Source: Schmidtea polychroa
Taxonomy: Eukaryota
Assembly (NCBI GenBank): GCA_044892525.1
Contig: CM097885.1
Location: forward strand, 24,988,001-25,052,000
Direction of reading: 5' to 3'
Length of the DNA: 64,000 bases
This document shows, in pieces, positions 1-64,000 of this stretch. Below the pieces are notes generated by a model that had not been told where the DNA came from, searched no databases, and worked only from the letters and a program-made list of their open reading frames with translations. A program made the translations under genes and the position numbers. Each line of letters begins with the position of its first letter. Positions within the stretch are counted from its first letter, which is position 1.

Positions 1-480
1 ATAAGTCATGTGACCTTGAAAATGACCTTGATGAGTCATAGGATGACTCAGATGACCTTGAAAATGACCTTGAAAAATTTGATGAGTCATCGGATGAGTC
101 ATATGACCTTGAGAATGACCTTGGTGAGTCATAGGATGAGTCATATGACCTTGAAAAAAATTTTCCAATGTCATATGAGTCATACTATGAGTCATGGTCT
201 TTGTTTCAATGACCTTGATGAGTCATAGGATGAGTCATATGCCCTTGAAAAATTTTTTCAAGGTCATATGAGTCATACTATGAGTCATATGACCTTGGAA
301 ATGACCTTGATGAGTCATGGTCTCTGTTTAAATGACCTTGAGAAAATTTTTTTGACCTTGGTGAGTCATATTATGAGTCATATGACCTTGAAAATGTCCT
401 TGATGAGTCATCGGATGAGTCATGGTCTTTGTTTCAATGACCTTGATGAGTCATATGTCTTTGTTTAAATTTGACCTTGA
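1..480. repeat. Irregular tandem repeat built from ATGAGTCAT and TGACCTTGA modules
   Basis: More than 15 TGAGTCA and many TGACCTTG motifs in shuffled order; runs off the window start. Confidence 0.9.
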
Positions 481-563
481 AAAAATGTACTTTTAGACTT
501 AGAATATTTTTGAAAATCTTACCGGCGGGGGGGGAGGGGGGGGTACTGTGCTAGCGGTGCCCT

Positions 564-1964
564 GTGCCAGCGGTGCCCAATCCATCTACTGACCTACACC
601 CAGCACAGAAACTACATGCATATAAAACCTTTATACACTCCCGATTTATTTTTCCTTTCCGAACATGCACAATCAATCATATGATACTTGACTGCAATAG
701 GAATAAAGTAGTGCAGAATAGAGAAAAACAACTAGGCTATGACCAAAAAATTAAACGAATAATTAAAAACGAACTAAAAGACATACACCAAAATCTTAAT
801 AATAACTTTATTTATGCGAACTGCTCTTTAGGAGGATTAGGTATCACATCATCCATTGATGAATACATAATCCAAAGTATCACCCAATTTATTAGGATAT
901 TTAACTCAGATGACATTAAGATGAGAAATTTTATATTAAGTGAACTTATTGAAATAGTCAAAATTAGATCATTAAATAAGGAAATCAATATTAATAATGC
1001 CCTAGACTGGCTTAATGCAGACTGTAAGGGGGACATAAGTGGTAAATCTTCAACAATTTTTTCAAAATTTAGGGAATCATGTAAGAGAATCCGCGAAAAA
1101 TTCAATATTCAATGCAAAATAATAATTATTAAAGGCTTTTTTAACCTAGAAATAAAATACAATAATGAGATTAATTATATAGATAAGAATAACCTAGAAG
1201 ACACATCCTCGGCATTACATAATATTACAAGTAGATGGTATGCTGAAAAATGGTATGACATGATCCACCAGGGACACATATCAAAAACAATAGGAAACAA
1301 TAACTTATCTGCATACCCAATAAAATCAACTGACCTTACCGACAATCAATATTACTTTATAATTAAAGCACGCAATAACATGCTCAGTCTTAATTACACA
1401 ATAAATAGGCACAAAGAGAACCAAAACATACTCTGCAGATTATGCAGCAAAGACTGGGAAACACAGGCACATATTTTTAACCACTGCACCAAAACACAAA
1501 ATGCTAGGAGAAATAAGCACAATAGAGTATTAGAAATAACGCATAAATATCTAACCTCCAAAAACTTTAATGTTGACACAGAGAGAGCACCACCAGGAAC
1601 AATAACTACACTAAGACCTGACTTAATTATAACTTCAAATAGAAACAAAAAAATACACCTACTTGACATTAAGGTACCGTATGACACAATAGAAAATTTT
1701 AACAACGCTAGAGATAACAATTTTGAGAAATATAGAAACTTGGCTATTGAAACTGGCACTGCAAATAAAACTAAAACTACATTATATGCACTTGTTGTAG
1801 GGACTTTAGGAACCTGGGATATCAACAATGATAAACCCTTAAGAGGTATAGGATTAATTGATAGGGAAATTAACATATTAGCTAGGAAATGTATTATAAC
1901 AGCGATCACAGCGAGCTATAATATCTACATGGACCACATTTTAAACACTTTAACTGATAATTAA
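564..1964 (+). mobile_element. 5'-truncated non-LTR retrotransposon with restriction-like endonuclease (R2/R4/NeSL-type), C-terminal part of ORF
   Basis: HPAQKL and GGLGI RT-thumb motifs, CCHC knuckle CRLC...ETQAHIFNHC, RNKHN, and RPDLII...LLDIKV (PD..D.K) nuclease motif. RT core is absent. An A-run at ~2113-2121 may be the 3' tail. Confidence 0.85.
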
Positions 1965-2400
1965 TATACTATAATATTATATACTAAAATTACTTTAATA
2001 TCTACTACGTGAATTTGAATATATTTGTGAATATAATATACATTGATTACTTTACCTATACTATACTATAATGTACTATTATATCTATACTATAATAACG
2101 TGGTTTTCGCTCAAAAAAAAATATATATATATATATTTATTTACTTGATATGCTTCTATAGTGTGTGAACCTTCTCTTGTTTATTATGGTTGTATATTGA
2201 CGTCTGATTTGATCTTTTTATCATACGAACTTTTTATTAAGGCCTTGTGACGGCCAGTTTTTGTCCTTAGAGCATCGTGATGGCATTTTGACTTTTTTTT
2301 TTGTTTTACAAACTGTTTTTTGGTGATTCAACTTTTTATTGCTTGTCGTACTGTCTTTGTGTGTTGTTTGTGTAGTACCCCATTTATATTAAAAAAAAAA

Positions 2401-2685
2401 AAAACCTACGATAACGAAACCTACGATAACGAAAACCTACGATAACGAAAACCTACGATAACGAAAACCTACGATTAAGAAACCTGCGATTATTAAACTT
2501 ATGATAAAGAAACCCACGATAACGAAACTTACGAAACCTGCGACTAATAAACTTATGATAAAGAAACCTACGATAACGAAACTGACGATAACGAAACTTA
2601 CGATAAAAGAAACCTATGATAAAAGAAACCTACGATAAAAGAAACCTACGATAAAAGAAACCTACGATAAAAGAAACCTACAAAA
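2401..2685. repeat. Minisatellite, ~15-16 bp unit AAACCTACGATAA(C/AA)G
   Basis: Tandem units directly visible after a poly-A run. Confidence 0.9.
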
Positions 2686-2849
2686 TCAGAAGGAAATCAG
2701 CCTTGATCCCTAAACCAGTACAAGGCTTGGACGGGAAAAAAAATAGAAAAATTCGGTTGTTTAGCTTTGGCCGCTGGCCGAAACTCGTCCCGTAAAAAGG
2801 ACCAACCTGTCTCTTCGGAGGCAGGCTTTCATGAAATAAAATTTTGATA

Positions 2850-4051
2850 AATAGAAAAGGAGGGAGTGCCCCTGGAAGAATTAGAGGAGGTCGAGGTACA
2901 ATAACATCTTATTTAGTGGGTGTGATTTAGTTAACGATCCAAATTGACTGGTGTTTATTGTTGAATAATAATCTCGTATTCATTTGGTGTCTCAATTAAT
3001 GATTAAAATTGACTAGGGTACTATTAAGTGAAGCGTTTTCCTTTTGAATCGAGTTGTAAGCGACGGGTATATCAATTTCCTAGCGACACATTACTAGTAT
3101 TGATTAATAAGCTCAATTATTCGTTGTTCCAGCTCTTTTAGTATGTGTAAAATTAATAACACCCTTTATGTTTTCAGTGTATAAGTTAATGGAGAATCTT
3201 CGGAAGGATCGGGAGCAGGCCCAACAACGTGCTGACGAACTCCGGGTCCGAGTGGACAGGTTGAAAGGAAAATGTCGGGAGTTCGAGGGGACCTGGTTTA
3301 GTCCCGAAGCGATGAAGAAGAAAACAGCCCAGATCCTCCAGCTGCAAACACAGGCCGCTCAGGACCAAATGGAGATCCGCGCCCTGAAATTGCAGGTGCG
3401 GGCGCTCGAAACCGAGCGGAACGAGCGGTTTGTGCAGGAATCTGCAGCCAGGCAAATCCGGCCGCTGACCATCGAGCTGGCAGCGATATATCCTCCAGCC
3501 GCCGAAAGAAAACCTAAACGAAAGCGGCTAGGACGGAACATTCGTGAGAAATTAAAGAAGGCCAGGCTGGCCGAATACGAAAAGCAAGTGACCTCATCGC
3601 AAGCGTCTACGACGGGACTAACCGGCCCCACCAATCGGCCAAGTTGAACTTTTATTCCGTATTATGTATTTCTGTAGTGTGTCTTATAGACCTTGTAGTA
3701 CTAAAATAATGTTTCTTTTGCGTGTTGGTAAAGTAATACATATTGTAGCGTTAAACTAATGTCTGATGTATCTTATGATTGCCTGAGGAATGAGAATTTG
3801 CGCATAAGGTTGGGAAAACAATTTTGATAGGGGACCTGAGAAATCGGACACACACCTTCTATCGGTAGTCCGTGAACCCATGGAGTGCTCGACAATTATA
3901 GTGCTTTGATGCGCTCACTTTTTGCGGGTACTCAACCCTTGGTACAGTACCAACGTTGATTACTCAACGGGTACCAAGCGGGAACACTAACGTTGTATGT
4001 TGGGTTACGCTGGTAACAGCACTTAACCATTCGACCACCAGTAACCCACCA
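2850..4051 (+). mobile_element. 3' part of giant ORF-bearing LTR (family X): ORF-A tail, ORF-B, conserved terminus ending AACCCACCA
   Basis: 2852-2900 encodes EKEGVPLEELEE (ORF-A tail); ORF-B at 3168-3647; terminal ~230 bp matches other copies; followed by a PBS-like sequence. Confidence 0.8.
3178..3647 (+). CDS. LTR-X ORF-B, coiled-coil protein with basic C-terminus (probably a spliced exon)
   Basis: Homologous ORFs at 6624-7060, 49701-50149 and ~62664-63102. Conservation begins right after TTTTCAG at 3177. Confidence 0.7.
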
Positions 4052-4059
4052 TACAAATT

Positions 4060-4077
4060 TGGGGGCTCAGTCGGGAT
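4060..4077 (+). promoter_or_regulatory. Primer-binding site, tRNA-Pro-like
   Basis: TGGGGGCTCAGTCGGGAT, a 15/18 match to the canonical tRNA-Pro PBS TGGGGGCTCGTCCGGGAT, 8 nt after the LTR-X CA terminus. Confidence 0.7.
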
Positions 4078-4618
4078 TTGAAAATTTAATTGGTGAAAGA
4101 ACCCGAGAATAGATATCATTGAAATGGAACATACTTGTTTGACTCTGCTTTATAGAAATTTTCGGAGTAATAATCGGACCACAAGTGTAAAAGCAGCCAT
4201 TATTGGTGTATAACAGTTACAGTGTTTGTGAATTTTTCACCAACAGGAATATGTCGAAAAATATTCCACAATTAATCATGGGGTACACTACCAAAAGTAT
4301 CTTTAATGTCAAGAAAACCAATAGTAATAAGTGTATAGTGCTCAAGACAAGAAGAAAGTATAGAATTGTGTTTCATAGAACTCTTTTTGCTCGATATAGA
4401 GTATATCGTTTTCTTTCATTCATAATGTAAGGCATCTTAGCTAAAATCGATACAAATACCTTATAGACCACAGATAAAAAAGCAATCAGACGCCACACCA
4501 GATATCCAACTTAATAATCTAACTTACCAATATTGTGTCTGATATCAAGAAGATATGCAATTCACGGACTCAAAATTATCAAAGTCATTAGGTGCTTAAT
4601 TTACTCCATTTTTTTGTT

Positions 4619-4624
<6 letters not shown>

Positions 4625-4708
<84 letters not shown>
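4625..4708. repeat. (TA)n microsatellite
   Basis: Directly visible. Confidence 0.95.
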
Positions 4709-4711
<3 letters not shown>

Positions 4712-5254
4712 CTATATTATATGAGATGACATTTTATATCTATTTTTAAATTATATAATTCAATAGATTGGTAATACTCCTGTCGCTCCAATTAAACATA
4801 TGGTTTTAGAGCCTTTAAAATGAAATTTTCAATCCTTAATATAACATGGTAATGGAAGGAGACGGCGGTTGACCTCGTGTCAGCTTTGGAGTCGTCTCGA
4901 AATGCCGGCTATACTGTCGTCACGGCCTCGGGAGCTCCATGAATGGATGTGGATTACACCGAGATCGAATTATCTGAACTGCTGAAGGAACCCGAGAGTG
5001 CAGATTTTTAGAAATCGTCGGCCTCGACTACTTCGTCGCGTAGAACCTCAGAATACCTGATCGTATGATGAATCTGAACATTGCCATGTGTATACGTATG
5101 GTATAAAGTACAACAACCATGTTGTCATCTAGGAAGGAATCACTTCAGTATCTATTGACACCCCTGGCACATCCTACCTGGCACACCCAAGATGACTCAA
5201 CAGTAAAATATATAGGTTAAGGTCAAATTGTTGAGGTCAAGGGCAATTTGAACC

Positions 5255-5437
5255 TTTTTGACAGGGGTCGTTTTTTGCCAAGCCCCCTTATATCAGAGGC
5301 ACTTTTGTCGTAAGCCGTTTTGCTAGGGGCCCTTTTGTCGGGGGCCTTTATACCGGGGGCCTTTATGTCAGGGGCCGTTTTGTGCCGGGCCTTTATGTCA
5401 GGGGCCGTTTTGTCCCGGGCCCTTTTGACGGTGCACC
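5255..5437. repeat. Degenerate ~15-bp tandem repeat GGGGCC(T/C)TTT(T/A)GTC, possibly a subterminal array of a non-autonomous DNA transposon
   Basis: About a dozen visible units; the transposon origin is inferred. Confidence 0.7.
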
Positions 5438-6623
5438 ATATTCATATCAATATACTCATATTCAAACTAACAAAAATTTAGTAGTTGTTTAAGCTGGCTA
5501 ATTTAGCCACTTTATTAGGTGATTTTTTTATCACGTTAGATGATGAGAGCAGACCCATCACTACATTTACCTTAGATAAATATTATAGAAAAGGGCCAAA
5601 CAAGTATGGGGTCAATGTGTTCGCCGAAGAACTTAATTAAATAAAAATTCTCTATCTCTCTCAATCCAATTTCCCAACAGTTCAACAATCCAATTCTCCA
5701 AATAAAAATAATAACTTTCAACATCTCCTGTGTGTACATAATCTTAATTCTAACTCTATTCTATTGACATTCATTTATAACATTCATAATTTTAATTTGA
5801 ACTTTATTGAATTTTACTTTTATTCATCTATATCTGTATGACCTTCATTTATATTGAATTTTATCCTTATCAAAATTGTATTTTTATTGTGAATTTTTAT
5901 TTTAATGTCATTTTTGTATTTAAATTTTTATTGTAAAACATAAAAAACATATATATAAAGGGTATTTAATAAGAAATCAATTTTTATAAATAATTTCAAA
6001 GTTAATATGAACGAAATAAATTAATATGCAAAGTATAAAGTATATAAAATTAATTCGTGTGTAAAGAGACAAAACATTTTGATATATAACGAGCTTGCAA
6101 AATCAGTTTAATAGCCAAAAATTATTGTCTTAACTATTCAAAGGGTAATCCTGAGAATAATTTAATAGCGAAACAGAACAGAACGTTTCACATAATTTTC
6201 ATAAAGAAGCAGTAAATAATACACAACACGCAACAACATATTAATGGTGGGTTACTGGTGGTTGAGTGTTTAAGTGCTGTTACCAGCGTAACCCAGAATA
6301 CAACATTGTTTTCCTCCTGGTACCCGTTGAGCAATCAACGTTGGTACTGTACCAAGGGGTTGAGTACTCGCAAAAAGTGAGCGCGTCAAGCACTGTAATC
6401 GTCGAGCACTCTATGGGTTCACGGACGCCGATAGAAGGCACGTGTCCGATTTGTTTCGGTCCCTCATCGAGGTTGTTTTCCCAAACGCCTTCCTACCAAT
6501 CCTCTTGTTTTAAACGACCGCAATGTTCAATCACATACTCATTAAACAACAAGAATCATTTATTAAACCACTACTATGTTACAAGGGTTGTTTATTCAGG
6601 AGGGTCGCACTCTCGAACGTCTC

Positions 6624-7060
6624 TCAGGATCGTGGATTGGCTTCAGTCTCTTTCAACTTCTGCTCGGCCAGCCAGGCCCTTTTCAATTTGTCGCGGGTAT
6701 TCCGCCCTAGCCGTTTACGTTTCGGCTTGCTTGTCTGGGCTGGTGGGTATATCTTGGCCAGCTCCACCGGAAGTGGGCGAATCTGCTCGCGAAGAGTGTC
6801 CTGGATAAATCTTTCATTCAGTTTGCTCTCGAGCGAGCGTACTTGTAGCTTCAGCGCTCGGATCTTGAGTTGATCTTGCTCCGCCTGGGTCTGGAGTTCC
6901 GAGATGTGGGTCGTCCGTTTCTTCATCTCGGCTGGACTGAACCAAGTGCCTTCGAGTTCTCGGCACTTGATTTTTAGCTTCTCGACCCTATTTTGAAAGT
7001 CCTCGGCTTTTTGCTGGGCCCGTTCGCGGTCCTTACGTAGGTTTTCGAGCAACTGGTACA
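6624..7060 (-). CDS. LTR-X ORF-B coiled-coil/basic protein
   Basis: Open frame with LENLRKDRE...EGTWFSP...KRKRLGRN conserved across copies; preceded by a TTCAG acceptor. Confidence 0.7.
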
Positions 7061-7372
7061 CTGAATGGAAACAATAATAAAATTCCATCGCTCGCTGTCA
7101 TGTGCGTAAAGTTGGTTAGATTAATTGCATGAAATTAATAAGTGGATGATGAGAAAAGGGTCACCTCAATCATGAATACACCCCATCAGCTATAAAGTCC
7201 AAAATGTAATAGCAGAAAAAATAATTTATTATACTACGAAGATACAAGATAGACTATATTTTCAAGGTTTAATGAACAGAAGAAAAATACAATTTGTTAT
7301 ACTACTACAAGGTAAATATCACTGGATGAAATCAGTCAAAACCATTCCATTCAAGCCACGACTGTCGATGGG

Positions 7373-7735
7373 TTAGGCCAGTATCTTACGGGGCCTTCCC
7401 CGTTTTCGTGGAGGGGTATCGGTCTCCTCCAACTCTTCAGGAGTCACCCCCAGTGTTTCGGCTTTAAGTTGGAGCTCGAGTCTCCTCAGCCGCCTTTGGG
7501 CCTCCACCACCTCGTCGGCCGCTCGATCGCGGGCTTCCCGGAGCACGTTGTTGGTGGGCTCTACTTTCACCCACGCCGGGGCATCGGGTTCTGGGCCACT
7601 TCGGATGACCGGACCATAATTATCGAGGTCCAACCCCCGGTTCCAGTCGTGTATCCGATACCATATGTACCGGGTCCGGAGCCGTGTTATCATCTGCCGG
7701 TATTCTACTTCGTCGGATTCGCTTGATTGGGACAT
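7373..7735 (-). CDS. LTR-X ORF-A, ~120 aa protein with C-terminal AT-hook/NLS (PPRKRGRPRK)
   Basis: Homologs at 41084 and 63428-63793 share RLRTRYIWY and GPEPDAPAWVK motifs despite many third-position differences. Confidence 0.75.
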   Translation of the reverse strand: MSQSSESDEVEYRQMITRLRTRYIWYRIHDWNRGLDLDNYGPVIRSGPEPDAPAWVKVEPTNNVLREARDRAADEVVEAQRRLRRLELQLKAETLGVTPEELEETDTPPRKRGRPRKILA

Positions 7736-8899
7736 TCTACCAAATAAACCCAATTAACAGAGATATTTGTGGGGGAATGATTGATTCGGTTAAATAGAGC
7801 GTATATTAATTTAAATCTCGGTTATTAATCCGTTATGTAATTTATCAATTAAAAATTTTCTTTTCCCACTGTTAGATCAGTGCCGCCGAAACCTCACCAA
7901 ACCTATGGCTAAATAAAAATAATAACAAAATTAATTTCTGAAGATCTAATCCTATTTGACAGGGTTAATTCAGCAATTCAACTTTTATATTCACAAAAAA
8001 ATAAATCTCACTTTGTTTATCTAATCTAATTATTGAAAGTTTTATAATTCATTTTTAAAGTTTGTTATGTCATCGACATAAGATTTTATTTTATGTTAAT
8101 TATTTGACCTCTGAATCAACCAGCTCCGTCGGTGCTGGGTGAGCTGTTGGAACTTAGTTTCCCACCTCATCCTCACTTAGACGGGGTTGTCATGTTCAGG
8201 GTGACCATCTTACTATGAATTTTAGGTTGTTTGTTTCGTCTCCGGATCAGTTCAATATCCATGCTACGGTGATATTATAATCGTGGATTTATGCCCATTT
8301 TCATGAGGTTTCAACGCCGAGTTTGCATCGGTAACGTGCACCCTGCTGTTTTCCTTCTAAAGGAGATTATTAGCCTGCTCATGGCTGTGTATTTTAGTTG
8401 GAATTCTACTGCTATACTCGTACACTGAATGCTTGGATATACAATTCCTCATTTGTCAAGGTAAGCTAAATTTTGTGATACAAAGCTAATTTTACGTTAA
8501 TAATTACTGTAACTAATTTGCAATGCAGTAAGGGGAATATTGATGATATTCAGGATAGCGGAAATTATGGGGAGCGATATAGATAGTAATAACAGTGCTA
8601 GTGATGATCTTAATCATAGAAAATGCTATTACTCATTTCGCAAGGTTCAGCTAACATACAGTAATATCCTTGAAACAAAAAGAAAATTTTATGCGTTTCA
8701 GGAACAGCGCTCATTTTATGGGTTATCATTTATCCTTAATCGGTGAGGTGGTTCATATAATATAAATACTCATGAATTATATCTTGGAGAGAAATACAGT
8801 TCGTAGTTTATGTATTTATAATTTAGGTTCTAGTCAACATACAACTTGTAATCTGCCTTCCCACACCTAATTTTATAATACTATTTAGAATTTCTATTC

Positions 8900-9960
8900 C
8901 AATAACCCAAATCCATACATAATTTATATATATAATTATCCCTGGTTTTTATCTTATAATCTAGTTGCATTAGTAACCCTAAATAACTATCCAGAGTTCG
9001 TGTTTTTTAGATTAGAGGTTATATATGACTGTTTATAATTAGGGTTATAGTCACACTACATTTATAATTTATATATTACTCGTTGTAAATTATAATTTTA
9101 TAATCCAAGTTTATATATAATCATCTATAATTGATATTTTGTACGTAAAATTAAATCGTAACCATCAATATACCTATATAATTTATAATCAACTATTTAC
9201 AATAATCATTTATAATTTATATTTTGTGAGTAAAATTTATTCGCACCTATTTATAGATTATCTTTCTATGGACAATATACGTTTATAATTTATATACAAC
9301 CATTTCTACTTTATATTTTATAATCAAAATTTTTATATAATTATTTATAATTTATATGTTTATAAGTAAAATTTATTCGTAACTATTTATAGATTATATT
9401 TTTAGGATCAATATCCGTATATACTTTATATATAACTATTTATAACCATTTATATATAACTATTTATACATTATATTTTATATTTTATACTCAAAATTTT
9501 TACCTAATTATTTACAATTTATGTTTTTGTAAGTAAAGTTTATTCCTAACTATTTATAGTTTATATTTTTAAGGTCCAAGTATATATAGGATTATATGTA
9601 ACTATCTATAATTCATATCCCTAATTATAAATTTATACGTAACTATTTGGAAATTATATTTTCATGGCCAAAATTTTTGCACAATCATTTGTAGATCGAA
9701 TTGTATAATCAAGATACATCGGTAACTTACATATAACCATTTATATGTTATATTTTTAAACTCGGATTTGCATAAAACTATTGATAAATTATATTCTTAT
9801 AAAATTTTGGGTATCATTCTTTATAGATTATAGTTTAATAATTTCCCATAAGTATTTATACTCTATATTCTAAATTCAGAGTTATATATAACCATTTATA
9901 AATGATATTTCTGTAATTAAAATTTTATGTATAATTATTTTTAGATTGTATTTGTATAAT
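8900..9960. repeat. Degenerate AT-rich tandem array (TTTATAATT-type) inside LTR-X
   Basis: Visible periodic array; the counterpart at ~43300-43980 is in the opposite orientation. Confidence 0.7.
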
Positions 9961-12900
9961 TAAGATAACCACTTATCATTTACTCTTAATACTCGAGATA
10001 GAGTTACCAATTATAGGTCGTATCTTAGGTTTAAGGCCTATATTGTATTATCATCGTGCATATATAATCTATACATAGCCGCTCATATATATAAGCCAGG
10101 GTTCGAACTTAGCATAAGATTATATTTTATGAGATAATCTAGAATTCACGGTTATAGGATGTTTTTAATTTACACTTTATATACAAATTCCATTTTGCAA
10201 TTTATAAATTTTTCTTTTTATAAATAATCTATAGTTATAATTTTAATTGATAGGTACTTTATAGTTGAATGGGCCAATTTATAATGGAACAGACATTCAC
10301 ATCAAAAATTTTATTTTATAAATTAAAAAGACTTTATCGATAATCATTTAAATGATGATATTACATTCTTTAATAACACTTCTGTAATATTGATTCATAA
10401 GGGGAAAACTAAAGAAGTTAGTTATCTTTATAATATGACCCTAACTCCTGATCGATTCGGATGTTGGCAATGCTACATTTTAATCCTGAGATGAAAATAC
10501 ATACTATTCGCTGGGGCTTTTATACATGATTGAATCTATCCCATCCTTTACGCTTGTCGAAATTCGAGGTGTTATCATCGTAATTAGATCCGAGAAAACC
10601 CGTACACCTTTATAAAAAAAAATTTTTATTTACTAACGATGTTCGTCCAACGCCTAAGTGGAGAGGTCCCAACCGACTACATTAACTGAATTGTAATTGC
10701 TGTGTTTAATTTGGGTCTGAGATCTACTCAATTATGATCCTAGTGTGAAGTAGTGTGTGAAATTTTTAATGTTGATTTTAAATGTGTACTGCATTGGAAC
10801 TCGGGAAGAATGCTTGCTTACACGGCCCCACTGTGACCGCTACGACAAGCCATATTGTAATGTTGAGTTGAAACATCACTGTCGACCGATAAATAAATAT
10901 ATGGAGCCATAGCGGAGGGGTTTTATCGACACAACTCCATGGTAGAACCATGAAGTGGCCGACCTCCGATGACCGAACAAAAAAAAATATATAAGAGATA
11001 TTGCCTGTCTGCATGTGAAATCGTTATTTGAAAATTAATATTAAATGCAGGACTAAATAGAGACGCACTAAGACGCCGCTGATTAGTCAAAAAAAAAATA
11101 AAAACAAGTTAGATCTTGAGGGGGTCAAAATCAATTAAAATCATTGACATTAAAATCATTTGCATTAATGAATCAAAACATAAATATACTAATATCAAAA
11201 ATGAGAATGATGAACATCAAAAAGGAAAAACTACTTACTATTAGTTTTCTGGACAAAATTTTCGTTCACAAAATATTGGCATAAAAAAAAATGATGATTG
11301 TGACTGAAACGTGTCAGTATATATACCTATTTTGTACACGTGTATGTATTGATGCATTAAAACAAACTCGAATTCTTTTTATTCCAGAATTTTCTATTTT
11401 GCGATTTTGATATTTTTAGTGGCAATTTTAGTGCCATAATTTTTGTTTTTATTTCTATATTTTTATTTTCTAATTATTTTTCATTAATTTTACGTCCATG
11501 ATGGATTTGGAACGGTTCCAGAACATTCCATGTTAATTTTAATTTAATTTTTATTTTAGTGATGTCTTATGAATTTCTTTTTAAGATTTTCTTTATTTTT
11601 ATTACTAATTTATTTATTTTTCTAAATTTTATTGTTTAAGGTAGCTTTTACGATGGTCATCGCCATTTTTATGGAATGTTCTCGGTTTTTCTGGAATTTT
11701 TTTCTGTTTTTACCATCTTTAAAGTTATTCGAGTTTGTTTCTTGTAACTCTATGTTTATTTGGTTATTTTTGAGTTAGATTTTGCATAGCTTCTTGCGCT
11801 TGTATAATTTTATTTAATTTCTGTGTTTATTTTTTGTTGCTTTCTCCTTTAATTACCATTGTTTATTTGGTGTAGTTTTTAATATTTAGCTATACTTTTT
11901 GCTTTTTTGCATGTTGTGTACCTACACATTTCAGTCACAATTAGTATTTTGGGTCTAGAAGTCAGTTCTAGCCCAACATTAAGAAGAACATAATACGCAC
12001 CTATTGCTCAGTGAATTTTGGAAAAGCTTGGAAAATAAATTGTATAGTTCAAAAGGTGAATTTTACTTATTAATAAAATTTTGTTGAATAGTCTTATTGT
12101 TATTGAATTAATTATATAAGAACCAGTAAGTTGGGGTTTTCAAATAGTGAGACCTTAACAATCACAAATATTTACCTAAATAATTTCCGGCTAATAGTCA
12201 AGATCGGGTATTATGTTTCCACCAGAATCAGGGAGGTGCAATGCAACGATCCGTGCATTTTACGCGGGTTTCTTGCATTCCCTAACTGCAGTTGTTGTAG
12301 GTGGCTGGAACAACATCAGCTCTATTGGTAATTTTCTTCGTTTTATTTGAATGTTATTTTCAATGTTCAAGGCACGTATGTTTCTACAAAAAACTCCTCG
12401 CAAGAATTCACTCGTGCAAGAAATAACTCATGATCGGTCATGTCATGTTGAATGTAACTACACCATGAATCAGTCAAAATAAATTCTTAAGTACCGTGAC
12501 CAACTGAATTCATATGATTTAAATTATATAAATGTAAAAGTATTTCTCAAATATTGAACGCTGTTAATTATGAACCAAATCGATAGTTTTGAATAATCAC
12601 ATCATTTTATCCAATAATTTAACCGTCAATTGTAAGACCCCCACAATATGAACAAAAAAGGTGACTAATATAGGAAAAGAAAGGATTTGCCAAGAAAAAA
12701 ATTAACTTGCGAAAAGAGGATAAACGAGATGGATAAAAACCAGAGACAGAAGTACAATGTTTCAGTTGGATTGGTTATTTAGCTTTTGAATATAGAATTC
12801 GAGAAAGTTTAATTAATCTTTTAATTAAGAAACGACAGAAAAAATTGAGGAAAAGTGGGTTTAATGAGTATGGAAGCAGAAATATAAGTGTTTCAAGAAA

Positions 12901-13921
12901 TATAAAAGGCTTTATATGTTGAAACTAAGCTTGATATAGATTATTTTAAAGCTTCTAATAAATGAATAGAATTTTTTTTTAATCTAAGGGAATACAAGGG
13001 GATTGTAGACCTTACAGGTTAAACAGTATTTCTTACTGTATCGAAACCTATGGAAGGTAAATGACGAATCAAACACCAATAGGGCTCTAATAATCACTAA
13101 CTGATTAATTCATAAAAGTAAAGATTGAAATTATGCCGTAAAATAAATCTCGTAATAATTTAGCATATTCATATTTTAGTATTTTATAACCTATCCATTT
13201 CGCAAGTTCACAGTACACGGAATTATGAACACGCGAAAATCCTATCCAATCACGTTCATATTGAACAGGCCTGGCTGTAGCAATTGTTGAACTAACTTAA
13301 TGAAAATAATGCGATACTTTTCATCCTTTCTCACATCAACACGAAGTAATAATTATAGTGATCGATATAATATGACTCTTTAATAACTGATGAAAATTTT
13401 ATATCAATTTTGAGCATCTCACTTAGGAAAATGATTCGTTATTTGGGTGCCATATGAGCGATAAAGAAATTAACAAACGTAAAATACACTAAAATTACAT
13501 TGATTAAAATTCACTTAACAATAGATTCAACTAGATTTCGATTTCAATAACATATTTTTTTTAATTCATATAAAGAGATAATAATTATTATTTACATTGA
13601 TATAGTGATAATAAAATTAATGGATAGAATGTAAAATTAAAGCTTACATTAAGAGAAAAATGCTTCAAAATATTTCTTCAAATGCATATTTTCCTGGTTT
13701 GAAGCAATTATCCTGATATAATTAAAATAAAAACGTAAATAAAAAATTTAACACCTTTGTCCATAACTTTGGTCTATATTAAAACAAAAAGTATAAAGAA
13801 ACTCGTGTCAAAATAATTTTTATTCTAAATAAAGTGCTATGAAAATGTGATTTACAGAATATAAATTTTATTTTCATTTTATCGTATTAAATTTTATTAA
13901 ATAGTGTTAAATTCTAATAAT

Positions 13922-14024
<103 letters not shown>

Positions 14025-14031
14025 TATATAT

Positions 14032-17000
14032 TAGGGTGGGTCGAATGTTAATAAATTTTGAGTTCAAGAAAGGAAACATGGTTAAAAAGTTGTATTTTGG
14101 TATAGAAAAATCGAATCAAACCATTTTACTTAGATTTATGGACATTTACTGCTCCCAACTTTTCTCCGAAAATGCAGTTCAACATAAGTGCGAAAACAAT
14201 GTAATTTGGCTAGTGTCGGAATGTGTTTTGCGCCTTTGTCCATATTTAGATGTAGCTTTCTTAAGATCTTATAAGTATATTATTTACTCTCTTGGGCTGA
14301 GATAGTATATTCTGTGTCGTCATCCCGCATTGAAATATATCCTGACAACGTCAGTGATTAGGAATGGCCAAATTTGAATTATCCTTTTCAAAGACAAAAA
14401 TCAACTTTCGAAATTATTTTTTATTAAAAACATCCAGCCAAAAGTTTAGAAATGTATTAGCGAGGGCATAAAAAGAAGTCACATGAAATCAGCTTTGCTT
14501 TGCACCTTGGGCAATTCCTTCCTTGATTTTTTACACAGTAGTACCATACCATGTCTGGACTTGTGACCAAACACTTTGCAACTGGCAGAAGAAACATCTT
14601 TGATGGCTCTTTCAACGGCTTGAGAATGACAGGGAAATTGTTCTAATGTAATTTTCTTATTCATCTTCAATTCATGATCCAATATATGAGATAAAAGAGG
14701 GGGAGGCGTCAAATTACATTTTGTCGAGTCAATCATGTCAACATATGATGTAGCAGACGACTGAAGAAAGACAGTATTCTTGTCCATAGTGCGAATCACT
14801 TCGGAAGGGAGAAAATTTTGTCTTGCAGTTATGATTTTTTCTGTTGCAAACTTTCTGATTTCTTCATCATCATCACCAACAGCAGCTAGGAGTATATTTT
14901 CTGGATGTGAGAAGTAATTGTTGTTCTGAATGACAGGAAAGATGATTTCTTGGTCTGATGGATCCAAATCCTGCAGAAGTTGGAGCATATAAAAAATATT
15001 TCTTGCACCATCTTGGCATGACGAGTGAGTCTTTATATAAAACCATGACGGTCCATAGAAATTGACAATAAATTTCACTATTCGCATGAGAGGTTCAGAT
15101 GGAGCAGTTTCGGACATATATAGTCGCAGAATTCTATTAGCTTTCGTTAGCCAGCGACTGTGATTCAAATTTCCTGGTTGTGCCATTTGTAGAAAAGGGA
15201 CATCCTTGTTGTTGTGGTACCCTTTCTGGACTGCCAAGCATACTCCGAGGAAATACAATTGATAAGTGTTCAATTCTTTCTTGACATTTTCACTAATATC
15301 TACGACCTTTCCAGGAAGGGACATAAAGGCTACTACGGGCTTGTCTTTTGGATCAAAATCAAGAACGCTTCCTATTTCACCACATGACGTTTTTGGACCT
15401 TTTGTTTCTCCACCATCGACGACTGAAAAATACTTCCTGAATGGCAATTCATTTGCATGCAACAAGCATATCAGCCATTGTAGAGGTCGCCCTAGGCTTT
15501 TTTCGAGTCTTCTGATTATTCCATTATTTTTTCCGGTGTTTGTATTGGTTCCATCGCACACAATTGCTTGAAGGGTCAGTGAGGACTGCGTGCTAACGAT
15601 GATTGACATGATTTCTTTGCCAATATCCACAGCTTTACTACTTTGAGGTACAACATGATCGATATATGTATCCCTTGGAAAGGCGACAATCACATAATGC
15701 TCCTCTTTTAGGATCCTTCTATGAAGTAAGGTGGAATCTTGTTTCCCGTCGAAACCGAGGCAAATCAAGTTTTTCGCTTCTGCTGAATGCTGTTCAATTT
15801 CTCTCTCCTTCCAGTACTTTCTCTGACGCCGTAATTTTGCGGGATCGATGATTGTTTGAGAGGATAACAGTTCCATATCTTTCAGAAAAGCGTTTACTAG
15901 CAAACACGTGTCTCTGTTGCTCACACCACATCTGTCAACAGCTTTACTTAATTCAGGATAATGTCTTCTATTTTGAAATTCATCACATTCTTCTACGCTT
16001 GACTCTGAGCTTTCTGTTGAATTGTCTAACTTATCTTTACTTTCATCACTAGCGGCTTCACTCTCCGTGTCACTTCTTGAGGTCGGATGTAGATCGTTAA
16101 CTTCAGTGTCCATTATTTCATTTTTCATTTGTTTTCCTTTTCCTGTAGGGCTGCTTTTCGTTTGTTTTCTCTTCAATTTTGAGGTTTCCTGTCTGTCCGT
16201 ATTTCCGATTTTCATGTTTCTGGTAGTTTGTTGGTCAATCCAGAACTCCCACTCTAAGGTAGGAATTTTCAAGGCCAATCGGCATGTACACTGACTTCTT
16301 CCACGAGCACCATCATTAAAACATTTGCAGCAACATATGTCAAACAATTTGGAAAACGAGCTTAACTTATCTTGAAATTTGGCAGATGACCTCTTGCATT
16401 CTGGATACTTCTCTAATTCACGCACTTTTGATATTAGTCGCTTGACACGAACCACAATACTACTGAACTCAACAGTTGGGATACTTGCCTTCATATAAAT
16501 TTCCTTCACCTTATTTGCGAGAAGAGTTGCTTGTTCGTTAAAGCCAGTATGAAATTGCGTACATTTCTCATTGTAACAGTAATCACGAAACACATCTTCA
16601 CAAGTAGGTAATTGGTTTCTGGGTAGTTCACAAGTTTGACCAAACAGACAATGACGTGATTTACTTCTTGTTTTGCGAAATTGGTTATTTCTCTGTCCCT
16701 TCATAACTGCTCTTCTGTACTCAGCTCTGGCAAAATAAAAGTGAATCATCAAGTTAACTTTTTTAATTAGGTCCAGCAAACACTTGACATGTAATCGAAA
16801 CAAATTAAATTATCTGAGTTTAGACTGACTAGTAGTATCCATGTGGATTATGTGTTGACTGTAGTGTGTGTGTTAGTATTGTTCAGAAGAAATTGTCTTT
16901 GTGAGTGCTTGTGTGAAGGTGCTTCCGTGAATTAACCTCTCTATACATGCACACGTTAGCTTGGACTTGTGAATAGAGCATGTCAAAAATGGTCTTTCTG

Positions 17001-17201
17001 CAAGCGTGTGACTGCTTGCAGGATTAATTTACAATGGCACGTGTGCGAGCATTTTTACTGGGATAGTACTAATACATACAAACAAAAGTTGGGACCTGTA
17101 AACCCTTTTAAACAGCAGTCTTTTGCAGGGATATTTCATTTTCTAGCATAAGCACAACTTTTTAGGCATGTTTGGAGAAAAAAAAATTTTTCGACCCACC
17201 C

Positions 17202-17203
<2 letters not shown>
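14032..17203 (-). mobile_element. hAT-superfamily (hATm-type) DNA transposon inserted in a (TA)n tract
   Basis: TIRs TAGGGTGGGTCGAA / TTCGACCCACCCTA; 8-bp TSD TTATATAT at 14024-14031 and 17204-17211. Confidence 0.9.
14479..16803 (-). CDS. hATm-type transposase, uninterrupted 774-aa frame (true start may be internal or spliced)
   Basis: FDGKQD, CDGTNTNTG, LQWLICLLHANELP, HSRWLT and FPCHSQAVER motifs. Confidence 0.8.
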   Translation of the reverse strand: MFRLHVKCLLDLIKKVNLMIHFYFARAEYRRAVMKGQRNNQFRKTRSKSRHCLFGQTCELPRNQLPTCEDVFRDYCYNEKCTQFHTGFNEQATLLANKVKEIYMKASIPTVEFSSIVVRVKRLISKVRELEKYPECKRSSAKFQDKLSSFSKLFDICCCKCFNDGARGRSQCTCRLALKIPTLEWEFWIDQQTTRNMKIGNTDRQETSKLKRKQTKSSPTGKGKQMKNEIMDTEVNDLHPTSRSDTESEAASDESKDKLDNSTESSESSVEECDEFQNRRHYPELSKAVDRCGVSNRDTCLLVNAFLKDMELLSSQTIIDPAKLRRQRKYWKEREIEQHSAEAKNLICLGFDGKQDSTLLHRRILKEEHYVIVAFPRDTYIDHVVPQSSKAVDIGKEIMSIIVSTQSSLTLQAIVCDGTNTNTGKNNGIIRRLEKSLGRPLQWLICLLHANELPFRKYFSVVDGGETKGPKTSCGEIGSVLDFDPKDKPVVAFMSLPGKVVDISENVKKELNTYQLYFLGVCLAVQKGYHNNKDVPFLQMAQPGNLNHSRWLTKANRILRLYMSETAPSEPLMRIVKFIVNFYGPSWFYIKTHSSCQDGARNIFYMLQLLQDLDPSDQEIIFPVIQNNNYFSHPENILLAAVGDDDEEIRKFATEKIITARQNFLPSEVIRTMDKNTVFLQSSATSYVDMIDSTKCNLTPPPLLSHILDHELKMNKKITLEQFPCHSQAVERAIKDVSSASCKVFGHKSRHGMVLLCKKSRKELPKVQSKADFM

Positions 17204-17271
<68 letters not shown>

Positions 17272-18583
17272 AGCATGAGAACTTATTTACCACATATTAA
17301 CCACATTTATTTTCAATTGGCATTGTATTTGTTAAAAAGCTTGACTAAGAATCAGTAAATATATCGATGTGTTTTTTCTTTCTTCCAGGATATTTATTGA
17401 ATTAGATATTTTGGATTGTGATTATTGAAATTATTAGTTAATTCAGAAAAAGATTATCATTATTAAGAAATACTATTGTAAGCTTACTATAGACAATCGG
17501 TTTCTTTGAAATTTTTAAAAATTTGTAGTCAGTGAATTTTTCGTAGTGGTAGTTCCGTATCTGGCTACTCAGTTTCTGAGTTTCTCTTAAAGGGTTTTCC
17601 GTAATTATTTGTTCTATTTCGTTTCAAGTTTTTGTTTTTCTTTTGAGATATCTTTTGTTGGTTTTTGTCTTTGAGTTTTTGAGAGATAGTGGTGAAGTAG
17701 TGTGTGTGAGTTCGTTTTCATCTTTTTCGGGTATTTATAGCCATGAGATGTAACTCAAGTAGGATTTTGGCTACCTGAGTTCAATGTGGCTTTCTCTTGG
17801 GCGCTCGCTGTCTTGATCTGAGCCCCCGATCATCCGCTGCGAACTGAGTTCCGGCAGATGTCGTTTATTTAGCACCTACCTCTTTTAATGAGAAAATAAT
17901 GACTTTATTAACATAGAATATTTCCATATTTATGATCAATGATAAGTCAAATTGTTAATTATCATATTGCTATACATTGCCCCTTGGGGGTTCTACGTAG
18001 ATATTCAGCTTGAACTTGTTCGGCTTGTCCGATAATATGTTATTTTATCAATAATAAATTATTTCGGGATTAACTAAGACTCGTTGAATTCTTAAGTTTT
18101 TTTGTTTGTATTGGCCAATTTGATGACGACTTAGCTAATTATAAAATCTTCTACGAAACCCGCCCAACTTAATGTCGATATATTTAATTTCTAAATAGTC
18201 TTATAGCTTACCCAATTTATTGCCGAATTATTCAATTATTAAGATTTTTTATAAATTTCTCAATTTAACGTCGATGTATCTAATTACCAAATAGTTCTTA
18301 TAGTTTATTAAACTTAATGTTAAATTATTTAGTTATTAAAGTTTTATGTCAATTTCTCAATTGAATGTTAATTTATTTAATTACCATTTTTTCATCTAAT
18401 GTGTTCAAAAATTAATGTGGGCAATAATGCGAGTTCTCTTCTGCTTGAACGTATGGTGAACATGATTTTTCCTTTATTTTCTTTTCTTTTAACTATCATG
18501 GTGGGTGACAAAATACTCCAAAGCATTGACATAAATCCATTCATATTTCATAAATTGCAGTCATTTCTTGTCAATTATAGAAA

Positions 18584-19739
18584 ATGTCCAAGAATCCTTC
18601 AACCACGACGCCTTTCCGACAACGCTTCTTGTGCGCCGACAAAAACTCTATCATTAAAACACTGCAAACCCAAATCGGTCTATTGAAGAAGAAGAAAAAC
18701 CATTTCGAAGGGACGTTGTTCACACCCACGCAAATGAAAGAAATGCGGATGAAACTATCTCGGGTCGAACATTGCCGCGATAGTCTTATAGGGGAGAGCC
18801 GTACTCAGTGGCTTCTCATTAGAGAGCAATCAGAGGCCTTGCACAAAGTCTATGTGCAAGCGACCCTCACCAAGAAAATCGTGACCGTGCCTATCACGGA
18901 AGGGACAATGTCTTCGCCCTACATCATCAAACATCAAGAAAATCCTGCACCAGCTGTGTGGACACGCTTTTATCGCTGTCTACTTTCTATATCTGTGTCA
19001 CGGGGGTCAGTCAAGTGACCTCGAAATCTATTCCAAAACCAGCGAAAATCACACCTCCAGTGTCACTGGTCAAATCAAAACGCCGACAACCGACACGATC
19101 GGAACGAAACAAAAAACGGAAGGGTTTGCAGGCGAAACGAGAGACCCAACTAGTTGCTGAAGGGATTTGACTAGCCCTGAAAACTCCACCTGAGGCGCCA
19201 GTAACTTCAACAAGGCAGTCCAGTACTTCCTGGGAAGAAAACACCAGGGACTTATTCGATTTGGAAGAGATTCACGCAGGAACCTCACCTTCCACGTTAT
19301 GAGACCCGACGCGGAATCCACTATTGTAAATATAAGAACTGAGTAGAATGTCTTTATTGAGATCCTCTCTGTATGATCGTTGTGGTTTTAAGTCTCTATG
19401 ATATAACTAGGGAAAGTATATTTGATTCTTAAGATCCTGTACCTGTGGAGAAATAGGGGTAGCGCAAATCAAGGTCTCGATGAGCGAGGTAAGATGTAAG
19501 TCTTTCTATCGGCAGTCAGGAGAAGGGTAAAACGGAATATGGTGAATGAGTACTCATAAGGGGCTCACCTGCTTCACAATATTCGTCCATCATGGCACAG
19601 TACCAACATGATGTAAGTCATGGTGTGAGAGCGATCATGAGGGGTCTGAGTAGCGGTCCACAAAAATATTTCGTTCAGTTTGATTGACCTTCATTTCTTA
19701 GTAGAGTGAATGTGTGTTGACCTAGTCGACAACCCAACA
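18584..19739 (+). mobile_element. Divergent subfamily of LTR-X 3' part with broken ORF-B homolog
   Basis: FEGTLFTPTQMK resembles FEGTWFSPEAMK; basic tail KRRQPTRSERNKKRK in a second frame; TTCTATCGGCAGTC and CACAGTACCAAC blocks; ends AACCCAACA at 19739. Confidence 0.6.
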
Positions 19740-20523
19740 ATTTTAAGATATTAAAATGATTCTCTTTCACCATTATATTGTATCCATTGAAACAATGACA
19801 TTATATACACGATAAGATAGAATGACAAAAAAAGACTTTATTAAGATATAATATTTACATATTTATGATAAGTCAAATTGTTAATTATCATATTGTTATA
19901 CATTGACCCTTGGGGGCTCTACGTAGATATCCACCCGGTACTTGTTCGATAATATTTTTTACGCTCTAAATTTTCGAAGTAGCGTCCCATAACATCCAAC
20001 AATATTTCATCATTTAGTTGAACACACACCCATAAAACCCCCAAGCTGTCCTAAGACTTGGCTGGGCTCAAAAATTATCCCCACAAACATTTCACGCGTA
20101 AAACTATTGTTAAAAATTACTAACAGCCACACTTTCAAGATAAATATTGAGTATGAAAAGTACATAGTTTAATTTTGGCTGCATTTACGTAAAATTAAAA
20201 TTGCTTTGTAGAGAATTAATTAAATGTTAATATTTTAATTTGTTAGCAAAAGGGTCCGCTTGTTCCTTTCAATTATTGATTTTAAAGTAAAATTTCAGTT
20301 AAATATTTTATTTATTATCGTAATAAAAATTTCTCAGAGAAAATAATTTAATTTCAACCTTTAATAATTACAATCGATTTATAAAATAATTTATTTACTA
20401 ATCACAAAATATAAAAATAAAATATTTCGATCATAAAATACAAGTAATTTCAACAACTAATTATACCTTTATTAAAAAATAAAATCTTTTCACATAATAC
20501 ATAAACAGTTTCATTTCAAACAT

Positions 20524-22534
20524 TTAATCAACTTCTTCAACTGTCGGACCTTGTTTCCCAGCACCTCCTTGTCCGCCAGCTGCACCCGGTGCACCACCTG
20601 GAAATCCCCCTGGAAATCCGCCCGGAAATCCTCCAGCACCAGCACCACCTGCCCCTTGATACATTTTAGTCATTATTGGATTACATATCTTCTCCAATTC
20701 TTTATAATGATAATCAAACTCATCCTTAGTCGCCTGTTGATTCTTTTCCAACCAATTTATCGCTTCTTGACATTTATCAATTATCAGTTTTCTATCTGAT
20801 TCAGAAATTTTATCTTTCAGTTTTTCATCTTCAACTGTTGATTTCATTTGGTATGAATAACTTTCCAATGAATTCTTTGCAGCTATTCTGTCTTTTTGTT
20901 CTTCGTCTTCCTTTTTGTATTTTTCAGCTTCATTAACCATGCGTTCAATATCATCCTTTGATAATCGTCCTTTATCATTGGTAATGGTAATTTTATTCTC
21001 TTTTCCTGTACCCTTTTCAACTGCAGACACATTCAAGATACCATTTGCATCAATATCAAAAGTAACTTCAATTTGCGGAACACCACGTGGAGCTGGTGGA
21101 ATTCCAGCCAATTCAAATTTACCAAGCAAATTATTGTCCTTTGTCATCGCTCGTTCTCCTTCATAAACTTGAATTAAAACTCCCGGTTGGTTATCAGAAT
21201 ATGTAGTAAATATTTGCGTTTGCTTTGTTGGAATAGTTGTATTTCGTTTAATTAAAGCTGTCATCACTCCACCGGCAGTTTCTATACCCAAGCTCAATGG
21301 AGCTACATCTAATAATAATAGATCTTGTACAGCTTCTGATTTATCTCCTGACAAAATTGCCGCTTGTACTGCTGCTCCGTACGCAACTGCCTCATCGGGA
21401 TTGATGGATTTGTTCAATTCTTTTCCGTTGAACAAGTCTTGTAGGAGCTTTTGAATTTTGGGTATTCTTGTTGATCCACCAACTAATACAATCTCATGAA
21501 TTGTATTTTTATCCAACTTAGCATCTCTCAATGCTTTCTCTACTGGCTCTAAAGTCGAACGGAACAAATCAGCATTCAATTCCTCAAACCTTGCTCTTGT
21601 AATTGAAGTGTAAAAGTCAATACCTTCATATAATGAATCTATTTCCAAATTTGCTTGTGCACTGGAACTCAAAGTTCTCTTTGCTCGCTCACAAGCTGTT
21701 CTCAATCTTCTAACTGCTCGCTTGTTATCACTAATATCTTTCTTATGCTTCCTCTTGAATTCTTGAATAAAATGATTTACCATCCGATTATCAAAATCTT
21801 CACCACCCAAATGAGTATCACCAGCAGTAGATTTCACTTCGAAAATACCATCTTCAATTGTTAAAATTGATACATCAAAAGTTCCTCCTCCTAAATCGAA
21901 TATTAACACATTGCGTTCAGCACCAACCTTTTTGTCTAATCCATAAGCTATAGCAGCAGCTGTTGGTTCATTAATTATTCTTAAAACATTTAATCCACTA
22001 ATTGCACCAGCATCTTTAGTTGCTTGTCTTTGACTATCATTGAAATAAGCTGGAACAGTTACAACAGCATCTTTAACTGTTTTACCCAAGTATGCTTCTG
22101 CAATCTCTTTCATTTTTATTAAAACCATCGATGAAATTTCTTCGGGGAAAAATGTTTTTGTTTCACCTTTGAATTCTACTCGAATTTTCGGTCTACCAGT
22201 TTCATTTATTACATCGAATGACCAGTGTTTCATGTCACTTTGAACTGACGATTCATCAAATTTTCGACCAATTAATCGCTTTGCATCTAGAACATTTTAA
22301 TTACTTTACTCTAATTCAGTATTAATTCTTACCGAAAACTGTATTATTAGGATTCATCGCCACTTGGTTTTTTGCAGCATCTCCAATCAATCGTTCGGTA
22401 TCTGTAAATGCAACATAACTAGGTGTTGTGCGGTTTCCTTGATCATTCGCAATAATTTCAACTTTTCCATGTTGAAATACACCAACGCATGAATATGTAG
22501 TACCCAAGTCAATACCAATAGCGTTACCAGACAT
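20524..22534 (-). CDS. hsp70: Cytosolic heat shock protein 70, 654 aa, two exons (22534-22333, 22286-20524)
   Basis: [40 protein letters not shown] repeats and C-terminal GPTVEEVD. A 46-bp GT-AG intron (22332-22287) restores VF/DAKRLIG. Confidence 0.97.
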
Positions 22535-22611
22535 TTGGAATTCTTCAAAAGTTATAACACAATATAATAATTTTATTCAAAATTTGCAAATATACACGTA
22601 ATGAACTGCAA

Positions 22612-22720
22612 ACACTTTATATAATTAAAATATAGAAATTCTAGAAAACAAATTTTAAAACAAACATAAATTCTAGAATTAGAATATTAACAAAACGAAT
22701 GATAGAAAGTTGTAGAAACA
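22612..22720 (-). promoter_or_regulatory. hsp70 promoter: TATA box and heat-shock elements
   Basis: TATATAAAG on minus at ~22615-22623; TTCtaGAA at 22639-22646 and 22671-22678; GAAagTTGtaGAA at ~22705-22717. Confidence 0.75.
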
Positions 22721-23225
22721 TATTTACTTTATAAATCATTTTATTTAATAAAGTTTTAATGGAAAATGAACATTTTTAATAGTTTAATTAATTTTAATAA
22801 AGTATTTGTCAAATTTTTAAACAATATTATATTATGTAAATATTACACAAACTGTAAATCAATGACCAAAATGTAATATGACAATTATTTAACTCTTACT
22901 TTGTCAGGAAAAAATATAAAATGACCATATCGGTCTTTTAAGTATAATTTTTGATTATCAATATATATATTTATTTATTACATTTTTATAATAAGAAAAT
23001 CTGCACAATAAACAGAAAGGTTGTAGATAAAATTCATTAATTTGTAGTATGAGTCAATTATGAAAAGTCGTAAACAAAAAATATAGTCAAGAGCATAAAA
23101 TGACACCAGAGATACAACATTCATAAAATGCTCTTTTGATCACAATACATCAAAGTTATAATTATGAATTGAATTATATATTTATTACACTTTTATAATA
23201 AAAAAATCTGCACAGTCAACATAAG

Positions 23226-23693
23226 CAGGGTTACCAACTCGACCATTTTCACCCAAAGACTTCGGGTCTTCGGGTTGAACACTTATGACTCGTTCCAGAC
23301 TTGGTAACCTTGTAATGCATTTATTGAAAGAATTTTTTCAATAATGAATTCCGTTTGGAGAGATGAAAGAAATAAAATGAGAACTTTTTATAAGAATAAA
23401 TTTCAACATGAAATGTGAAGATTTTCTTACATATTTAAAAGCACCAGAACAAAAAAATTTACTTGAATGTTCATTAAAAACAACAAAATATAATTTTAAG
23501 AATTAATTATATTTTCTGAAGTTCCTATTTTTTTAATGTTTTCTTTTTTAATAAATTTTGTTGTTTTATGTTTTATTGTTATTGAATCAATATATTTTGT
23601 TTTATATTCATATGTATATATTATATATTATTAAATCTTCGGATGTAAAAATAATTTCTTCGGGTCTGACTCGTTCCAGACTTGGTAACCCTG
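23226..23693. mobile_element. Non-autonomous hAT MITE (468 bp)
   Basis: TIRs CAGGGTTACCAA / TTGGTAACCCTG with 8-bp TSD AACATAAG; inserted in a local ~200-bp tandem duplication. Confidence 0.9.
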
Positions 23694-23883
23694 AACATAA
23701 GAGTTGTAGATAAAATTCATTAATTTGTAGTAAAAGTTAATTATGAAGTCTGAAAACAAAAGAATATAGTCAAGAGCATAAAATGACACCAGAGATACAA
23801 CTTTCTTAAAAATGTTCTTTTGATAACAATACATCAAAGTTATAATTTCCTCCATAACTATTCTTAATCATCTTGTTTACCAT

Positions 23884-24798
23884 TGTTGGGGTTCAACAAG
23901 AGAGGCACAAAAATGAGGTGAAAATTGGCAAAAACACCAAATTCAAAATAAAAATTTAAAGTACAAAATATTAATTAAAAATCAAAAATTTTAAAAAATG
24001 AATATTTTCTGGGGGAAACTGGTATGGGCGGATGCTGAATAATGAGACGAGTTCAGCTATAATAAAATAAAATCAATGGGGGGTCCCTAAAAGGAATAAA
24101 TTACAAAAAAACAAAAATTAATTAAAAAATTAATTAACTAATGGAAAACCCGAGCTAATGGGAAACCCGAGCTAATGGAGAATCCGAGCTAATGGGAAAC
24201 CCGATACAATGGAAAACCCGAGCGAATTGAGAAATCAAATTTTGGGAAGGCAATTAATTTAGCCGGAGAAATCCAATTTTGGGAAGGCAATTAATTTAGC
24301 CGGATAAAAAGTAATAAGCGCCGTCAAAGAAAATGAACAAATTCCCTTCAATTGAATTAGACCTCCAAGAGGAAGCCCGGGGGAAATAAGACCAAAAATA
24401 ATTGGCAAAAATAAAGTCAATTACCAAGCGAGTATAAAAGCAACTGGCAAGAAAACAAAATGCCAGTTGGTCGAAGAAAAGAAAATAGAAGTTTGAAGAG
24501 AGCGAAAAAGGAAATATTAAAGTTAGTAGAAATAAAACCATTTAAAAAAATCGAACGTACCAGAAAGGGACATCTCCCGTTGGAAGATCTACCCCTGCGT
24601 GAGATTTGGTAAGAAATTGAAAAGTGCAGACAAAACCTGATTGTATCAAGTGTGAGTAAACTAATACAAGTGTAAAAGTGTAACTGCATCAGTGTCAATA
24701 AAGATTTTGTGTTGGGTTATTTATTTATTCATTTATTTATTTGGAAAAGAACACAAAGGAGTCAGACCGTAGTACCGACTTGCATTAAAAACCCAACA
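23884..24798 (+). repeat. 5' LTR (915 bp)
   Basis: TGTTGGGGTT...AACCCAACA termini; TATAAAA at ~24433; AATAAA at ~24697; matches 40323-40892 and 55424-56339. Confidence 0.93.
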
Positions 24799-24802
24799 TA
24801 TT

Positions 24803-24820
24803 TGGTGAGCCCGACGTGAT
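24803..24820 (+). promoter_or_regulatory. Primer-binding site, tRNA-Trp
   Basis: TGGTGAGCCCGACGTGAT, a 17/18 match to the tRNA-Trp PBS TGGTGACCCCGACGTGAT. Confidence 0.9.
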
Positions 24821-25192
24821 CAAAAGTCGGTGAAAATTTGTTGAAATTGTGATAATATTTGAGTGATACCGAAGAATAAAAAGATCGGTGAAAATTTGTT
24901 GAGATTAGTAAAGTATCGGAAAAATTTGGAAAAAGATAATAATAATTAAATAAATAAATATTGAAGTGAAACGTTTATTTGAAAGTGGTGAACATTTATT
25001 TGAGAATTATTAAAGTGGTGATTTTATAATTGAAGCAAAGTGGAAAAATTTGTAACGATTGATTGTTGAAAAGTCAAAATTAAAACGAAAGGTAAATTTT
25101 GTAATTGTAACACTTTGAATTTTAGACGAGTAAAGCCTGTGTTGACCCGATCATTTTATAAATTGAGAAGCCAAAGACTAATAGAGAATTTA

Positions 25193-27025
25193 ATGAGTAC
25201 CCAAAGGCTAACCAATAATACAAATAACAATGATGAAACACCTGTGTCCACGGTGGGCAACGGCAAGGAAGGCAATGATTATGCGAGTTGTCAAAAACTA
25301 CCTGTGGATCAGTACGGTGGAGATCCGCTGGAATTTGTCGATTTTATGGCAGATTACTATATGTATGCGACGGCCTATGGATGGAGCCAATCGATAATGG
25401 TGCAAAGATTACCGCTATACCTGAAAGGAGCCGCCAGAGAAGCGTGGCAACAAATTGATAAAAGAATAGTAGCAAATGACTGGACCAAGTTGAAAGACGC
25501 GCTAGCCACGAAATTAATCGGAGGGGATATAAAACGGATCATGCGACAGAAATTCTATTACCGCGTACAAAAGCCAGAGGAATCAGTAAGTGAGTTTGCT
25601 TATCATTTATCAACTCTTGCAGAGAAAGCGTTCGAAGTGAAACCAGAACAGGCCGAGATGTCAAAGCAGGTAAAAGAATTACTGCAGGATCAATTCTTGT
25701 CAGGAGTAAAGAAAGAAATTAAAAAGGCTTTATGCTATGTTGATTTTAATGACTTTGATGAATTGATCAAAAAGGCAATGAAAATTGAGCTAAATTTAAA
25801 AAGCACACAGTCAAAATCAGAGTCGTTTGCAGTCATCTCAGGCGCAAGCGAAAGATCAGTAACCCCAATTAGAAACAATCGTTTTCAAGAAACAAGTAAT
25901 CCATCACCAAAATTTAGATCCAAATTTGAGTCGAACAAGGCAACAGATATTCAAATAGATGGAAAGGAAGGTCCCATCCAATGTAGTCATTGCCAAAGGA
26001 TTGGACACCATGTTAACCAATGCTGGTTTAAAAATAGAATACAGAGAAGCCCAATTCCGATTCAGTGTGATAATTGCCAAAGAATGGGACATGACAGCAA
26101 TCAATGCTGGTCCAAAAATAATGTACAACGGAGTCCAAGGCAAATGTGGCCTGATTGGTTAAAAGGAAATGGTGCGAAAAGTTCCACTAAAGCGAACATA
26201 AATGAGCAGAGAACTAATGATAACTTACAATGCTTTAATTGCGGAAGAAAAGGGCATGTGTCACGAAATTGTTTTGCCAGGTCAAGATCAAGATCAACAT
26301 CACCATCACCGCAGAGAGATAAAGTAAATCTACAAGGACAAATTCAATGTCATTCATGCAGAAGTTATGGACACATGGCTAGATCATGTCCAAGAAATAT
26401 GGATAAATTCCAAAGGCCCATATTAAAGAAATCGATTAGGTTTCAGAGTGACAAACCGCAGATGGATAATGTAGCTTTTATTCAGCCAGATAATTTTAAT
26501 GAAAGAATTGAAAGCGAAGTGAGAGAAATGGGTCGACGTTTGGATCGATTGATGTCAAAGTTTGAATCAGAAGAGGACTACAATAATCACATGATGTATG
26601 AGTCGCAAGAGGAATTGAATGAAAAAGAGTCGAAAAGGAGAGTTATAAAAGATGATTTAGAAAGTGAAAAAGCAACAATGATAATGACCAGAATCGAAAA
26701 ACTAATTGGAAATAATGAAATAGAGTCGGCTAAAGTGATCAAATCGTTGAGAGAATTAAGTCAAATATCTTTGAGTATGAGAAAGATAAAAAGTGTAATT
26801 AGCTTGTGCGTTAACTACTATAATATGAATCCAAAGTATAAAGAAGAAATTAAAGAATTAATGAAAATATTTGGAAAAGCTTTGAGAGAGAAAACAGGGT
26901 TAGATTCCATCTTGGTGGAAGTAGTAAACGAGATTGATAAAAGTGTATTATGTTGTCGTTGTGAGGCAAATGATTGTGTAAATGATTTAAAGAAGAAATT
27001 AAAAGAAAAAAGGAAAGATGCATGA
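25193..27025 (+). CDS. gag: Gag (capsid-like domain plus four CCHC zinc knuckles) and first helical module
   Basis: YLKGAAREAW, RVQKPEESVSEF and QFLSG capsid motifs; four CX2CX4HX4C knuckles; first ATG at 25193. Confidence 0.9.
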   Translation: MSTQRLTNNTNNNDETPVSTVGNGKEGNDYASCQKLPVDQYGGDPLEFVDFMADYYMYATAYGWSQSIMVQRLPLYLKGAAREAWQQIDKRIVANDWTKLKDALATKLIGGDIKRIMRQKFYYRVQKPEESVSEFAYHLSTLAEKAFEVKPEQAEMSKQVKELLQDQFLSGVKKEIKKALCYVDFNDFDELIKKAMKIELNLKSTQSKSESFAVISGASERSVTPIRNNRFQETSNPSPKFRSKFESNKATDIQIDGKEGPIQCSHCQRIGHHVNQCWFKNRIQRSPIPIQCDNCQRMGHDSNQCWSKNNVQRSPRQMWPDWLKGNGAKSSTKANINEQRTNDNLQCFNCGRKGHVSRNCFARSRSRSTSPSPQRDKVNLQGQIQCHSCRSYGHMARSCPRNMDKFQRPILKKSIRFQSDKPQMDNVAFIQPDNFNERIESEVREMGRRLDRLMSKFESEEDYNNHMMYESQEELNEKESKRRVIKDDLESEKATMIMTRIEKLIGNNEIESAKVIKSLRELSQISLSMRKIKSVISLCVNYYNMNPKYKEEIKELMKIFGKALREKTGLDSILVEVVNEIDKSVLCCRCEANDCVNDLKKKLKEKRKDA

Positions 27026-27414
27026 TAGAGTTGAGATTTAATGAGAGATTCTTAGAAAATGACGAATTTTTGATAGATTGTGGATTTATACCAGGGAGTA
27101 CAAATGAATTAAAAATGGAAAATGTAATTACTAGTGATGAAATAATGAGTAGTAAAATAATAGACAAAAGGAATTCAAGGGAGATATTAGAGGAATTAAA
27201 TGATGCGTTATATATTGGAGATGAAGATGAAATCAATGAGAAGTTACAGATTATTGAGAAATTAGAAATGGAGGAAAACGATAAACTAAAAATAGTGAAT
27301 GCAATACGACCATATTTACATGTGAAAACCAGATATGCCAAGTTATTAAGAAGTTTATTGCAAAGATTGGGCAAGGAGCTCAGAAAGGCAATTTTTGATA
27401 GCATTAGATTATGA
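27022..27414 (+). pseudogene. Frameshifted segment of the polyprotein (second helical module)
   Basis: The only segment out of frame with gag and pol. DEFLIDCGFIP resembles DEYLYDCGCVP in the next ORF. Confidence 0.65.
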
Positions 27415-30400
27415 GGGATATGGCAAAACGGAATATGTAGACGAGCATTGGTGTGCAAAGGTCCGAAAATTGCGGAAGAGAGCGGCTGAAACGCTGGGAA
27501 AAGATGGAATTATTATAGTAATGTACAAAAGTGAAGAAATTGACGATGATGAATACCTATATGATTGTGGGTGTGTACCACAAGAGCTGGATGAAAACGG
27601 ATATTTGATCCGAGACAGACGAGTGGGATATTTAGTGAACCATATAGTCGTAGTAAAAGGAGTGAGTTTAGAAGTAAATATTGAGTCTAACAAGCCTGAC
27701 ACAGAGGAACAAAATGAAAAAGTTAAGGGAAATAAAGAAATTGATGAAATCGTTAGTGATAATGAGCAAAAAGATCCTGATAACAAAGATCAGTCCACAG
27801 AACCAGACGTACAAGGAGAGCCACTTGTACCTGAAGGCGAAATAAATGGTGAAATCAAAAATAAGAAAGTTAGAACTTTATATGAAATAAAGAAATATTT
27901 AGTGAGGTTAGAACAGGACGTCGACGAAACTAAGAAAATGTTGAAACATCTCGTTAAAGCAGTATATCCAATGTTGGACATAGAAGTAGAGGTAGATGAT
28001 GAACTGAAAGAAATAGTTAAAGAGATGAAGAATAGGCTTCCTGAAGTGATGCAGAAATTTGGCGAAGAGAATACATTTTGCGAGAGATCAGTAATTGAAA
28101 ATTTGGCAAAAAATGAAATTAATAAGGAAGTTATAATAATAGTTTTAATTTATGTTGTTTTAGAAATTGGAACCCATACGTTCGCAAGGTCAGACAAGTT
28201 AGAAAATTTGATAGACATCGCTGCCCGGCTAGTAAACGAATATTTAATGAGCTGGGTAAACGAAAAAGGTGGTTGGAAAACACTGTGTTCATCTCTAACA
28301 GAAAAGAAAAATGAGAAGCAAGAAATGAGTCCACCCCAAAGACGAGTAAATGAAAGAGTTAAGCCAGAACTAAGAAAAACTATGATATTTCCATGGGCGA
28401 TGTTTATGGTGATTACGTTTTGTGCAATAATTACACAAACATCATCTTTAGTTGCGTACGATTGTTCCCAAACTGAAATGGGAAAAGTTTATTCGGTAGT
28501 AGATATGTCGGAGTGCCCAGGTGCGTATCCGAGCAGTTTAAAAATAGAAAATGACGTAAAATATTATGTGTATCAAGAGTCTGATCTGCGAAGAACTCAA
28601 GTGAGAGAGTGTATTGTCAAACATACAACATTTGTATTCTATTGTGGTAAATGGAGCCATACGTCACTCATAAAAATGCATGCGATACCTAGGCCAGTCG
28701 AGGTGCTTCCAGAAAACTGTCTAGCAGCATTTCAAACAGGAGAATTAAAAATAAGTCCAGAAATTCGTTTAAAGGCAAAATTGAACCATAGAATACGAGA
28801 AACAATAATTGTAAAGGGAGTTATGAAAGCAAATGGCGACTGTGAAGGTGAACCATATAAAATGAACGGTAAAATTATTCAGCAAACAGTAGTGCTAGAA
28901 GAATATCTCACGAAGTTGAGAGAGTTCGAAGGAGCTTTCGATGATGATACGGGAAAATTACAAACTCATCCATTCTGTAATATGAAACAAACACATTGTC
29001 AAACAGGGGAATCGATTCTTGTTTATAATGTAGAAACAAATAAGTGTAATTTAACGCACTTAAAAACTATGAACTTTAAAGAGCTAGTAGGAGAACAGTT
29101 TAGAGATAAACCAGATAATTTCAATATGAATTATAGACCAAATAATACCATTAAATCAACCCCAGTATGGACAAAGCAAATGGGAACAGTTTTAATGTCT
29201 ACGTTACCAGCAGATGGAATGCGATTTATAAAAAAGGAAATCACAAATAAATGTGGTCGAATGGTATATGTAACAAATTATAAAGGTGTTTACGTGTCTA
29301 GAAATGTTGTGGAAGAAGCAAAAATTAAAATTCACAGAGATGACATTAAACTTACTCATTATTTTAATAATAAAATTGATTATTTGTTTCATTTTAGTCA
29401 AAACATCATGGAAAATGTATATAGAGAAATGATTCTGAACGATTGTAAGTTGAATAAAGAGATTCTCCGAAATCGGATGGCGATGACAATTACGAATCCA
29501 AATTTAGTAGCACCTATGCTAATATCAGAAAATGGAGTGTTTGCGAGAATATTTGGAGAAGCATTATACAGTTACAAATGCAAAGAAGTCACAGTGAAAA
29601 TTGCCAAATACGAAAAATGTACGAACGAATTACCAGTAAGCTTTGGGGGAAAGGTACGATTTATGGAACCGATAACTAGAATCTTGCTTGATGAACAAAC
29701 TAAACCAAAACTTTTGCAATGCAATCGATTATTAGCCCCTTTATACCGATTAGCTACAGACTCATGGATAGCCTTATCAGATTATCGTGGGGTCAAGACT
29801 CCAGACAAACTAGAATTAACAAATTTAGAATACCTGATAAATTTCACATCACTAAACAAAATGGCACAAATGGGCTTGTATGCAAGCGAAGATATCGAAG
29901 AAGCTCAAAGGAATTTGTTGTTTCCATCCAAAAAGGAACGGATAATTTCAGAAATGATTGACACAGTATTACCGAATGGAGAAGGAACAGTAAATTACGA
30001 AAATTTGCTAACACCTGATCATTTCAAACGAGCTACATATAAAAAGATGGAAAAGATTTGGGGCAAGTTCATGTTTTTGGGACAAGCATGTGCAGGTTTA
30101 GTTGGAATTTACGTGATTATGATAACGGCAAAGATGGTAGTGTCGCAAATGTTGTCAGTACATCGAATATACGTAATATCGGGATGGTCATGGAAATTAG
30201 TTATTGGTTGTATTCCATTGTTGGCTAGATTCTTTATTACAGATCATCAATTTAAAGAAATGGCAAGAGTAAGGGCACAATTAAGAAATGGCCGGAAAAG
30301 TGAGGAATCTACGTGTCAGTCGGAAGATAAAAACGACGATCATAATGATGATAACAACAACGGGGAATCGGAGTATAAATGCTTTCGAAAAAGTGTAATA

Positions 30401-32656
30401 AAGAGTAAAGTAGAGCCAGAGTCCAGGTTCTTGCTTGAACCAATGCCAAAATTAAGCGGGATTGATACTCTTAGTAGATGGTATACCCCGACATTTAGAC
30501 CAACAGGACCAGTATATCCAAGTGAAAAACTAAAGGAGATGAAAGCGGTCGATAATATCACAATAGAATTAGAGAAGATTGAACCAACGAGTGCTGAAAT
30601 TGAAAGAAAGAATATGCTTGGTCTACCATGCAGCTATGCACTAATGATAACAGTAGTAGGAGGAAAACAACCTCGAATAAACATACAGTTTAACAAGAGA
30701 AAAGTGGAAGCTTTATTAGACTCAGGCTCAAGTCATACTATAGTAGCGGAAAGTTTCTTGACGTATCAGGAGAAAGTCAAAATAAAACCAACGAATCACA
30801 TTATTAAATCAATGTCACATAATGCACTAAATATTGTTGGAAAATTAGAAGTTAAACTGATAATTGGAGATCAAGAAATAATTCATTGGGTATCAGTGAT
30901 GAGAAAAAGTCCTGTAAAATGTCTTATTGGCATGGATGTCATGGAGCAACTACATGGAATCTCTCTTGATCTGAGAACTGGAAAACTAATAAAAGGACAA
31001 ATAGGTGAAGTAGTGCCTGAAGTAGGAGAGGTATTTCTAAACCAAACATTGGAAGTACCACCAAAAAGCGAAATAATATACTATGCAGATGTTATGAGGG
31101 TCTCAGATGAGGAGTACATATTTGAGCCAAATCAAAAGCTGGTTGAAAAATACGATGTGCCTATGTGTGATGAAGTAGTGAAAGTCCAAAATAAGTCAGT
31201 ACCAGTTAGAATAGCGAATTATAGTGCAAGATCCGTTGAGATAAAGCCCAAAACCAAATTGGGAAAATTAACAAAAATCAAATCAGAGGAAGCTCAGAAG
31301 TTACCGAGAAATATAAAAATTTATAAAGAACCTCAGATCACAAGCAAAGATTTGACGGATTTGCAAAAACAAGAATTCGGTGCATTATTAAAGAAATATA
31401 GAAATGTATTTGCAAAACATGAGTATGATCTGGGACTCACTCAGGTGATTGAGCATGAAATACCATTACTCAACGAAACCCCAATAAAATTACGGCCGTA
31501 CAGAATACCATACATACATCAGGAAGAAAGTGATCGGCAAATCAAAGCAATGAAAGAATTCAATATAATAAGAGATAGTTCCTCACCATTCTCATCATCA
31601 ATAGTAGTAGTTAAAAAGAAGGACGGTGATTTAAGATTTTGTGTCGACTATCGAAAATTGAACCAAGTTACGAGAAAAGATACATATCCTATTCCTGTTC
31701 CACAGGAAATGTTCGATCAGATGGGGGAGGTGCAATATTTTACGGTAATAGATCTTAATAAAGGATACAATCAATTTAAAGTCAAAGAGAAAGATAGAAG
31801 GAAAACTGCATTTTCAGATGGGAAGGGTCTATATGAGTTTAACGTGTTACCATTCGGATTAACAGGAGCGCCTGCTACATTTCAGAGAGGTATGAATTTC
31901 GTTTTGCGCGATATACCACATGCATTAGTGTATATTGACGATATAATAATATTTTCGAATAGTTTTCAGGAACATTTGCAGGATGTGGAAACAGTATTCA
32001 AGCGATTGTTAGAAGCAAACTTAAAAATAAAACTCTCCAAATGTGAATGGGGAAAATCTGAAGTAGTTTATGTGGGTCATATCATTTCGCGTCGAGGTTT
32101 GCAACCAAATCCAGAAAATATAGAGAAAATTAAGAAATATCCTATTCCCAAGGATGTAGATCAGGTTCGGCAATTTCTGGGATTAGCTAGTTATTACAGA
32201 AAGTTTATTAAAAGTTTTTCACATGTCGCACAACCTTTGAACATGTTATTGAAAAAGCAAGCAAAATTTAAATGGACAACAGCTCAGCAAGAAGCGTTTG
32301 ATAAACTCAAAGAAAGCTTAATAAAACAGCCGATATTAAGATGTCCGAACTTTAAAAAACTGTTTATATTAATGACAGATGCCAGTAATTTCGCATTAGG
32401 CGCGGTATTAGGACAGCAAGTAGAAGGGGAAAAAGATCATGTAATTGCTTATGCCAGCAGATCATTGAAACCTCATGAAAAAAATTATTCGACAATCGAA
32501 AAAGAAACGTTAGCATTGGTATATGGGATAACCACTTTTCGACAATACCTAGTGGGCAGAAAATTTGTTGTCTTTACGGATCACAATCCGTTACAATGGC
32601 TAATGAAGCACAGAGATTCGGCCAGTAAATTAATTAGGTGGTCAATTGCGTTATAA
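27395..32656 (+). CDS. pol: Polyprotein segment: Bcl-2-like domain, chuvirus-like glycoprotein, aspartic protease, RT, RNase H (ends in a premature stop)
   Basis: WVNEKGGW (BH2-like); LVAYDC...YCGKWSH...CTNELPV; LLDSGS; RFCVDYRKLN, LPFGL, YIDD; TDASNFALGAVL, TDHNPL. TAA interrupts WSIAL*EYDF. Confidence 0.9.
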   Translation: MIALDYEGYGKTEYVDEHWCAKVRKLRKRAAETLGKDGIIIVMYKSEEIDDDEYLYDCGCVPQELDENGYLIRDRRVGYLVNHIVVVKGVSLEVNIESNKPDTEEQNEKVKGNKEIDEIVSDNEQKDPDNKDQSTEPDVQGEPLVPEGEINGEIKNKKVRTLYEIKKYLVRLEQDVDETKKMLKHLVKAVYPMLDIEVEVDDELKEIVKEMKNRLPEVMQKFGEENTFCERSVIENLAKNEINKEVIIIVLIYVVLEIGTHTFARSDKLENLIDIAARLVNEYLMSWVNEKGGWKTLCSSLTEKKNEKQEMSPPQRRVNERVKPELRKTMIFPWAMFMVITFCAIITQTSSLVAYDCSQTEMGKVYSVVDMSECPGAYPSSLKIENDVKYYVYQESDLRRTQVRECIVKHTTFVFYCGKWSHTSLIKMHAIPRPVEVLPENCLAAFQTGELKISPEIRLKAKLNHRIRETIIVKGVMKANGDCEGEPYKMNGKIIQQTVVLEEYLTKLREFEGAFDDDTGKLQTHPFCNMKQTHCQTGESILVYNVETNKCNLTHLKTMNFKELVGEQFRDKPDNFNMNYRPNNTIKSTPVWTKQMGTVLMSTLPADGMRFIKKEITNKCGRMVYVTNYKGVYVSRNVVEEAKIKIHRDDIKLTHYFNNKIDYLFHFSQNIMENVYREMILNDCKLNKEILRNRMAMTITNPNLVAPMLISENGVFARIFGEALYSYKCKEVTVKIAKYEKCTNELPVSFGGKVRFMEPITRILLDEQTKPKLLQCNRLLAPLYRLATDSWIALSDYRGVKTPDKLELTNLEYLINFTSLNKMAQMGLYASEDIEEAQRNLLFPSKKERIISEMIDTVLPNGEGTVNYENLLTPDHFKRATYKKMEKIWGKFMFLGQACAGLVGIYVIMITAKMVVSQMLSVHRIYVISGWSWKLVIGCIPLLARFFITDHQFKEMARVRAQLRNGRKSEESTCQSEDKNDDHNDDNNNGESEYKCFRKSVIKSKVEPESRFLLEPMPKLSGIDTLSRWYTPTFRPTGPVYPSEKLKEMKAVDNITIELEKIEPTSAEIERKNMLGLPCSYALMITVVGGKQPRINIQFNKRKVEALLDSGSSHTIVAESFLTYQEKVKIKPTNHIIKSMSHNALNIVGKLEVKLIIGDQEIIHWVSVMRKSPVKCLIGMDVMEQLHGISLDLRTGKLIKGQIGEVVPEVGEVFLNQTLEVPPKSEIIYYADVMRVSDEEYIFEPNQKLVEKYDVPMCDEVVKVQNKSVPVRIANYSARSVEIKPKTKLGKLTKIKSEEAQKLPRNIKIYKEPQITSKDLTDLQKQEFGALLKKYRNVFAKHEYDLGLTQVIEHEIPLLNETPIKLRPYRIPYIHQEESDRQIKAMKEFNIIRDSSSPFSSSIVVVKKKDGDLRFCVDYRKLNQVTRKDTYPIPVPQEMFDQMGEVQYFTVIDLNKGYNQFKVKEKDRRKTAFSDGKGLYEFNVLPFGLTGAPATFQRGMNFVLRDIPHALVYIDDIIIFSNSFQEHLQDVETVFKRLLEANLKIKLSKCEWGKSEVVYVGHIISRRGLQPNPENIEKIKKYPIPKDVDQVRQFLGLASYYRKFIKSFSHVAQPLNMLLKKQAKFKWTTAQQEAFDKLKESLIKQPILRCPNFKKLFILMTDASNFALGAVLGQQVEGEKDHVIAYASRSLKPHEKNYSTIEKETLALVYGITTFRQYLVGRKFVVFTDHNPLQWLMKHRDSASKLIRWSIAL

Positions 32657-35362
32657 GAATATGATTTCGAGATAAAATATCGTACAGGAAAGTCAAATGC
32701 AAATGCGGATGCTATGTCGAGAATACCCGTAGAAAATAATGTTGATCAAGAGGAAAATAATTGCGAAAATACAATATTCATGGAAATTAAAACGGTAAAT
32801 AATATAGAAAAATTACAAGATGATCAGGAAAATGACGAGGAATTAAATCAGTTACGTCAACATGCTGTCTCAATCAAAAAGGAGAGTGACTGGAAACATA
32901 TTGTCGAAGAGAACCATAAATACATTATTCATGATGGTTTGTTAAAATGTGTACAAAATGAAAATTTGTTAATTATTGTTCCGACAAAACATCGAAAATA
33001 ATTACTGTTGTTGTATCACGATGGAGGATTAGGAGGGCATTTATCAGCGCGAAAAACATTATCAAGATTGAAACAGAAATATTATTGGAAAACGATGGAA
33101 CAAGATGTCAGACAATGGTGTCATACGTGTGAGATATGCCTAACAAGACGAAATACGGGACGGAAAATAAAAGTTCCGCTTAAGCCTATGCCAGTGCCAA
33201 AGGCGCCAATGGAAATGACAGCAATGGACATCGTTGGTCCATTGCCGGAAACAACAAATGGCAAAAAATACATTATTGTTTTTTGCGACTATCTTACTAA
33301 ATGGCCAGAAGCTTATGCAATGCCAAATCAGAAAGCAGAAACAGTTGCGAAAATATTTGTGGAGAATATTATTTTTCGATACGGAGCACCAAAGAAATTA
33401 CTTACAGATCAAGGAACAAATTTTCAGAGTGAATTATTTAAATCAATCACAGATTTATTTGGTATATTGAAACTTAGTACCTCACCATATCATCCACAAA
33501 CAGATGGTCTAGTTGAAAGATTTAATGGGACACTAATTAATATGATATCATCCTATGTAAATAGGAAACAAAAGGATTGGGATTTATTCATTAAACCATG
33601 CTTATTTGCATACCGGAATGCAGTAAATGAAAGCACTGGAGAAACACCCTTTTATCTCATGTATTTACGACGAAACAATATGCCAGTCGATCTAGAATTT
33701 CAGTCACCTATTTCCCAATATATGGATGTGTCAGATTATAAAATAGCTATGCATGAAAGACTACAGTCAGTATGGATCCAAGCTGGACTTAACATAAGGC
33801 ATCATCAAGAAGCGTATAAAGAATGCTATGATAAACGCGCACGGGTACATGACATTAAAATTGGAGATCTCGTGTATATAAACAAACCAGAACCAACAAA
33901 AGGCTTGTCAAAGAAATTGCAACGACCGTTTAAAGGACCATATCTAGTGTGTGATACGACAGAGACTAACTTAAAATTGCGTCCACAAAACAATAAAAAG
34001 GCTGGGACAATCATCGTTCATGTAAATAGATGCAAGAAGATAATAGGAGAAGATGAATCACGTTATCCATTGAGATCAAAACAAAATAAAGATGCAGGGA
34101 ACCCAGTAATTAAACAAAAGTTTACAAAAAACCCTGCTCCATTGAGTTACATCAATAAAGTTTTATTGATTACAACAGTAATGATTATCAATATAATGTC
34201 AGTAAATGCAGTGAGAGTATTCCCGTTATATGCAACTAATACAGTTGTATTATTAGACAAAGTTCATATTTATTCAACATGTACTCAAATAGTTTGGGTT
34301 TATTATGCTGGAGGAGCAGAAGAAATAGAGATAAATAATCTAATAAACTATTTTGAACCCCCAATAAAATTGAACAGCACCAAAAATATTTATGTGGCTA
34401 GACAATTAACAATGAATTATGAATACCCTTGGGTAATTACGCAATTGGATTCGAAAAGTAATAATACAAAAATACAAAATCTTATACGGATTAATATTTG
34501 GACAAAGAGATTACATAATCGAGTATCAATTGAACCACTGGTAAATGGAATTGACATATATTGGGAACCCCAGGAATCCCAGCAAGTAAAAGCAGTTTTT
34601 CAAAATTATGCGATAGATACATTGAATAGCAGAAAACCCTTTATAAAGTATGCAAATTTAAAATTACATCATAACTATAATATTCTGATTCATTATTATG
34701 AAAAATCTTTATATGAAAACGGAACTGAAATTGATAGCCAATGGATCAGAATACACTCTAGTCAACATATGATACGATTAGTTAATGAAACAAACCGGGT
34801 TACTTTTCATATTTTCAATCAATTAGTGAATGTTACCCGACAAGCGGAGCCCAATCAAAAAGCTATTTTATATTATTATGGAAAAATTCAATCGATATTA
34901 AATGAAAAAAATAAATCTCAAATATTAACTTTTCGTCAACGTTCACCAATATCGACGTCAAAATTTGTGTTCATTAAAATAAAATACTATAGACGTTCTC
35001 TATTTTCAAATTTATGGCAATTAACTTTAGTAGAAAATAAAATTGTGCAAATTCCATCTATCAACTCACAGTATGGAAATCGAAACAAATCAAATCAGTC
35101 CAACCGAACCCCTAGCTCTGCCAACGTAATCATCTTTTCTAGCATCAATGAGTCAATGACTAATAACGAAACCATATCGTCATTAAAAACGGACAGTGAA
35201 ATTGTGTGTGCAACATTATTAATAACTACTCTCATTATAACAATCTCTCTCATTATTCTCATTATCATTGTGTTAATTGAATTTCGAACAATACCCAAAC
35301 CTTCTACGAATCGATCCGAGATTGCGAGACCTTGGGTCGTTTATGAAGAAACATTTGTGTAG
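32657..35362 (+). CDS. RNase H end, integrase (HHCC, DDE core, GPY) and fused C-terminal type-I membrane protein; one internal stop at 32999-33001
   Basis: YHDGGLGGH...CHTCEIC, MDIVGP, TDQGTNF, YHPQTDGLVER, PFKGPY. Then hydrophobic VLLITTVMIINIMSVNA, an Asn-rich ectodomain and the TM segment IVCATLLITTLIITISLIILIIIVLI. Confidence 0.88.
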
Positions 35363-35790
35363 TAAGACATAAATACTTTGCATGCAAAAATTGATAAAGT
35401 AGTAGTAGTAATATAGTATAAATATTTTATGGATATTATTAGTATTTTATTTCATTATGGATATGATCAATATTTCATTTTATTTTACTTGTGAATCTGC
35501 ACTTTTCAATGTCAACGGAAAGAATCAATTTGATTGGTTAGCGCTGTGTTAAGGGGGAGAGAAAAACGGGGTTAAGGGAATTTTCACAAGGGTATTAAAA
35601 GAGGGTAAAATCCATTAAACTCCATTAATTTTGAGGAAAAAAATATATATCAACAATTAACTAAACGGTAATTATTATTATTTATTTATACAGCTAGTAG
35701 CTGGGACAGTATCCTTCGGATACTTCATCTCAGCCCTAGTTTTAAAAGTAAAGTAAATTCAAACGTTAAATTATAACTATTTTAGCAAAA

Positions 35791-37260
35791 ATGGAACAAG
35801 TACAATGGACAAGATCCACCTACGACAGTTACTTCAAGATGCAGAAAAATCATGCCAGCCAACAATTATACGAAATCAATGAAAATTTACAAATTCCAAA
35901 TTATTTGCTGATAGATGACAGAAGAATGAAGATACGAATGTTTACAATAAGGAGAAATTCAGAATTGAAATTGACAGATGAAATTGAGTTGTCTCGGAAG
36001 GAAGAATATCACATACACGTGATCAGAGGTACAGTGGAAGTGCTGAAGAACGATAATACAATATGGTGGCAACTTCGAAAATTCACATCGTGGAAGCTGC
36101 AGAAGGACTTCATGTGGAGAACACTACGAGCAGCGAATGAGGAGACAACGTTGGTGGTGGAAATCAGAATTGAGAATGAAGCAGATGAAGTACCACAGAT
36201 GCATCTAATTGAAGGAGAAGACCCAATGTTATTGAAAATTTCAAAGGAAATGTTGAAAAAGAAAATGTCGTTTCTCAGAAAAGAAATGGATCTAGAAGAA
36301 ATCCGCAGTCGAATATTATTCATTGATGCTGAATATGGCACATCAGAGCAAGGGAAAATGGTCCCTTTAGCAATAGCAATTATGAATTATTATGGGAAAG
36401 TAGTAAAAGATGTATACCTCACTCCAAGAGGAAAAATCCGACATTTTAATTCAAGGATCCATGGAATTACAGAAGTGGCCAGCAGGAACCAATGTGATCA
36501 ATATGTGGCAATGAAAGAGATACAACGCTTGACAGTAGGCAAGATATTGATCGGCCATGATTTGCATGCAGAATTACAATACTTGGGGATATGGATTGAA
36601 CAATTGTACGGCATTCGAGATCTAGCAGCAGCACCAATACTTCAGAACATGGGAGTAACCATAAGGGGAGAATGGTTCAAACTACAAACAGTGGTGAAAG
36701 AAATATGTGGAGAACAGACTCAGATGAGTATTCATTCGGCTCTCGAGGACGTGAAAAGTATACGCAAGGTATACCAGAAAGTGGAAAGTCAATGGATTGA
36801 TGACATACCGATGCCCAAAAATCAACCGTCAAAGCGATATTCGTGGGATGAATATAAGAAGCTTCGGGAAATTGAATCAACATCAACTGCAATACTAGAA
36901 AAACTAACGCAAATTCCAATTGAAGATGTAATGGAATCTGAAGAAATTGATTTAACATTCGAGGAGAATGTGACGATGGATAGTGAAAATCCATTGATTC
37001 AATTGAAGTGGGCCAATGAATCATTCTTAGAAATTGCGGAAGAATGTGTCGCATTAATGGTAAGCATTCCGATGATAAGGATACATCCAACACTTGAATA
37101 TGGTCCAATGCCAGAATGTAGAAAATCCAAAAAGAGAAAAACAACTTCGAACATTGATGTCGGAGACACTGTCACTGTCAATGGTGTTGTATATGAACGC
37201 GAAGAAACAATAATACGATATCGGCATGAAACGAAACGATTAGAAATAAAGATGGATTAA
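35791..37260 (+). CDS. DEDDh (DnaQ-like; REX4/ISG20-type) 3'-5' exonuclease with an unknown N-terminal domain, inside the retroelement
   Basis: FIDAEYG (ExoI), IHGIT, ILIGHDLHAEL (ExoII), IRDLA, HSALED (ExoIII); intact 489-aa ORF between IN and PPT. Confidence 0.85.
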   Translation: MEQVQWTRSTYDSYFKMQKNHASQQLYEINENLQIPNYLLIDDRRMKIRMFTIRRNSELKLTDEIELSRKEEYHIHVIRGTVEVLKNDNTIWWQLRKFTSWKLQKDFMWRTLRAANEETTLVVEIRIENEADEVPQMHLIEGEDPMLLKISKEMLKKKMSFLRKEMDLEEIRSRILFIDAEYGTSEQGKMVPLAIAIMNYYGKVVKDVYLTPRGKIRHFNSRIHGITEVASRNQCDQYVAMKEIQRLTVGKILIGHDLHAELQYLGIWIEQLYGIRDLAAAPILQNMGVTIRGEWFKLQTVVKEICGEQTQMSIHSALEDVKSIRKVYQKVESQWIDDIPMPKNQPSKRYSWDEYKKLREIESTSTAILEKLTQIPIEDVMESEEIDLTFEENVTMDSENPLIQLKWANESFLEIAEECVALMVSIPMIRIHPTLEYGPMPECRKSKKRKTTSNIDVGDTVTVNGVVYEREETIIRYRHETKRLEIKMD

Positions 37261-37800
37261 TTTTTATATATTGTATTTATAAAATAAATAATTGTGAACT
37301 CGATTTTGTCTCATGTATTTATTGGCAGCGCATCAGTTAGACCCCAAAATAAGAATAAATAAGTAAATAATTGAGAGTAAATAAATGATTAAATAAATAA
37401 ATAAACTTATTATTGTGTATAACAACAAACACATTTCCAATTGTCGGGGTTTGGCTACCCTGGACAACAATTGGAAATGTGTGGTTGTCATAGTCATTGA
37501 TTTTTCCATTGAAACCGTTTATGAATAAATGGAACTATATTTTTATCTAAATCTATATTTGTTTCTAAGTTTCTCTATGGATCTCGGTGTCTCTATATAT
37601 ATTTATTCTACTTTATCCCCATGATGATTATAATAATTACTTTCTCACATTAAATCATTTACCGTTGCAAATAGCATAAACATTTCATTAAACAATGAAA
37701 ATTAAAAATCTGTTAATTAAAAAAATTAATTAAACAGTAATTCAAAGAAAATTTTCAACGCTAACATCATTCAATTAGCCAAAACAATAATTTCACTTAC

Positions 37801-37901
37801 TTTTTATAAGCCTTTTTCAAATCATCTCCTGACGTTTCTTTATCGACACCTAATATCTCATAAAAATCCTTCAATTCACTATTGAAAGTTAAATTTATCA
37901 T
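37801..37901 (-). pseudogene. Isolated first exon of a DnaJ/Hsp40 J-domain gene, inside the retroelement in antisense
   Basis: Reads MINLTFNSELKDFYEILGVDKETSGDDLKKAYKK, followed by a GTAAGT donor. No HPD exon recognised downstream. Confidence 0.75.
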
Positions 37902-39828
37902 CAAAACTTTAGTTTATTTTAAAAATGATTGCAATTTAGGTATATGACGAACTTAGGTATATTTTCTTTAAACATTGCTGAATTGATATAAATATAACCT
38001 AATTTAAATAAATAATTAAACAATATTGAAATATTTCGACCTAAAATAAATTCTAATCACTTCAATGTATGACAGCTAATAACCACACCAACAATGCAAG
38101 GTATTCGATAAATTTGGGAAAATTGTTTTCTTTAGAATTTAATTCATATTATTAATCAATAATGAAATGGATTTGTTTCAACCCTGATTATACTTACATT
38201 ATAGATAAATTATCTTAATTGTAAAATTAAATAATGACAATAAATGCAGCGATAATATCATTAAATTAATTTTGTTTTATTTAATCTGGTTTTTTTTGGC
38301 GATTAAGAATTTTATTTATCTTTTGCTGACAATAAATGAAGTTCTAAAACGATAGTAATATTATTAATTGCAATAATATAATTGAATAAAATATCACCAG
38401 CGTCGCATATGAAATTGAATACAGGAGTTTCATAGAATTAAATGCAGTTGTGATAAATATAAATTGCAAGTTACCGTTTGTATTTGATCCTCCATTTTAC
38501 TAAGACAACGACCGATAATATCTAATGAAAGCTGTCTCTGTTCTTTAGTGACTGCTCTATCAGCGAGAAAATTAAGCATATATAAATGAATAATCTTTAA
38601 TTGTGGAAACGATTATTTCATTGCTTTATTTTTTAATATAACAGTAGTTACTTCATTTCTACAAGACATTGATTCACATTTCATATAGCAACTTCATACT
38701 GAGTACAACAAACCATATTTCAATAAATAAATAAATAGATTCAATGATTTTTCTTATTTTTCACACGATATGAGTTTCTATTCAAAGTGGCGTTTTCATC
38801 CACTACTCTTGTCATTTAAATCTAGGAATTTTTCGACAGAGATGGATTAGAAATTGATAATCTAACTATGATTCATAATGGTACGTTTAAATATCACTAA
38901 TTACAAAGTTTCATAAATAGTGAGTATCTCTGCTAAAATTCTACTTAATTCAAAAGCAATAATTTATTAGAACAAATTTAAATAATTCAATAAAATTATA
39001 AATTTAGAATAAAAATGTTATCAGATTACAAATATGAATAAATACCTTTTATTTTATACTTATACGAGAGTTGACAGAGAAAACTCTCAGCAAATAAAAT
39101 CCTAAATTCATTAACTCCGAATCAGAATCAATTAAACGAGAGTTGACAGAGAAAACTCTCAACAAATAAAATCCAAAGTTCGCTGTCAAATTGACCGGCG
39201 ATTTTTTTTCACACACACCCCAAAAATTGATTCAACAGCAATTGTCTCCAATAAACAAGTCGAGACTTATCCAGGACAATCTAAATAATTTTCTTTCAGT
39301 GTTTTCCAAGAATAATTAATTTGATGGAATTTCTTACAAATATAAAGAAGTTAAGTGAAAATGAAAAAAATAATTGACAGAAAAATTTGGAATGTCTTGG
39401 AGAATCACTTAGAGTAGAATAATATATTAAAATATAATGAATCAACTCGTCAAAGCCGCCTCCAACGGTAGAGACAGTAACTCAATAATTATTATAATTA
39501 TTATATATTATTATTATTATTGGAATTTCTACTGGGAAATTAAATTAGGAGGGAAAATAGATTTTTCCAATTGATATTATTATGAAAGCTTTCATTCACC
39601 GCTAACGAGTGGAATTCAATTTCCGAATTTCGAGAAAATATCTAAAATATTTATTTTTCAAATTTTCAATTTATTTTGCTTATATATTGCTTATATATTA
39701 TTATTAGTGGTATAATTATTATTAGAATTAATTTTTATTAATTAATGAATGTCAAATTTAAGATTTAAGTTTTCTTTAGCGTTTTCTTTAGTGAAAATCT
39801 CATTGTTATATAATTATATTTTATTATG

Positions 39829-39831
39829 TTT

Positions 39832-39923
<92 letters not shown>

Positions 39924-39950
39924 TATTATTATTATTATTATTATTGTTAT
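39829..39950. repeat. (ATT)n microsatellite
   Basis: Directly visible. Confidence 0.95.
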
Positions 39951-40308
39951 TATCCTTATTATTGTGGTCATTAGGAATTATTATCAGTATTAGTATTATC
40001 ATTATTATGATTGTTATCGGTGGGAATTATTTTTATTATCGGTAGTGTTATTATCGTCATTATTATTGTTATTAGTATTAACATTATTATTTATATTAAG
40101 TAGTGTGAGGATGATGGGGGAGTCGAATAAGGAAATTTCAAAATAAAATAGCGCAGATTTAAAATCATTGGCAAAGGCAATAGCTAAAATAGGTAGATAG
40201 CAATCCATTTTTATTATTACTATTGTTGTGATTATTGTTATTATTGTTATTACTGTATGGTAAATTAGATTTATTATATACATGCAGATTCGAGGTCGAA
40301 TCTAAATT

Positions 40309-40320
40309 AAAGGGGGGAGA
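40309..40320 (+). promoter_or_regulatory. Polypurine tract
   Basis: AAAGGGGGGAGA 2 nt before the 3' LTR, preceded by the palindrome AGATTCGAGGTCGAATCT. Confidence 0.9.
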
Positions 40321-40322
40321 TA

Positions 40323-40892
40323 TGTTGGGGTTCAACAAGAGAGGCACAAAAATGAGGTGAAAATTGACAAAAACACCAAATTCAAAATAAAAATTTAAAG
40401 TACAAAATATTAATTAAAAATCAAAAATTTTAAAAAATGAAAATTTTCTGGGGGAAACTGGTATGGGCGGATGCTGAATAATGAGACGAGTTCAGCTATA
40501 ATAAAATAAAATCAATGGGGGGTCCCAAAAAGGAATAAATTACAAAAAACAAAAATTAATTAAAAATTAATTAACTAATGGAAAACCCGAGCTAATGGGA
40601 AACCCGAGCTAATGGAGAACCCGAGCTAATGGGAAACCCGATACAATGGAAAACCCGAGCGAATTGAGAAATCCAATTTCGGGAAGGCAATTAATTTAGC
40701 TTGATAAAAAGTAATAAGCGCCGTCAAAGAAAATGAACAAATTCCCTTCAATTGAATTAGACCTCCAAGAGGAAACCCGGGGGGAAATAGGGCCAAAGAT
40801 AATTGGCAAAAATAAAGTCAATTATTAAACGAGTATAAAAGCAACTGGCAAGAAAACAAAATGCCAGTTGGTCGAAGAAAAGAAAATAGAAG
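40323..40892 (+). repeat. 3' LTR, truncated after ~570 bp
   Basis: Matches 23884-24491 with one repeat unit missing and several substitutions. Homology stops at GAAAATAGAAG. Confidence 0.92.
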
Positions 40893-41083
40893 GTCAACAC
40901 GGGGCTTTGCTAATTTATAAAATCGAAATTTACTTTTGACCCAGTTGTCTCGGGGAATGTATGTCCCCTGTGATGATTTTATTGTTGCGGCTTATTTAGT
41001 TGCCTAAGTAAGGAATGCTGCATAGGTTATCATAACCCATAAGTCAACGGGTGGTACAAGATCTTAATCTCTATATTACAGAC

Positions 41084-41448
41084 ATGTCTCAATTCAGTTC
41101 TAGCAGCGACGAGGGCACTGACCAGCAGACGATCACCCGACTCCGGACCCGGTACATTTGGTACCACATCCATCGGTGGAGTCAGGGACGGGATCTGGAT
41201 TGTGCAGATCGAGTAATCCGGACGGGCCCCGAAGTAGATGCCCCGGCATGGGTGAAGGTGGAGCCGGAGAACAACCGGTTGCGGGAGGCACGCGATCAAG
41301 CGGCCTGGGACGTGGAAGTCGCCCAGATGCGACTCAAGAAGATCGAGTTGCAAATCCGGGCAGAAAGGGAGGGAGTGCCCTGGAGGAGTTAGAGGAGGCC
41401 ACGGTACCCCCGAGAAAAAGAGGGAGGCCCCGCAAACGCCAAGCGTGA
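41084..41448 (+). pseudogene. LTR-X ORF-A copy with a 1-bp frameshift near 41381
   Basis: RLRTRYIWY...EREGVP in one frame and LEELEEATVPPRKRGRPRK in the next. Confidence 0.75.
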
Positions 41449-41479
41449 TTATCAGACTATAAATAACTTATTTTAGTCA

Positions 41480-44251
41480 TGTTGGGCTAGAACTGATTTC
41501 TAGACCCAAAGTTGGGAATGGGACGAAATGTGTCAGTACACAACACGCATACCCAGCATTAAGTTTACTTAAATAAAAATATATAAAACACCAAGTAAAC
41601 AATGATAATAGAGAGATAATATACCCAAAAATAAAACATCTGAATTAAAAATAAAATAAAACACGAGCAAGAAATATTACACGAAAACTTACTCAAATAT
41701 AACCGAAAGACATAAAAAACAACAAAAAACAAATTCGAATAAAGGCGATTGTAAAAATTAAAAAAGAAAATTAAAGAAAATCTTCATAAAATCTTACGTA
41801 AAGAAAATTATATCGATATTTTGAATAAAAATCCAGAACAATTCATAAAAATGGCGAAATCCATCATGACGGCCAAACGACCCAATAAAATTTATAAAAA
41901 ATAAATATTTTAGTTTAAAAAATAAATATTTTAGAAAAGAAATCATAAAAAACAATTTAAAAATAAGAAATAGATTGAATTTAGCATGGACTGTTCTGGA
42001 AATGCTGAAATCCATCATGGAGGCAAATTTAATAAAAAATAATTCGAAAATAAAATTTCGAAAATAAAAACAAAAATTCTTACTGAAAAATCGCCATCAA
42101 AATCGATAAAAATTAAAAATCGAATGTTCGAGAATTAAAATAATCTGAATTTGTTTTACTGCATCAATGCACGCATGTATACTTACACGTCAAACAGAGG
42201 CTATATAAACTAACACATTTCGTCACTTTTTAAGGAAGCAAGGAAAAAAATCAAAATGAATATTTTTACTCTTATGCCAAATTTTTGATTTTGATTTTTC
42301 TGAGATTGTAAGTAAGGACGATTTCATTGTGAATTATAAATTATTATTATTGAAACCTTGTTTTCATTATTTCTATTTAATTATAGAGGTGTAGATTTGA
42401 ATGAGATCGTCGGTTATCAATAATTTTGAAGCGAGATCCCAGCCAAACCTGCACCTATGCACTTTATCATTTATGAATGCACAGTTCATAACGATTTCGG
42501 GTCATCGACCCTACATGCACTAAAATCATAATCTTAACCAGAGGTCGCCACGAACTATTGGTGTTTAACCATGAGTAGGGCGTATAAATCCTTCTTGGTA
42601 GTTGGCATAGTCACAGGGACTATGCGGACGAAATAATTATGGGTAACTAATTGTGGATACATATTACAATAGGGCCTATCGTACCGTACTCAGTGTAGTC
42701 GGGAAAGTAGGTAAATTTTAATTAAATCGACCTTTTCGTTAACTTACATACCTAAATTAACACTTAAATTATACTATTTTGCACACAACACTAGGAACTG
42801 ATAAACGGGGAATATCCCCTGACTCAAATTTCACACAATACAACATGCTAGTGTAGCTGGTTATTTCTAAACGAATCCCTCTTAAACTATAAATTCAATG
42901 TGAACCTAAGAAACTAATTAACTCAAAATAACAGGGAGATCCCTGCGCAAAATTTTTTTTTGGCAATTAAAGACTTAAAAATTTTGAACCATTCCCTGTA
43001 AGAATACTGCAACCTAAAGTTCATGCAATGAGTAGGACCTAAGATGATATAATCTCAATCGCACTGGTAAGCGAACTAAAATCTATAGATGCCCACAAAA
43101 TAACCTATTTTGATGCAAACTAAATTTCTCTATCGTAATGGTCTTGGTATGCGCAAATTCCCGTAGACATATTGATAAAGTCTCTTTATCTATAAACTAC
43201 TAATATTATATCTATAACTTATAAGTTCGGGCAACATCTTCACATTATTCTACACTAAATTGAATAGACTCTAAACTAACTATAAAAATACAAATCGTAA
43301 ACCCATAAAAGTATAAATTATCCTCTCAATTTCATAAAAATGTGAATTATACTTATAGATTTAATTTCTTCAAAATGTAAATTACGATTAGTTATAAAGG
43401 TATAAATTATAAATTTAATTTCTTGAAATTATAAATTACAAATTTGTATTGACGATAAAAATTATAAATTATAATCTTAACTTCATAAAAATATAAATTA
43501 TAAAATTATATTAGCTTTGGAAATATAAACTATAAATTGAACTTCACCAAATATAAATTATAGACTTAAAAGTATAAATTATAAAATTATATGGGCTCTA
43601 AAATATAAACTATAAATTTAACTTCATAAAAATATAAATTATAAAATTATATTAGCTTTAAAATATAAACTATAAATTTAACTGAACTTCATAAAATATA
43701 AATTATAAACTTAAAAGTATAAATTATAAAATTATATTAGCTTTAAAATATAAACTATAAATTTAACTTAACTTCATAAAATATAAATTATAAACTTAAA
43801 AGTATAAATTATAAAATTATATTAGCTTTAGAAATATAAACTATAAATTTAACTTCATAAAAATATAAATTATAAACTTATATTAGCTGAAAGACTATAA
43901 ATTATAAGCTTAATTTGGTCATAAAAGTATAAAATATAAACTACGTTAGCGATAAAAATATAATCTATAATAAGTTGTAAATATTTTATAAATACCCCCC
44001 CCCCCCCAAGTTACGTAATGGTCGAAACAAATGTCCAGATTCATAATCTAACTTATATATGTATATTTGAAACTTATAGAAGTATAACTTACCTTTTTCA
44101 CGAGTACCCCCCTCAAACTTATACATGCTAAATTGGCTTATTTTAATATATATTTAACTTACATTATAATAAAAAATATAAGTGGTAAAATTTCCTAAAT
44201 GACCCCCCTCAAATTATATATTTATCTAAATTTACACTAAGATAGACTACT

Positions 44252-44344
<93 letters not shown>

Positions 44345-44400
44345 TCATCATATATTTGATTTTAAAATGATAACTCTTAAAATTCCTAAATGACCCCCAA
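41480..44400 (+). mobile_element. 5' part of an LTR-X-related giant LTR (right end approximate)
   Basis: Starts TGTTGGGCTAGAACTGA, the reverse complement of 11962-11978. Collinear patches match 10730-11940, then the AT-rich array at ~43300-43980. Confidence 0.7.
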
Positions 44401-45234
44401 GCTATATACCCGTGGTAATTTCATAAAGATATCAAGGTACATTCGCCGTTTATCATTATTGTTATTTTAACATTACTGCTACTATCATTAGTACTACTAT
44501 TACATTTTATTGATATCATTGATTTTATTTTCCCCAGTAACCCCACTAAACTGGTTATATTATTAAAGTAATTATTATTTCATAAAAATAAAATTTTAAA
44601 CAAAATTATCGATTTTGGGATTCCCCTATCTCTAAATTTAGTTTCAATGGCCCTATCTTCCAATAAAATTACGGAAAATCACTAAAATCTATTTTTAGTA
44701 ACACCCCCCCCCCTGAAAACGACATCAATATTATTAATTTAAATTATATCCATATATGTGTGGGTGTATGTGTATACGTATATATATGTGGATGTGTGTA
44801 TGTATATATAGATTTTAGAAAATAACCAATACCATAATCTTCCCCTCAAGACCCCTGTGGAATAATTTACACAACCCCTTTAAAGTAATAAAGATAGAAT
44901 AATTTATAAAAATTATGGACAAAATTATGTTCAAATCAAATCAAAAGACAAAACCCAATAGTAAACTAAATTTATTAATTTCAATTACCAAATTTATTTA
45001 CATCATTGTAAAAAAGAATTTTAATATTTTATTTAATTACAACATCCTGAATAAAAACTCAAAAAGAAAAAACTCCAAATCGGCTTTATTTCTTTGCTTG
45101 GCTGCTTTAAGATCATAAATGGGCATTTTTCATTTATTAATCGGATAAAATCAGTTTTTTCTGTACAACCTTTACATTCTTCACCCCAGCTTTCTAATAT
45201 TTTTTGAGATCTTTAACGCGAGCTTTGTTTAGAT

Positions 45235-48200
45235 CAGTGCTCTTCAACCTTTCGCAGTCGTCGGAACCCTTCCAAAAACTTTCGCAGTCGTCGGAACCCT
45301 TCCAATAAAAATTTCCCCATGTATATGTGGGCATGTATATATGTATTCAATTGGGGTTGTCGATGTGGTAATTTATAAAAAAATAATGCACTTTATAATA
45401 TAAAATTATTTTATTTAAATAATTAATGGCAAAAATATAAAGTTTAACATAAAAAAAATAGAAATTTGATATTAAATGGTACTCAATGACTAGGTTGAGC
45501 CTGTTTTTTGCTACAAATTACATTGAAATCTGGTACAATTCTTGTAATTTGTAGCCTCATTTCATTTTCAGCATCTAATTTATTTCTGTATTTTGTTTTT
45601 GTGGCAATATATAGCGAGAAAGATCTTTCACACATATAAGTGGTCACAAATGGCATCAAAATTTTAATAGCTTTTTTTGCGAGGTCAGGAAATTGGCAAA
45701 ACATTTCAAGCCAAAAATTCAAAATCTCTCCTTCAAAAAATTTTATTTTTAATGTAGAATCAGTTGAAATATCAATGTATTGCTCCCTTTCTTTTATTGT
45801 TAAATGATAGTTATTGCAGTATTCAACAAATGGATTTTGAACCCAATCAAAATTTTCTATCTGAGCAGGAAGATATTCCACAAAAGTATCTTGTAAATCA
45901 GATAAATGTTGCAATACATATATTTTAACATTTTCATTAATTTCAGCATTATTGGAGAGTAAAAAATCATTTAAATTAAAAAAACATTCAGTATTTGATT
46001 TCAAAATACAATCCGCCCAAAATTTTAATTTCATTATAGTTGCATTTATTTTATTTTGAACTTGGAAAATGTTCGTATTTGGGCCTTGAAGAGAAAGATT
46101 TACTTCATTAAAATATGAAAAAATATCTGAAAGATAAGAAATTTGTTGAACCCATTTCACATCATTTAATTTGTGAGATAGTTCATGTGGATGTTTAGCA
46201 AAAAACAATCTGATTTCATCTCGTAAGTGAAAAAATCTTGTCAATACTTTACCACGAGATAACCAACGAACTTCTGTGTGAAGTAATAATGTTTTATGTT
46301 TACTTCCCATATCTTCACATAATAAGGTGAATATTCTCGAATTCAACGGCCTTGATTTGATAAAATTTACAATTTTGACACAATCATTAAGAACAGTTTT
46401 TAGTTCTTCTGGCATTCTTTTTACTGCAAGAGCCTGTCGATGAAGACAGCAATGATTATTTTTAATGTAAGGATTTTTTTGTTTTATACGCGCAACTACA
46501 CCTTTCAAACTCCCAAGCATTGCTTTTGCACCATCGGTGCATACATGGTGACATAAATCCCAAGATATATCATGCTGGATAAAATATGAATCAATTATTT
46601 TAAATATTTCTTCACCTGTTGTTTTGCTGGGTAGAGCTTTACAAAAAAGCATATCTTCTTCAGCAGCCATTTCATGAATGTATCGTACAAATACCAGTAA
46701 AATTGCTAACCCAGATACATCTGTAGATTCATCCAACTGAAGAGAAAATCCATGGATACAATTTTTCAAACGTTTTATGAGTTGTACTTCACAATAATTT
46801 GCCATGTCCATAATCCGCCTGGATACAGTAGTATCAGAGAGTGGCACGTAATCAACCATTTTAACATGTTTCTCTCCTATCATGCAAGAAACTATATCTT
46901 TGGTACATGGTTTCACTAATTTTTCAGCAATAGTGTAAGCTTCACCTTGTTGAGCAACACGATAACTGACCAAATAAGATGCTTTCAAAGCATTTATATT
47001 ATCATCATGTATGAATTTCTTAAATTGCTGATTTTTCTGTTTAAGCTCATTACACTTTTTCTGGAAATACTCAATACTTTTATTTTTTAAAGTCGGGTGA
47101 TTAGTTTCCAAATGTCTTTTCATTTTTGCTGGATTTAAACTACTGTTATGCATTACTTTTTCACACTCTACGCATAATCCATTTGGTTCTTTTTCATTAC
47201 CAATCCAGGCGAATCCAAATTTTAAATATTCGTCATCATACTTTCTTTTTTTAGTGGATTTATCTGAATCATTAGCTATTTTGTTTTTAGAAGGCAGATT
47301 TTTCGATGATGTTTCTGTATCAAGCCTAGAACTAACTGCATTGTCTTTCGATGCTGTTTCAGTTTCTAAATTAACTTCCTTGACCTTAGCAGGAAGCTTT
47401 CCAGTTTTTAACCAAGTATCCATTATATAACGGTATGGTATCCTAATTTAATTTAAATTTAAATAAAATCGATTTTATGACAAAACTAAACTTATCAAAA
47501 AACCTCCAAAAGAGGTTAAAAATGTTGGGAAATTTCGAAAATTAATTAAAATTATGAAAAACTTAATAAATAGAAAAAAAATTCATACATATTTTAATAT
47601 AAAGTTATAAATGAAATGTTTAAATATATAAAAGTTGAATGTTTAAATATAAAAGATTAAATTTAGAAAAAATGTTTATATTTTAAGTTTAATACATTTT
47701 TAACCCTTTTTTTTCTACCTTTAAATCACATACTTAATATTTAATATTTAATAAAAAATAACATACCTGTATTTACACTAAATGAAATAAATTAAAACTC
47801 AAAGTTATTTTTTTTAAATAATTGTACTTTTTGCAATAAAGGCAGATAAACAAATTTATTTTAATAAACACTTTTTAATTAAATATTAACTTTTAGTTAA
47901 AGATTAACATAAAACACATCCACCAGTTAGAAACTAAATTAAATACACGTCAAATTTCACATACGTATCACAAAACCAAGGTAACTCCCGCATCCTATGA
48001 TTATAAATTTATTTTTAGAAACTATATTCAAATTTCAAAGGATTATATATTGAAATTTAAAGAAAAAATCGAATTATTCTCAAATATTTTTGATAATTTA
48101 TACTTTTCTTACATTTTTAGTAAATAAAAAAAATTTCAATGTCATTGTAGCATTTCATAAATTTTCAAGGCGTAAAATTTTACAACAGAAAATTTTCAAT

Positions 48201-48336
48201 GTATAAAATATAAATTATTATATGTTTATTTATATTGAAAACTTTTTTTATAAGAAATCATAAAATTTGTTCGCGGAACCCATAATTTTTTATACGGAAC
48301 CCAAGGGTTCCGCGGAACCCAGGTTGAAGAACACTG
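45235..48336 (-). mobile_element. Full-length Buster/Charlie-type hAT transposon
   Basis: TIRs CAGTGCTCTTCAACC / GGTTGAAGAACACTG; perfect 8-bp TSD GTTTAGAT (nnnTAnnn); CGGAACCC subterminal repeats. Confidence 0.95.
45483..47423 (-). CDS. Intact Buster-type transposase, 646 aa
   Basis: BED finger CVEC...MKRHLETNH; LQLDESTD, CTDGAKAM, HCCLHRQAL, EVRWLSRG, TTYMCERSFS. Confidence 0.95.
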   Translation of the reverse strand: MDTWLKTGKLPAKVKEVNLETETASKDNAVSSRLDTETSSKNLPSKNKIANDSDKSTKKRKYDDEYLKFGFAWIGNEKEPNGLCVECEKVMHNSSLNPAKMKRHLETNHPTLKNKSIEYFQKKCNELKQKNQQFKKFIHDDNINALKASYLVSYRVAQQGEAYTIAEKLVKPCTKDIVSCMIGEKHVKMVDYVPLSDTTVSRRIMDMANYCEVQLIKRLKNCIHGFSLQLDESTDVSGLAILLVFVRYIHEMAAEEDMLFCKALPSKTTGEEIFKIIDSYFIQHDISWDLCHHVCTDGAKAMLGSLKGVVARIKQKNPYIKNNHCCLHRQALAVKRMPEELKTVLNDCVKIVNFIKSRPLNSRIFTLLCEDMGSKHKTLLLHTEVRWLSRGKVLTRFFHLRDEIRLFFAKHPHELSHKLNDVKWVQQISYLSDIFSYFNEVNLSLQGPNTNIFQVQNKINATIMKLKFWADCILKSNTECFFNLNDFLLSNNAEINENVKIYVLQHLSDLQDTFVEYLPAQIENFDWVQNPFVEYCNNYHLTIKEREQYIDISTDSTLKIKFFEGEILNFWLEMFCQFPDLAKKAIKILMPFVTTYMCERSFSLYIATKTKYRNKLDAENEMRLQITRIVPDFNVICSKKQAQPSH

Positions 48337-49264
48337 GTTTAGATTAATACCAGTAAGATCAATAGGTTTGTCTGAAAAATAGTTGAATTAATATTTAAAA
48401 TCTTAACTGAACATACCATATTTTAATTCACAAATTTGTGAATCCATTGCTTTTAGTTTTTCAGACTTTTTCAGCGGGCATAACCCAACTCAAAGGCTGA
48501 GACAAATGTTTTGCAATATGTGCAGTGGATGTTGCCAATCCTCCAGTATAGTGACACTAAAAATAAATTACAATTTTATAGTAATCAGTTATAATACCTT
48601 ACCAGACTTTATTCTTTTCCTTTACTTGTTTTGCTCATCTTTTTGAATTTGTTTTCAGTGTTTTCGATGTTTGTGCTTTCATCTCCGTCTGGACTGTCTT
48701 TCGGGCGTCTCGCGGGCTTGACCCGGACTGAACAATTTTTAAATATAATAAAAATAAGTGCCAAATACCTTCGCAATTATTTTCATTAACTGTAGCTGAC
48801 ATTACATAGTGAACAATGATTAAAAAAAAAGAAAAACTGATGGAATTTTCATTGCAAAATATTGCTAATATATGAGAAAAGTGGTTTGTTAAAGGGAAAA
48901 TATTTCAAATTATCAAAATTATGTTAATTATAAATAGGTGATTTAAACACCTGGGATTAAATTTTTATTTCTATTATTAATTGAAAATTTAATTTTTAAA
49001 AGGAAAAGAAATATGGATAATTAAACTCAACTTTAATTTAATCTGGATTGCCTGAATTAAAATTAAGTATTAATTTTTGGTATTTTGATTGAACGGGAAA
49101 TTAACCCAACATAAACCTGAATTATGTGTGGTGTTTTAATAAATAATTATTAACTTTCACTAGAGAGTTGACATGAAACATGAACGTGTGTGCATGAATT
49201 GGAAAAAATGATGTATGTGGGAGATAAGGGGGATGAATAGGGTATGGTATTGGGAAGACAATCT

Positions 49265-49500
49265 GGTGAAGGGACCAGGCCAAATCGGACACAAGCCTTC
49301 TATCGGCAGTCCGTGAACCCAGTAGAGTGCTCGACAATTACAGTGCAAGTAGTGCGCTCACTTTTTGCGAGCACTCACCCTCTTGATACAGTACCAACGT
49401 TGATCATTCAACGGGTATCAAGCGGTAAACAATGTTGTATCTTGGGTTACGCTGGCAACAGCACTAAAGAGCAAAATATTTGATCATCAGTAACCCACCA
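49265..49500 (+). mobile_element. LTR-X conserved 3'-terminal fragment
   Basis: AGGGACC...AAATCGGACAC...CAGTAACCCACCA. Confidence 0.8.
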
Positions 49501-49669
49501 GTCATTATTTCTATAGCACTTCTATCTTCTAATGTGTATTTATTTAAATAAAGGAAATTTTTCTTTTTTGGAGTCTTGAAATTCATAGAGTAAATTGAAT
49601 AAGTGCAATAAGGTCGTAACCGGGAAATGCTAACGTTAATTAATAATTTACATTTTCATTCTATTCGAT

Positions 49670-50560
49670 ATGAAGGAAACTGACAACTGTTGTGTTTTAG
49701 TGTACAAGTTGATGGAAAATCTCCGGAAGGATCGGGAGCAGGCCCAACAACGTGCTGACGAACTCCGGGTCCGAGTGGACAAATTGAAAGGAAAATATCG
49801 GGAGTTCGAAGCTATGAAGAAGAAAACAGCCCAGATCCTCCAGCTGCAAACGCAGGCCGCTCAGGACCAGATGGAGATCCGCGCTCTGAAACTGCAGGTG
49901 CGGGCGTTCGAAACCGAGCGGAATGAGCAGTTGGTGCAGGAGGCCGTGGCAAGGCAAATACGGCCCCTGACTGTTGAACTCGCGGCAATATATCCCCCGG
50001 CCGCCGAAAATAAGCCCAAAACAAAACGGCTTGGACGAAACATCCGCGGAAAGTTAAAGAAAGCCAGACTGGCCGAGTACGAAAGACAAGCGGGTTCATC
50101 ACAAACGTCTACGACGGGATTAACCGGCCCCACCAACCGGCCGAGTTGAACTTTTGTTCCGTGTTGTGTATTTCTGTAGTGCGTTTTCTACACCTTGTAG
50201 TACTAAAACAATATTTCTTTTGCTTGGTGTTAAAATAATGCACATTTTATAGTGTTAAAGTAATGTCTGATATATTTTATGATGGCCCCAGACTGAGAGT
50301 GTGTGCATAAGGTTGGGAAAACAATTTTGATAAGGGACCTGAGAAATCGGACACACACCTTCTATCGGTAGTCCGTGAACCCAATGGAGTGCTCGACAAT
50401 TACAGTGCCTTGATGCGCTCATTTTTTACGAGTACTCAACCCTTGGTACAGTACCAACGTTGATTACTCAACGGGTACCAAGCGGAAAACTACGTTGCAT
50501 GTTGGGTTACGCTGGTAACAGCACTAAAGAGCAAAATATTTGATCATCAGTAACCCACCA
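49670..50560 (+). mobile_element. LTR-X 3' part with ORF-B (49701-50149; short in-frame deletion removing GTWFSP)
   Basis: Close homolog of 3170-4051; ends AACCCACCA. Confidence 0.8.
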
Positions 50561-50687
50561 TTCAAATCAAATAGAAATTTTACAATATAAAATAATTTAT
50601 ATATTTTTGTTGTTTATAAATGTGTCTTCAGTGAAGAAAAACAAGACTGGTTATTCAAACATTTTTGTCTGATTGTCGTCGATGTCA

Positions 50688-51338
50688 TCAGAATACAAGT
50701 GCTAAATTTGTTCGGTGACAGTTGACAATTTGACCTGTTTCGGAAAATGTCGTTTCTGAAGAAGCTGAGGATGCTGGAATGGCCAAGTAGTGTCTTGTCA
50801 TGGAAGAAAGTAATGGAAACCTTTCACTATGAATCCTCCACCAGTCAAGTGCACCAGTTCCCTTTGGTGGCTTGATTAGTAATAGGTAATCTTTCATTTT
50901 CTTGGCAACAGATGTCAAAGCAATGCTATTTTGACTACCCTGAACTGAGAGGATCGTGGGCTCCTGAATCGTCCAATCTTCAAACAGTAGGTCCACTGGA
51001 TCCATTTCAGAAGAAGGTCGACCAACGCTTGATTCAGATGCTTGTTCATTTTCTTCAGTTGAAAACTTTTTCTGTATCATAGCACAGATCTCAGTGTACC
51101 TTGTAATTTTATTGCCACCATCAACAAGATTTTCTGAATGAGGAACATGCTTGAGGATGACACCCCGATGTGAAGGATCAATGTAGTGTGCAAAAGCTAC
51201 TTCATCTTGTTGAAGCCCCATGTCAGGGAATCGTTTCTCCATTTCATCAAGAATATTATTAATAAATTCTTCAACAACAGTTTGTAACTGAAATGTGCGA
51301 TCATCTGCTGATGAAATATAAGTCTCAACTTTCATCAA
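50688..51338 (-). mobile_element. hAT (Ac/ZBED1-like) transposase C-terminal fragment
   Basis: HYIDP and LDWWR...FPLLSSMTRHYLAIPASSASSETTFS dimerisation-domain motif; ATTGAATATTG repeats at 51365-51540. Confidence 0.75.
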
Positions 51339-51567
51339 GCCATGCTTTGCTCTAACAAATCAGTTTATTGAGCAAATCAATATATTGAACAAATCAATAT
51401 ATTACCAAAAACAATATATATTGAATACTGCTTTGAAATTCTATAAGTATTGAATATTGTTTTGAAATTCAATATGAAAAATTGGCTATTTTGAATATTG
51501 TTTTGAAATTCATCATATTGTATTGTTTTGAATGTCAATATGGTCGATATGCAAATGCTTATTACAA

Positions 51568-54500
51568 ACCCATAAAACCCCCAAGCTGTCCTAAGGCTTG
51601 GCTGGGCTCAAAAATTATCCCCACAAACACTTCACGCTTAAATCTATTGTTAAAAATTGCTAACAGTCACACTTTCAAGAGAAATATTGAGTATGAAAAG
51701 TACATAGTTTAATTTTGGCTGCATTTACGTAAAATTAAAATTGCTTTGTAGAGAATTAATTAAATGTTAATATTTTAATTTGTTAGCAAAAGGGTCCGCT
51801 TGTTCCTTTCAATTATTGATTTTAAAGTAAAATTTCAGTTAAATATTTTATTTATTATCGTAATAAAAATTTCTCAGAGAAAATAATTTAATTTCAACCT
51901 TTAATAATTACAATCGATTTATAAAATAATTTATTTACTAATCACAAAATATAAAAATTAAATATTTCGATCATAAAATACAAGTAATTTCAACAACTAA
52001 TGAAACCTTTATTAAAAAATAAAATCTTTTCACATAATACATAAACAGTTTCATTTCAAACATTTAATCAACTTCTTCAACTGTCGGACCTTGTTTCCCA
52101 GCACCTCCTTGTCCGCCAGCTGCACCCGGTGCACCACCTGGAAATCCCCCTGGAAATCCGCCCGGGAATCCTCCAGCACCAGCACCACCTGCCCCTTGAT
52201 ACATTTTAGTCATTATTGGATTACATATCTTCTCCAATTCTTTATAATGATAATCAAACTCATCCTTAGTCGCCTGTTGATTCTTTTCCAACCAATTTAT
52301 CGCTTCTTGACATTTATCAATTATCAGTTTTCTATCTGATTCAGAAATTTTATCTTTCAGTTTTTCATCTTCAACTGTTGATTTCATTTGGTATGAATAA
52401 CTTTCCAATGAATTCTTTGCAGCTATTCTGTCTTTTTGTTCTTCGTCTTCCTTTTTGTATTTTTCAGCTTCATTAACCATGCGTTCAATATCATCCTTTG
52501 ATAATCGTCCTTTATCATTGGTAATGGTAATTTTATTCTCTTTTCCTGTACCCTTTTCAACTGCAGACACATTCAAGATACCATTTGCATCAATATCAAA
52601 AGTAACTTCAATTTGCGGAACACCACGTGGAGCTGGTGGAATTCCAGCCAATTCAAATTTACCAAGCAAATTATTGTCCTTTGTCATCGCTCGTTCTCCT
52701 TCATAAACTTGAATTAAAACTCCCGGTTGGTTATCAGAATATGTAGTAAATATTTGCGTTTGCTTTGTTGGAATAGTTGTATTTCGTTTAATTAAAGCTG
52801 TCATCACTCCACCGGCAGTTTCTATACCCAAGCTCAATGGAGCTACATCTAATAATAATAGATCTTGTACAGCTTCTGATTTATCTCCTGACAAAATTGC
52901 CGCTTGTACTGCTGCTCCGTACGCAACTGCCTCATCGGGATTGATGGATTTGTTCAATTCTTTTCCGTTGAACAAGTCTTGTAGGAGCTTTTGAATTTTG
53001 GGTATTCTTGTTGATCCACCAACTAATACAATCTCATGAATTGTATTTTTATCCAACTTAGCATCTCTCAATGCTTTCTCTACTGGCTCTAAAGTCGAAC
53101 GGAACAAATCAGCATTCAATTCCTCAAACCTTGCTCTTGTAATTGAAGTGTAAAAGTCAATACCTTCATATAATGAATCTATTTCCAAATTTGCTTGTGC
53201 ACTGGAACTCAAAGTTCTCTTTGCTCGCTCACAAGCTGTTCTCAATCTTCTAACTGCTCGCTTGTTATCACTAATATCTTTCTTATGCTTCCTCTTGAAT
53301 TCTTGAATAAAATGATTTACCATCCGATTATCAAAATCTTCACCACCCAAATGAGTATCACCAGCAGTAGATTTCACTTCGAAAATACCATCTTCAATTG
53401 TTAAAATTGATACATCAAAAGTTCCTCCTCCTAAATCGAATATTAACACATTGCGTTCAGCACCAACCTTTTTGTCTAATCCATAAGCTATAGCAGCAGC
53501 TGTTGGTTCATTAATTATTCTTAAAACATTTAATCCACTAATTGCACCAGCATCTTTAGTTGCTTGTCTTTGACTATCATTGAAATAAGCTGGAACAGTT
53601 ACAACAGCATCTTTAACTGTTTTACCCAAGTATGCTTCTGCAATCTCTTTCATTTTTATTAAAACCATCGATGAAATTTCTTCGGGGAAAAATGTTTTTG
53701 TTTCACCTTTGAATTCTACTCGAATTTTCGGTCTACCAGTTTCATTTATTACATCGAATGACCAGTGTTTCATGTCACTTTGAACTGACGATTCATCAAA
53801 TTTTCGACCAATTAATCGCTTTGCATCTAGAACATTTTAATTACTTTACTCTAATTCAGTATTAATTCTTACCGAAAACTGTATTATTAGGATTCATCGC
53901 CACTTGGTTTTTTGCAGCATCTCCAATCAATCGTTCGGTATCTGTAAATGCAACATAACTAGGTGTTGTGCGGTTTCCTTGATCATTCGCAATAATTTCA
54001 ACTTTTCCATGTTGAAATACACCAACGCATGAATATGTAGTACCCAAGTCAATACCAATAGCGTTACCAGACATTTGGAATTATTCAAAAGTTATAACAC
54101 AATATAATAATTTTATTCAAAATTTGCAAATATACACGTAATGAACTGCAAACACTTTATATAATTAAAATATAGAAATTCTAGAAAACAAATTTTAAAA
54201 CAAACATAAATTCTAGAATTAGAATATTAACAAAACGAATGATAGAAAGTTGTAGAAACATATTTACTTTATAAATCATTTTATTTAATAAAGTTTTAAT
54301 GGAAAATGAACATTTTTAATAGTTTAATTAATTTTAATAAAGTATTTGTCAAATTTTTAAACAATATTATATTATGTAAATATTACACAAACTGTAAATC
54401 AATGACCAAAATGTAATATGACAATTATTTAACTCTTACTTTGCCAGGAAAAAATATAAAATGACCATATCGGTCTTTTAAGTATAATTTTTGATTATCA

Positions 54501-56852
54501 ATATATATATTTATTTATTACATTTTTATAATAAGAAAATCTGCACAATAAACAGAAAGGTTGTAGATAAAATTCATTAATTTGTAGTATGAGTCAATTA
54601 TGAAAAGTCGTAAACAAAAAATATAGTCAAGAGCATAAAATGACACCAGAGATACAACATTCATAAAATGCTCTTTTGATCACAATACATCAAAGTTATA
54701 ATTATGAATTGAATTATATATTTATTACACTTTTATAATAAAAAAATCTGCACAGTCAACATAAGCAGGGTTACCAACTCGACCATTTTCACCCAAAGAC
54801 TTCGGGTCTTCGGGTTGAACACTTATGACTCGTTCCAGACTTGGTAACCTTGTAATGCATTTATTGAAAGAATTTTTTCAATAATGAATTCCGTTTGGAG
54901 AGATGAAAGAAATAAAATGAGAACTTTCTATAAGAATAAATTTCAACATGAAATGTGAAGATTTTCTTACATATTTAAAAGCACCAGAACAAAAAAATTT
55001 ACTTGAATGTTCATTAAAAACAACAAAATATAATTTTAAGAATTAATTATATTTTCTGAAGTTCCTATTTTTTTAATGTTTTCTTTTTTAATAAATTTTG
55101 TTGTTTTATGTTTTATTGTTATTGAATCAATATATTTTGTTTTATATTCATATGTATATATTATATATTATTAAATCTTCGGATGTAAAAATAATTTCTT
55201 CGGGTCTGACTCGTTCCAGACTTGGTAACCCTGAACATAAGAGTTGTAGATAAAATTCATTAATTTGTAGTAAAAGTTAATTATGAAGTCTGAAAACAAA
55301 AGAATATAGTCAAGAGCATAAAATGACACCAGAGATACAACTTTCTTAAAAATGTTCTTTTGATAACAATACATCAAAGTTATAATTTCCTCCATAACTA
55401 TTCTTAATCATCTTGTTTACCATTGTTGGGGTTCAACAAGAGAGGCACAAAAATGAGGTGAAAATTGGCAAAAACACCAAATTCAAAATAAAAATTTAAA
55501 GTACAAAATATTAATTAAAAATCAAAAATTTTAAAAAATGAATATTTTCTGGGGGAAACTGGTATGGGCGGATGCTGAATAATGAGACGAGTTCAGCTAT
55601 ATTAAAATAAAATCAATGGGGGGTCCCTAAAAGGAATAAATTACAAAAAAACAAAAATTAATTAAAAAATTAATTAACTAATGGAAAACCCGAGCTAATG
55701 GGAAACCCGAGCTAATGGAGAACCCGAGCTAATGGGAAACCCGATACAATGGAAAACCCGAGCGAATTGAGAAATCAAATTTTGGGAAGGCAATTAATTT
55801 AGCCGGAGAAACCCAATTTTGGGAAGGCAATTAATTTAGCCGGATAAAAAGTAATAAGCGCCGTCAAAGAAAATGAACAAATTCCCTTCAATTGAATTAG
55901 ACCTCCAAGAGGAAGCCCGGGGGAAATAAGACCAAAAATAATTGGCAAAAATAAAGTCAATTACCAAGCGAGTATAAAAGCAACTGGCAAGAAAACAAAA
56001 TGCCAGTTGGTCGAAGAAAAGAAAATAGAAGTTTGAAGAGAGCGAAAAAGGAAATATTAAAGTTAGTAGAAATAAAACCATTTAAAAAAAATCGAACGTA
56101 CCAGAAAGGGACATCTCCCGTTGGAAGATCTACCCCTGCGTGAGATTTGGTAAGAAATTGAAAAGTGCAGACAAAACCTGATTGTATCAAGTGTGAGTAA
56201 ACTAATACAAGTGTAAAAGTGTAACTGCATCAGTGTCAATAAAGATTTTGTGTTGGGTTATTTATTTATTCATTTATTTATTTGGAAAAGAACACAAAGG
56301 AGTCAGACCGTAGTACCGACTTGCATTAAAAACTCAACATATTTGGTGAGCCCGACGTGATCAAAAGTCAGTGAAAATTTGTTGAAATTGTGATAATATT
56401 TGAGTGATACCGAAGAATAAAAAGATCGGTGAAAATTTGTTGAGATTAGTAAAGTATCGGAAAAATTTGGAAAAAGATAATAATAATTAAATAAATAAAT
56501 ATTGAAGTGAAACGTTTATTTGAAAGTGGTGAACATTTATTTGAGAATTATTAAAGTGGTGATTTTATAATTGAAGCAAAGTGGAAAAATTTGTAACGAT
56601 TGATTGTTGAAAAGTCAAAATTAAAACGAAAGGTAAATTTTGTAATTGTAACACTTTGAATTTTAGACGAGTAAAGCCTGTGTTGACCCGATCATTTTAT
56701 AAATTGAGAAGCCAAAGACTAATAGAGAATTTAATGAGTACCCAAAAACTAACCAATAATACAAATAACAATGATGAAACACCTGTGTCCACGGTGGGCA
56801 ACGGCAAGGAAGGCAATGATTATGCGAGTTGTCAAAAACTACCTGTGGATCA
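51568..56852 (+). repeat. Segmental duplicate of 20028-25311 (hsp70, promoter, MITE, 5' LTR, PBS, gag start)
   Basis: Near-identical at offset 31,540-31,541. MITE at 54766-55233, LTR at 55424-56339, PBS at 56344-56361. Confidence 0.97.
52064..54074 (-). CDS. hsp70: Cytosolic HSP70, second copy (intron 53872-53827), protein identical to the first
   Basis: The ORF-track translations are identical. Confidence 0.97.
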
Positions 56853-56947
56853 TCTTCAACTGTTGATTTCATTTGGTATGAATAACTTTCCAATGTATTC
56901 TTTGCAGCTATTCTGTCTTTTTGTTCTTCGTCTTCCTTTTTGTATTT
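56850..56947 (-). pseudogene. hsp70: ~100-bp third hsp70 fragment joined to truncated gag
   Basis: Matches 20825-20922 with one substitution. Confidence 0.9.
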
Positions 56948-57181
56948 GTAAGGGACCTGAGTAAATCGGACACATACCTTCTAACGGTAGTCCGTGGACC
57001 CATAGAGTACCCAACAATTATAGTGCCATTAGTGCGCTCAATTTTTGCGAGTACTCACCCTCTTGATACAGTACCAACGTTGATTGCTCAACGTATATCA
57101 AGCGGTAAAACAATGTTGTATCATGGGTTACGCTGGTAACAGCACTGAAGAGCAAATTATTTAAATATCAGTAACCCACCA
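56948..57181 (+). mobile_element. LTR-X conserved 3'-terminal fragment
   Basis: Same terminal block, ending CAGTAACCCACCA. Confidence 0.8.
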
Positions 57182-57928
57182 AAGTAAAAAGAATTTCGAA
57201 ATCGGGAAAATAGGAAAGACAAAAATATTCTTATCTCAACAGCTTGTCAGAGATAATGGGAACAAAATAAAAACAGGCCGGAGCCGCAAAAAGGGAAAAT
57301 TAGAAAATATCTCGACACCTGTTAAAGATAACTCAGTGGCAGGGAAAAGTTGGGAAATCATGTTGGAGAAAAAATGGGGAATTGAAGATAAACTGAAGTG
57401 CCACAAATTGACGAGGTATAAAAGGAGGTAGCACAGCAGAAGTAAGCAGCACTATAGAGAGGACAATTTAGAAAATTAAGAGAACGTGGGAGAATTGTAT
57501 TAGCGAACAGTTTGGAGAAACCCTTGAGAGAATTTGGAAGAAAAATTTAAATAAAACTGAAGCAGGAAGACTATAGAGAAAACAGAAATAAAGAGAAGCA
57601 GCAAGAGTTATTCAGTTGTTAATATAGTGAAGTTAGGCGATTAAAGCCAAGTCAAAATCAGAAAACAACCAGTTAAAATTACCAATTATTACACTCCTCA
57701 GTTGTGAGAGATTCTTCAAATCAAAGTTATACAAGCGTACTATTCCTCGCCATAGTGTTGTTATAAGCACGGTATAATAGTTAGCTTATTAAGCCAATTG
57801 TATCAGTGTGAAAATATTTGTGATATTCAATAAAGTTTCCAGTGTTAATTGTTGTTTGTGGAACAGTCAAGACACGCTTGGAGTCAGAGTAAAAATTCTA
57901 ATTTTATCACCAACTCAATAACCCAACA
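57182..57928 (+). mobile_element. 5'-truncated LTR of another Gypsy-like family
   Basis: GTATAAAAG at ~57416, AATAAA at ~57829, a GGAGTCAGA block also seen near the end of the 23884 LTR, and an AACCCAACA terminus. Confidence 0.55.
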
Positions 57929-58518
57929 AAACTACAGAATAAAATAACTTGATACAACTTGCAAATAGATATCATTTTATGCTTTACTTAGACGTAGCAC
58001 TTGGCTAATAATTAATAACTTTGACTAATTGCTTTCTCCCGTCCGTGAAGTATATTACTACATAACAGCTTATTACCTAAAACCCTATTACGCCTCAGTT
58101 GTTTGGCTGAGGCTGTATTTGACAACAAAAAAGGTCATGTTTAGATAAAAATATATGATTTTCCTCAATTGTCACTCAAACATGTTTTTAAATAGAAACC
58201 CAATTTTCAATGACCTAACAGAAAATACTCGCATAATTTGTTTAAATTAAAAAAAGAAATACAATAAACTTGTAAAAATAATTGTAGAGTAGATAAATAA
58301 TAGTAGCGGGACCCTTTTATTAGAACCTTTTCTGGGATGATTTCTTCTGAATGAATAACATTTTCTACAAATCACAAAATATTTTATCACACCTCCAATG
58401 TTTTACACCATATCTTTTGATGATGAAGTTGATTGATCTTCACTAGTTATTACTATAAATCTACATAAAAAAATTTCCTTTATCGAAATATCTAATGAAA
58501 ATGTTTTTTCGTCTCTTA

Positions 58519-59863
58519 CAGGGTTTTTCAATTGAAATCAGATTTTTTTCAAATGAAATCAGAATTTTTTCAAATGAAATCAGAATATTTTCAAATGAAA
58601 TCAGAATTTTTTCAATTGAAGTCAGAATTTCTTTAATAGAAATCAGAACTGTTTTAAATTGAATTCAGAATTTTTATGGGTAATAAAATATTATATACAC
58701 TTTAAATGAAATCATGATAGAGTAAAAATTGGTAGTTAAAACTTTTAATCAAAATTCTTCTCTTCTTACCGCCTTTAATGCAAACCTTCTCGTGTCGTTG
58801 AAAAATCCGATACAATCCTCCGTGGTTATCGAATTGTGTCCCATTTCAATAGCGTTTTTCAACTCGATTACATTTAGAACGTTAGTCGATTTGACAATTG
58901 ATTTCCATTTCGAGAAACACTCTTCAATCGGATTTAATTGCGGCGAATAAGGTGGTAAAAAGCGTAACGTAAATCCAGAATTGTTGATCAAATCGCGTGC
59001 GCCAACACTTTTATGTATTGTACAATTATCCATTATAATCGTACCTGTCGATATTCCTTTCGATCGTAGATTTCCTATAAATTGGGAGACAAAATTTGTA
59101 AACTTCTCTGCATTGTATCCACCTTCTACAACTTCAAAATTCAAAATCGACATTTTACTGATTGCTGCGTACACTGAATAGTTTTTACTTCGTATACTTC
59201 TCACTTCTTTGCGAGCAGGCGACCCTACTTCGCTTCGTCCATATCCCAATCTCATCGAGCAATTGAAACCGCTTTCATCAAGGAAAAAGACATGGTCCTC
59301 GTTTAATGCCAAATATTTATTGGCATACTCATACCTGCGCTCAATAGCCTCCGCAGTGTTGCGGGCAGCGGGAATTAAGGCTACTCGTTTAAAAGAGAAA
59401 TTAAAGTCTTTGATTGACCTATGAATTGTGGCCAACGATACGTTAACATTCATAGACTCACTCAAACTTCTTTTCATACCTCTCAACGGAGTAGAACAAT
59501 CATCGGAAATTTTTTCTTTTAGAAAAACTAAATGCTCTTCGCTCAATTTTTTGAACTTGCACCCTCTATCTTCCATTTTATCAATCCTTCCTGTCGTCTT
59601 GTAAATGCTAATAATACTATAAACAGTTTTATAGTTCATAACGAGATCTGCAGCAATTTTTTTACGCTTTGGCCGGAATCAAATTTGATACATAAGTTTT
59701 CTCGCAGCATTGCTCAATTGTGATTTTTTTGTTGGAGGTGTCTTATGGTTCATTGATTTTGAAAAATATTAATATTTTATGGATATTATATATACATATT
59801 TGAATTTGATTTCGTTTAAAACAGTTCTGATTTCATTTGAAAAAATTCTGATTTCAATTGAAA
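58519..59863 (-). mobile_element. Tc1/IS630-like transposon; right TIR lacks its outermost bases
   Basis: TA|CAGGGTTTTTCAATTGAAATCAG with ~21-bp internal repeats; inverted copies at 59805-59863. Confidence 0.85.
58749..59639 (-). CDS. DD34E transposase (N-terminus from the ATG at ~59753 is interrupted by a TGA)
   Basis: FFLDESGF, IMDNCTIH, LPPYSPQLNPIEE; 34 residues between the second D and the E. Confidence 0.9.
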   Translation of the reverse strand: MNYKTVYSIISIYKTTGRIDKMEDRGCKFKKLSEEHLVFLKEKISDDCSTPLRGMKRSLSESMNVNVSLATIHRSIKDFNFSFKRVALIPAARNTAEAIERRYEYANKYLALNEDHVFFLDESGFNCSMRLGYGRSEVGSPARKEVRSIRSKNYSVYAAISKMSILNFEVVEGGYNAEKFTNFVSQFIGNLRSKGISTGTIIMDNCTIHKSVGARDLINNSGFTLRFLPPYSPQLNPIEECFSKWKSIVKSTNVLNVIELKNAIEMGHNSITTEDCIGFFNDTRRFALKAVRREEF

Positions 59864-59914
59864 GTATCAAAAAATCATAAATTAGTGGTGTAACAAAGAG
59901 ATCCATGTTCAACA

Positions 59915-60047
59915 AAGACAATGAAATCCACCTGCATGGCTAACAAGAACAATGTAATCCACCTGCATGGCTAACAAGAACAATGCAATCCACCTGCATG
60001 GCTAACAAGAACAATGCAATTCACTTGCATGGCTAACAAAGACAATA
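59915..60047. repeat. ~31-bp tandem repeat x4 (AATCCACCTGCATGGCTAACAAGAACAATG)
   Basis: Directly visible. Confidence 0.9.
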
Positions 60048-60265
60048 AATACTAATAAAAAATTTCATGATAAATTTTTCAAAAAATAAATTTCAGCAGT
60101 ATATGAAGGATGGGAGGGGGTGAAAAATTGTGTAACACAATGTAAGAAGTAGACTAATATTAAATATATAAGTTAAGTGAAAATTTTACGCAAATTTTTT
60201 ATTTTTACCAATCACTTTTAGCTCACTCGATTTGTTATTCTATTATATTTAACTTACTAATGTTA

Positions 60266-61240
60266 TCACCATGTTCCGTCTGAACTTATGCCATTCACTT
60301 TATAAGATTCTATACAGTCATTCATGTAACGTTCAACAAGTCGTACCGCATTGAAATTCCTTTTTCCTGCATATACAATAATCAACTCTTTAAGTACGTC
60401 GAGCAAATACGGCGGCAGAAACTCACTGTGACCGAAAATTGTTTCCATTAATTGGGAAGAGGCGTAGGTTTTTGCAAATATATCTGTAGCAGTCTCATAA
60501 ATGGGTTTGTTTTTCTGTGTAATTGGACCAAATAAATGAACATGATACTTTCTTATGATTTTAACGCAGATGTCGTACGCTAAATCGTATTTGTGGAATT
60601 CATTGTAGAACCGAGCCAAAATCACCATATTTTTGCGCCAAAATATTTCAGTGTCAGGAAAATGATATTCGAAATAGCACGATGTTTCCACCAATAGAAA
60701 TAATCCTTCATCGACAAACTTCCATTTTATCAAGAAAAAGGCTATTTTAAATTTTAAATAGAACTTTTGGCTCTCATTTAGACTGTGAATGTTAGTTAGG
60801 TTTCTAATAGCCTTTCGTGCTAAAGCTCCCGCTTTTTCATAGTTGCTTTGGTATTCCTGGCAGAACGCTTCTGCCAATGGTAGCAAGTTGAATTTAATAG
60901 ACGTCTTTTCGCAAAAGTTTAGCAAAAATCTAGAAGCTAATTCGATTAAATTAGTACCAATAATTGGTGAATCTAAATAAATGACCCTTTTCGCCATTAG
61001 AAGGATAAAAGAACTTATGTTTTCATCATTCCTTCCTTCAATGAGGTATACACGAATGTTACTTTCAATCGTATTAATAGTTTTTTCTGAAAGATTTTCA
61101 TCAATTATTAATAAATGCTTCGGAAGACTGGCGTCAGAAGAAACAGATGTAAGAATACTCCAAAAATCATTTTCATATTGAATCCTCTTAATAAATTTAA
61201 ATAAAAATAACAAAATAGATAAAAAATTGAAAGTAAACAT
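60266..61240 (-). CDS. Unknown 324-aa, probably helical protein with hydrophobic N-terminus
   Basis: Long ATG-started intronless ORF in very AT-rich DNA; no family recognised. Confidence 0.6.
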   Translation of the reverse strand: MFTFNFLSILLFLFKFIKRIQYENDFWSILTSVSSDASLPKHLLIIDENLSEKTINTIESNIRVYLIEGRNDENISSFILLMAKRVIYLDSPIIGTNLIELASRFLLNFCEKTSIKFNLLPLAEAFCQEYQSNYEKAGALARKAIRNLTNIHSLNESQKFYLKFKIAFFLIKWKFVDEGLFLLVETSCYFEYHFPDTEIFWRKNMVILARFYNEFHKYDLAYDICVKIIRKYHVHLFGPITQKNKPIYETATDIFAKTYASSQLMETIFGHSEFLPPYLLDVLKELIIVYAGKRNFNAVRLVERYMNDCIESYKVNGISSDGTW

Positions 61241-61761
61241 AAATAATGCTTTATATCAAGAAAGTATATCCTGTTCAGGTAAATAGGTCTGTTAGGTTTA
61301 TAAACAATTCGGTAGTTTCCTTATTTAGATAAAGGCCCAACAAAATTAAGTTTTATTTCCAACAAAATAGCTTTTCACAATTCATATTCACTTTTTCAAT
61401 CCAATTACCAACAATTTGATTTATTTATTCCGTTCAATAAACAATATAGTCTGTTTCTATTGGTAAATATTCTTAAGGACCACTACCACAAACTATATTT
61501 AAATATAAAACAATTATAAATCTGATAGGTATTAATGATTTAATATGAATCACTCAACGCTCTCTCTGAATAGTTGGTCGAAATCCTGGATTTTGTTTTC
61601 ATACTGAGATCATTAATGTCGTCAACAAAAATTTTAATTAATTAATTTTTAATTTTGTAATTTTTTTCCCTGGGAACCATTGCAGATTTCAAATTATTAT
61701 ATTCATATTTAACTTTTCATTAGTCATCTCTCACACCTTTCGCCCATATTATTTTTAAAAT

Positions 61762-62283
61762 TGTTGGGTTTTATGATACTAAAAAATCGGCCGTTGGTTA
61801 CTCTGACTCCACGTGTCCCAAAATTGACAAACGCAAACTACCAACGTATATTTCTTTTATAGCAAATTTACAATTCTCAATAAATAATTACAACTTTTAG
61901 TTAACCACGATTTTTCTCCCAATTTCCGATCGAACTTTGCTCTGGAGAGTCTCGACCTTGTGCGATTTAAAAATAAGTTTCACCTTTTTATTTGATATTC
62001 CACTCTCTGTTTCGAACTCCTTTAATGCTCCTTTTCTAACTCTTCAGTTCCTCTTATAATTCCTTTTTCTTGAAATTTGTTCCTCAAATTCCTATTGTCA
62101 GTTTCTTCTTCAGTACCTAAGGCTACTACCGATTATCTGAATTTGGAATTTCCTTATATACTCCCATAATCGTTGTAATTGCCCCATTTTTCACCTAATT
62201 GGTTTTGACTTCCTTAGTTATCGTTCTCTAATTAGTTATTTCTGTTGACCCTTTTAGTAATTCCTCTTCTTTTGTTTATCTTG
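61762..62283 (-). mobile_element. LTR 3' fragment related to 57182-57928
   Basis: Reverse-strand AACCCAACA terminus, GACACG...GGAGTCAGAGTAA block, TATATAAGG. Confidence 0.5.
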
Positions 62284-64000
62284 TGGTGGGTTACTGGTGG
62301 TTGAATGTTTAAGTGCTGTTACCAGCGTAACCCAGAATACAACATTGTTTTCCTCTTGGTACCCGTTGAGCAATCAACGTTGGTACTGTACCAAGGGGTT
62401 GAGTACTCGCAAAAAGTGAGCGCGTCAAGCACTGTAATCGTCGAGCACTCTATGGGTTCACGGACGCCGATAGAAGGCACGTGTCCGATTTATTTCGGTC
62501 CCTCATCGAGATTGTTTTGCCAAACACCTTTCTGTCGACCATCTTGTTCTAGACAATCGCAAAGTTTAATCACATATTCATTAGACAACAAGAATCATTT
62601 ATTTAACCACTACTACATTACAAGGTCTGTTTTACTCAGGAGGGGTCGCACTCTCAAATATTCCTCAGGGTCGTGGATTGGCTTCAAGCTCTTTCGATTT
62701 TTCTTGCTCGGCGAGCCAGGCCCTTTTCAATTTGTCTCTTGTATTCCGCCCCAGTCGTTTACGTTTCGGCTTGCTTGCCTGGGTAGGCGGGTATATCTTG
62801 GCCAGCTCCACCGGAAGTGGGCGAATCTGCTCGCAGAGTGTCCTGGATGAACCTTTCGTTCAGTTTGCTCTCAAGCGAGCGCACTTGTAGCTTCAGCGCT
62901 CGGATTTCGAGTTGATCTTGCTCCGCCTGGGTCTGGAGTTGTGCGATGTGTGTTGTCCGTTTCTTCATCTCAGCCGGACTGAACCAAGTACCTTCGAGTT
63001 CTCGGCACTTGACCTTGAGCTTCACGACCCGACTTCGAAAGTCTTCGGCTTGTTGCTGGGCCTGTTCGCGGTCCTTTCGTAGATTTTCGAGGAATTTGTA
63101 CACTAAATGAAGATAATAATGAAGTTCCATAACTAGCTTCCATATGCGTAAATGTGATTCGATTAATTGTATAGAATTAATAGATGAAGGATAGGGAGGG
63201 TCATCTCGTCCCTGGGGACACCCCATACGCAATAAGACCTATATGCAATGACTAAAAGATGATCTATTATACAACGAATATGCACGATGAACAATAATAT
63301 AAAAGTTTTAATAATAAAAATTTCACAAATTGTCATAATTGCTACAAAAACAGGAAAATCAAACGCAACACAGTATCACTAATTGTATCACTCAAATAAT
63401 TTCGTCCGAATTGTCACTACTGATGAGTTAGACCGGGTTCTTACGGGGCCTTCCTCGTTTTCGTGGAGGGGCATCTGCCTCCTTCAGCTCTTCGGGGGTT
63501 ACTCCCTCGGCTTCGGCTCTGAGCTGGAGTTCGAGTCTCCTCAGCCGCATCTGGGACACTTCTACCTCGACGGCCGCTCGATCGCGGGCTTCCCGCAACT
63601 CATTGTTGGTGGGCTCTGTTTTCACCCACGCCGGGGCATCGGGCTCTGGGCCACTTCGGATGACCGGACCGTAATTATCTAGGTCCAACCCCCGGTTCCA
63701 ATCGTGGATCCGGTACCAGATGTACCGGGTCCGGAGCCGCGTGATCATTTGATTGTAGGCTTCATCACCGTTAGAGTCGTCAGAGTGAGACATTCTATAA
63801 TACAAATCGAAATCAGGACACCTTACACAGCCTGATATGAGTCTTTAAGGGACTCGGACAACGGAGTTCATAATTAAAACCTTGCATTCAAAGTTAATCA
63901 TTTTCGATAGTTGTAACTTGGAAAAAAATTTAATGAAGTTGTATAACTAGAGAAACGACTGCAATTACAACCTGGATTTCCGTAATTAATTTTTAGTTAA
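62284..64000 (-). mobile_element. LTR-X copy running off the window end; intact ORF-A, frameshifted ORF-B (~62664-63102)
   Basis: Close homolog of 6245-7750. Confidence 0.85.
63428..63793 (-). CDS. LTR-X ORF-A AT-hook protein
   Basis: MSHSDD...RLRTRYIWY...PPRKRGRPRK; the ATG follows TATAG|A. Confidence 0.75.
   Translation of the reverse strand: MSHSDDSNGDEAYNQMITRLRTRYIWYRIHDWNRGLDLDNYGPVIRSGPEPDAPAWVKTEPTNNELREARDRAAVEVEVSQMRLRRLELQLRAEAEGVTPEELKEADAPPRKRGRPRKNPV

Follow-up and report, generated by a model that had tools for sequence, protein, structure and literature searches.

A solo LTR of a giant planarian element carries two genes that, judging by their dN/dS, are under purifying selection, that are likely spliced from the LTR's own promoter, and whose products likely act early and in trans as regulators of the element; we put the probability of this reading at about 0.5. 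A solo LTR is commonly regarded as a promoter devoid of genes. This one lies in the window, the whole 64,000-nt stretch of Schmidtea polychroa DNA that was analysed, and its features are collected in Table 1. An earlier note on the same DNA had proposed that the LTR encodes a pair of nuclear regulators, an interpretation that is partly supported: neither a mosaic of unrelated insertions, nor a lack of pairing around retroelement interiors, nor a dN/dS near 1, which that note had named as refuting it, was encountered.

Table 1. Features of the LTR and its flanks (window coordinates)
Feature	Position	Strand	Basis
Solo LTR, Burro-type giant Gypsy element	6245..11978	-	5,734 bp; TG...CA ends, target-site duplication, colinear relatives, paired copies
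TTAA target-site duplication, left copy	6241..6244	.	exact sequence match
TTAA target-site duplication, right copy	11979..11982	.	exact sequence match
Predicted U3, A-rich, ~680 bp	11299..11978	-	common to otherwise diverged subfamilies
TATA box and initiator-like TCAGT	11302..11325	-	kept in 29/29 complete two-ORF LTRs; start predicted near 11299
Predicted leader exon, last base A, then donor GTAAGT at 11238-11233	11239..11298	-	A before GT(A/G)AG in 29/29
Conserved structured RNA block inside predicted intron (candidate response element)	10790..10980	-	z -2.73
AT-rich tandem array, 136- and 42-bp periods	9177..9573	.	TRF; in ~1-kb low-GC zone
Predicted ORF-A splice acceptor AG, 1 nt before ATG	7737..7738	-	YAG 1-2 nt before start, 29/29
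ORF-A, 120 aa, two predicted helices and C-terminal single AT-hook/NLS-like motif	7373..7735	-	dN/dS, alignment, low-confidence model
AATAAA after ORF-A (predicted poly(A) signal)	7225..7230	-	spacer AATAAA in 57/61 regions, some duplicates of one locus
Predicted ORF-B splice acceptor AG; exon starts with TG	7061..7062	-	AG before TG in 29/29
ORF-B exon, 145 aa including predicted splice-made Met; coiled coil, GTWFSP kink, Arg/Lys-rich motif	6624..7060	-	dN/dS, homodimer prediction, homologs
AATAAA and downstream GU-rich tract after ORF-B (predicted poly(A) signal)	6559..6564	-	
Conserved foldable 3' block next to PBS position (predicted U5 core)	6245..6482	-	common to all families; z -3.47

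The LTR and Its Family

The region 6245-11978 is the solo LTR of an LTR retrotransposon. The termini proposed for it, TGTTGGG...CCCACCA, are exact on the minus strand, and five close relatives (L022-L026) are colinear with it from end to end (93-97%), which speaks against a mosaic. The TTAA duplication that had been reported is exact on both flanks here but is not a fixed target of the family: the duplications are 4 bp long and varied (CATG, ATAG, ATAT, GTAC, CAAG, TAAG, AAGT), and those of the paired copies rule out a piggyBac-like specificity for TTAA. The family is also far larger than the three to five copies counted at first, with 151 and 150 matches in the best-scored sets, drawn from first-look candidates numbering 2774 and 6564 (none of these figures is a copy number). 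To say that both ORFs persist in every solo LTR was too strong, since stops occur in 12 of the 150 listed top matches to ORF-A and 27 of the 150 to ORF-B, and a young family is without both.

The sister LTR ends at 4051 and is followed after 8 nt by the primer-binding site (PBS) that had been described as tRNA-Pro-like; this is complementary to the 3' end of tRNA-Pro(TGG) from the same genome. Near-identical direct pairs of the LTR surround gag-env-pol interiors. Over the 11 pairs compared, identity in the longest block is 99.1-100%, and the target-site duplications are equal in 9 and have one mismatch in 2. Elements L011-L015 measure ~35.5 kb in total with an interior of ~25.5 kb; they exceed 30 kb, and the size of Burro/GYPSM1 fits. 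Pfam finds gag, MATH, viral fusion protein, PR, RT, RNase H, IN, ankyrin, TRAF, BIR, and RING domains in the interior, including the MATH, BIR, ankyrin, and RING cargo of the Burro/GYPSM1 type; MATH, Monjiviricetes_fusion, PR, and RT share one 2685-aa frame, in which the env-like fusion protein precedes PR-RT. A BCL2-like motif has no Pfam match in L013 and a weak one (E 0.007) in the window's other element. The accessory ORFs of the interior also begin directly behind an AG, and the sequence preceding the 3' LTRs, when tested for a polypurine tract, is conserved and not purine-rich.

The planarian Burro/GYPSM1 elements, in the available text of PMC6431247, have in common with these elements the overall size, a Gag with CCHC knuckles, MATH, a mononegavirus-like fusion protein before PR-RT, and ankyrin, BIR, and RING ORFs; that text names no LTR genes, LTR intron, or common leader. 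By size, domains, and cargo, compared with this description, the paired elements are of the Burro/GYPSM1 type. A literature search for LTR-resident Burro genes found no description of them, although such genes may appear in Grohme et al. 2018 and its supplements or in the Repbase entry for GYPSM1.

Two Reading Frames under Selection

The dN/dS of ORF-A is 0.07-0.29 (p < 0.005, against 9 of 9 subfamily representatives) and that of ORF-B 0.12-0.19, values far below 1, whereas the two other sense frames give 0.4-3.0; the copies were chosen by protein similarity and intact frames, which biases the ratios downward. Codons 1-44 of ORF-B are under selection in 9/9 comparisons (p ≤ 1.6e-4), while the 20 codons upstream of its exon show no selection and often contain stops, so that codon-level selection starts at the exon. 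This bears on the ORF-B first described: the frame at 6624-7088 exists, but the ATG assigned to it, an in-frame upstream one, is found in only 6 of the 29 complete LTRs and is missing from the other 23.

An AT-hook motif has a conserved core of the P-R-G-R-P type with basic flanks. ORF-A ends, as the earlier note had it, in such a motif, PRKRGRPRKILA, whose core RKRGRP is invariant in 13/13 aligned copies. Proteins of the HMGA type have several hooks with the core RGRP; ORF-A has this core in common with them, flanked by Pro, Lys, and Arg, but has a single C-terminal hook, and the rest of it is without known relatives. Pfam gives no AT_hook match for this single hook, homolog searches with ORF-A found none, and the structure model is poor (pTM 0.32).

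For residues 1-100 of ORF-B, a homodimer is predicted with a score of 0.56 (best control 0.00; pLDDT at least 83; runs agreeing in at least 98% of contacts). Of solved pairs, 21/30 reach the mark used, as against 0/23 single chains (in eukaryotes, 17/29 and 0/30), and a coiled coil may pass it by its likeness to solved ones. Behind the coil, family-1 ORF-B has a basic motif rich in Lys, KPKRKRLGRNTRDKLKR, which may do no more than direct nuclear localisation; it lies ~25 aa from the coil, unlike that of bZIP proteins. Distant homologs in other datasets have the motif NRRRRERRR, and the family-2 homolog ends in an acidic, aromatic tail, FFNLDELF, which is absent from family 1 and which we take to resemble an activation domain. 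A direct homolog search found none for ORF-B; a profile search gave 13 matches among 1.84 billion representatives, none of them named, and the 12 of 12 inspected share the B core. Pfam, PDB sequences, ESM Atlas, and Foldseek returned nothing usable for either ORF, and no homolog of known function was found for either. The basic motifs of both proteins fit the idea of nuclear regulators. Judged by its predicted features, ORF-B resembles RNA-binding proteins more than DNA-binding ones. In two deeply diverged families, homologs of ORF-B have remained in the LTR, which suggests that this position matters.

In several database proteins, the ORF-B exon with its strong acceptor is apparently fused to host genes.

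A Predicted Promoter, Leader, and Pair of Acceptors

Subfamilies are 84-100% identical up to LTR position ~680, after which identity collapses to 27-55% in many pairs; they have the predicted U3 in common, and divergence starts right after the TATA box and initiator. These two signals and the donor are conserved at LTR positions ~650-740. Since the sequence before the donor ends in A and the ORF-B exon begins with TG, splicing would create the ATG of ORF-B. The position aligned with this predicted start is occupied in a related family by a Met of its own, and the donor of the ORF-less family follows G, G, and an ambiguous base. However, family 2 has A before GT at one donor even though its ORF has its own ATG, so the leader A is not explained by ORF-B alone. 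A search was also made for an internal ORF-A donor in phase with ORF-B, for an overlapping frame, and for a spacer micro-exon; none is conserved. In flatworms, leaders ending in AUG are trans-spliced; such a leader joined to ORF-B would read another frame and stop at once in subfamily 1b, and this candidate was rejected. In the Drosophila gypsy env, an interior gene, splicing makes the start codon by joining AT to G, as described in PMC2585583, whereas in ORF-B, a small LTR gene, the joining of A to TG is predicted only.

We consider it probable that transcription starts ~680 nt into the LTR, from its own promoter, and that the 60-nt leader is spliced alternatively, either to ORF-A, which would use its own ATG, or across ~4.2 kb to ORF-B, whose start codon would be made of the leader A and the exon TG; each mRNA would end at its own AATAAA. 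As theirs are the first two acceptors behind the promoter, ORF-A and ORF-B would be what splicing yields by default, and solo LTRs would make them too. The AATAAA after ORF-B lies ~320 nt from the LTR end in 9/11 ORF-B-bearing ends, and the AATAAA candidates for the end of R are at window positions ~10628, 7228, and 6562.

RNA was checked by contigs, from four presumed-RNA runs on the window LTR and one run on a sister LTR. No leader-to-acceptor joint occurs among the listed loose ends (22 of 243 and 6 of 123), which is evidence neither for nor against splicing. The sole long contig reaching both ORFs (904 nt, from a presumed-RNA run) continues past the ORF-B acceptor into the intron and looks unspliced; a joint at 7565-7071, considered as an A-to-B splice, is part of this contig, extends ~11 nt into the intron side, and was rejected. 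The ORFs have high read depth and the spacers low, a contrast that is uninformative because spacer divergence alone would produce it. A short junction motif, used to look for retro-copied spliced forms, gave no matches. In animals depleted of piwi, Burro transcripts increase (PMC8532177).

Cis Elements and the Proposed Regulators

In the RNA block, 43 pairs are predicted, 5 of them changed on both sides, and 98.8% of cells are paired compared with 39-51% when the alignment is slid, the covariation resting on about three lineages. Rfam has no match for it at the gathering level. The AT-rich array that had been noticed is real, and GC is 0.18 over 9001-10000. It is present in the ORF-A lineages and absent from family 2, which is without ORF-A, in a comparison of two autonomous lineages; its units differ between subfamilies. 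This co-occurrence argues weakly for an action of the AT-hook on the array, and selective binding is doubtful because the genome is AT-rich throughout and Pfam does not match the hook. A gag-only 16-kb family has kept the RNA block, the array, and the 3' block and has lost both ORFs, as expected for cis elements served by trans factors. The success of the ORF-less family, in which 40/40 scored matches are near-identical, also fits dispensable ORFs.

A predicted coiled-coil dimer with an Arg/Lys-rich motif, encoded beside a conserved structured RNA, makes ORF-B look more like a regulator of RNA export than a transactivator. ORF-B would dimerise via its coiled coil and bind the predicted intron structure via this motif, whereby the long unspliced RNA would be kept and exported, a proposal to which we give slightly less than even odds. 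HIV Rev and HTLV Rex are export factors of this kind. So are MMTV Rem (PMC9412291) and CERV of Cer1 (PMC10309623). Like these, ORF-B is predicted to be the product of a default spliced mRNA, oligomeric and basic, with a structured RNA in the intron to protect; it differs from them in that no sequence similarity was found and in that its gene and the candidate element both lie inside the LTR. The heptad leucines of ORF-B would obscure, in a motif scan, a Leu-rich export signal of the kind such factors have. More tentatively still, ORF-A may be an AT-hook protein of the nucleus; it would open or activate the LTR and could have the AT array as its target.

Other Readings of the Two Genes

HIV nef and foamy-virus bel2 are coding frames in or overlapping U3. 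MMTV sag lies in U3 (PMC9412291). With sag/naf, nef, and bel2, the planarian LTR has in common a coding frame within the LTR, which is thus duplicated with it. The sag, nef, and bel2 frames lie upstream of the main start, however, whereas here the two ORFs are predicted downstream, and the predicted leader, intron, acceptors, and poly(A) signals are all inside the LTR; the analogy first drawn with sag and nef is thus weakened, holding for the location within the LTR but, on this prediction, not for U3. One could still suppose that the U3 is very long, given that U3 is the usual place of such ORFs, that conservation is highest in a block at the 3' end, and that the start site here is only predicted; in that case both proteins would come from the 3' LTR of full-length elements alone, or else from some unseen internal promoter, and solo LTRs would be silent for them. 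This is highly improbable, as the conserved TATA, initiator, and donor coincide exactly with the subfamily breakpoint and the last base before the donor complements the first two of ORF-B. The promoter motifs and the breakpoint lie 3.5 kb upstream of ORF-A, which indirectly places the ORFs outside a U3 of the sag/nef type.

Another possibility is that both proteins act on DNA or chromatin at the LTR promoter, ORF-A via the array and ORF-B as a dimeric co-activator or an inhibitor of piRNA silencing. The invariant hook core, the array's restriction to ORF-A lineages, and the family-2 tail speak for it, as does the fact that PIWI targets Burro elements (PMC8532177); the variable array units, the comparison of just two autonomous lineages, the missing acidic tail in family 1, and the distance between coil and basic motif speak against it, and we hold it to be unlikely. 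It is less likely again that the proteins, like the apoptosis- and ubiquitin-related interior cargo, act on the host or the particle and not on expression of the element, their place in the LTR being incidental. The interior is indeed rich in host-modulating domains (BIR, TRAF/MATH, RING, ankyrin), and the searches turned up no homolog of known function, but both proteins have nuclear-type basic motifs, and ORF-B homologs have kept their LTR position across deep divergence.

Significance

The reading of two selected, LTR-encoded regulators can be extended, doubtfully, to an LTR that is a complete early transcription unit, with a promoter, a leader, a 4-kb intron containing a response element, and, on the R/U5 side, two regulator genes expressed by alternative splicing (R could be up to 4.7 kb long); the genome's many solo LTRs would then supply a Tat/Rev-like pair in trans, under which elements of 30 kb, and the gag-only ones that depend on them, would pass from short early mRNAs to late mRNAs and genomic RNA. 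Apparent fusions of the ORF-B exon to host genes call for caution in gene annotation. If the reading is true, each solo LTR is a gene-bearing, high-copy unit that can act in trans, both on complete elements and on non-autonomous ones. The question of how an RNA of 30 kb avoids being spliced and reaches export, despite its many acceptors and poly(A) signals, would then have a testable answer, and regulation like that of complex retroviruses would extend to invertebrate Gypsy elements.

Structure of the LTR and of its parent element

The two-ORF LTR is real; its structure and the selection on its frames are shown. At 6245-11978 it is present as a solo LTR whose TG...CA termini and TTAA duplication, described in the earlier note, are exact on both sides and whose two ORFs and AT-rich tandem array are both present; the TTAA itself is not family-specific. 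The possibility that it is a mosaic of unrelated insertions does not hold, because five close relatives match it colinearly from end to end at 93–97% and it thus behaves as one unit. ORF-A and ORF-B have GC contents of 58% and 53%, respectively, versus 27–33% in the flanking sequence.

Features of the LTR and of other elements in the window
Feature	Position	Remarks
Solo LTR	6245-11978	minus strand; TGTTGGG...CCCACCA ends; TTAA on either flank
ORF-A	7373-7735	120 aa
ORF-B frame	6624-7088	
Family-2 relative	18584-19018	broken
5.3-kb duplication	20024-25311 and 51564-56852	99.6% identity; contains hsp70-like ORF (by eye), leader and start of gag gene
Burro-like interior	25193-37260	several frames; Gag, viral fusion protein, PR, RT, RNase H, integrase; weak Bcl-2-like match
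Nest	41084-50560	subfamily-1b LTR interrupted by the 8-kb insert, with ORF-A (41084, this copy frameshifted) on one side and ORF-B (49703) on the other
Nest insert	41480-49500	8-kb solo LTR of ORF-less family; GTCA TSD
hAT-like transposase ORF	45483-47423	inside the 8-kb solo LTR; label by eye
Mobile-element-like ORF	681-1964	non-LTR endonuclease-like (by eye)
Mobile-element-like ORF	14479-16749	transposase-like (by eye)
Mobile-element-like ORF	50688-51335	hAT tail (by eye)
Mobile-element-like ORF	58749-59639	Tc1/IS630-like (by eye)

The unit flanks gag-pol interiors in pairs. Among the matches listed in a search of the same genome, many of those to ORF-A lie in pairs 24–40 kb apart, and in one pair, followed right through, the repeats enclose a 25.5-kb interior that codes for Gag with CCHC knuckles, MATH, a mononegavirus-like fusion protein, protease, RT, RNase H and integrase, as well as ankyrin, TRAF, BIR and RING proteins. 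Across the 11 pairs compared, longest-block identity is 99.1–100%, and the 4-bp TSDs are equal in nine and differ by one mismatch in two. The tRNA-Pro-like PBS noticed after a sister copy lies 8 nt behind the 5′ copies and is complementary to this genome’s own tRNA-Pro(TGG). Two of the closest relatives of the window LTR are 5′ LTRs with Gag behind them. The pairs and the interior gene content agree with the giant planarian elements Burro/GYPSM1, as presented in PMC6431247, and suggest a planarian host; the element class is already known. Genes inside Burro LTRs are not named in the literature found (passages of PMC6431247, PMC11410931 and PMC8532177).

The tRNA-Pro(TGG) genes form a tandem array with ~475-bp spacing at locus L127 (G000:C1 near 130.9 Mb), and the 3′ motif of this tRNA, the primer of these elements, has 1577 genome matches. 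Upstream of the 3′ LTR (L011:9719-9745 and other flanks), there is a conserved GC-rich palindrome-like motif plus TTTA, and no purine-rich tract.

Selection on the two ORFs

The dN/dS ratios are not near 1, the value at which the idea of two maintained proteins was to fall. ORF-A gives 0.07–0.29 against nine subfamily representatives (all p<0.005), and ORF-B gives 0.12–0.19 in six of the nine comparisons; of the other three, two were saturated at synonymous sites and one was dropped as out of register by an indel. As controls, the remaining two sense frames give 0.4–3.0, and the antisense frame with common third positions is low (0.1–0.56), as expected. Among 46 and 44 distinct intact sequences from 71 regions, diverged pairs give 0.11–0.27 and near-identical pairs ~0.5; choosing the copies by their protein similarity pushes these values down. 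This difference points to selection during replication and decay after insertion. A chimeric ORF-A in L038/L039, with a 5′ part of subfamily 1b type and a 3′ part of subfamily 1a type, points to recombination between RNAs packaged together.

Predicted expression from the LTR

Both ORFs are present in 29 of the 40 LTRs that were delimited; the other 11 (seven of family 2, three ORF-less, and one mis-delimited nest) were set aside. Each of the 29 has a TATA box near position 655 from the LTR start, a donor A|GT(A/G)AG 74–87 nt behind it, a YAG 1–2 nt ahead of the ORF-A start, and an AG|TG that heads ORF-B; AATAAA follows each ORF. The interior accessory ORFs likewise start just behind AG. From these signals, the splicing of both ORFs from the LTR leader is strongly predicted. 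An in-frame ATG lies upstream of ORF-B in only 6/29, ORF-B selection begins at the AG of AG|TG, and the Met of the family-2 homolog aligns with this point. Most simply, then, splicing would join the leader’s A to the exon’s TG to form the start codon. In gypsy env, the start codon is spliced as AT|G (PMC2585583, seen in part), whereas here the predicted joint is A|TG. In contigs of runs taken as RNA by guess, the leader-to-acceptor joint is absent among the matches listed, and the single long contig spanning both ORFs appears unspliced.

In most subfamilies, an upstream ATG is conserved in the predicted leader exon (~11240-11285); it opens a short uORF in some and lies in frame with ORF-B in others. 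Six contigs of one such run, X6, stop in a T-run at 11587, within the predicted U3. The T-run may mark a sense-strand poly(A) site, perhaps that of the last accessory mRNA of the interior, or it may result from internal priming.

Positions 1–680 are 84–100% identical between subfamilies, and in many pairs identity falls to 27–55% immediately after the initiator, while the window copy and L011 are closer over positions 1001–1300 than upstream. Swapping of U3 during strand transfer would produce such a pattern; alternatively, U3 may be under strong selection or subject to gene conversion. Read as U3 exchange, the breakpoint would place the transcription start there, ahead of the ORFs, and hence the ORFs on the predicted R/U5 side, unlike MMTV sag, which lies in U3 (PMC9412291, in the part available).

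Related families and possible functions

The claim that the ORFs persist in every solo LTR is too strong: they decay in some copies, and a young 16-kb gag-only family has lost both, although the structured RNA block of the predicted intron, the 3′ block and the AT array are still there. Its 5.3-kb LTRs (L104-L107; window 41480-49500) lie ~16 kb apart, two of three copies show the usual G at the donor, and its 1572-aa Gag frame gave no RT or integrase matches; 40/40 scored matches are near-identical. This loss would suit cis elements that depend on trans-acting factors, though it also agrees with dispensable genes. Family 2 has a 3.86-kb LTR with two donors, no AT array and, without ORF-A, one 250-aa ORF-B homolog (L042:6161-6910), which contains CxxC motifs and has an acidic, aromatic tail.

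What ORF-A and ORF-B do, we infer. Sequence, profile, Pfam, PDB and Foldseek searches found no named homolog or fold for either. RKRGRP is kept in 13/13 aligned ORF-A copies, and the AT array occurs in ORF-A lineages and is absent from family 2, a co-occurrence based on two lineages with differing array units in an AT-rich genome.

In the model, ORF-B residues 3–87 form a homodimer held in a parallel coiled coil (score 0.56 against 0.00 for the best control, with at least 98% contact agreement between runs and pLDDT of at least 83), reaching a mark attained by 21/30 solved pairs and 0/23 single chains, although this pass could stem from likeness to already solved coils. Behind the coil lies a basic motif, which reads NRRRRERRR in distant homologs from other datasets. 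Database proteins P0002-P0011 combine an ORF-B-like segment with what look, by eye, like host genes (transporter-, protease- and ribosomal-protein-like); these are probably gene-prediction chimeras, or possibly exonisation. A 190-nt block in the predicted intron folds better than its shuffles (z -2.73), and in 5 of its 43 pairs both partners have changed, with about three lineages contributing. An RNA of 30 kb that holds many acceptors must be protected from splicing. Given this need, the dimer model, the basic motif and this RNA block, ORF-B is thought more likely than not to be worth reading as Rev-like, and such a role is favoured here. Cer1 RNA is protected from splicing by its export factor, CERV (PMC10309623, seen in part); ORF-B would similarly shield the ~30-kb element RNA from splicing.

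Follow-up and report, generated by a model that had tools for sequence, protein, structure and literature searches.

A broken Ty3/Gypsy element of Schmidtea polychroa with a fibronectin-like membrane tail behind integrase and an ISG20-like exonuclease ORF

A single LTR-bounded unit in Schmidtea polychroa had been predicted to hold, besides gag and pol, a BH2-bearing Bcl-2-like domain, a chuvirus-type glycoprotein, a second type-I membrane protein and a DEDDh exonuclease, which raises the question of whether this is a new kind of retroelement and which of its modules are new. The window, the whole stretch of 64,000 nucleotides that was analysed, contains a broken copy of a Ty3/Gypsy element from a recently active, high-copy family with an element length of about 17 kb. 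All four extra modules were recovered (PF00452, PF24664, hydropathy and sequons, ISG20 matches), and a duplicated helical and ubiquitin-like unit after Gag, an FN3 fold and a PDZ-binding motif were found in addition to the features of the original prediction. The element is composed as follows:

23884..24798, + strand: 5' LTR of 915 bp, TGTTGGG...CCCAACA, with identical ends in five other copies
24803..24820, + strand: primer-binding site (PBS) of 18 nt
25070..27025, + strand: Gag frame with Retrotrans_gag and CCHC knuckles, entering the first helical/ubiquitin-like unit; frameshift near 27000
26633..27590 (approximate), + strand: tandem pair of units, with a four-helix bundle and a ubiquitin-like (Ubl) stretch in each, in three frames in the window copy
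28004..28276, + strand: divergent Bcl-2-like domain with BH2-type WVNEKGGW and no NWGR-type BH1
28379..28435, + strand: internal hydrophobic stretch (hydropathy)
28442..30142, + strand: Env, a chuvirus/gB-type class III fusion glycoprotein (PF24664 Monjiviricetes_fusion, E 2.7e-84)
30665..32653, + strand: protease, RT and RNase H (RVP E 5.7e-6, RVT_1 1.9e-32, RT_RNaseH 1.7e-36)
33002..34129, + strand: integrase with H2C2 zinc finger, rve core and C-terminal domain (E 2.6e-17 and 2.9e-12)
34130..35362, + strand: type-I membrane protein in frame behind integrase, with a signal-like stretch (34157-34213) and a TM segment (35222-35278)
about 34241-35056, + strand: FN3 domains of this tail, two confident and one tentative, followed by a stalk
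35791..37260, + strand: separate 489-aa ORF with an ISG20/ISG20L2-like DEDDh domain at about 36319-36774
37261..40322, + strand: non-coding 3' region of about 3 kb with an ATT microsatellite and a polypurine tract at its end
40323..40892, + strand: 3' LTR, breaking off after 570 bp, with 2.3% mismatches to the 5' LTR and one indel

TG...CA LTRs, a tRNA primer-binding site and a polypurine tract (about 40309-40320) identify a Ty3/Gypsy element, as do target site duplications (TSDs) in other copies, and the pol order PR-RT-RH-IN was confirmed with Pfam, which also detected Gag (zf-CCHC E 2.3e-10, Retrotrans_gag E 3.9e-7). Minus its leading TGG (CCA end), the PBS is the complement of the 3' terminus of a tRNA-like unit that is tandemly arrayed in the genome and that we take to be tRNA-Trp; PBS-matching units gave 823 genomic matches with at most one mismatch, the reversed control 0. 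Damage to the window copy comprises two frameshifts (near 27000 and 27380), two stops (32654 and 32999) and the cut 3' LTR; at the two stop sites the frame is open in 5/5 and 4/4 of the other copies spanning them. Position 40892, predicted to be the end of the element, proved to be the point at which the 3' LTR breaks off, and because another repeat adjoins there the TSD of this copy is unreadable. ATG-initiated ORFs of at least 60 aa in the 3' region are confined to the ATT microsatellite and its ATT-rich flank. By eye only, a possible splice donor was noted near 24609 and an acceptor near 35693. Among the 15 of 135 joints listed for four sequencing runs composed of contigs, none led from the LTR into the exonuclease ORF, an outcome without bearing on expression or splicing.

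Near-identical copies are abundant, with 40 of 40 scored matches at 98-100% over 3.25 kb (1,084 candidates), LTR pairs only 0.11-0.55% apart and 4-bp TSDs in three of six retrieved copies. In other copies a single frame of 3,437 codons encodes Gag, two helical/ubiquitin-like repeats, the Bcl-2-like domain, Env, protease, RT, RNase H, integrase and the membrane tail, in this order, with the exonuclease ORF separate after it. The Bcl-2-like, Env and membrane-protein modules are parts of the Gag-Pol polyprotein and not separate genes. This frame holds 12 of 102 scored tail matches, nine more lie in frames of 3,329-3,435 codons, and in a second lineage Env and tail likewise share one open frame. 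The exonuclease follows 9.2-9.5 kb downstream of Bcl2-Env in at least 29 of 40 matches (window copy counted), which bears out the same cargo order in other copies. Tail and exonuclease stand in tandem in 20/20 loci, which were chosen by the exonuclease, and the tandem recurs in at least four lineages of the same genome; for the two most diverged lineages a link to Bcl-2/Env was observed in at most one internally shortened copy (C52). The 3' region differs among subfamilies, and another multi-copy polyprotein lineage with frames near 3,050 codons likewise has a Bcl-2-like domain.

Within the polyprotein, the chuvirus-type glycoprotein was recognised by its Pfam match. Env lies upstream of the protease, between Gag and Pol (Pfam order), has 14 cysteines and a TM helix at 30086-30142, and keeps these cysteines and its open frame across many copies; a PDB sequence search gave no meaningful match. 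The internal repeat of the helical/Ubl units scored 79 vs 36±6.6 for shuffles and was reached by none of 1000, while the Ubl stretch itself matched Pfam ubiquitin weakly (E 0.056) with an Atlas lead of 0.76, and helices appeared in a low-confidence model. A TFIIS-N-like assignment of the bundles was not adopted, the Elongin-A TND appearing only at rank 41 (Z 7.5) amid generic helical bundles, and Foldseek gave no match at E 0.001. The prediction of a BH2-bearing Bcl-2-like domain held in part. The BH2-type W...GGW aligns with Bcl-xL, and PF00452 was covered over all 100 positions (E 0.0076 in the window ORF, 2.7e-4 for the excised domain of another copy), but the scores of 17.2 and 21.9 bits stay under the Pfam gathering cut-off of 31.4 and the NWGR-type BH1 is absent. 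Bcl-xL and relatives head the PDB sequence list, all at E>0.3, and the domain model (pLDDT about 40) gave no fold match. For the whole Ubl/Bcl-2 region, fold prediction from six 98%-identical rows reached a mean pLDDT of 37.9, no outside homologues were found among 8,000 and 2,644 candidates, and the compared copies of this genome hold no diverged homologues of either part. The hydrophobic stretch at 28379..28435 is likely both the membrane anchor of the Bcl-2-like domain and the signal sequence of Env.

The second membrane protein was confirmed by two hydrophobic stretches (34157 and 35222) together with 12 N-glycosylation sequons. In its model two FN3 domains were obtained with pLDDT 85-93 for most 10-residue blocks and lower values in loops, and the first domain of the tail had pLDDT near 50. 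The FN3 fold was matched to fibronectin by Foldseek (E 2.7e-8) and to CD45 FN3 by VIA (Z 9.2, rmsd 1.8, 74 residues aligned), and Tie2 and DCC FN3 were further look-alikes in structure comparison; FNDC4/5/9 and cytokine-receptor ectodomains scored 0.85-0.90 with a recognition value under the threshold of the tool. Pfam fn3 matched 0/14 members of the tail alignment, and no significant sequence repeat was detected among the FN3 domains. A fold as widespread as FN3 does not indicate a function. An origin of the tail by duplication of Env was rejected (hhalign probability 0.2%). The window copy ends in ETFV, a class I PDZ-binding motif; ET[FW]V (ETFV/ETWV) is terminal in 17/20 loci at tail identities of 40-98%, and an S/T-x-hydrophobic terminus occurs in 3/6 outside homologues. 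Where dS is unsaturated, dN/dS of the tail is 0.18-0.34.

The exonuclease was likewise substantiated, with matches to ISG20L2 (E 2e-11) and ISG20 (E 1.8e-8) that improved to 2e-16 and 5e-14 as a profile. Pfam RNase_T scored 20 bits vs a cut-off of 24 (37.2 for the outside homologue P0002), and the N- and C-terminal regions of the ORF match no known family. The catalytic D-x-E, E and H..D were retained in 20/20, and because the ExoII Asp is replaced by Glu in all copies the predicted nuclease activity is uncertain. Where dS is unsaturated, dN/dS was 0.11-0.18, which indicates purifying selection as for the tail. ISG20-like nucleases are antiviral elsewhere.

Given the anatomy, copy number, conservation and predicted folds observed for the family, the best explanation, which we hold with moderate confidence, is a decayed copy of a GAG-ENV-POL element of known kind, the Burro-related errantivirus of the HSV/gB type, from a family with two further selected modules. 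From hydropathy, the polyprotein would cross the ER membrane four times, by the Bcl-2/Env signal, the Env TM, a second signal and the tail TM, and because of these crossings Gag, Ubl, Bcl-2 and Pol would be cytosolic and Env and the FN3 ectodomain lumenal. Signal peptidase and the element protease would release the parts, with the Bcl-2-like domain staying membrane-anchored. The FN3-TM-PDZ protein would most likely be made one-to-one with Env and act with it at the cell surface, where its FN3 domains would engage a partner on an adjacent cell, the PDZ motif would place it at junctions and the fusogen would then give contact-dependent transfer. The Bcl-2-like and Ubl modules would probably modulate survival or signalling of the host cell, and the ISG20-like enzyme, expressed from a message of its own, would probably trim single-stranded RNA/DNA by-products or guide RNAs. 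That selection has kept both tail and exonuclease hints that the life cycle is more complex than previously described and may pass from cell to cell. The fullest form of this reading is tentative and rather unlikely: complex enveloped retroelements with two-part entry by a class III fusogen and a separate FN3 protein for attachment or adhesion, which its PDZ motif would send to cell junctions, both released from a Gag-Env-Pol polyprotein threading the ER like that of a flavivirus, with a captured nuclease turned on host nucleic-acid sensing or small RNAs.

Somewhat unlikely, too, is that the tail works independently of Env, as a captured receptor or adhesion fragment serving as decoy, superinfection block or polarity modulator in a mainly intracellular element. 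The receptor-like look-alikes named above and the short tail without a signalling domain would fit, and PDZ motifs of viruses more often upset polarity than help entry (PMC4810129, in part); however, in at least two lineages tail and Env occupy one common frame, so that co-expression is fixed, and Env has kept its cysteines and, in many copies, its open frame. An improbable alternative is that Bcl-2, Ubl and nuclease mainly keep host stem cells with new insertions alive or help them outcompete neighbours, Env and tail being vestiges of an older infectious phase. The Bcl-2-like domain of the 3,050-codon lineage and the BIR and BCL2 reported for Burro (PMC6431247, in part) agree with this, but between closely related subfamilies the tail shows dN/dS 0.18-0.19 at dS 0.07-0.13, and under such purifying selection it is therefore not vestigial. 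That the modules are functionless passengers, as the broken window copy and the variable 3' region might suggest, is highly improbable and contradicted for tail and exonuclease, as dN/dS is 0.06-0.34 and catalytic residues and C-terminal motif are conserved over 40-50% protein identity.

Returning to the GAG-ENV-POL reading, the headline architecture, with Bcl-2 and a mononegavirus-like Env in one frame, is already published, and by the criterion of an already catalogued architecture the original interpretation is partly refuted. In Burro/GYPSM1, Ubl-BCL2-Env lies in frame between Gag and protease (Jurka 2007; Grohme 2018; reviewed in PMC6431247, in part), one polyprotein carrying Gag-CCHC, Ubi/SUMO-like, BCL2 and mononegavirus-like Env before PR-RT-RH-IN, as here, where the Ubl and Bcl-2 matches are weak. 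Burro is larger (>30 kb, 4,873 aa; about 4,900-5,100 aa) than the present family, which spans about 17 kb with a frame of 3,437 codons, and for its MATH, BIR, ankyrin and Smc motifs the window element gave no Pfam match at E up to 1. The part of PMC6431247 on Burro proposes proviruses meddling with apoptosis, and mentions neither an FN3 tail nor a DEDD ORF. The region between PR and RT fits a dUTPase-like size, a Burro feature, but this assignment was supported by neither a Pfam nor a relevant PDB match.

Smed_errantivirus_1 and _2, Platyhelminthes_Rhabditophora GAG-ENV-POL errantiviruses of the HSV/gB type (Chary and Hayashi; PMC13524379, in part), share the order, the gB/chuvirus-type Env and the multi-copy state. 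Over the 251-aa Env stretch compared, 197/251 residues are identical to Smed_errantivirus_1 (about 78%, hand count), a value that would make the family found here a sister of that family rather than the same one; Smed_1 and Smed_2 are 63.7% identical in the table of that paper, where the Smed entries have neither LTR nor PBS. The words Bcl, exonuclease, fibronectin, ubiquitin and accessory are absent from its main text, and the paper names the spread of Env-bearing retrotransposons outside Drosophila as an open question.

In the bdelloid LTR retrotransposons Juno and Vesta a separate 3'-5' exonuclease ORF3 also lies past pol, with a D-to-E motif change there too, but it is DEDDy/RNase D-like and most clade members are env-less (PMC5408684, in part), whereas here it is DEDDh/ISG20-like and accompanied by Env. 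Within the literature searched, neither the FN3-TM-PDZ tail nor an ISG20-like ORF was found described for such elements, which leaves these two modules as additions to the published core. The class I PDZ motif of HTLV-1 Env directs Env to cell contacts (PMC4810129, in part), and the S/T-x-hydrophobic C-terminus of a retroelement membrane protein is shared, a functional analogy only, as here it is on a separate FN3 protein and not on the fusogen. The second, receptor-like surface protein, fused to integrase, and the ISG20-like nuclease widen the known cargo of LTR elements and offer two small, separately testable handles on the spread of such elements in a tractable stem-cell model animal.

The predicted virus-like element proved real: LTRs, Pfam results and matches to ISG20 and ISG20L2 bore out an LTR-bounded unit with gag/pol, a Bcl-2-like domain, Env, a membrane protein and an exonuclease ORF. 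Pfam gave the domain order Gag with CCHC knuckles, Bcl-2 (E 0.0076), Monjiviricetes fusion glycoprotein (E 2.7e-84), protease, RT, RNase H and integrase; chuviruses are members of Monjiviricetes. Homology of the element marks the host as a planarian. The window copy is broken, with frameshifts near 27000 and 27380 and stops at 32654 and 32999, and its two LTRs differ by 2.3%.

Features of the window copy
23884-24798, + strand: 5' LTR, 915 bp, TG...CA
24803-24820, + strand: PBS, 18 nt, 4 nt past the 5' LTR
35791-37260, + strand: separate ORF with matches to ISG20L2 and ISG20
40323, breaking off at 40892, + strand: 3' LTR, preceded by a polypurine tract

The PBS complement, preceded by a T-loop and with the CCA end left out, had 823 genome matches (reversed control, 0), and the matching unit is presumably tRNA-Trp. 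The matches listed lay mostly inside a 284-bp tandem array; a tRNA-like unit whose 3' end is the element's PBS match forms this long array from G000:C4:55022433 onward, in the same genome. Adjoining the broken 3' LTR is a different repeat (40893-42500) with 94% identity to a flank in another locus, L012, and weak, inverted similarity to 11300-11979; its 118-codon frame (41036-41392) had no Pfam match. Further dispersed repeats (80-87% identity) lie at 3166-4058, 6245-7696, 49250-50567 and 62284-63751. A third 'LTR' at 55424 was rejected as a new insertion and is a duplicate, because a 5.3-kb segmental duplication (99.6%; 20024-25311 and 51564-56852) takes in the 5' LTR, PBS and Gag start, together with an Hsp70-like ORF (20524-22296, minus strand).

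The frameshifted region aligned in a single frame in seven of nine other loci, the positions of the window stops were open in every covering copy (5/5 for 32654, 4/4 for 32999), and integrase continued into the tail in 3/3 copies. With an outside homologue of the tail as query, 12 of 102 scored matches lay in a 3,437-codon open frame and nine more in frames of 3,329-3,435 codons; these full- and near-length frames indicate that the family encodes one predicted polyprotein that spans Gag through the membrane tail. Bcl2-Env DNA gave 40/40 scored matches at 98-100% among 1,084 candidates and nuclease-domain DNA 150/150 at 95-100% among 1,274, both lower bounds on copies. The cargo order, which the original prediction proposed to check in other copies, recurs, with an exonuclease match 9.2-9.5 kb downstream of at least 29 of the 40 Bcl2-Env matches (the window's own counted in), as counted from the exonuclease rows close to these matches. 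Both LTRs were present in three of six fetched copies, 0.11-0.55% apart and with 4-bp TSDs; two others were cut short, and one was without a 3' LTR in the stretches read. The family was active recently. Elsewhere in the genome, Env and an FN3 tail share one frame in a related lineage, whose frames reach 3,334 codons; another multi-copy lineage, with frames of about 3,050 codons, also encodes a Bcl-2-like domain, and many shorter multi-copy Bcl-2-like matches have an internal TAG.

The tail is predicted to be a type-I membrane protein: it carries 12 sequons, is hydrophobic at 34157 and has a TM helix at 35222. Pfam gave no match to it, and the ESM Atlas offered a weak lead, placing it near FN3 and cytokine-receptor proteins. 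Searching 1.84 billion proteins with a profile yielded six distant homologues, none with an informative name. AlphaFold2 with a 14-row alignment led to two beta-sandwich domains, most 10-residue blocks having pLDDT 85-93, and a third, N-terminal domain with pLDDT near 50. Foldseek ranked fibronectin FN3 arrays first (E 2.7e-8), VIA-align of the model gave Z 10.3 with fibronectin FN4-7 (rmsd 10.7, 154 aligned) and Z 9.2 with CD45 (rmsd 1.8, 74 aligned), and viral structure matches were generic FN3/Ig proteins; the modelled fold is that of FN3 domains. Of 20 loci, 17 have a tail frame with ETFV or ETWV as its last residues; breaks probably explain the differing ends of the other three. Among the six outside homologues, three end S/T-x-hydrophobic, one diverges and two are incomplete. 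This C-terminus fits the definition of a class I PDZ-binding motif given in an excerpt of PMC4810129, which describes such a motif in HTLV-1 Env acting at cell contacts. Tail dN/dS was 0.18-0.34 (here and for the exonuclease by plain Nei-Gojobori, base composition uncorrected).

For the exonuclease, 20 loci were chosen by match to an outside homologue; a search among 4,510 similar-length candidates yielded one outside homologue only. The tail lies upstream in all 20, with 255-512 nt from tail-frame end to exonuclease ATG, and the lineages show about 80%, 52% and 34-40% identity to the window ORF. The catalytic motifs D-x-E, GHDL..E and H..ED are kept in 20/20; the residue matching the ExoII Asp of ISG20 is Glu. 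Against the nearest lineage, beyond which dS is saturated in most comparisons, the ORF had a dN/dS of 0.11-0.18 and its nuclease domain one of 0.06-0.10. The ORF flanks (35791-36240 and 36800-37257) gave 0.12-0.26 in this comparison; these N- and C-terminal parts are conserved under selection and belong to no clear family (weak DUF7881_N, E 0.004), and a basic KKRK stretch in the C-terminal part may serve as a nuclear signal. By eye, the LTR has splice-donor-like sites (24600-24660) and the ATG is preceded by an acceptor-like site (35670-35695), which would permit a subgenomic message. Between window and nearest lineage, a dS of 0.5-1.0 for the exonuclease versus 0.07-0.13 for the tail suggests that cassettes were exchanged between subfamilies. 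Loci L018 and L024 have another 3' non-coding region (versus window 37282-39800) and another exonuclease allele on a backbone 96-98% identical, which likewise points to cassette exchange.

The stretch between Gag and Env holds two copies of a ~150-aa unit (score 79 versus 36 +/- 6.6, reached by 0/1000 shuffles). In each copy, four predicted helices precede a region resembling ubiquitin (Pfam E 0.056; ESM Atlas lead). The predicted model of the Ubl/Bcl-2 region was unreliable, with generic helical structure matches only, and no outside homologue of this region appeared among 8,000 and 2,644 candidates. The Bcl-2-like domain spans the whole Pfam profile with a score below cut-off; Bcl-xL and relatives headed the PDB list via BH2 alone, and the BH1 signature is absent. 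Because the published planarian element Burro has BCL2 at the same place, the domain is probably a divergent Bcl-2 homologue, which would not by itself imply an anti-apoptotic function.

Module order, the single frame, predicted tail folds and selection on tail and nuclease are what the data show. By hydropathy, a signal, the Env TM, a second signal and the tail TM would alternate across the membrane, with Gag, Ubl, Bcl-2 and Pol cytosolic and the Env and tail ectodomains luminal; the first signal may double as Bcl-2 anchor. Our preferred reading, to which we give an even chance, sees the FN3 protein as a partner of Env at cell contacts. That it acts independently of Env, as a decoy or polarity modulator, is a possibility we rate lower, and it seems rather unlikely that the cargo serves host-cell survival, the envelope parts being vestigial. 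Neutral passengers are very improbable given the selection on tail and nuclease (dN/dS 0.06-0.34).

As for known systems, identity of the element with Burro was rejected on size and domain list. Excerpts of PMC6431247 call Burro elements possible proviruses and place their Gag-CCHC, Ubi/SUMO-like, BCL2 and mononegavirus-like Env parts in frame ahead of protease. Parts of PMC13524379 catalogue six Schmidtea mediterranea GAG-ENV-POL elements, including Smed_errantivirus_1 with 45 copies, to which the element's Env stretch is identical at 197 of 251 residues (hand count). The element belongs to the GAG-ENV-POL gB-type errantivirus group and, by its Env stretch, would be a sister of Smed_errantivirus_1. 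DEDDy ORF3s of rotifer LTR elements (PMC5408684, in part) and DnaQ-like exonucleases among accessory domains (PMC6338049, in part) are already known; excerpts of PMC8532177 and PMC11410931 provided context only. Literature searches turned up no paper that describes an FN3/PDZ tail or ISG20-like ORF for such an element; annotations of either may exist in the Grohme supplement, Repbase or the repository of Chary and Hayashi. The apparent novelty is the integrase-fused FN3-TM-PDZ protein together with the ISG20-like nuclease, added to a GAG-ENV-POL core that is already known.

Follow-up and report, generated by a model that had tools for sequence, protein, structure and literature searches.

The closest described systems are the Burro elements of planarians, in which gag is followed, in one frame, by a BCL2-like motif, a mononegavirus-like env and then pol (Arkhipova and Yushenova 2019, PMC6431247). 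That review credits the description of Burro (GYPSM1) to Grohme 2018 and Jurka 2007 and calls for experiments (PMC6431247). BURRO1 and BURRO4 are reported to be silenced by PIWI in a paper in whose accessible text the term "BCL" does not occur (PMC8532177), and there are further related papers (PMC11410931, PMC11209288). A literature search, with most subscription journals outside its scope, found no study of the structure or function of the domain. The position of a Bcl-2 domain directly before env in Burro elements is already published, and the original prediction, made on one such element, overlooked this description. The present analysis makes a modest addition to this: it provides a fold predicted with confidence, documents that BH1 has been lost in all families, points to a lineage that has no Bcl-2 domain and thereby identifies the hydrophobic stretch as primarily a signal peptide, and offers a testable model of membrane anchoring.

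The window, that is, the whole stretch of 64,000 nucleotides analysed here, carries a gypsy LTR element of the Burro type with the polyprotein order gag-env-pol. As had been proposed, the Bcl-2-like motifs are part of a retroelement polyprotein, where they lie in frame between gag and Env. The features of the element are as follows.

23884..24798, plus strand: 5' LTR (TGT...ACA), about 50 bp longer than the roughly 865 bp of other copies
24803..24820, plus strand: primer-binding-site-like TGG... stretch just inside the LTR, identical in the two other copies examined and presumably a match to tRNA-Trp
25070..27025, plus strand: gag with CCHC knuckles (zf-CCHC, E 2.3e-10)
27350-32656, plus strand: open reading frame of 1768 codons that holds all the motifs of the original prediction
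27923..28297, plus strand: predicted Bcl-2-fold domain with six predicted helices (profile searches, shuffle controls, AlphaFold, fold search)
28118..28159, plus strand: BH1-equivalent turn and core helix, INKEVIIIVLIYVV, with NKEV in place of NWGR
28253..28276, plus strand: BH2 motif WVNEKGGW (alignment and copy comparison)
28382..28447, plus strand: probable internal Env signal peptide (hydropathy 2.19), with an inferred cleavage site
28448..30145, plus strand: Env, a Monjiviricetes-type fusion glycoprotein (PF24664, E 2.7e-84), with a transmembrane segment at 30065-30145
30665..32656, plus strand: aspartic protease, reverse transcriptase (YIDD at 31931) and RNase H (Pfam)
33002..35362, plus strand: integrase, then a second signal-like stretch, a segment rich in N-glycosylation sequons and a transmembrane segment (Pfam and sequence features)
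35770..37260, plus strand: accessory ORF with an exonuclease domain of the DEDDh type (RNase_T, 22.1 bits, below the cut-off of 24, E 2.4e-4)
40309..40892, plus strand: polypurine tract and truncated 3' LTR, the LTR itself at 40323-40892

Along the frame at 27350-32656, Pfam profiles match in the order weak full-length Bcl-2, Monjiviricetes-type fusion glycoprotein, protease, reverse transcriptase and RNase H, with the gag knuckles upstream of this frame and the integrase downstream. In the window copy the frame is lost at two points, near 27005 and near 27390, and two stops interrupt it further on, at 32654 (32654-32656, in frame) and 32999; since it is broken upstream of the Bcl-2 domain, it likely makes no product. 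Two other natural copies, 16.4 and 17.4 kb in length, have 865-bp LTRs that are more than 99.6% identical and a single frame of 3437 codons. The family has at least 150 near-identical copies: in a genome search, all 150 that were scored (the best 150 of 1655 candidates) show 96-100% identity, 4 of these have an internal stop within the match, and 16 were counted manually as having the 3437-codon frame.

Several other features of the element and its surroundings deserve mention. The second signal-like stretch after the integrase (34160-34210) is followed by a segment of 330 aa with 11 N-glycosylation sequons and by a transmembrane segment at 35201-35278. For the 330-aa segment, the ESM Atlas gives weak leads to fibronectin-III/cytokine-receptor-like proteins (scores 0.85-0.90, recognition 1951). 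Among seven proteins compared, this membrane segment is common to the window family and family C only, and it is absent from the description in the Burro section of the review (PMC6431247). The exonuclease ORF at 35770-37260 has a homologue in family B. Around the element, a 5.3-kb duplication with 99.6% identity (20024-25311 and 51564-56852 of the window) contains a 590-codon open frame for Hsp70 on the minus strand together with the 5' LTR and the start of gag, and the element lies upstream of Hsp70 in head-to-head orientation, at a distance of about 1.6 kb. Positions 14031-17204, between TA tracts, are likely a DNA transposon with inverted ends (TAGGGTGGGTCGAA) and a minus-strand ORF of 776 codons that has no Pfam match.

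Like Burro, the window element encodes one polyprotein with Gag and its CCHC knuckles, a BCL2-like motif, a mononegavirus-like fusion glycoprotein and PR-RT-RH-IN, and high copy number is common to both. The hallmark env is in frame between gag and pol (PF24664, then PR, RT and RH in one ORF), and the BCL2-like motif directly precedes it. The regions that hold the ubiquitin-like domain (before BCL2) and the dUTPase-like domain (between PR and RT) of Burro are homologous between the window element and its relatives; the corresponding stretch of P0001 matches ubiquitin weakly (E 0.016), and neither region of the window family gave a Pfam or PDB match. In contrast to Burro1, which exceeds 30 kb, encodes 4873 aa and has MATH, BIR and ankyrin modules, the window family measures 16-17 kb with its 865-bp LTRs and 3437-codon frame, its ORFs gave no Pfam match for these modules, and it adds a C-terminal membrane protein and the exonuclease ORF. 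Its smaller size and the absence of matches to MATH, BIR and ankyrin mark it as a shorter relative of Burro rather than Burro1 itself. The giant family D of the same genome does fit Burro1, with MATH, ankyrin and BIR modules and the Bcl-2 domain in the same place, and from these modules we infer a Burro-type element in a planarian host.

At least five families in this genome carry the Bcl-2 domain directly before Env: A (the window), the close family A' (L115), C (3334 codons), B (3053 codons) and D, with domain identities to the window of 53, 37, 26 and 16% for A', C, B and D, respectively. Env identity between domain-bearing families is 31-45%. In family D, the ORF with the BIR module is adjacent, and the BIR, TRAF/MATH and ankyrin modules of this family are together associated with cell-death and immune signalling. 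In the same giant family (L130:8302-9762), a TRAF-like accessory ORF (zf-TRAF and MATH) adjoins the BIR ORF of 392 aa. Outside this genome, the domain is found in P0001, again directly before Env. It is missing from P0002 and P0003, which retain the gag-env-pol layout, so one lineage can dispense with the domain. When eight Env rows are placed in a tree, these two proteins form one branch (100/99) within the domain-bearing rows, which suggests a single loss of the domain in their lineage, the tree being rooted at its midpoint and its true root not established. P0004, P0006, P0007 and P0008 were set aside as evidence on the domain, their coverage being of Env only, and the first three resemble mosaic gene calls. 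Between one pair of copies (A against A'), dN/dS is 0.25 for the domain and 0.43-0.44 for the flanking spacers, rough values because dS (0.9-4.7 over the compared regions) is near saturation. By the same measure, constraint is stronger on Env (0.01-0.07) and the protease (0.09) than on the domain. Values for the window family against families B, C and D are mostly saturated.

A Bcl-2-like domain had been predicted at 27960..28450. The quoted motifs are confirmed in frame, and the domain starts slightly before this interval, with its first helix at 27923. In the proposed comparison with PF00452, the window domain aligns over the full profile (positions 1-100 of 100, covered by 91 residues) with 22.4 bits and E 1.8e-4, below the curated cut-off of 31.4 bits. 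None of eight domain-bearing proteins passes this cut-off: seven score below it and the copy from the giant family gave no match. Three copies of family B that were checked exceed it, at 32.2-33.3 bits. A profile built from eight element rows, with no host sequence, retrieves Bcl-xL (E 2.4e-5), and among the 60 matches listed all are Bcl-xL or Bcl-2. Conversely, a profile of eight host-type Bcl-2 frames from the same genome gives the window domain 38.6 bits, a score that was reached by none of 1000 shuffled sequences (maximum 12.1) and by none of 1000 shuffles in which the WxxxxGGW octamer was held fixed (maximum 19.4). ESM Atlas features of the domain point to BCL2L15 and BID (0.90-0.92). A PDB search with the single sequence of the domain returned nothing better than E 0.34, a 193-aa piece searched among longer proteins gave no homologue among 737 candidates, and related loci were not found in metagenome and viral contigs. 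P0005, the sole phmmer match among 1.84 billion representatives, was rejected as spurious, being a repeat protein matched over 35 residues.

From the eight-row alignment, which represents the five families and P0001, AlphaFold predicts a Bcl-2 helical bundle, the fold originally proposed, with six helices, a pLDDT of 85 and a pTM of 0.83; helices 2 and 3 are fused in this model. A model from the single sequence had a pLDDT of 39.6 and was not used. A wide fold search with the alignment-based model reached Z 13.6, with an rmsd of 3.3 and 133 of 135 residues aligned. Bcl-2-fold proteins fill the first 34 rows of this search, and the best unrelated protein has Z 5.8. The nearest structures (A179L, trBcl-2L2 and Bcl-xL; Z 13.4-13.6) are all BH3-binding proteins. 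Bak and Bcl-xL superpose at Z 13.4 with an rmsd of 2.5-2.9 Å. The original prediction suggested that the domain may act outside apoptosis, as some poxviral proteins do; the model has Z 12-13.6 against cellular, asfarviral and herpesviral Bcl-2 proteins and is more distant from vaccinia A52, A46 and B14 (7.0, 6.6 and 5.2). Foldseek gave no match at E <= 0.001 with this model; the PDB matches that it lists are all Bcl-2 proteins with a probability of 1.00, and viral Bcl-2 proteins stand at the top of its viral library. Predicted models can lean toward familiar folds. Nevertheless, four partly independent routes (Pfam, the element-only profile, the host-type profile and AlphaFold) converge, and on these sequence and model grounds a Bcl-2 fold is nearly certain.

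The two BH motifs differ in their fate, much as the original reading of BH2 as intact and BH1 as degenerate implies. Within the WVNEKGGW of BH2, GGW is present in all 30 of the best-scoring copies (a sample biased by that choice) and in all eight alignment rows, where it is invariant together with L66 and Y82. Neither of the outcomes named beforehand as refuting the prediction, a different predicted fold and a GGW that varies between copies, was thus observed. At the NWGR position, the same 30 copies all have NKEV, and the eight rows show NKEV, DKEV, DRDV, NRDK, DQNR and TFAK, so that WGR is found in no family. Where BH1 has its Gly, families A, A', B and C carry an acidic residue, Glu or Asp, and P0001 carries Ala. 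BH1 is better preserved in sister lineages, as GVNRDK in family B and as VTFAK in P0001. By profile register, Gly-Asp is missing from the helix at the BH3 position. In Bcl-2, W144A, G145E and R146A are each reported to abolish Bax binding (PMC6825947), and the equivalents of all three residues are changed in the element domain. Since NWGR is absent, we class the domain as a Bcl-2-fold homologue and not as a canonical BH1-bearing Bcl-2 protein.

As to its origin, a tree relating the domain to host Bcl-2 sequences, as had been suggested, separates the element domains from nine host and Maverick-type rows at one branch (94/96), with long branches, and leaves the donor not established. A GT splice donor stands directly after the GGW codon in five of eight host-type loci, whereas the element reads through without an intron there, which is consistent with capture from mRNA; on this sequence evidence, the domain was likely captured from a host mRNA. 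Of 11 host-type frames, L048 is the best match (36.5 bits, the next 25.1), but it is not established as the donor gene because the join in the tree reaches only 73/79. A second exon was looked for at L048 and none was identified. Multi-copy Polinton/Maverick-like elements of the same genome also carry Bcl-2-like ORFs, free-standing and with BH1 and BH2 better kept (G000:C1:247541801-247542064, L078/L060; G000:C1:34775875-34776186, L075/L066), so that Bcl-2 is carried by two unrelated mobile elements in this genome. Packaging-ATPase, integrase and polymerase-like ORFs were recognised by eye in these elements, one of which has inverted repeats, and their Bcl-2 ORFs group with L048 (87/83). Bcl2 homologues of adintoviruses and Polintons are already in print (PMC8502044). 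Separately, seven near-identical host-type Bcl-2 gene copies (L037-L043) lie within 0.9 Mb (G000:C4:89.9-90.8 Mb), with NWGR intact and, as checked in L037, no splice donor after GGW.

The hydrophobic stretch behind the domain (MIFPW...CAII, 28382-28432, with LVAYDC at 28448) begins 36 residues after GGW in the window family, and this spacing ranges from 22 to 55 residues in six domain-bearing proteins. In the natural polyprotein, it is the first strong hydrophobic segment past the Bcl-2 core helix, and the Env transmembrane segment is next. It was originally read as the signal peptide of the glycoprotein, and this is highly probable, since YDC is preceded by a similar segment in all 10 proteins examined; because P0002 and P0003 keep the stretch without a Bcl-2 domain, it is primarily an Env signal. 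In standard topology, the product upstream of such a signal stays on the cytosolic face, held by the signal helix, comparable to the capsid anchors of flaviviruses. With such a topology, the stretch would probably also anchor the upstream domain to the membrane after cleavage, a tail-anchor role that the original prediction proposed and that is topologically reasonable.

We therefore have a divergent Bcl-2-type domain, with a full predicted fold, in a Burro-type gag-env-pol polyprotein, and our main reading, which we put at roughly 55% from sequence and model, is that it was captured from the host and keeps the expressing cell alive without the standard BH1 contacts. Gag and the Bcl-2 domain would be made in the cytosol; the hydrophobic stretch would insert into the ER and thread Env into the lumen; signal peptidase would cut before xxAYDC, after which the Bcl-2 domain would be held at the cytosolic face by a helix at its C-terminus, as tail-anchored Bcl-2 proteins are; and the element protease would free it from Gag. 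In the least secure step, the domain would dampen host death or stress signalling through contacts other than the lost BH1 Gly and Arg. Cytochrome c release in planarians is described as Bak/Bcl-2-based (PMC8998228). This reading is supported by the same position of the domain in five families and P0001, by a dN/dS lower than that of the spacers, and by the death- and immune-type modules (BIR, TRAF/MATH, ankyrin) of the giant sister family. Counting against it, an ER signal anchor would not put the domain on mitochondria, the groove residues needed for Bax binding are changed, the spacing between GGW and the stretch is variable, constraint on the domain is weaker than on Env and the protease, and P0002 and P0003 do without it. 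A bolder version, doubtful as a whole, is that the same helix is at once the signal peptide of Env and the tail anchor of the Bcl-2 domain. Each synthesis of Env would then leave at the surface of the ER a protein with a Bcl-2 fold and no groove, which would control host survival in a manner unlike known viral Bcl-2; if true, a retroelement would be counteracting cell death in an animal rich in stem cells.

One may argue that the domain instead inhibits apoptosis in the conventional way, through BH3 binding and with a BH1 that is no longer recognisable, in analogy to F1L and M11L, and that it would sequester host Bak or BH3-only proteins. Its nearest structures bind BH3, sister lineages keep more of BH1, and poxviral F1L is reported to bind Bak despite highly divergent BH domains (PMC2836074), but the replaced Gly in A, A', B, C and P0001, the compact domain (91 residues over a 100-position profile) and the fused helices 2 and 3 make this unlikely, and a Trichoplax protein without that Gly was judged in a review unlikely to have a working groove (PMC8998228). 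When the domain was modelled in complex with a Bak-like BH3 stretch of the host, without an alignment, the score was 0.01, which speaks neither for nor against binding. We also consider it improbable that the domain no longer signals and is kept for structural reasons, as a spacer near the membrane or a matrix-like module that links Gag to the Env signal anchor. Its constant place directly before the signal peptide, the intermediate constraint on its codons and the conservation of its hydrophobic core and GGW above the groove residues would fit such a role, yet relatives without the domain keep the gag-env-pol layout, and a pure spacer needs no folded domain across families whose Env proteins are so diverged. 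Finally, the sub-threshold PF00452 score in the window, the Foldseek result and the low-confidence single-sequence model could suggest that a helical bundle containing GGW resembles Bcl-2 by chance; this is extremely improbable and, on sequence and model evidence, refuted for practical purposes by the element-only profile, both shuffle designs and the fold search, with the family B copies above the PF00452 cut-off also opposing it.

Among viruses, Bcl-2 genes are characteristic of those with large DNA genomes. Here a reverse-transcribing element has kept Bcl-2 in families that are deeply diverged, which suggests that its spread is limited by the death of host cells. Like cellular Bcl-xL, Mcl-1 and Bak, the element domain has the (predicted) fold, the BH2 motif W-x-x-x-x-GGW, a buried core helix and a hydrophobic segment C-terminal to BH2; unlike them, it is without NWGR, lies inside a polyprotein and would use an Env signal peptide as its anchor. 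With viral Bcl-2 proteins (ASFV A179L, gammaherpesvirus vBcl-2, poxvirus F1L/M11L and A52/B14/A46, and those of adintoviruses/Polintons), it shares the theme of a host death regulator on a mobile element with eroded BH motifs. In those DNA viruses, however, Bcl-2 is encoded by a free-standing gene; in the present element, which replicates by reverse transcription, it is one segment of a polyprotein.

What the first reader, a model, noticed from the sequence alone, without database searches (positions are those of the whole stretch)
28382..30245. Chuvirus-like fusion glycoprotein positioned between gag and protease, in frame with pol
Seen: a signal peptide, LVAYDC...C...Q...C...FYCGKWSH, CKEVTV...CTNELPV...FMEPITRIL...C, and a C-terminal TM region, running without a stop into LLDSGS. 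Known: this Cys pattern resembles chuvirus (Jingchuvirales) glycoproteins, which have been found captured by BEL/Pao elements in insects; env normally lies 3' of integrase. Inference: an independent env capture by a Gypsy lineage, with a topology like an RNA-virus polyprotein (cytosolic Gag, luminal G, cytosolic Pol) that would need signal peptidase plus the element protease.
Basis: partly seen in the sequence, partly recalled or inferred. Interest (0 to 1): 0.82.

Follow-up and report, generated by a model that had tools for sequence, protein, structure and literature searches.

The report
Flatworm retroelement with two envelope proteins
This is a damaged copy of a recently multiplied flatworm retrovirus-like element whose viral-type fusion protein sits between its capsid and enzyme genes in one reading frame, a layout already published, but the same frame also ends in a second membrane protein with predicted fibronectin-like domains that may help its particles attach to cells.

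Summary
Observation confirmed. 28382-30245 encodes a signal peptide, a Monjiviricetes/chuvirus-type fusion glycoprotein (PF24664, E 3e-84) and one membrane anchor, in frame with protease-RT-RNaseH. It belongs to a 17-kb Ty3/gypsy LTR element; the window copy is broken, but 19 of 79 scored genomic copies keep one 3437-codon frame: Gag, ubiquitin-like, Bcl-2-like, G, Pol. LTRs differ by 0-2 bases, G is under purifying selection. The layout is not new: planarian Burro elements (2019) and GAG-ENV-POL errantiviruses (2026) are described with it, and the G tree favours old inheritance over a fresh capture. Not found in the texts searched: after integrase the frame carries a second signal peptide, three predicted FN3-like domains, a membrane anchor and a PDZ-type end, kept in all three host families examined; a second ORF resembles ISG20 exonuclease. 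Likely mechanism: one polyprotein crossing the ER membrane four times, cut by signal peptidase and the element protease, Pol staying cytosolic. The FN3 protein is a candidate attachment partner for G; that role is untested.

The parts
23884..24798 (+). 5' LTR, TG...CA, 915 bp
   Evidence: matches both LTRs of other copies
24803..24820 (+). Primer-binding site, 18 of 18 bases complementary to the 3' end (with CCA) of the host tRNA-Trp
25193..26389 (+). Gag: capsid (Retrotrans_gag E 4.5e-7 in a sister copy) and four CCHC zinc knuckles
26915..27571 (+). Two ubiquitin-like domains (approximate; weak Pfam, E 0.003 family A, 5e-5 with two stretches family B); this copy has two frameshifts here
28004..28276 (+). 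Bcl-2-like domain (weak, below Pfam cut-off: E 0.008 here, 0.003 sister copy, 0.015 family B, 0.001 in relative P0008)
28382..28447 (+). Internal signal peptide 1: basic stretch before, hydrophobic core, predicted cut before LVAYDC
   Evidence: cut site inferred from small residues at -3/-1
28448..30085 (+). Ectodomain of the Monjiviricetes/gB-type fusion glycoprotein; 11 invariant columns in a 95-row alignment, 7 of them Cys
30086..30142 (+). Membrane anchor of G (mean hydropathy 2.15 over 19 columns in 17 embedded relatives)
30185..30241 (+). Second, weaker apolar segment (1.2 over 19 columns; conserved Lys and Arg ten residues apart); predicted to lie on the membrane surface rather than cross it
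30665..30955 (+). Aspartyl protease, LLDSGS at 30713
31610..32653 (+). Reverse transcriptase (YIDD) and RNase H, Ty3/gypsy type; in-frame stops at 32654 and 32999 in this copy
33002..34050 (+). Integrase: H2C2 finger, DDE core, C-terminal part
34160..34210 (+). Internal signal peptide 2 after integrase (predicted)
34211..35068 (+). Three predicted all-beta FN3-like domains
35201..35362 (+). Strong membrane anchor (hydropathy 3.2), short tail ending ETFV-stop (class I PDZ-type end, motif recalled)
35791..37260 (+). ORF2, 489 aa, with an ISG20/ISG20L2-like DEDDh exonuclease core at 36307-36807
   Evidence: E 6.3e-11; second acidic site is Glu instead of Asp
40308..40320 (+). Polypurine tract
40323..40892 (+). 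3' LTR, cut off at 40892 by unrelated sequence; 556 of 569 aligned bases identical to the 5' LTR

Best explanation
This is the envelope region of a recently multiplied, Burro-related Ty3/gypsy element of a planarian whose unbroken copies encode Gag, ubiquitin-like and Bcl-2-like domains, a gB/chuvirus-type fusion protein, Pol and a second membrane protein in one reading frame, which is likely made as a single polyprotein that crosses the ER membrane four times. Shown: the domain order, the single frame, LTRs, tRNA-Trp primer site, target-site duplications, purifying selection on G and on the second protein. Inferred: Gag and its accessory domains stay cytosolic; signal 1 opens translocation and is cut by signal peptidase; G folds in the lumen and stops at its anchor; the weak second apolar segment stays on the cytosolic surface, so protease, RT, RNase H and integrase are cytosolic and are freed by the element protease; signal 2 reopens translocation for the three FN3-like domains, which end in an anchor and a PDZ-type tail. 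Gag would stay tethered by the stump of signal 1 beside G and bud into secretory membranes; G would fuse the particle with another cell. Most speculative step: the FN3-like protein serves as attachment or sorting partner of G. ORF2 is likely expressed separately and may trim element RNA.
For: PF24664 E 2.7e-84. 19 of 79 scored copies have a 3437-codon stop-free frame; 10 such copies fetched (chosen for that frame) all show both signals, DSG, YIDD, DDE and the ETFV end. 7 of the 10 have both LTRs in the stretch fetched, with 0-2 mismatches in about 865 bases; 4-bp target duplications in 6 of 7, and in the seventh after an extra LTR piece. All 150 scored protease matches are 96-100% identical. 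G against family C: dN 0.107, dS 2.6; pN/pS 0.10 among 9 copies; second ectodomain dN 0.31, dS 1.1, pN/pS 0.18. Four strong hydrophobic segments in the same order in families A, B and C, basic residues on the predicted cytosolic sides. FN3: language-model neighbours 0.89 and 0.93; AlphaFold2 three beta domains; Foldseek best hit fibronectin FN10-12, E 1.7e-8; VIA-align Z 8.2, rmsd 2.7 A over 75 residues to a Dscam FN3. 3 of 4 distant relatives with a complete integrase end also have a signal-like segment and a later hydrophobic segment behind it. 23 of 29 other copies keep env collinear with protease, the other 6 break at different places. Same Gag-SUMO-like-BCL2-Env-PR order in Burro (PMC6431247).
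Against: Topology rests on hydropathy and charge, not on SignalP/DeepTMHMM or experiment; the Bcl-2-like core helix is also hydrophobic (1.8-2.25) and would flip the parity if it inserted. No protein, particle or fusion data. One frame gives Gag, G and Pol 1:1:1, and no route to excess Gag was found. The FN3 model is weak: mean pLDDT 56.5, first domain under 50, TM-score 0.27, atlas recognition below its threshold, no Pfam fn3 hit in 5 of 5 tails, no PDB sequence hit, single-sequence model failed. Tails of distant relatives show no detectable sequence homology to the planarian tail and one relative (P0002) has a protease there instead. Glycosylation sites are enriched over shuffles in tails A (10 vs 5.1, p 0.018) and C (8 vs 4.2, p 0.04) but not B (4 vs 3.7) nor in G itself. 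G matches herpes gB by sequence only at E 0.4-2.4; I did not fold G.
Confidence: 0.7

Rival explanations
1. The polyprotein is as described, but the post-integrase FN3-like protein is not a particle attachment protein: it is a captured host-type receptor that stays on the producing cell, acting as decoy, superinfection block or signal modulator, alongside the Bcl-2-like and exonuclease domains.
For: Its nearest folds are host surface receptors (CD45, cytokine receptors, Dscam); PDZ-type end in all three families; tails vary freely between distant lineages; Burro carries several host-modulating domains.
Against: It is made in step with G from the same frame and has the same type I topology; retained under purifying selection in three families; the slot is filled by a signal-bearing protein in 3 of 4 distant relatives.
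Confidence: 0.4
2. The single frame is not translated whole: spliced or truncated RNAs make Gag, Gag-Pol and the membrane proteins separately, as for env in insect gypsy.
For: It would solve the Gag stoichiometry problem; ORF2 needs a separate route anyway and has an AG after an AT-rich tract upstream (by eye).
Against: The frame is kept open over 3,300-3,400 codons in families A, B and C; family B has no Met at the start of signal 1; no recurrent env-skipping junction among 29 genomic copies.
Confidence: 0.15
3. The glycoprotein was captured recently and independently from a chuvirus by this planarian lineage.
For: A named chuvirus glycoprotein falls in the 25-row group next to the embedded clade (support 95); PMC13524379 finds GAG-ENV-POL elements not monophyletic in its POL tree.
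Against: Nearest relatives at 36-43% identity are all polyprotein-embedded, stand-alone ones reach only 22-29%; embedded rows form one clade (99); G and RT trees share (A,B,C), (P0002,P0006), (P0017,P0020) and differ only on P0009/P0012; PMC13524379 argues for ancient env-pol co-divergence. My tree is FastTree, midpoint-rooted, hosts unnamed, so it cannot give a donor.
Confidence: 0.12
4. G ends in a helical hairpin (two membrane passes), which would put Pol in the lumen and require a separate route for Pol.
For: A second apolar segment follows the anchor in nearly all relatives shown.
Against: It holds only about ten apolar residues between a conserved Lys and Arg/Lys (19-column hydropathy 1.2 against 2.15), it is present in stand-alone viral relatives too, and signal 2 has basic residues on its upstream side as expected if integrase is cytosolic.
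Confidence: 0.07

Closest known systems
Burro / GYPSM1 giant Gypsy elements of planarians (PMC6431247, section 7 read whole, figure not seen; Grohme 2018 not held)
   Same: [quoted passage not shown]
   Different: 16-17 kb with 0.9-kb LTRs and a 3,396-residue protein against over 30 kb and 4,873 residues; no MATH, BIR or ankyrin found by Pfam; a post-integrase membrane protein and an exonuclease ORF are not mentioned in that section.
GAG-ENV-POL HSV/gB-type errantiviruses, Smed_errantivirus_1 to 6 (PMC13524379; abstract, part of section 5 and of the Discussion, passages, supplement rows)
   Same: Ty3/gypsy POL, gB-type env between gag and pol, multi-copy in Schmidtea. By eye on the printed 251-residue Env fragments the window G is about 197/251 identical to Smed_errantivirus_1, and family B of this genome 247/251 to Smed_errantivirus_2.
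   Different: The window family itself matches none of the six fragments closely. The main text has no occurrence of 'polyprotein', 'Bcl-2', 'exonuclease' or 'splic'.
Anakin BEL/Pao elements of mosquitoes (PMC7642597 passages; PMC10084718 passages)
   Same: Same glycoprotein family carried by an LTR element.
   Different: BEL/Pao backbone; here the RT is Ty3-like, no Pao-specific Pfam domains were hit, and G lies before Pol.
Atlas virus of hookworm (PMC9094657 passages)
   Same: A single Gag-Pol-Env polyprotein with two glycoproteins, GN (receptor binding in phleboviruses) and GC (fusion).
   Different: Belpaovirus, class II fusogen, both glycoproteins at the C-terminus; here the two membrane proteins flank Pol and are unrelated to GN/GC.
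ISG20 / ISG20L2 DEDDh exonucleases
   Same: ORF2 core aligns over 167 residues, E 6e-11.
   Different: One acidic site is Glu; long unrelated flanks; absent from family B. DEDDy exonucleases are reported for rotifer Terminons and, from recall, rotifer LTR elements.

Membership tests
Ty3/gypsy LTR retrotransposon (Metaviridae) | Two LTRs with TG...CA ends, PBS, PPT, 4-6 bp target duplication | tested here: met
   the window's own 3' LTR is truncated, so its duplication cannot be read
Ty3/gypsy LTR retrotransposon (Metaviridae) | Order PR-RT-RH-IN and Ty3-type RT | tested here: met
   best PDB relative Ty3 RT E 2.4e-85
Ty3/gypsy LTR retrotransposon (Metaviridae) | Placement in an RT tree with reference Gypsy and BEL/Pao elements | not tested
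   no reference RT set in the script box; only a 9-row tree of relatives
GAG-ENV-POL gB-type errantivirus (PMC13524379, operational term) | gB/chuvirus-type env between gag and pol, flanked by signal and membrane anchor | tested here: met
   about 78% identity by eye to Smed_errantivirus_1 Env fragment
Class III fusogen | Five-domain gB/G fold, trimer, fusion loops | tested here: inconclusive
   Pfam family met; PDB gB hits only at E 0.4-2.4; G not folded here; the paper's model is of Smed_errantivirus_3
Class III fusogen | Membrane fusion activity | not testable with these tools
   needs a cell assay
Burro | Gag-ubiquitin-like-BCL2-Env-PR order in one frame | tested here: met
   (both accessory domains weak, below Pfam cut-off)
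Burro | Giant size (over 30 kb, about 5-kb LTRs from the size difference), MATH/BIR/ankyrin domains | tested here: not met
   16.2-17.2 kb, LTR 0.85-0.92 kb; no such Pfam hits. Works like Burro, not filed as Burro
Burro | dUTPase-like domain between PR and RT | tested here: inconclusive
   a 100-residue insert is there but Pfam gives no dUTPase hit
BEL/Pao (Anakin) | Pao-type RT and Pao-specific domains, env after integrase | tested here: not met
   P0069 shows what an Anakin-like protein gives (DUF5641 + G)
Fibronectin type III protein (post-integrase domain) | Seven-strand FN3 sandwich | tested here: inconclusive
   fold searches and atlas point to FN3 but model pLDDT 56.5, Z about 8, no Pfam fn3
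DEDDh exonuclease (ORF2) | D-E-D-D acidic set plus His | tested here: inconclusive
   fold family matched; third acidic residue is Glu in families A and C; activity untested

The most novel reading that the evidence does not exclude
These gag-env-pol elements are enveloped viruses with a two-component entry machine encoded in one four-pass polyprotein: a class III fusogen before Pol and a captured FN3-type attachment protein after integrase, whose slot is refilled with different ectodomains in different lineages. That would supply the missing receptor-binding partner for gB-type retroelement envelopes and explain their spread between cells, and possibly between planarian species.
Probability: 0.3. 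Interest if true: 0.8.

Novelty: new variant of a known kind. Interest (0 to 1): 0.48.

Why it matters
What adds value: PMC13524379 states that how gB-type retroelement envelopes enter cells without herpes gD/gH/gL is unknown. A conserved second surface protein in the same frame gives a concrete, testable candidate, in a laboratory animal group where Gypsy elements can be de-repressed by smedwi-2 RNAi (PMC8532177 passages). The element also shows an LTR retrotransposon using an RNA-virus-like multi-pass polyprotein.

Tried and rejected
Expression and splicing: no RNA holder listed on record. Logan contigs of six runs (five guessed RNA, one of unknown kind) were laid; none of the joints shown was a GT..AG skip, but 63 and 2 joints were not shown, and contigs cannot show absence. 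Contigs of run X5 cover the LTR and 26.1-28.8 kb but not 28.8-35.4 kb; an A-rich tract near 27.0 kb could explain this, so it is not used as evidence. Homologue search for the post-integrase protein among 211-674-residue proteins: none of 2023 candidates. Single-sequence AlphaFold2 of it failed (pLDDT 33). Profile comparisons with the tails of P0009 and P0006: no match. PDB sequence searches for tail and G: nothing significant. A search of the genome with a distant relative to find giant Burro copies returned only families A and B. Literature: searches for FN3 with retrotransposon terms and for Schmidtea/Burro with Bcl-2 or exonuclease found no description of the post-integrase protein; Sacco 2022, Grohme 2018 and Repbase entries could not be read and may describe it. 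No earlier scan findings. No complex prediction was run. Rows dropped: copy L033 left out of the within-family codon count (local frame shift); glycoprotein hits covering under 80% of G left out of the tree (120 rows kept).

Full report
Observation. The stretch 28382-30245 lies in a stop-free frame 27350-32656. It holds a basic stretch, a hydrophobic core and LVAYDC, the cysteine motifs quoted, a membrane anchor, and runs on to LLDSGS at 30713, YIDD and RNase H. Pfam gives Monjiviricetes_fusion at E 2.7e-84, with protease, RT and RNase H behind it and a weak Bcl-2 match before it.

The element. LTRs lie at 23884-24798 and from 40323 (cut off at 40892); an 18-base primer site matches the host tRNA-Trp; a polypurine tract precedes the 3' LTR. 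This copy is broken by two frameshifts near 27.0 and 27.4 kb and stops at 32654 and 32999, and its LTRs differ at 13 of 569 aligned bases. In the genome, all 79 scored G matches are 98-100% identical and 19 lie in a 3437-codon stop-free frame; all 150 scored protease matches are 96-100% identical; both counts are lower bounds. Ten copies chosen for that frame all carry it plus a 496-codon second frame. Seven have both LTRs within the fetched stretch: 16.2-17.2 kb, 0-2 mismatches between LTRs, 4-bp target duplications. The family has therefore spread very recently. The protein order is capsid, four zinc knuckles, two ubiquitin-like domains, Bcl-2-like, signal 1, G, anchor, protease, RT, RNase H, integrase, signal 2, ectodomain, anchor. 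The RT is closest to Ty3 among solved structures. Two sister families exist: B (3334 codons, 58% identical overall, no second ORF in the 8 stretches fetched) and C (83% in G, has ORF2, 3419-codon frame in 2 of 135 scored matches).

Selection. Against family C, G shows dN 0.107 and dS 2.6; against B it is 69% identical, above the protease (59%). Among nine unbroken copies G has 13.5 synonymous and 5.5 non-synonymous variants (pN/pS 0.10; these copies were chosen for open frames). The post-integrase ectodomain shows dN 0.31, dS 1.1 against C and pN/pS 0.18; ORF2 core 69% identity to C at saturated silent sites. All are being maintained.

Topology. Families A, B and C show the same four strong segments (recalled hydropathy scales). 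After the G anchor comes a second apolar segment, but across 17 embedded relatives it averages 1.2 against 2.15 for the anchor and has a conserved Lys and Arg/Lys ten residues apart, so it likely does not cross. That leaves Pol cytosolic, which also fits signal 2 having basic residues upstream. The Met at 28382 is missing in family B, so signal 1 is internal. Glycosylation sites are enriched in tails A and C but not B, and G itself has only two, so this support is partial. The Bcl-2-like core helix is hydrophobic and is assumed to be buried. Among 29 other copies selected by the protease, 23 keep env collinear and 6 break at different places; no splice joint was seen in contigs, which cannot show absence.

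Origin of G. An exhaustive search gave 1439 relatives. Those at 36-43% identity over the full length are G-protease(-RT-RH-IN) polyproteins or fragments of them, one with a Bcl-2 match before G; stand-alone 650-residue proteins, one a named chuvirus glycoprotein, reach 22-29%. In a 120-row FastTree all 16 embedded rows sit in one 18-row clade (support 99) whose other two rows are fragments; nine-row G and RT trees share three groups and differ on two rows. This favours an old env-pol partnership over a fresh capture; the tree gives no donor.

What is known. PMC6431247 (section 7 read) describes planarian Burro as one frame with Gag, SUMO-like, BCL2-like, mononegavirus-like Env, PR, RT, RH, IN, and calls it the first env in frame between gag and pol. 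PMC13524379 (abstract, passages, parts of two sections, supplement rows) reports GAG-ENV-POL gB-type Ty3/gypsy elements in flatworms, nematodes and bryozoans, six in Schmidtea mediterranea. By eye the window G matches its Smed_errantivirus_1 fragment at about 197 of 251 residues and family B matches Smed_errantivirus_2 at 247 of 251, which places the host among planarians of or near Schmidtea; I did not determine the species. PMC7642597 and PMC10084718 (passages) cover the BEL/Pao Anakin case; PMC9094657 (passages) the single-frame Atlas virus.

What is added. Behind integrase, all three families carry a signal, an ectodomain of about 300 residues, an anchor and an end in ETFV, ETRL or ETWV (PDZ class I pattern recalled). 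Two independent members point to FN3 in the language-model atlas (0.89, 0.93; lead-level). AlphaFold2 on an 11-row alignment gives three beta domains (mean pLDDT 56.5); Foldseek ranks three-FN3 fragments of fibronectin first (E 1.7e-8, TM 0.27), VIA-align gives Z 8.2 and rmsd 2.7 A over 75 residues for the middle domain, viral models give FN3 proteins too. Pfam and PDB sequence searches do not confirm it. Of four distant relatives with a complete integrase end, three have a signal-like and a later hydrophobic segment there, without detectable homology to the planarian tail, and one has a further protease. ORF2 resembles ISG20L2/ISG20.

Mechanism. Most likely one polyprotein with four membrane passes, cut by signal peptidase at two sites and by the element protease on the cytosolic side, giving membrane-tethered Gag, a class III fusogen, free Pol and a second surface protein (0.7 for this scheme). 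Whether the second protein is an attachment partner on particles (about 0.3-0.35) or a host-directed decoy (about 0.4) is open; how excess Gag is made is unexplained.

Verdict. Real, well supported, largely known; the second membrane protein makes it a new variant worth following. Interest 0.48.

Noticed in passing
window 20024-25311 and 51564-56852: A 5.3-kb segmental duplication (99.6% identical) carries an hsp70 exon on the minus strand together with the element's 5' LTR and the start of gag; both copies have the same left flank, so the duplication followed the insertion.
   Followed up: partly
L051-L064, L069-L070 (family B): Env fragment 247 of 251 identical by eye to the published Smed_errantivirus_2, while the window family is only about 78% like its nearest published one. 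If the host is a congener rather than S. mediterranea, this would suggest recent horizontal spread of family B; species not determined.
   Followed up: no
L031-L032: One copy has the exonuclease ORF region three times in tandem (frames of 496, 496 and 500 codons at 12325, 14928, 17518).
   Followed up: no
L113 (G000:C4 about 55.02-55.05 Mb and beyond): Tandem array of tRNA-Trp genes at a 284-bp period; 852 pattern matches, all on one strand. This is the element's primer tRNA.
   Followed up: no
P0001, P0002, P0003, P0005, P0006, P0007, P0015: Distant gag-env-pol relatives carry several aspartyl-protease domains in a row, in P0002 and P0006 one of them after integrase.
   Followed up: no
P0017: After integrase and a long Ser/Arg-rich linker it has a signal and a Cys-rich ectodomain unlike the FN3-like tail, then a further hydrophobic segment.
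   Followed up: no
window 37261-40307: About 3 kb of non-coding, AT-rich sequence between ORF2 and the 3' LTR; 37608-39580 does not align to the sister copy compared, and element length varies here.
   Followed up: no
window 35680-35693: AT-rich tract ending in ACAG about 100 bases before the ORF2 ATG with no ATG between; possible splice acceptor, not conserved as such in family C.
   Followed up: partly
window 45483-47447, 58749-59678, 555-1964, 14479-16809: hAT-type transposase, Tc1/mariner-type transposase, end of a non-LTR element (zf-RVT), and a 776-codon minus-strand frame with no Pfam match that looks transposase-like by eye.
   Followed up: no
window 40893 onward: The 3' LTR is interrupted by unrelated repeat sequence that resembles other repeats of the window.
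   Followed up: no
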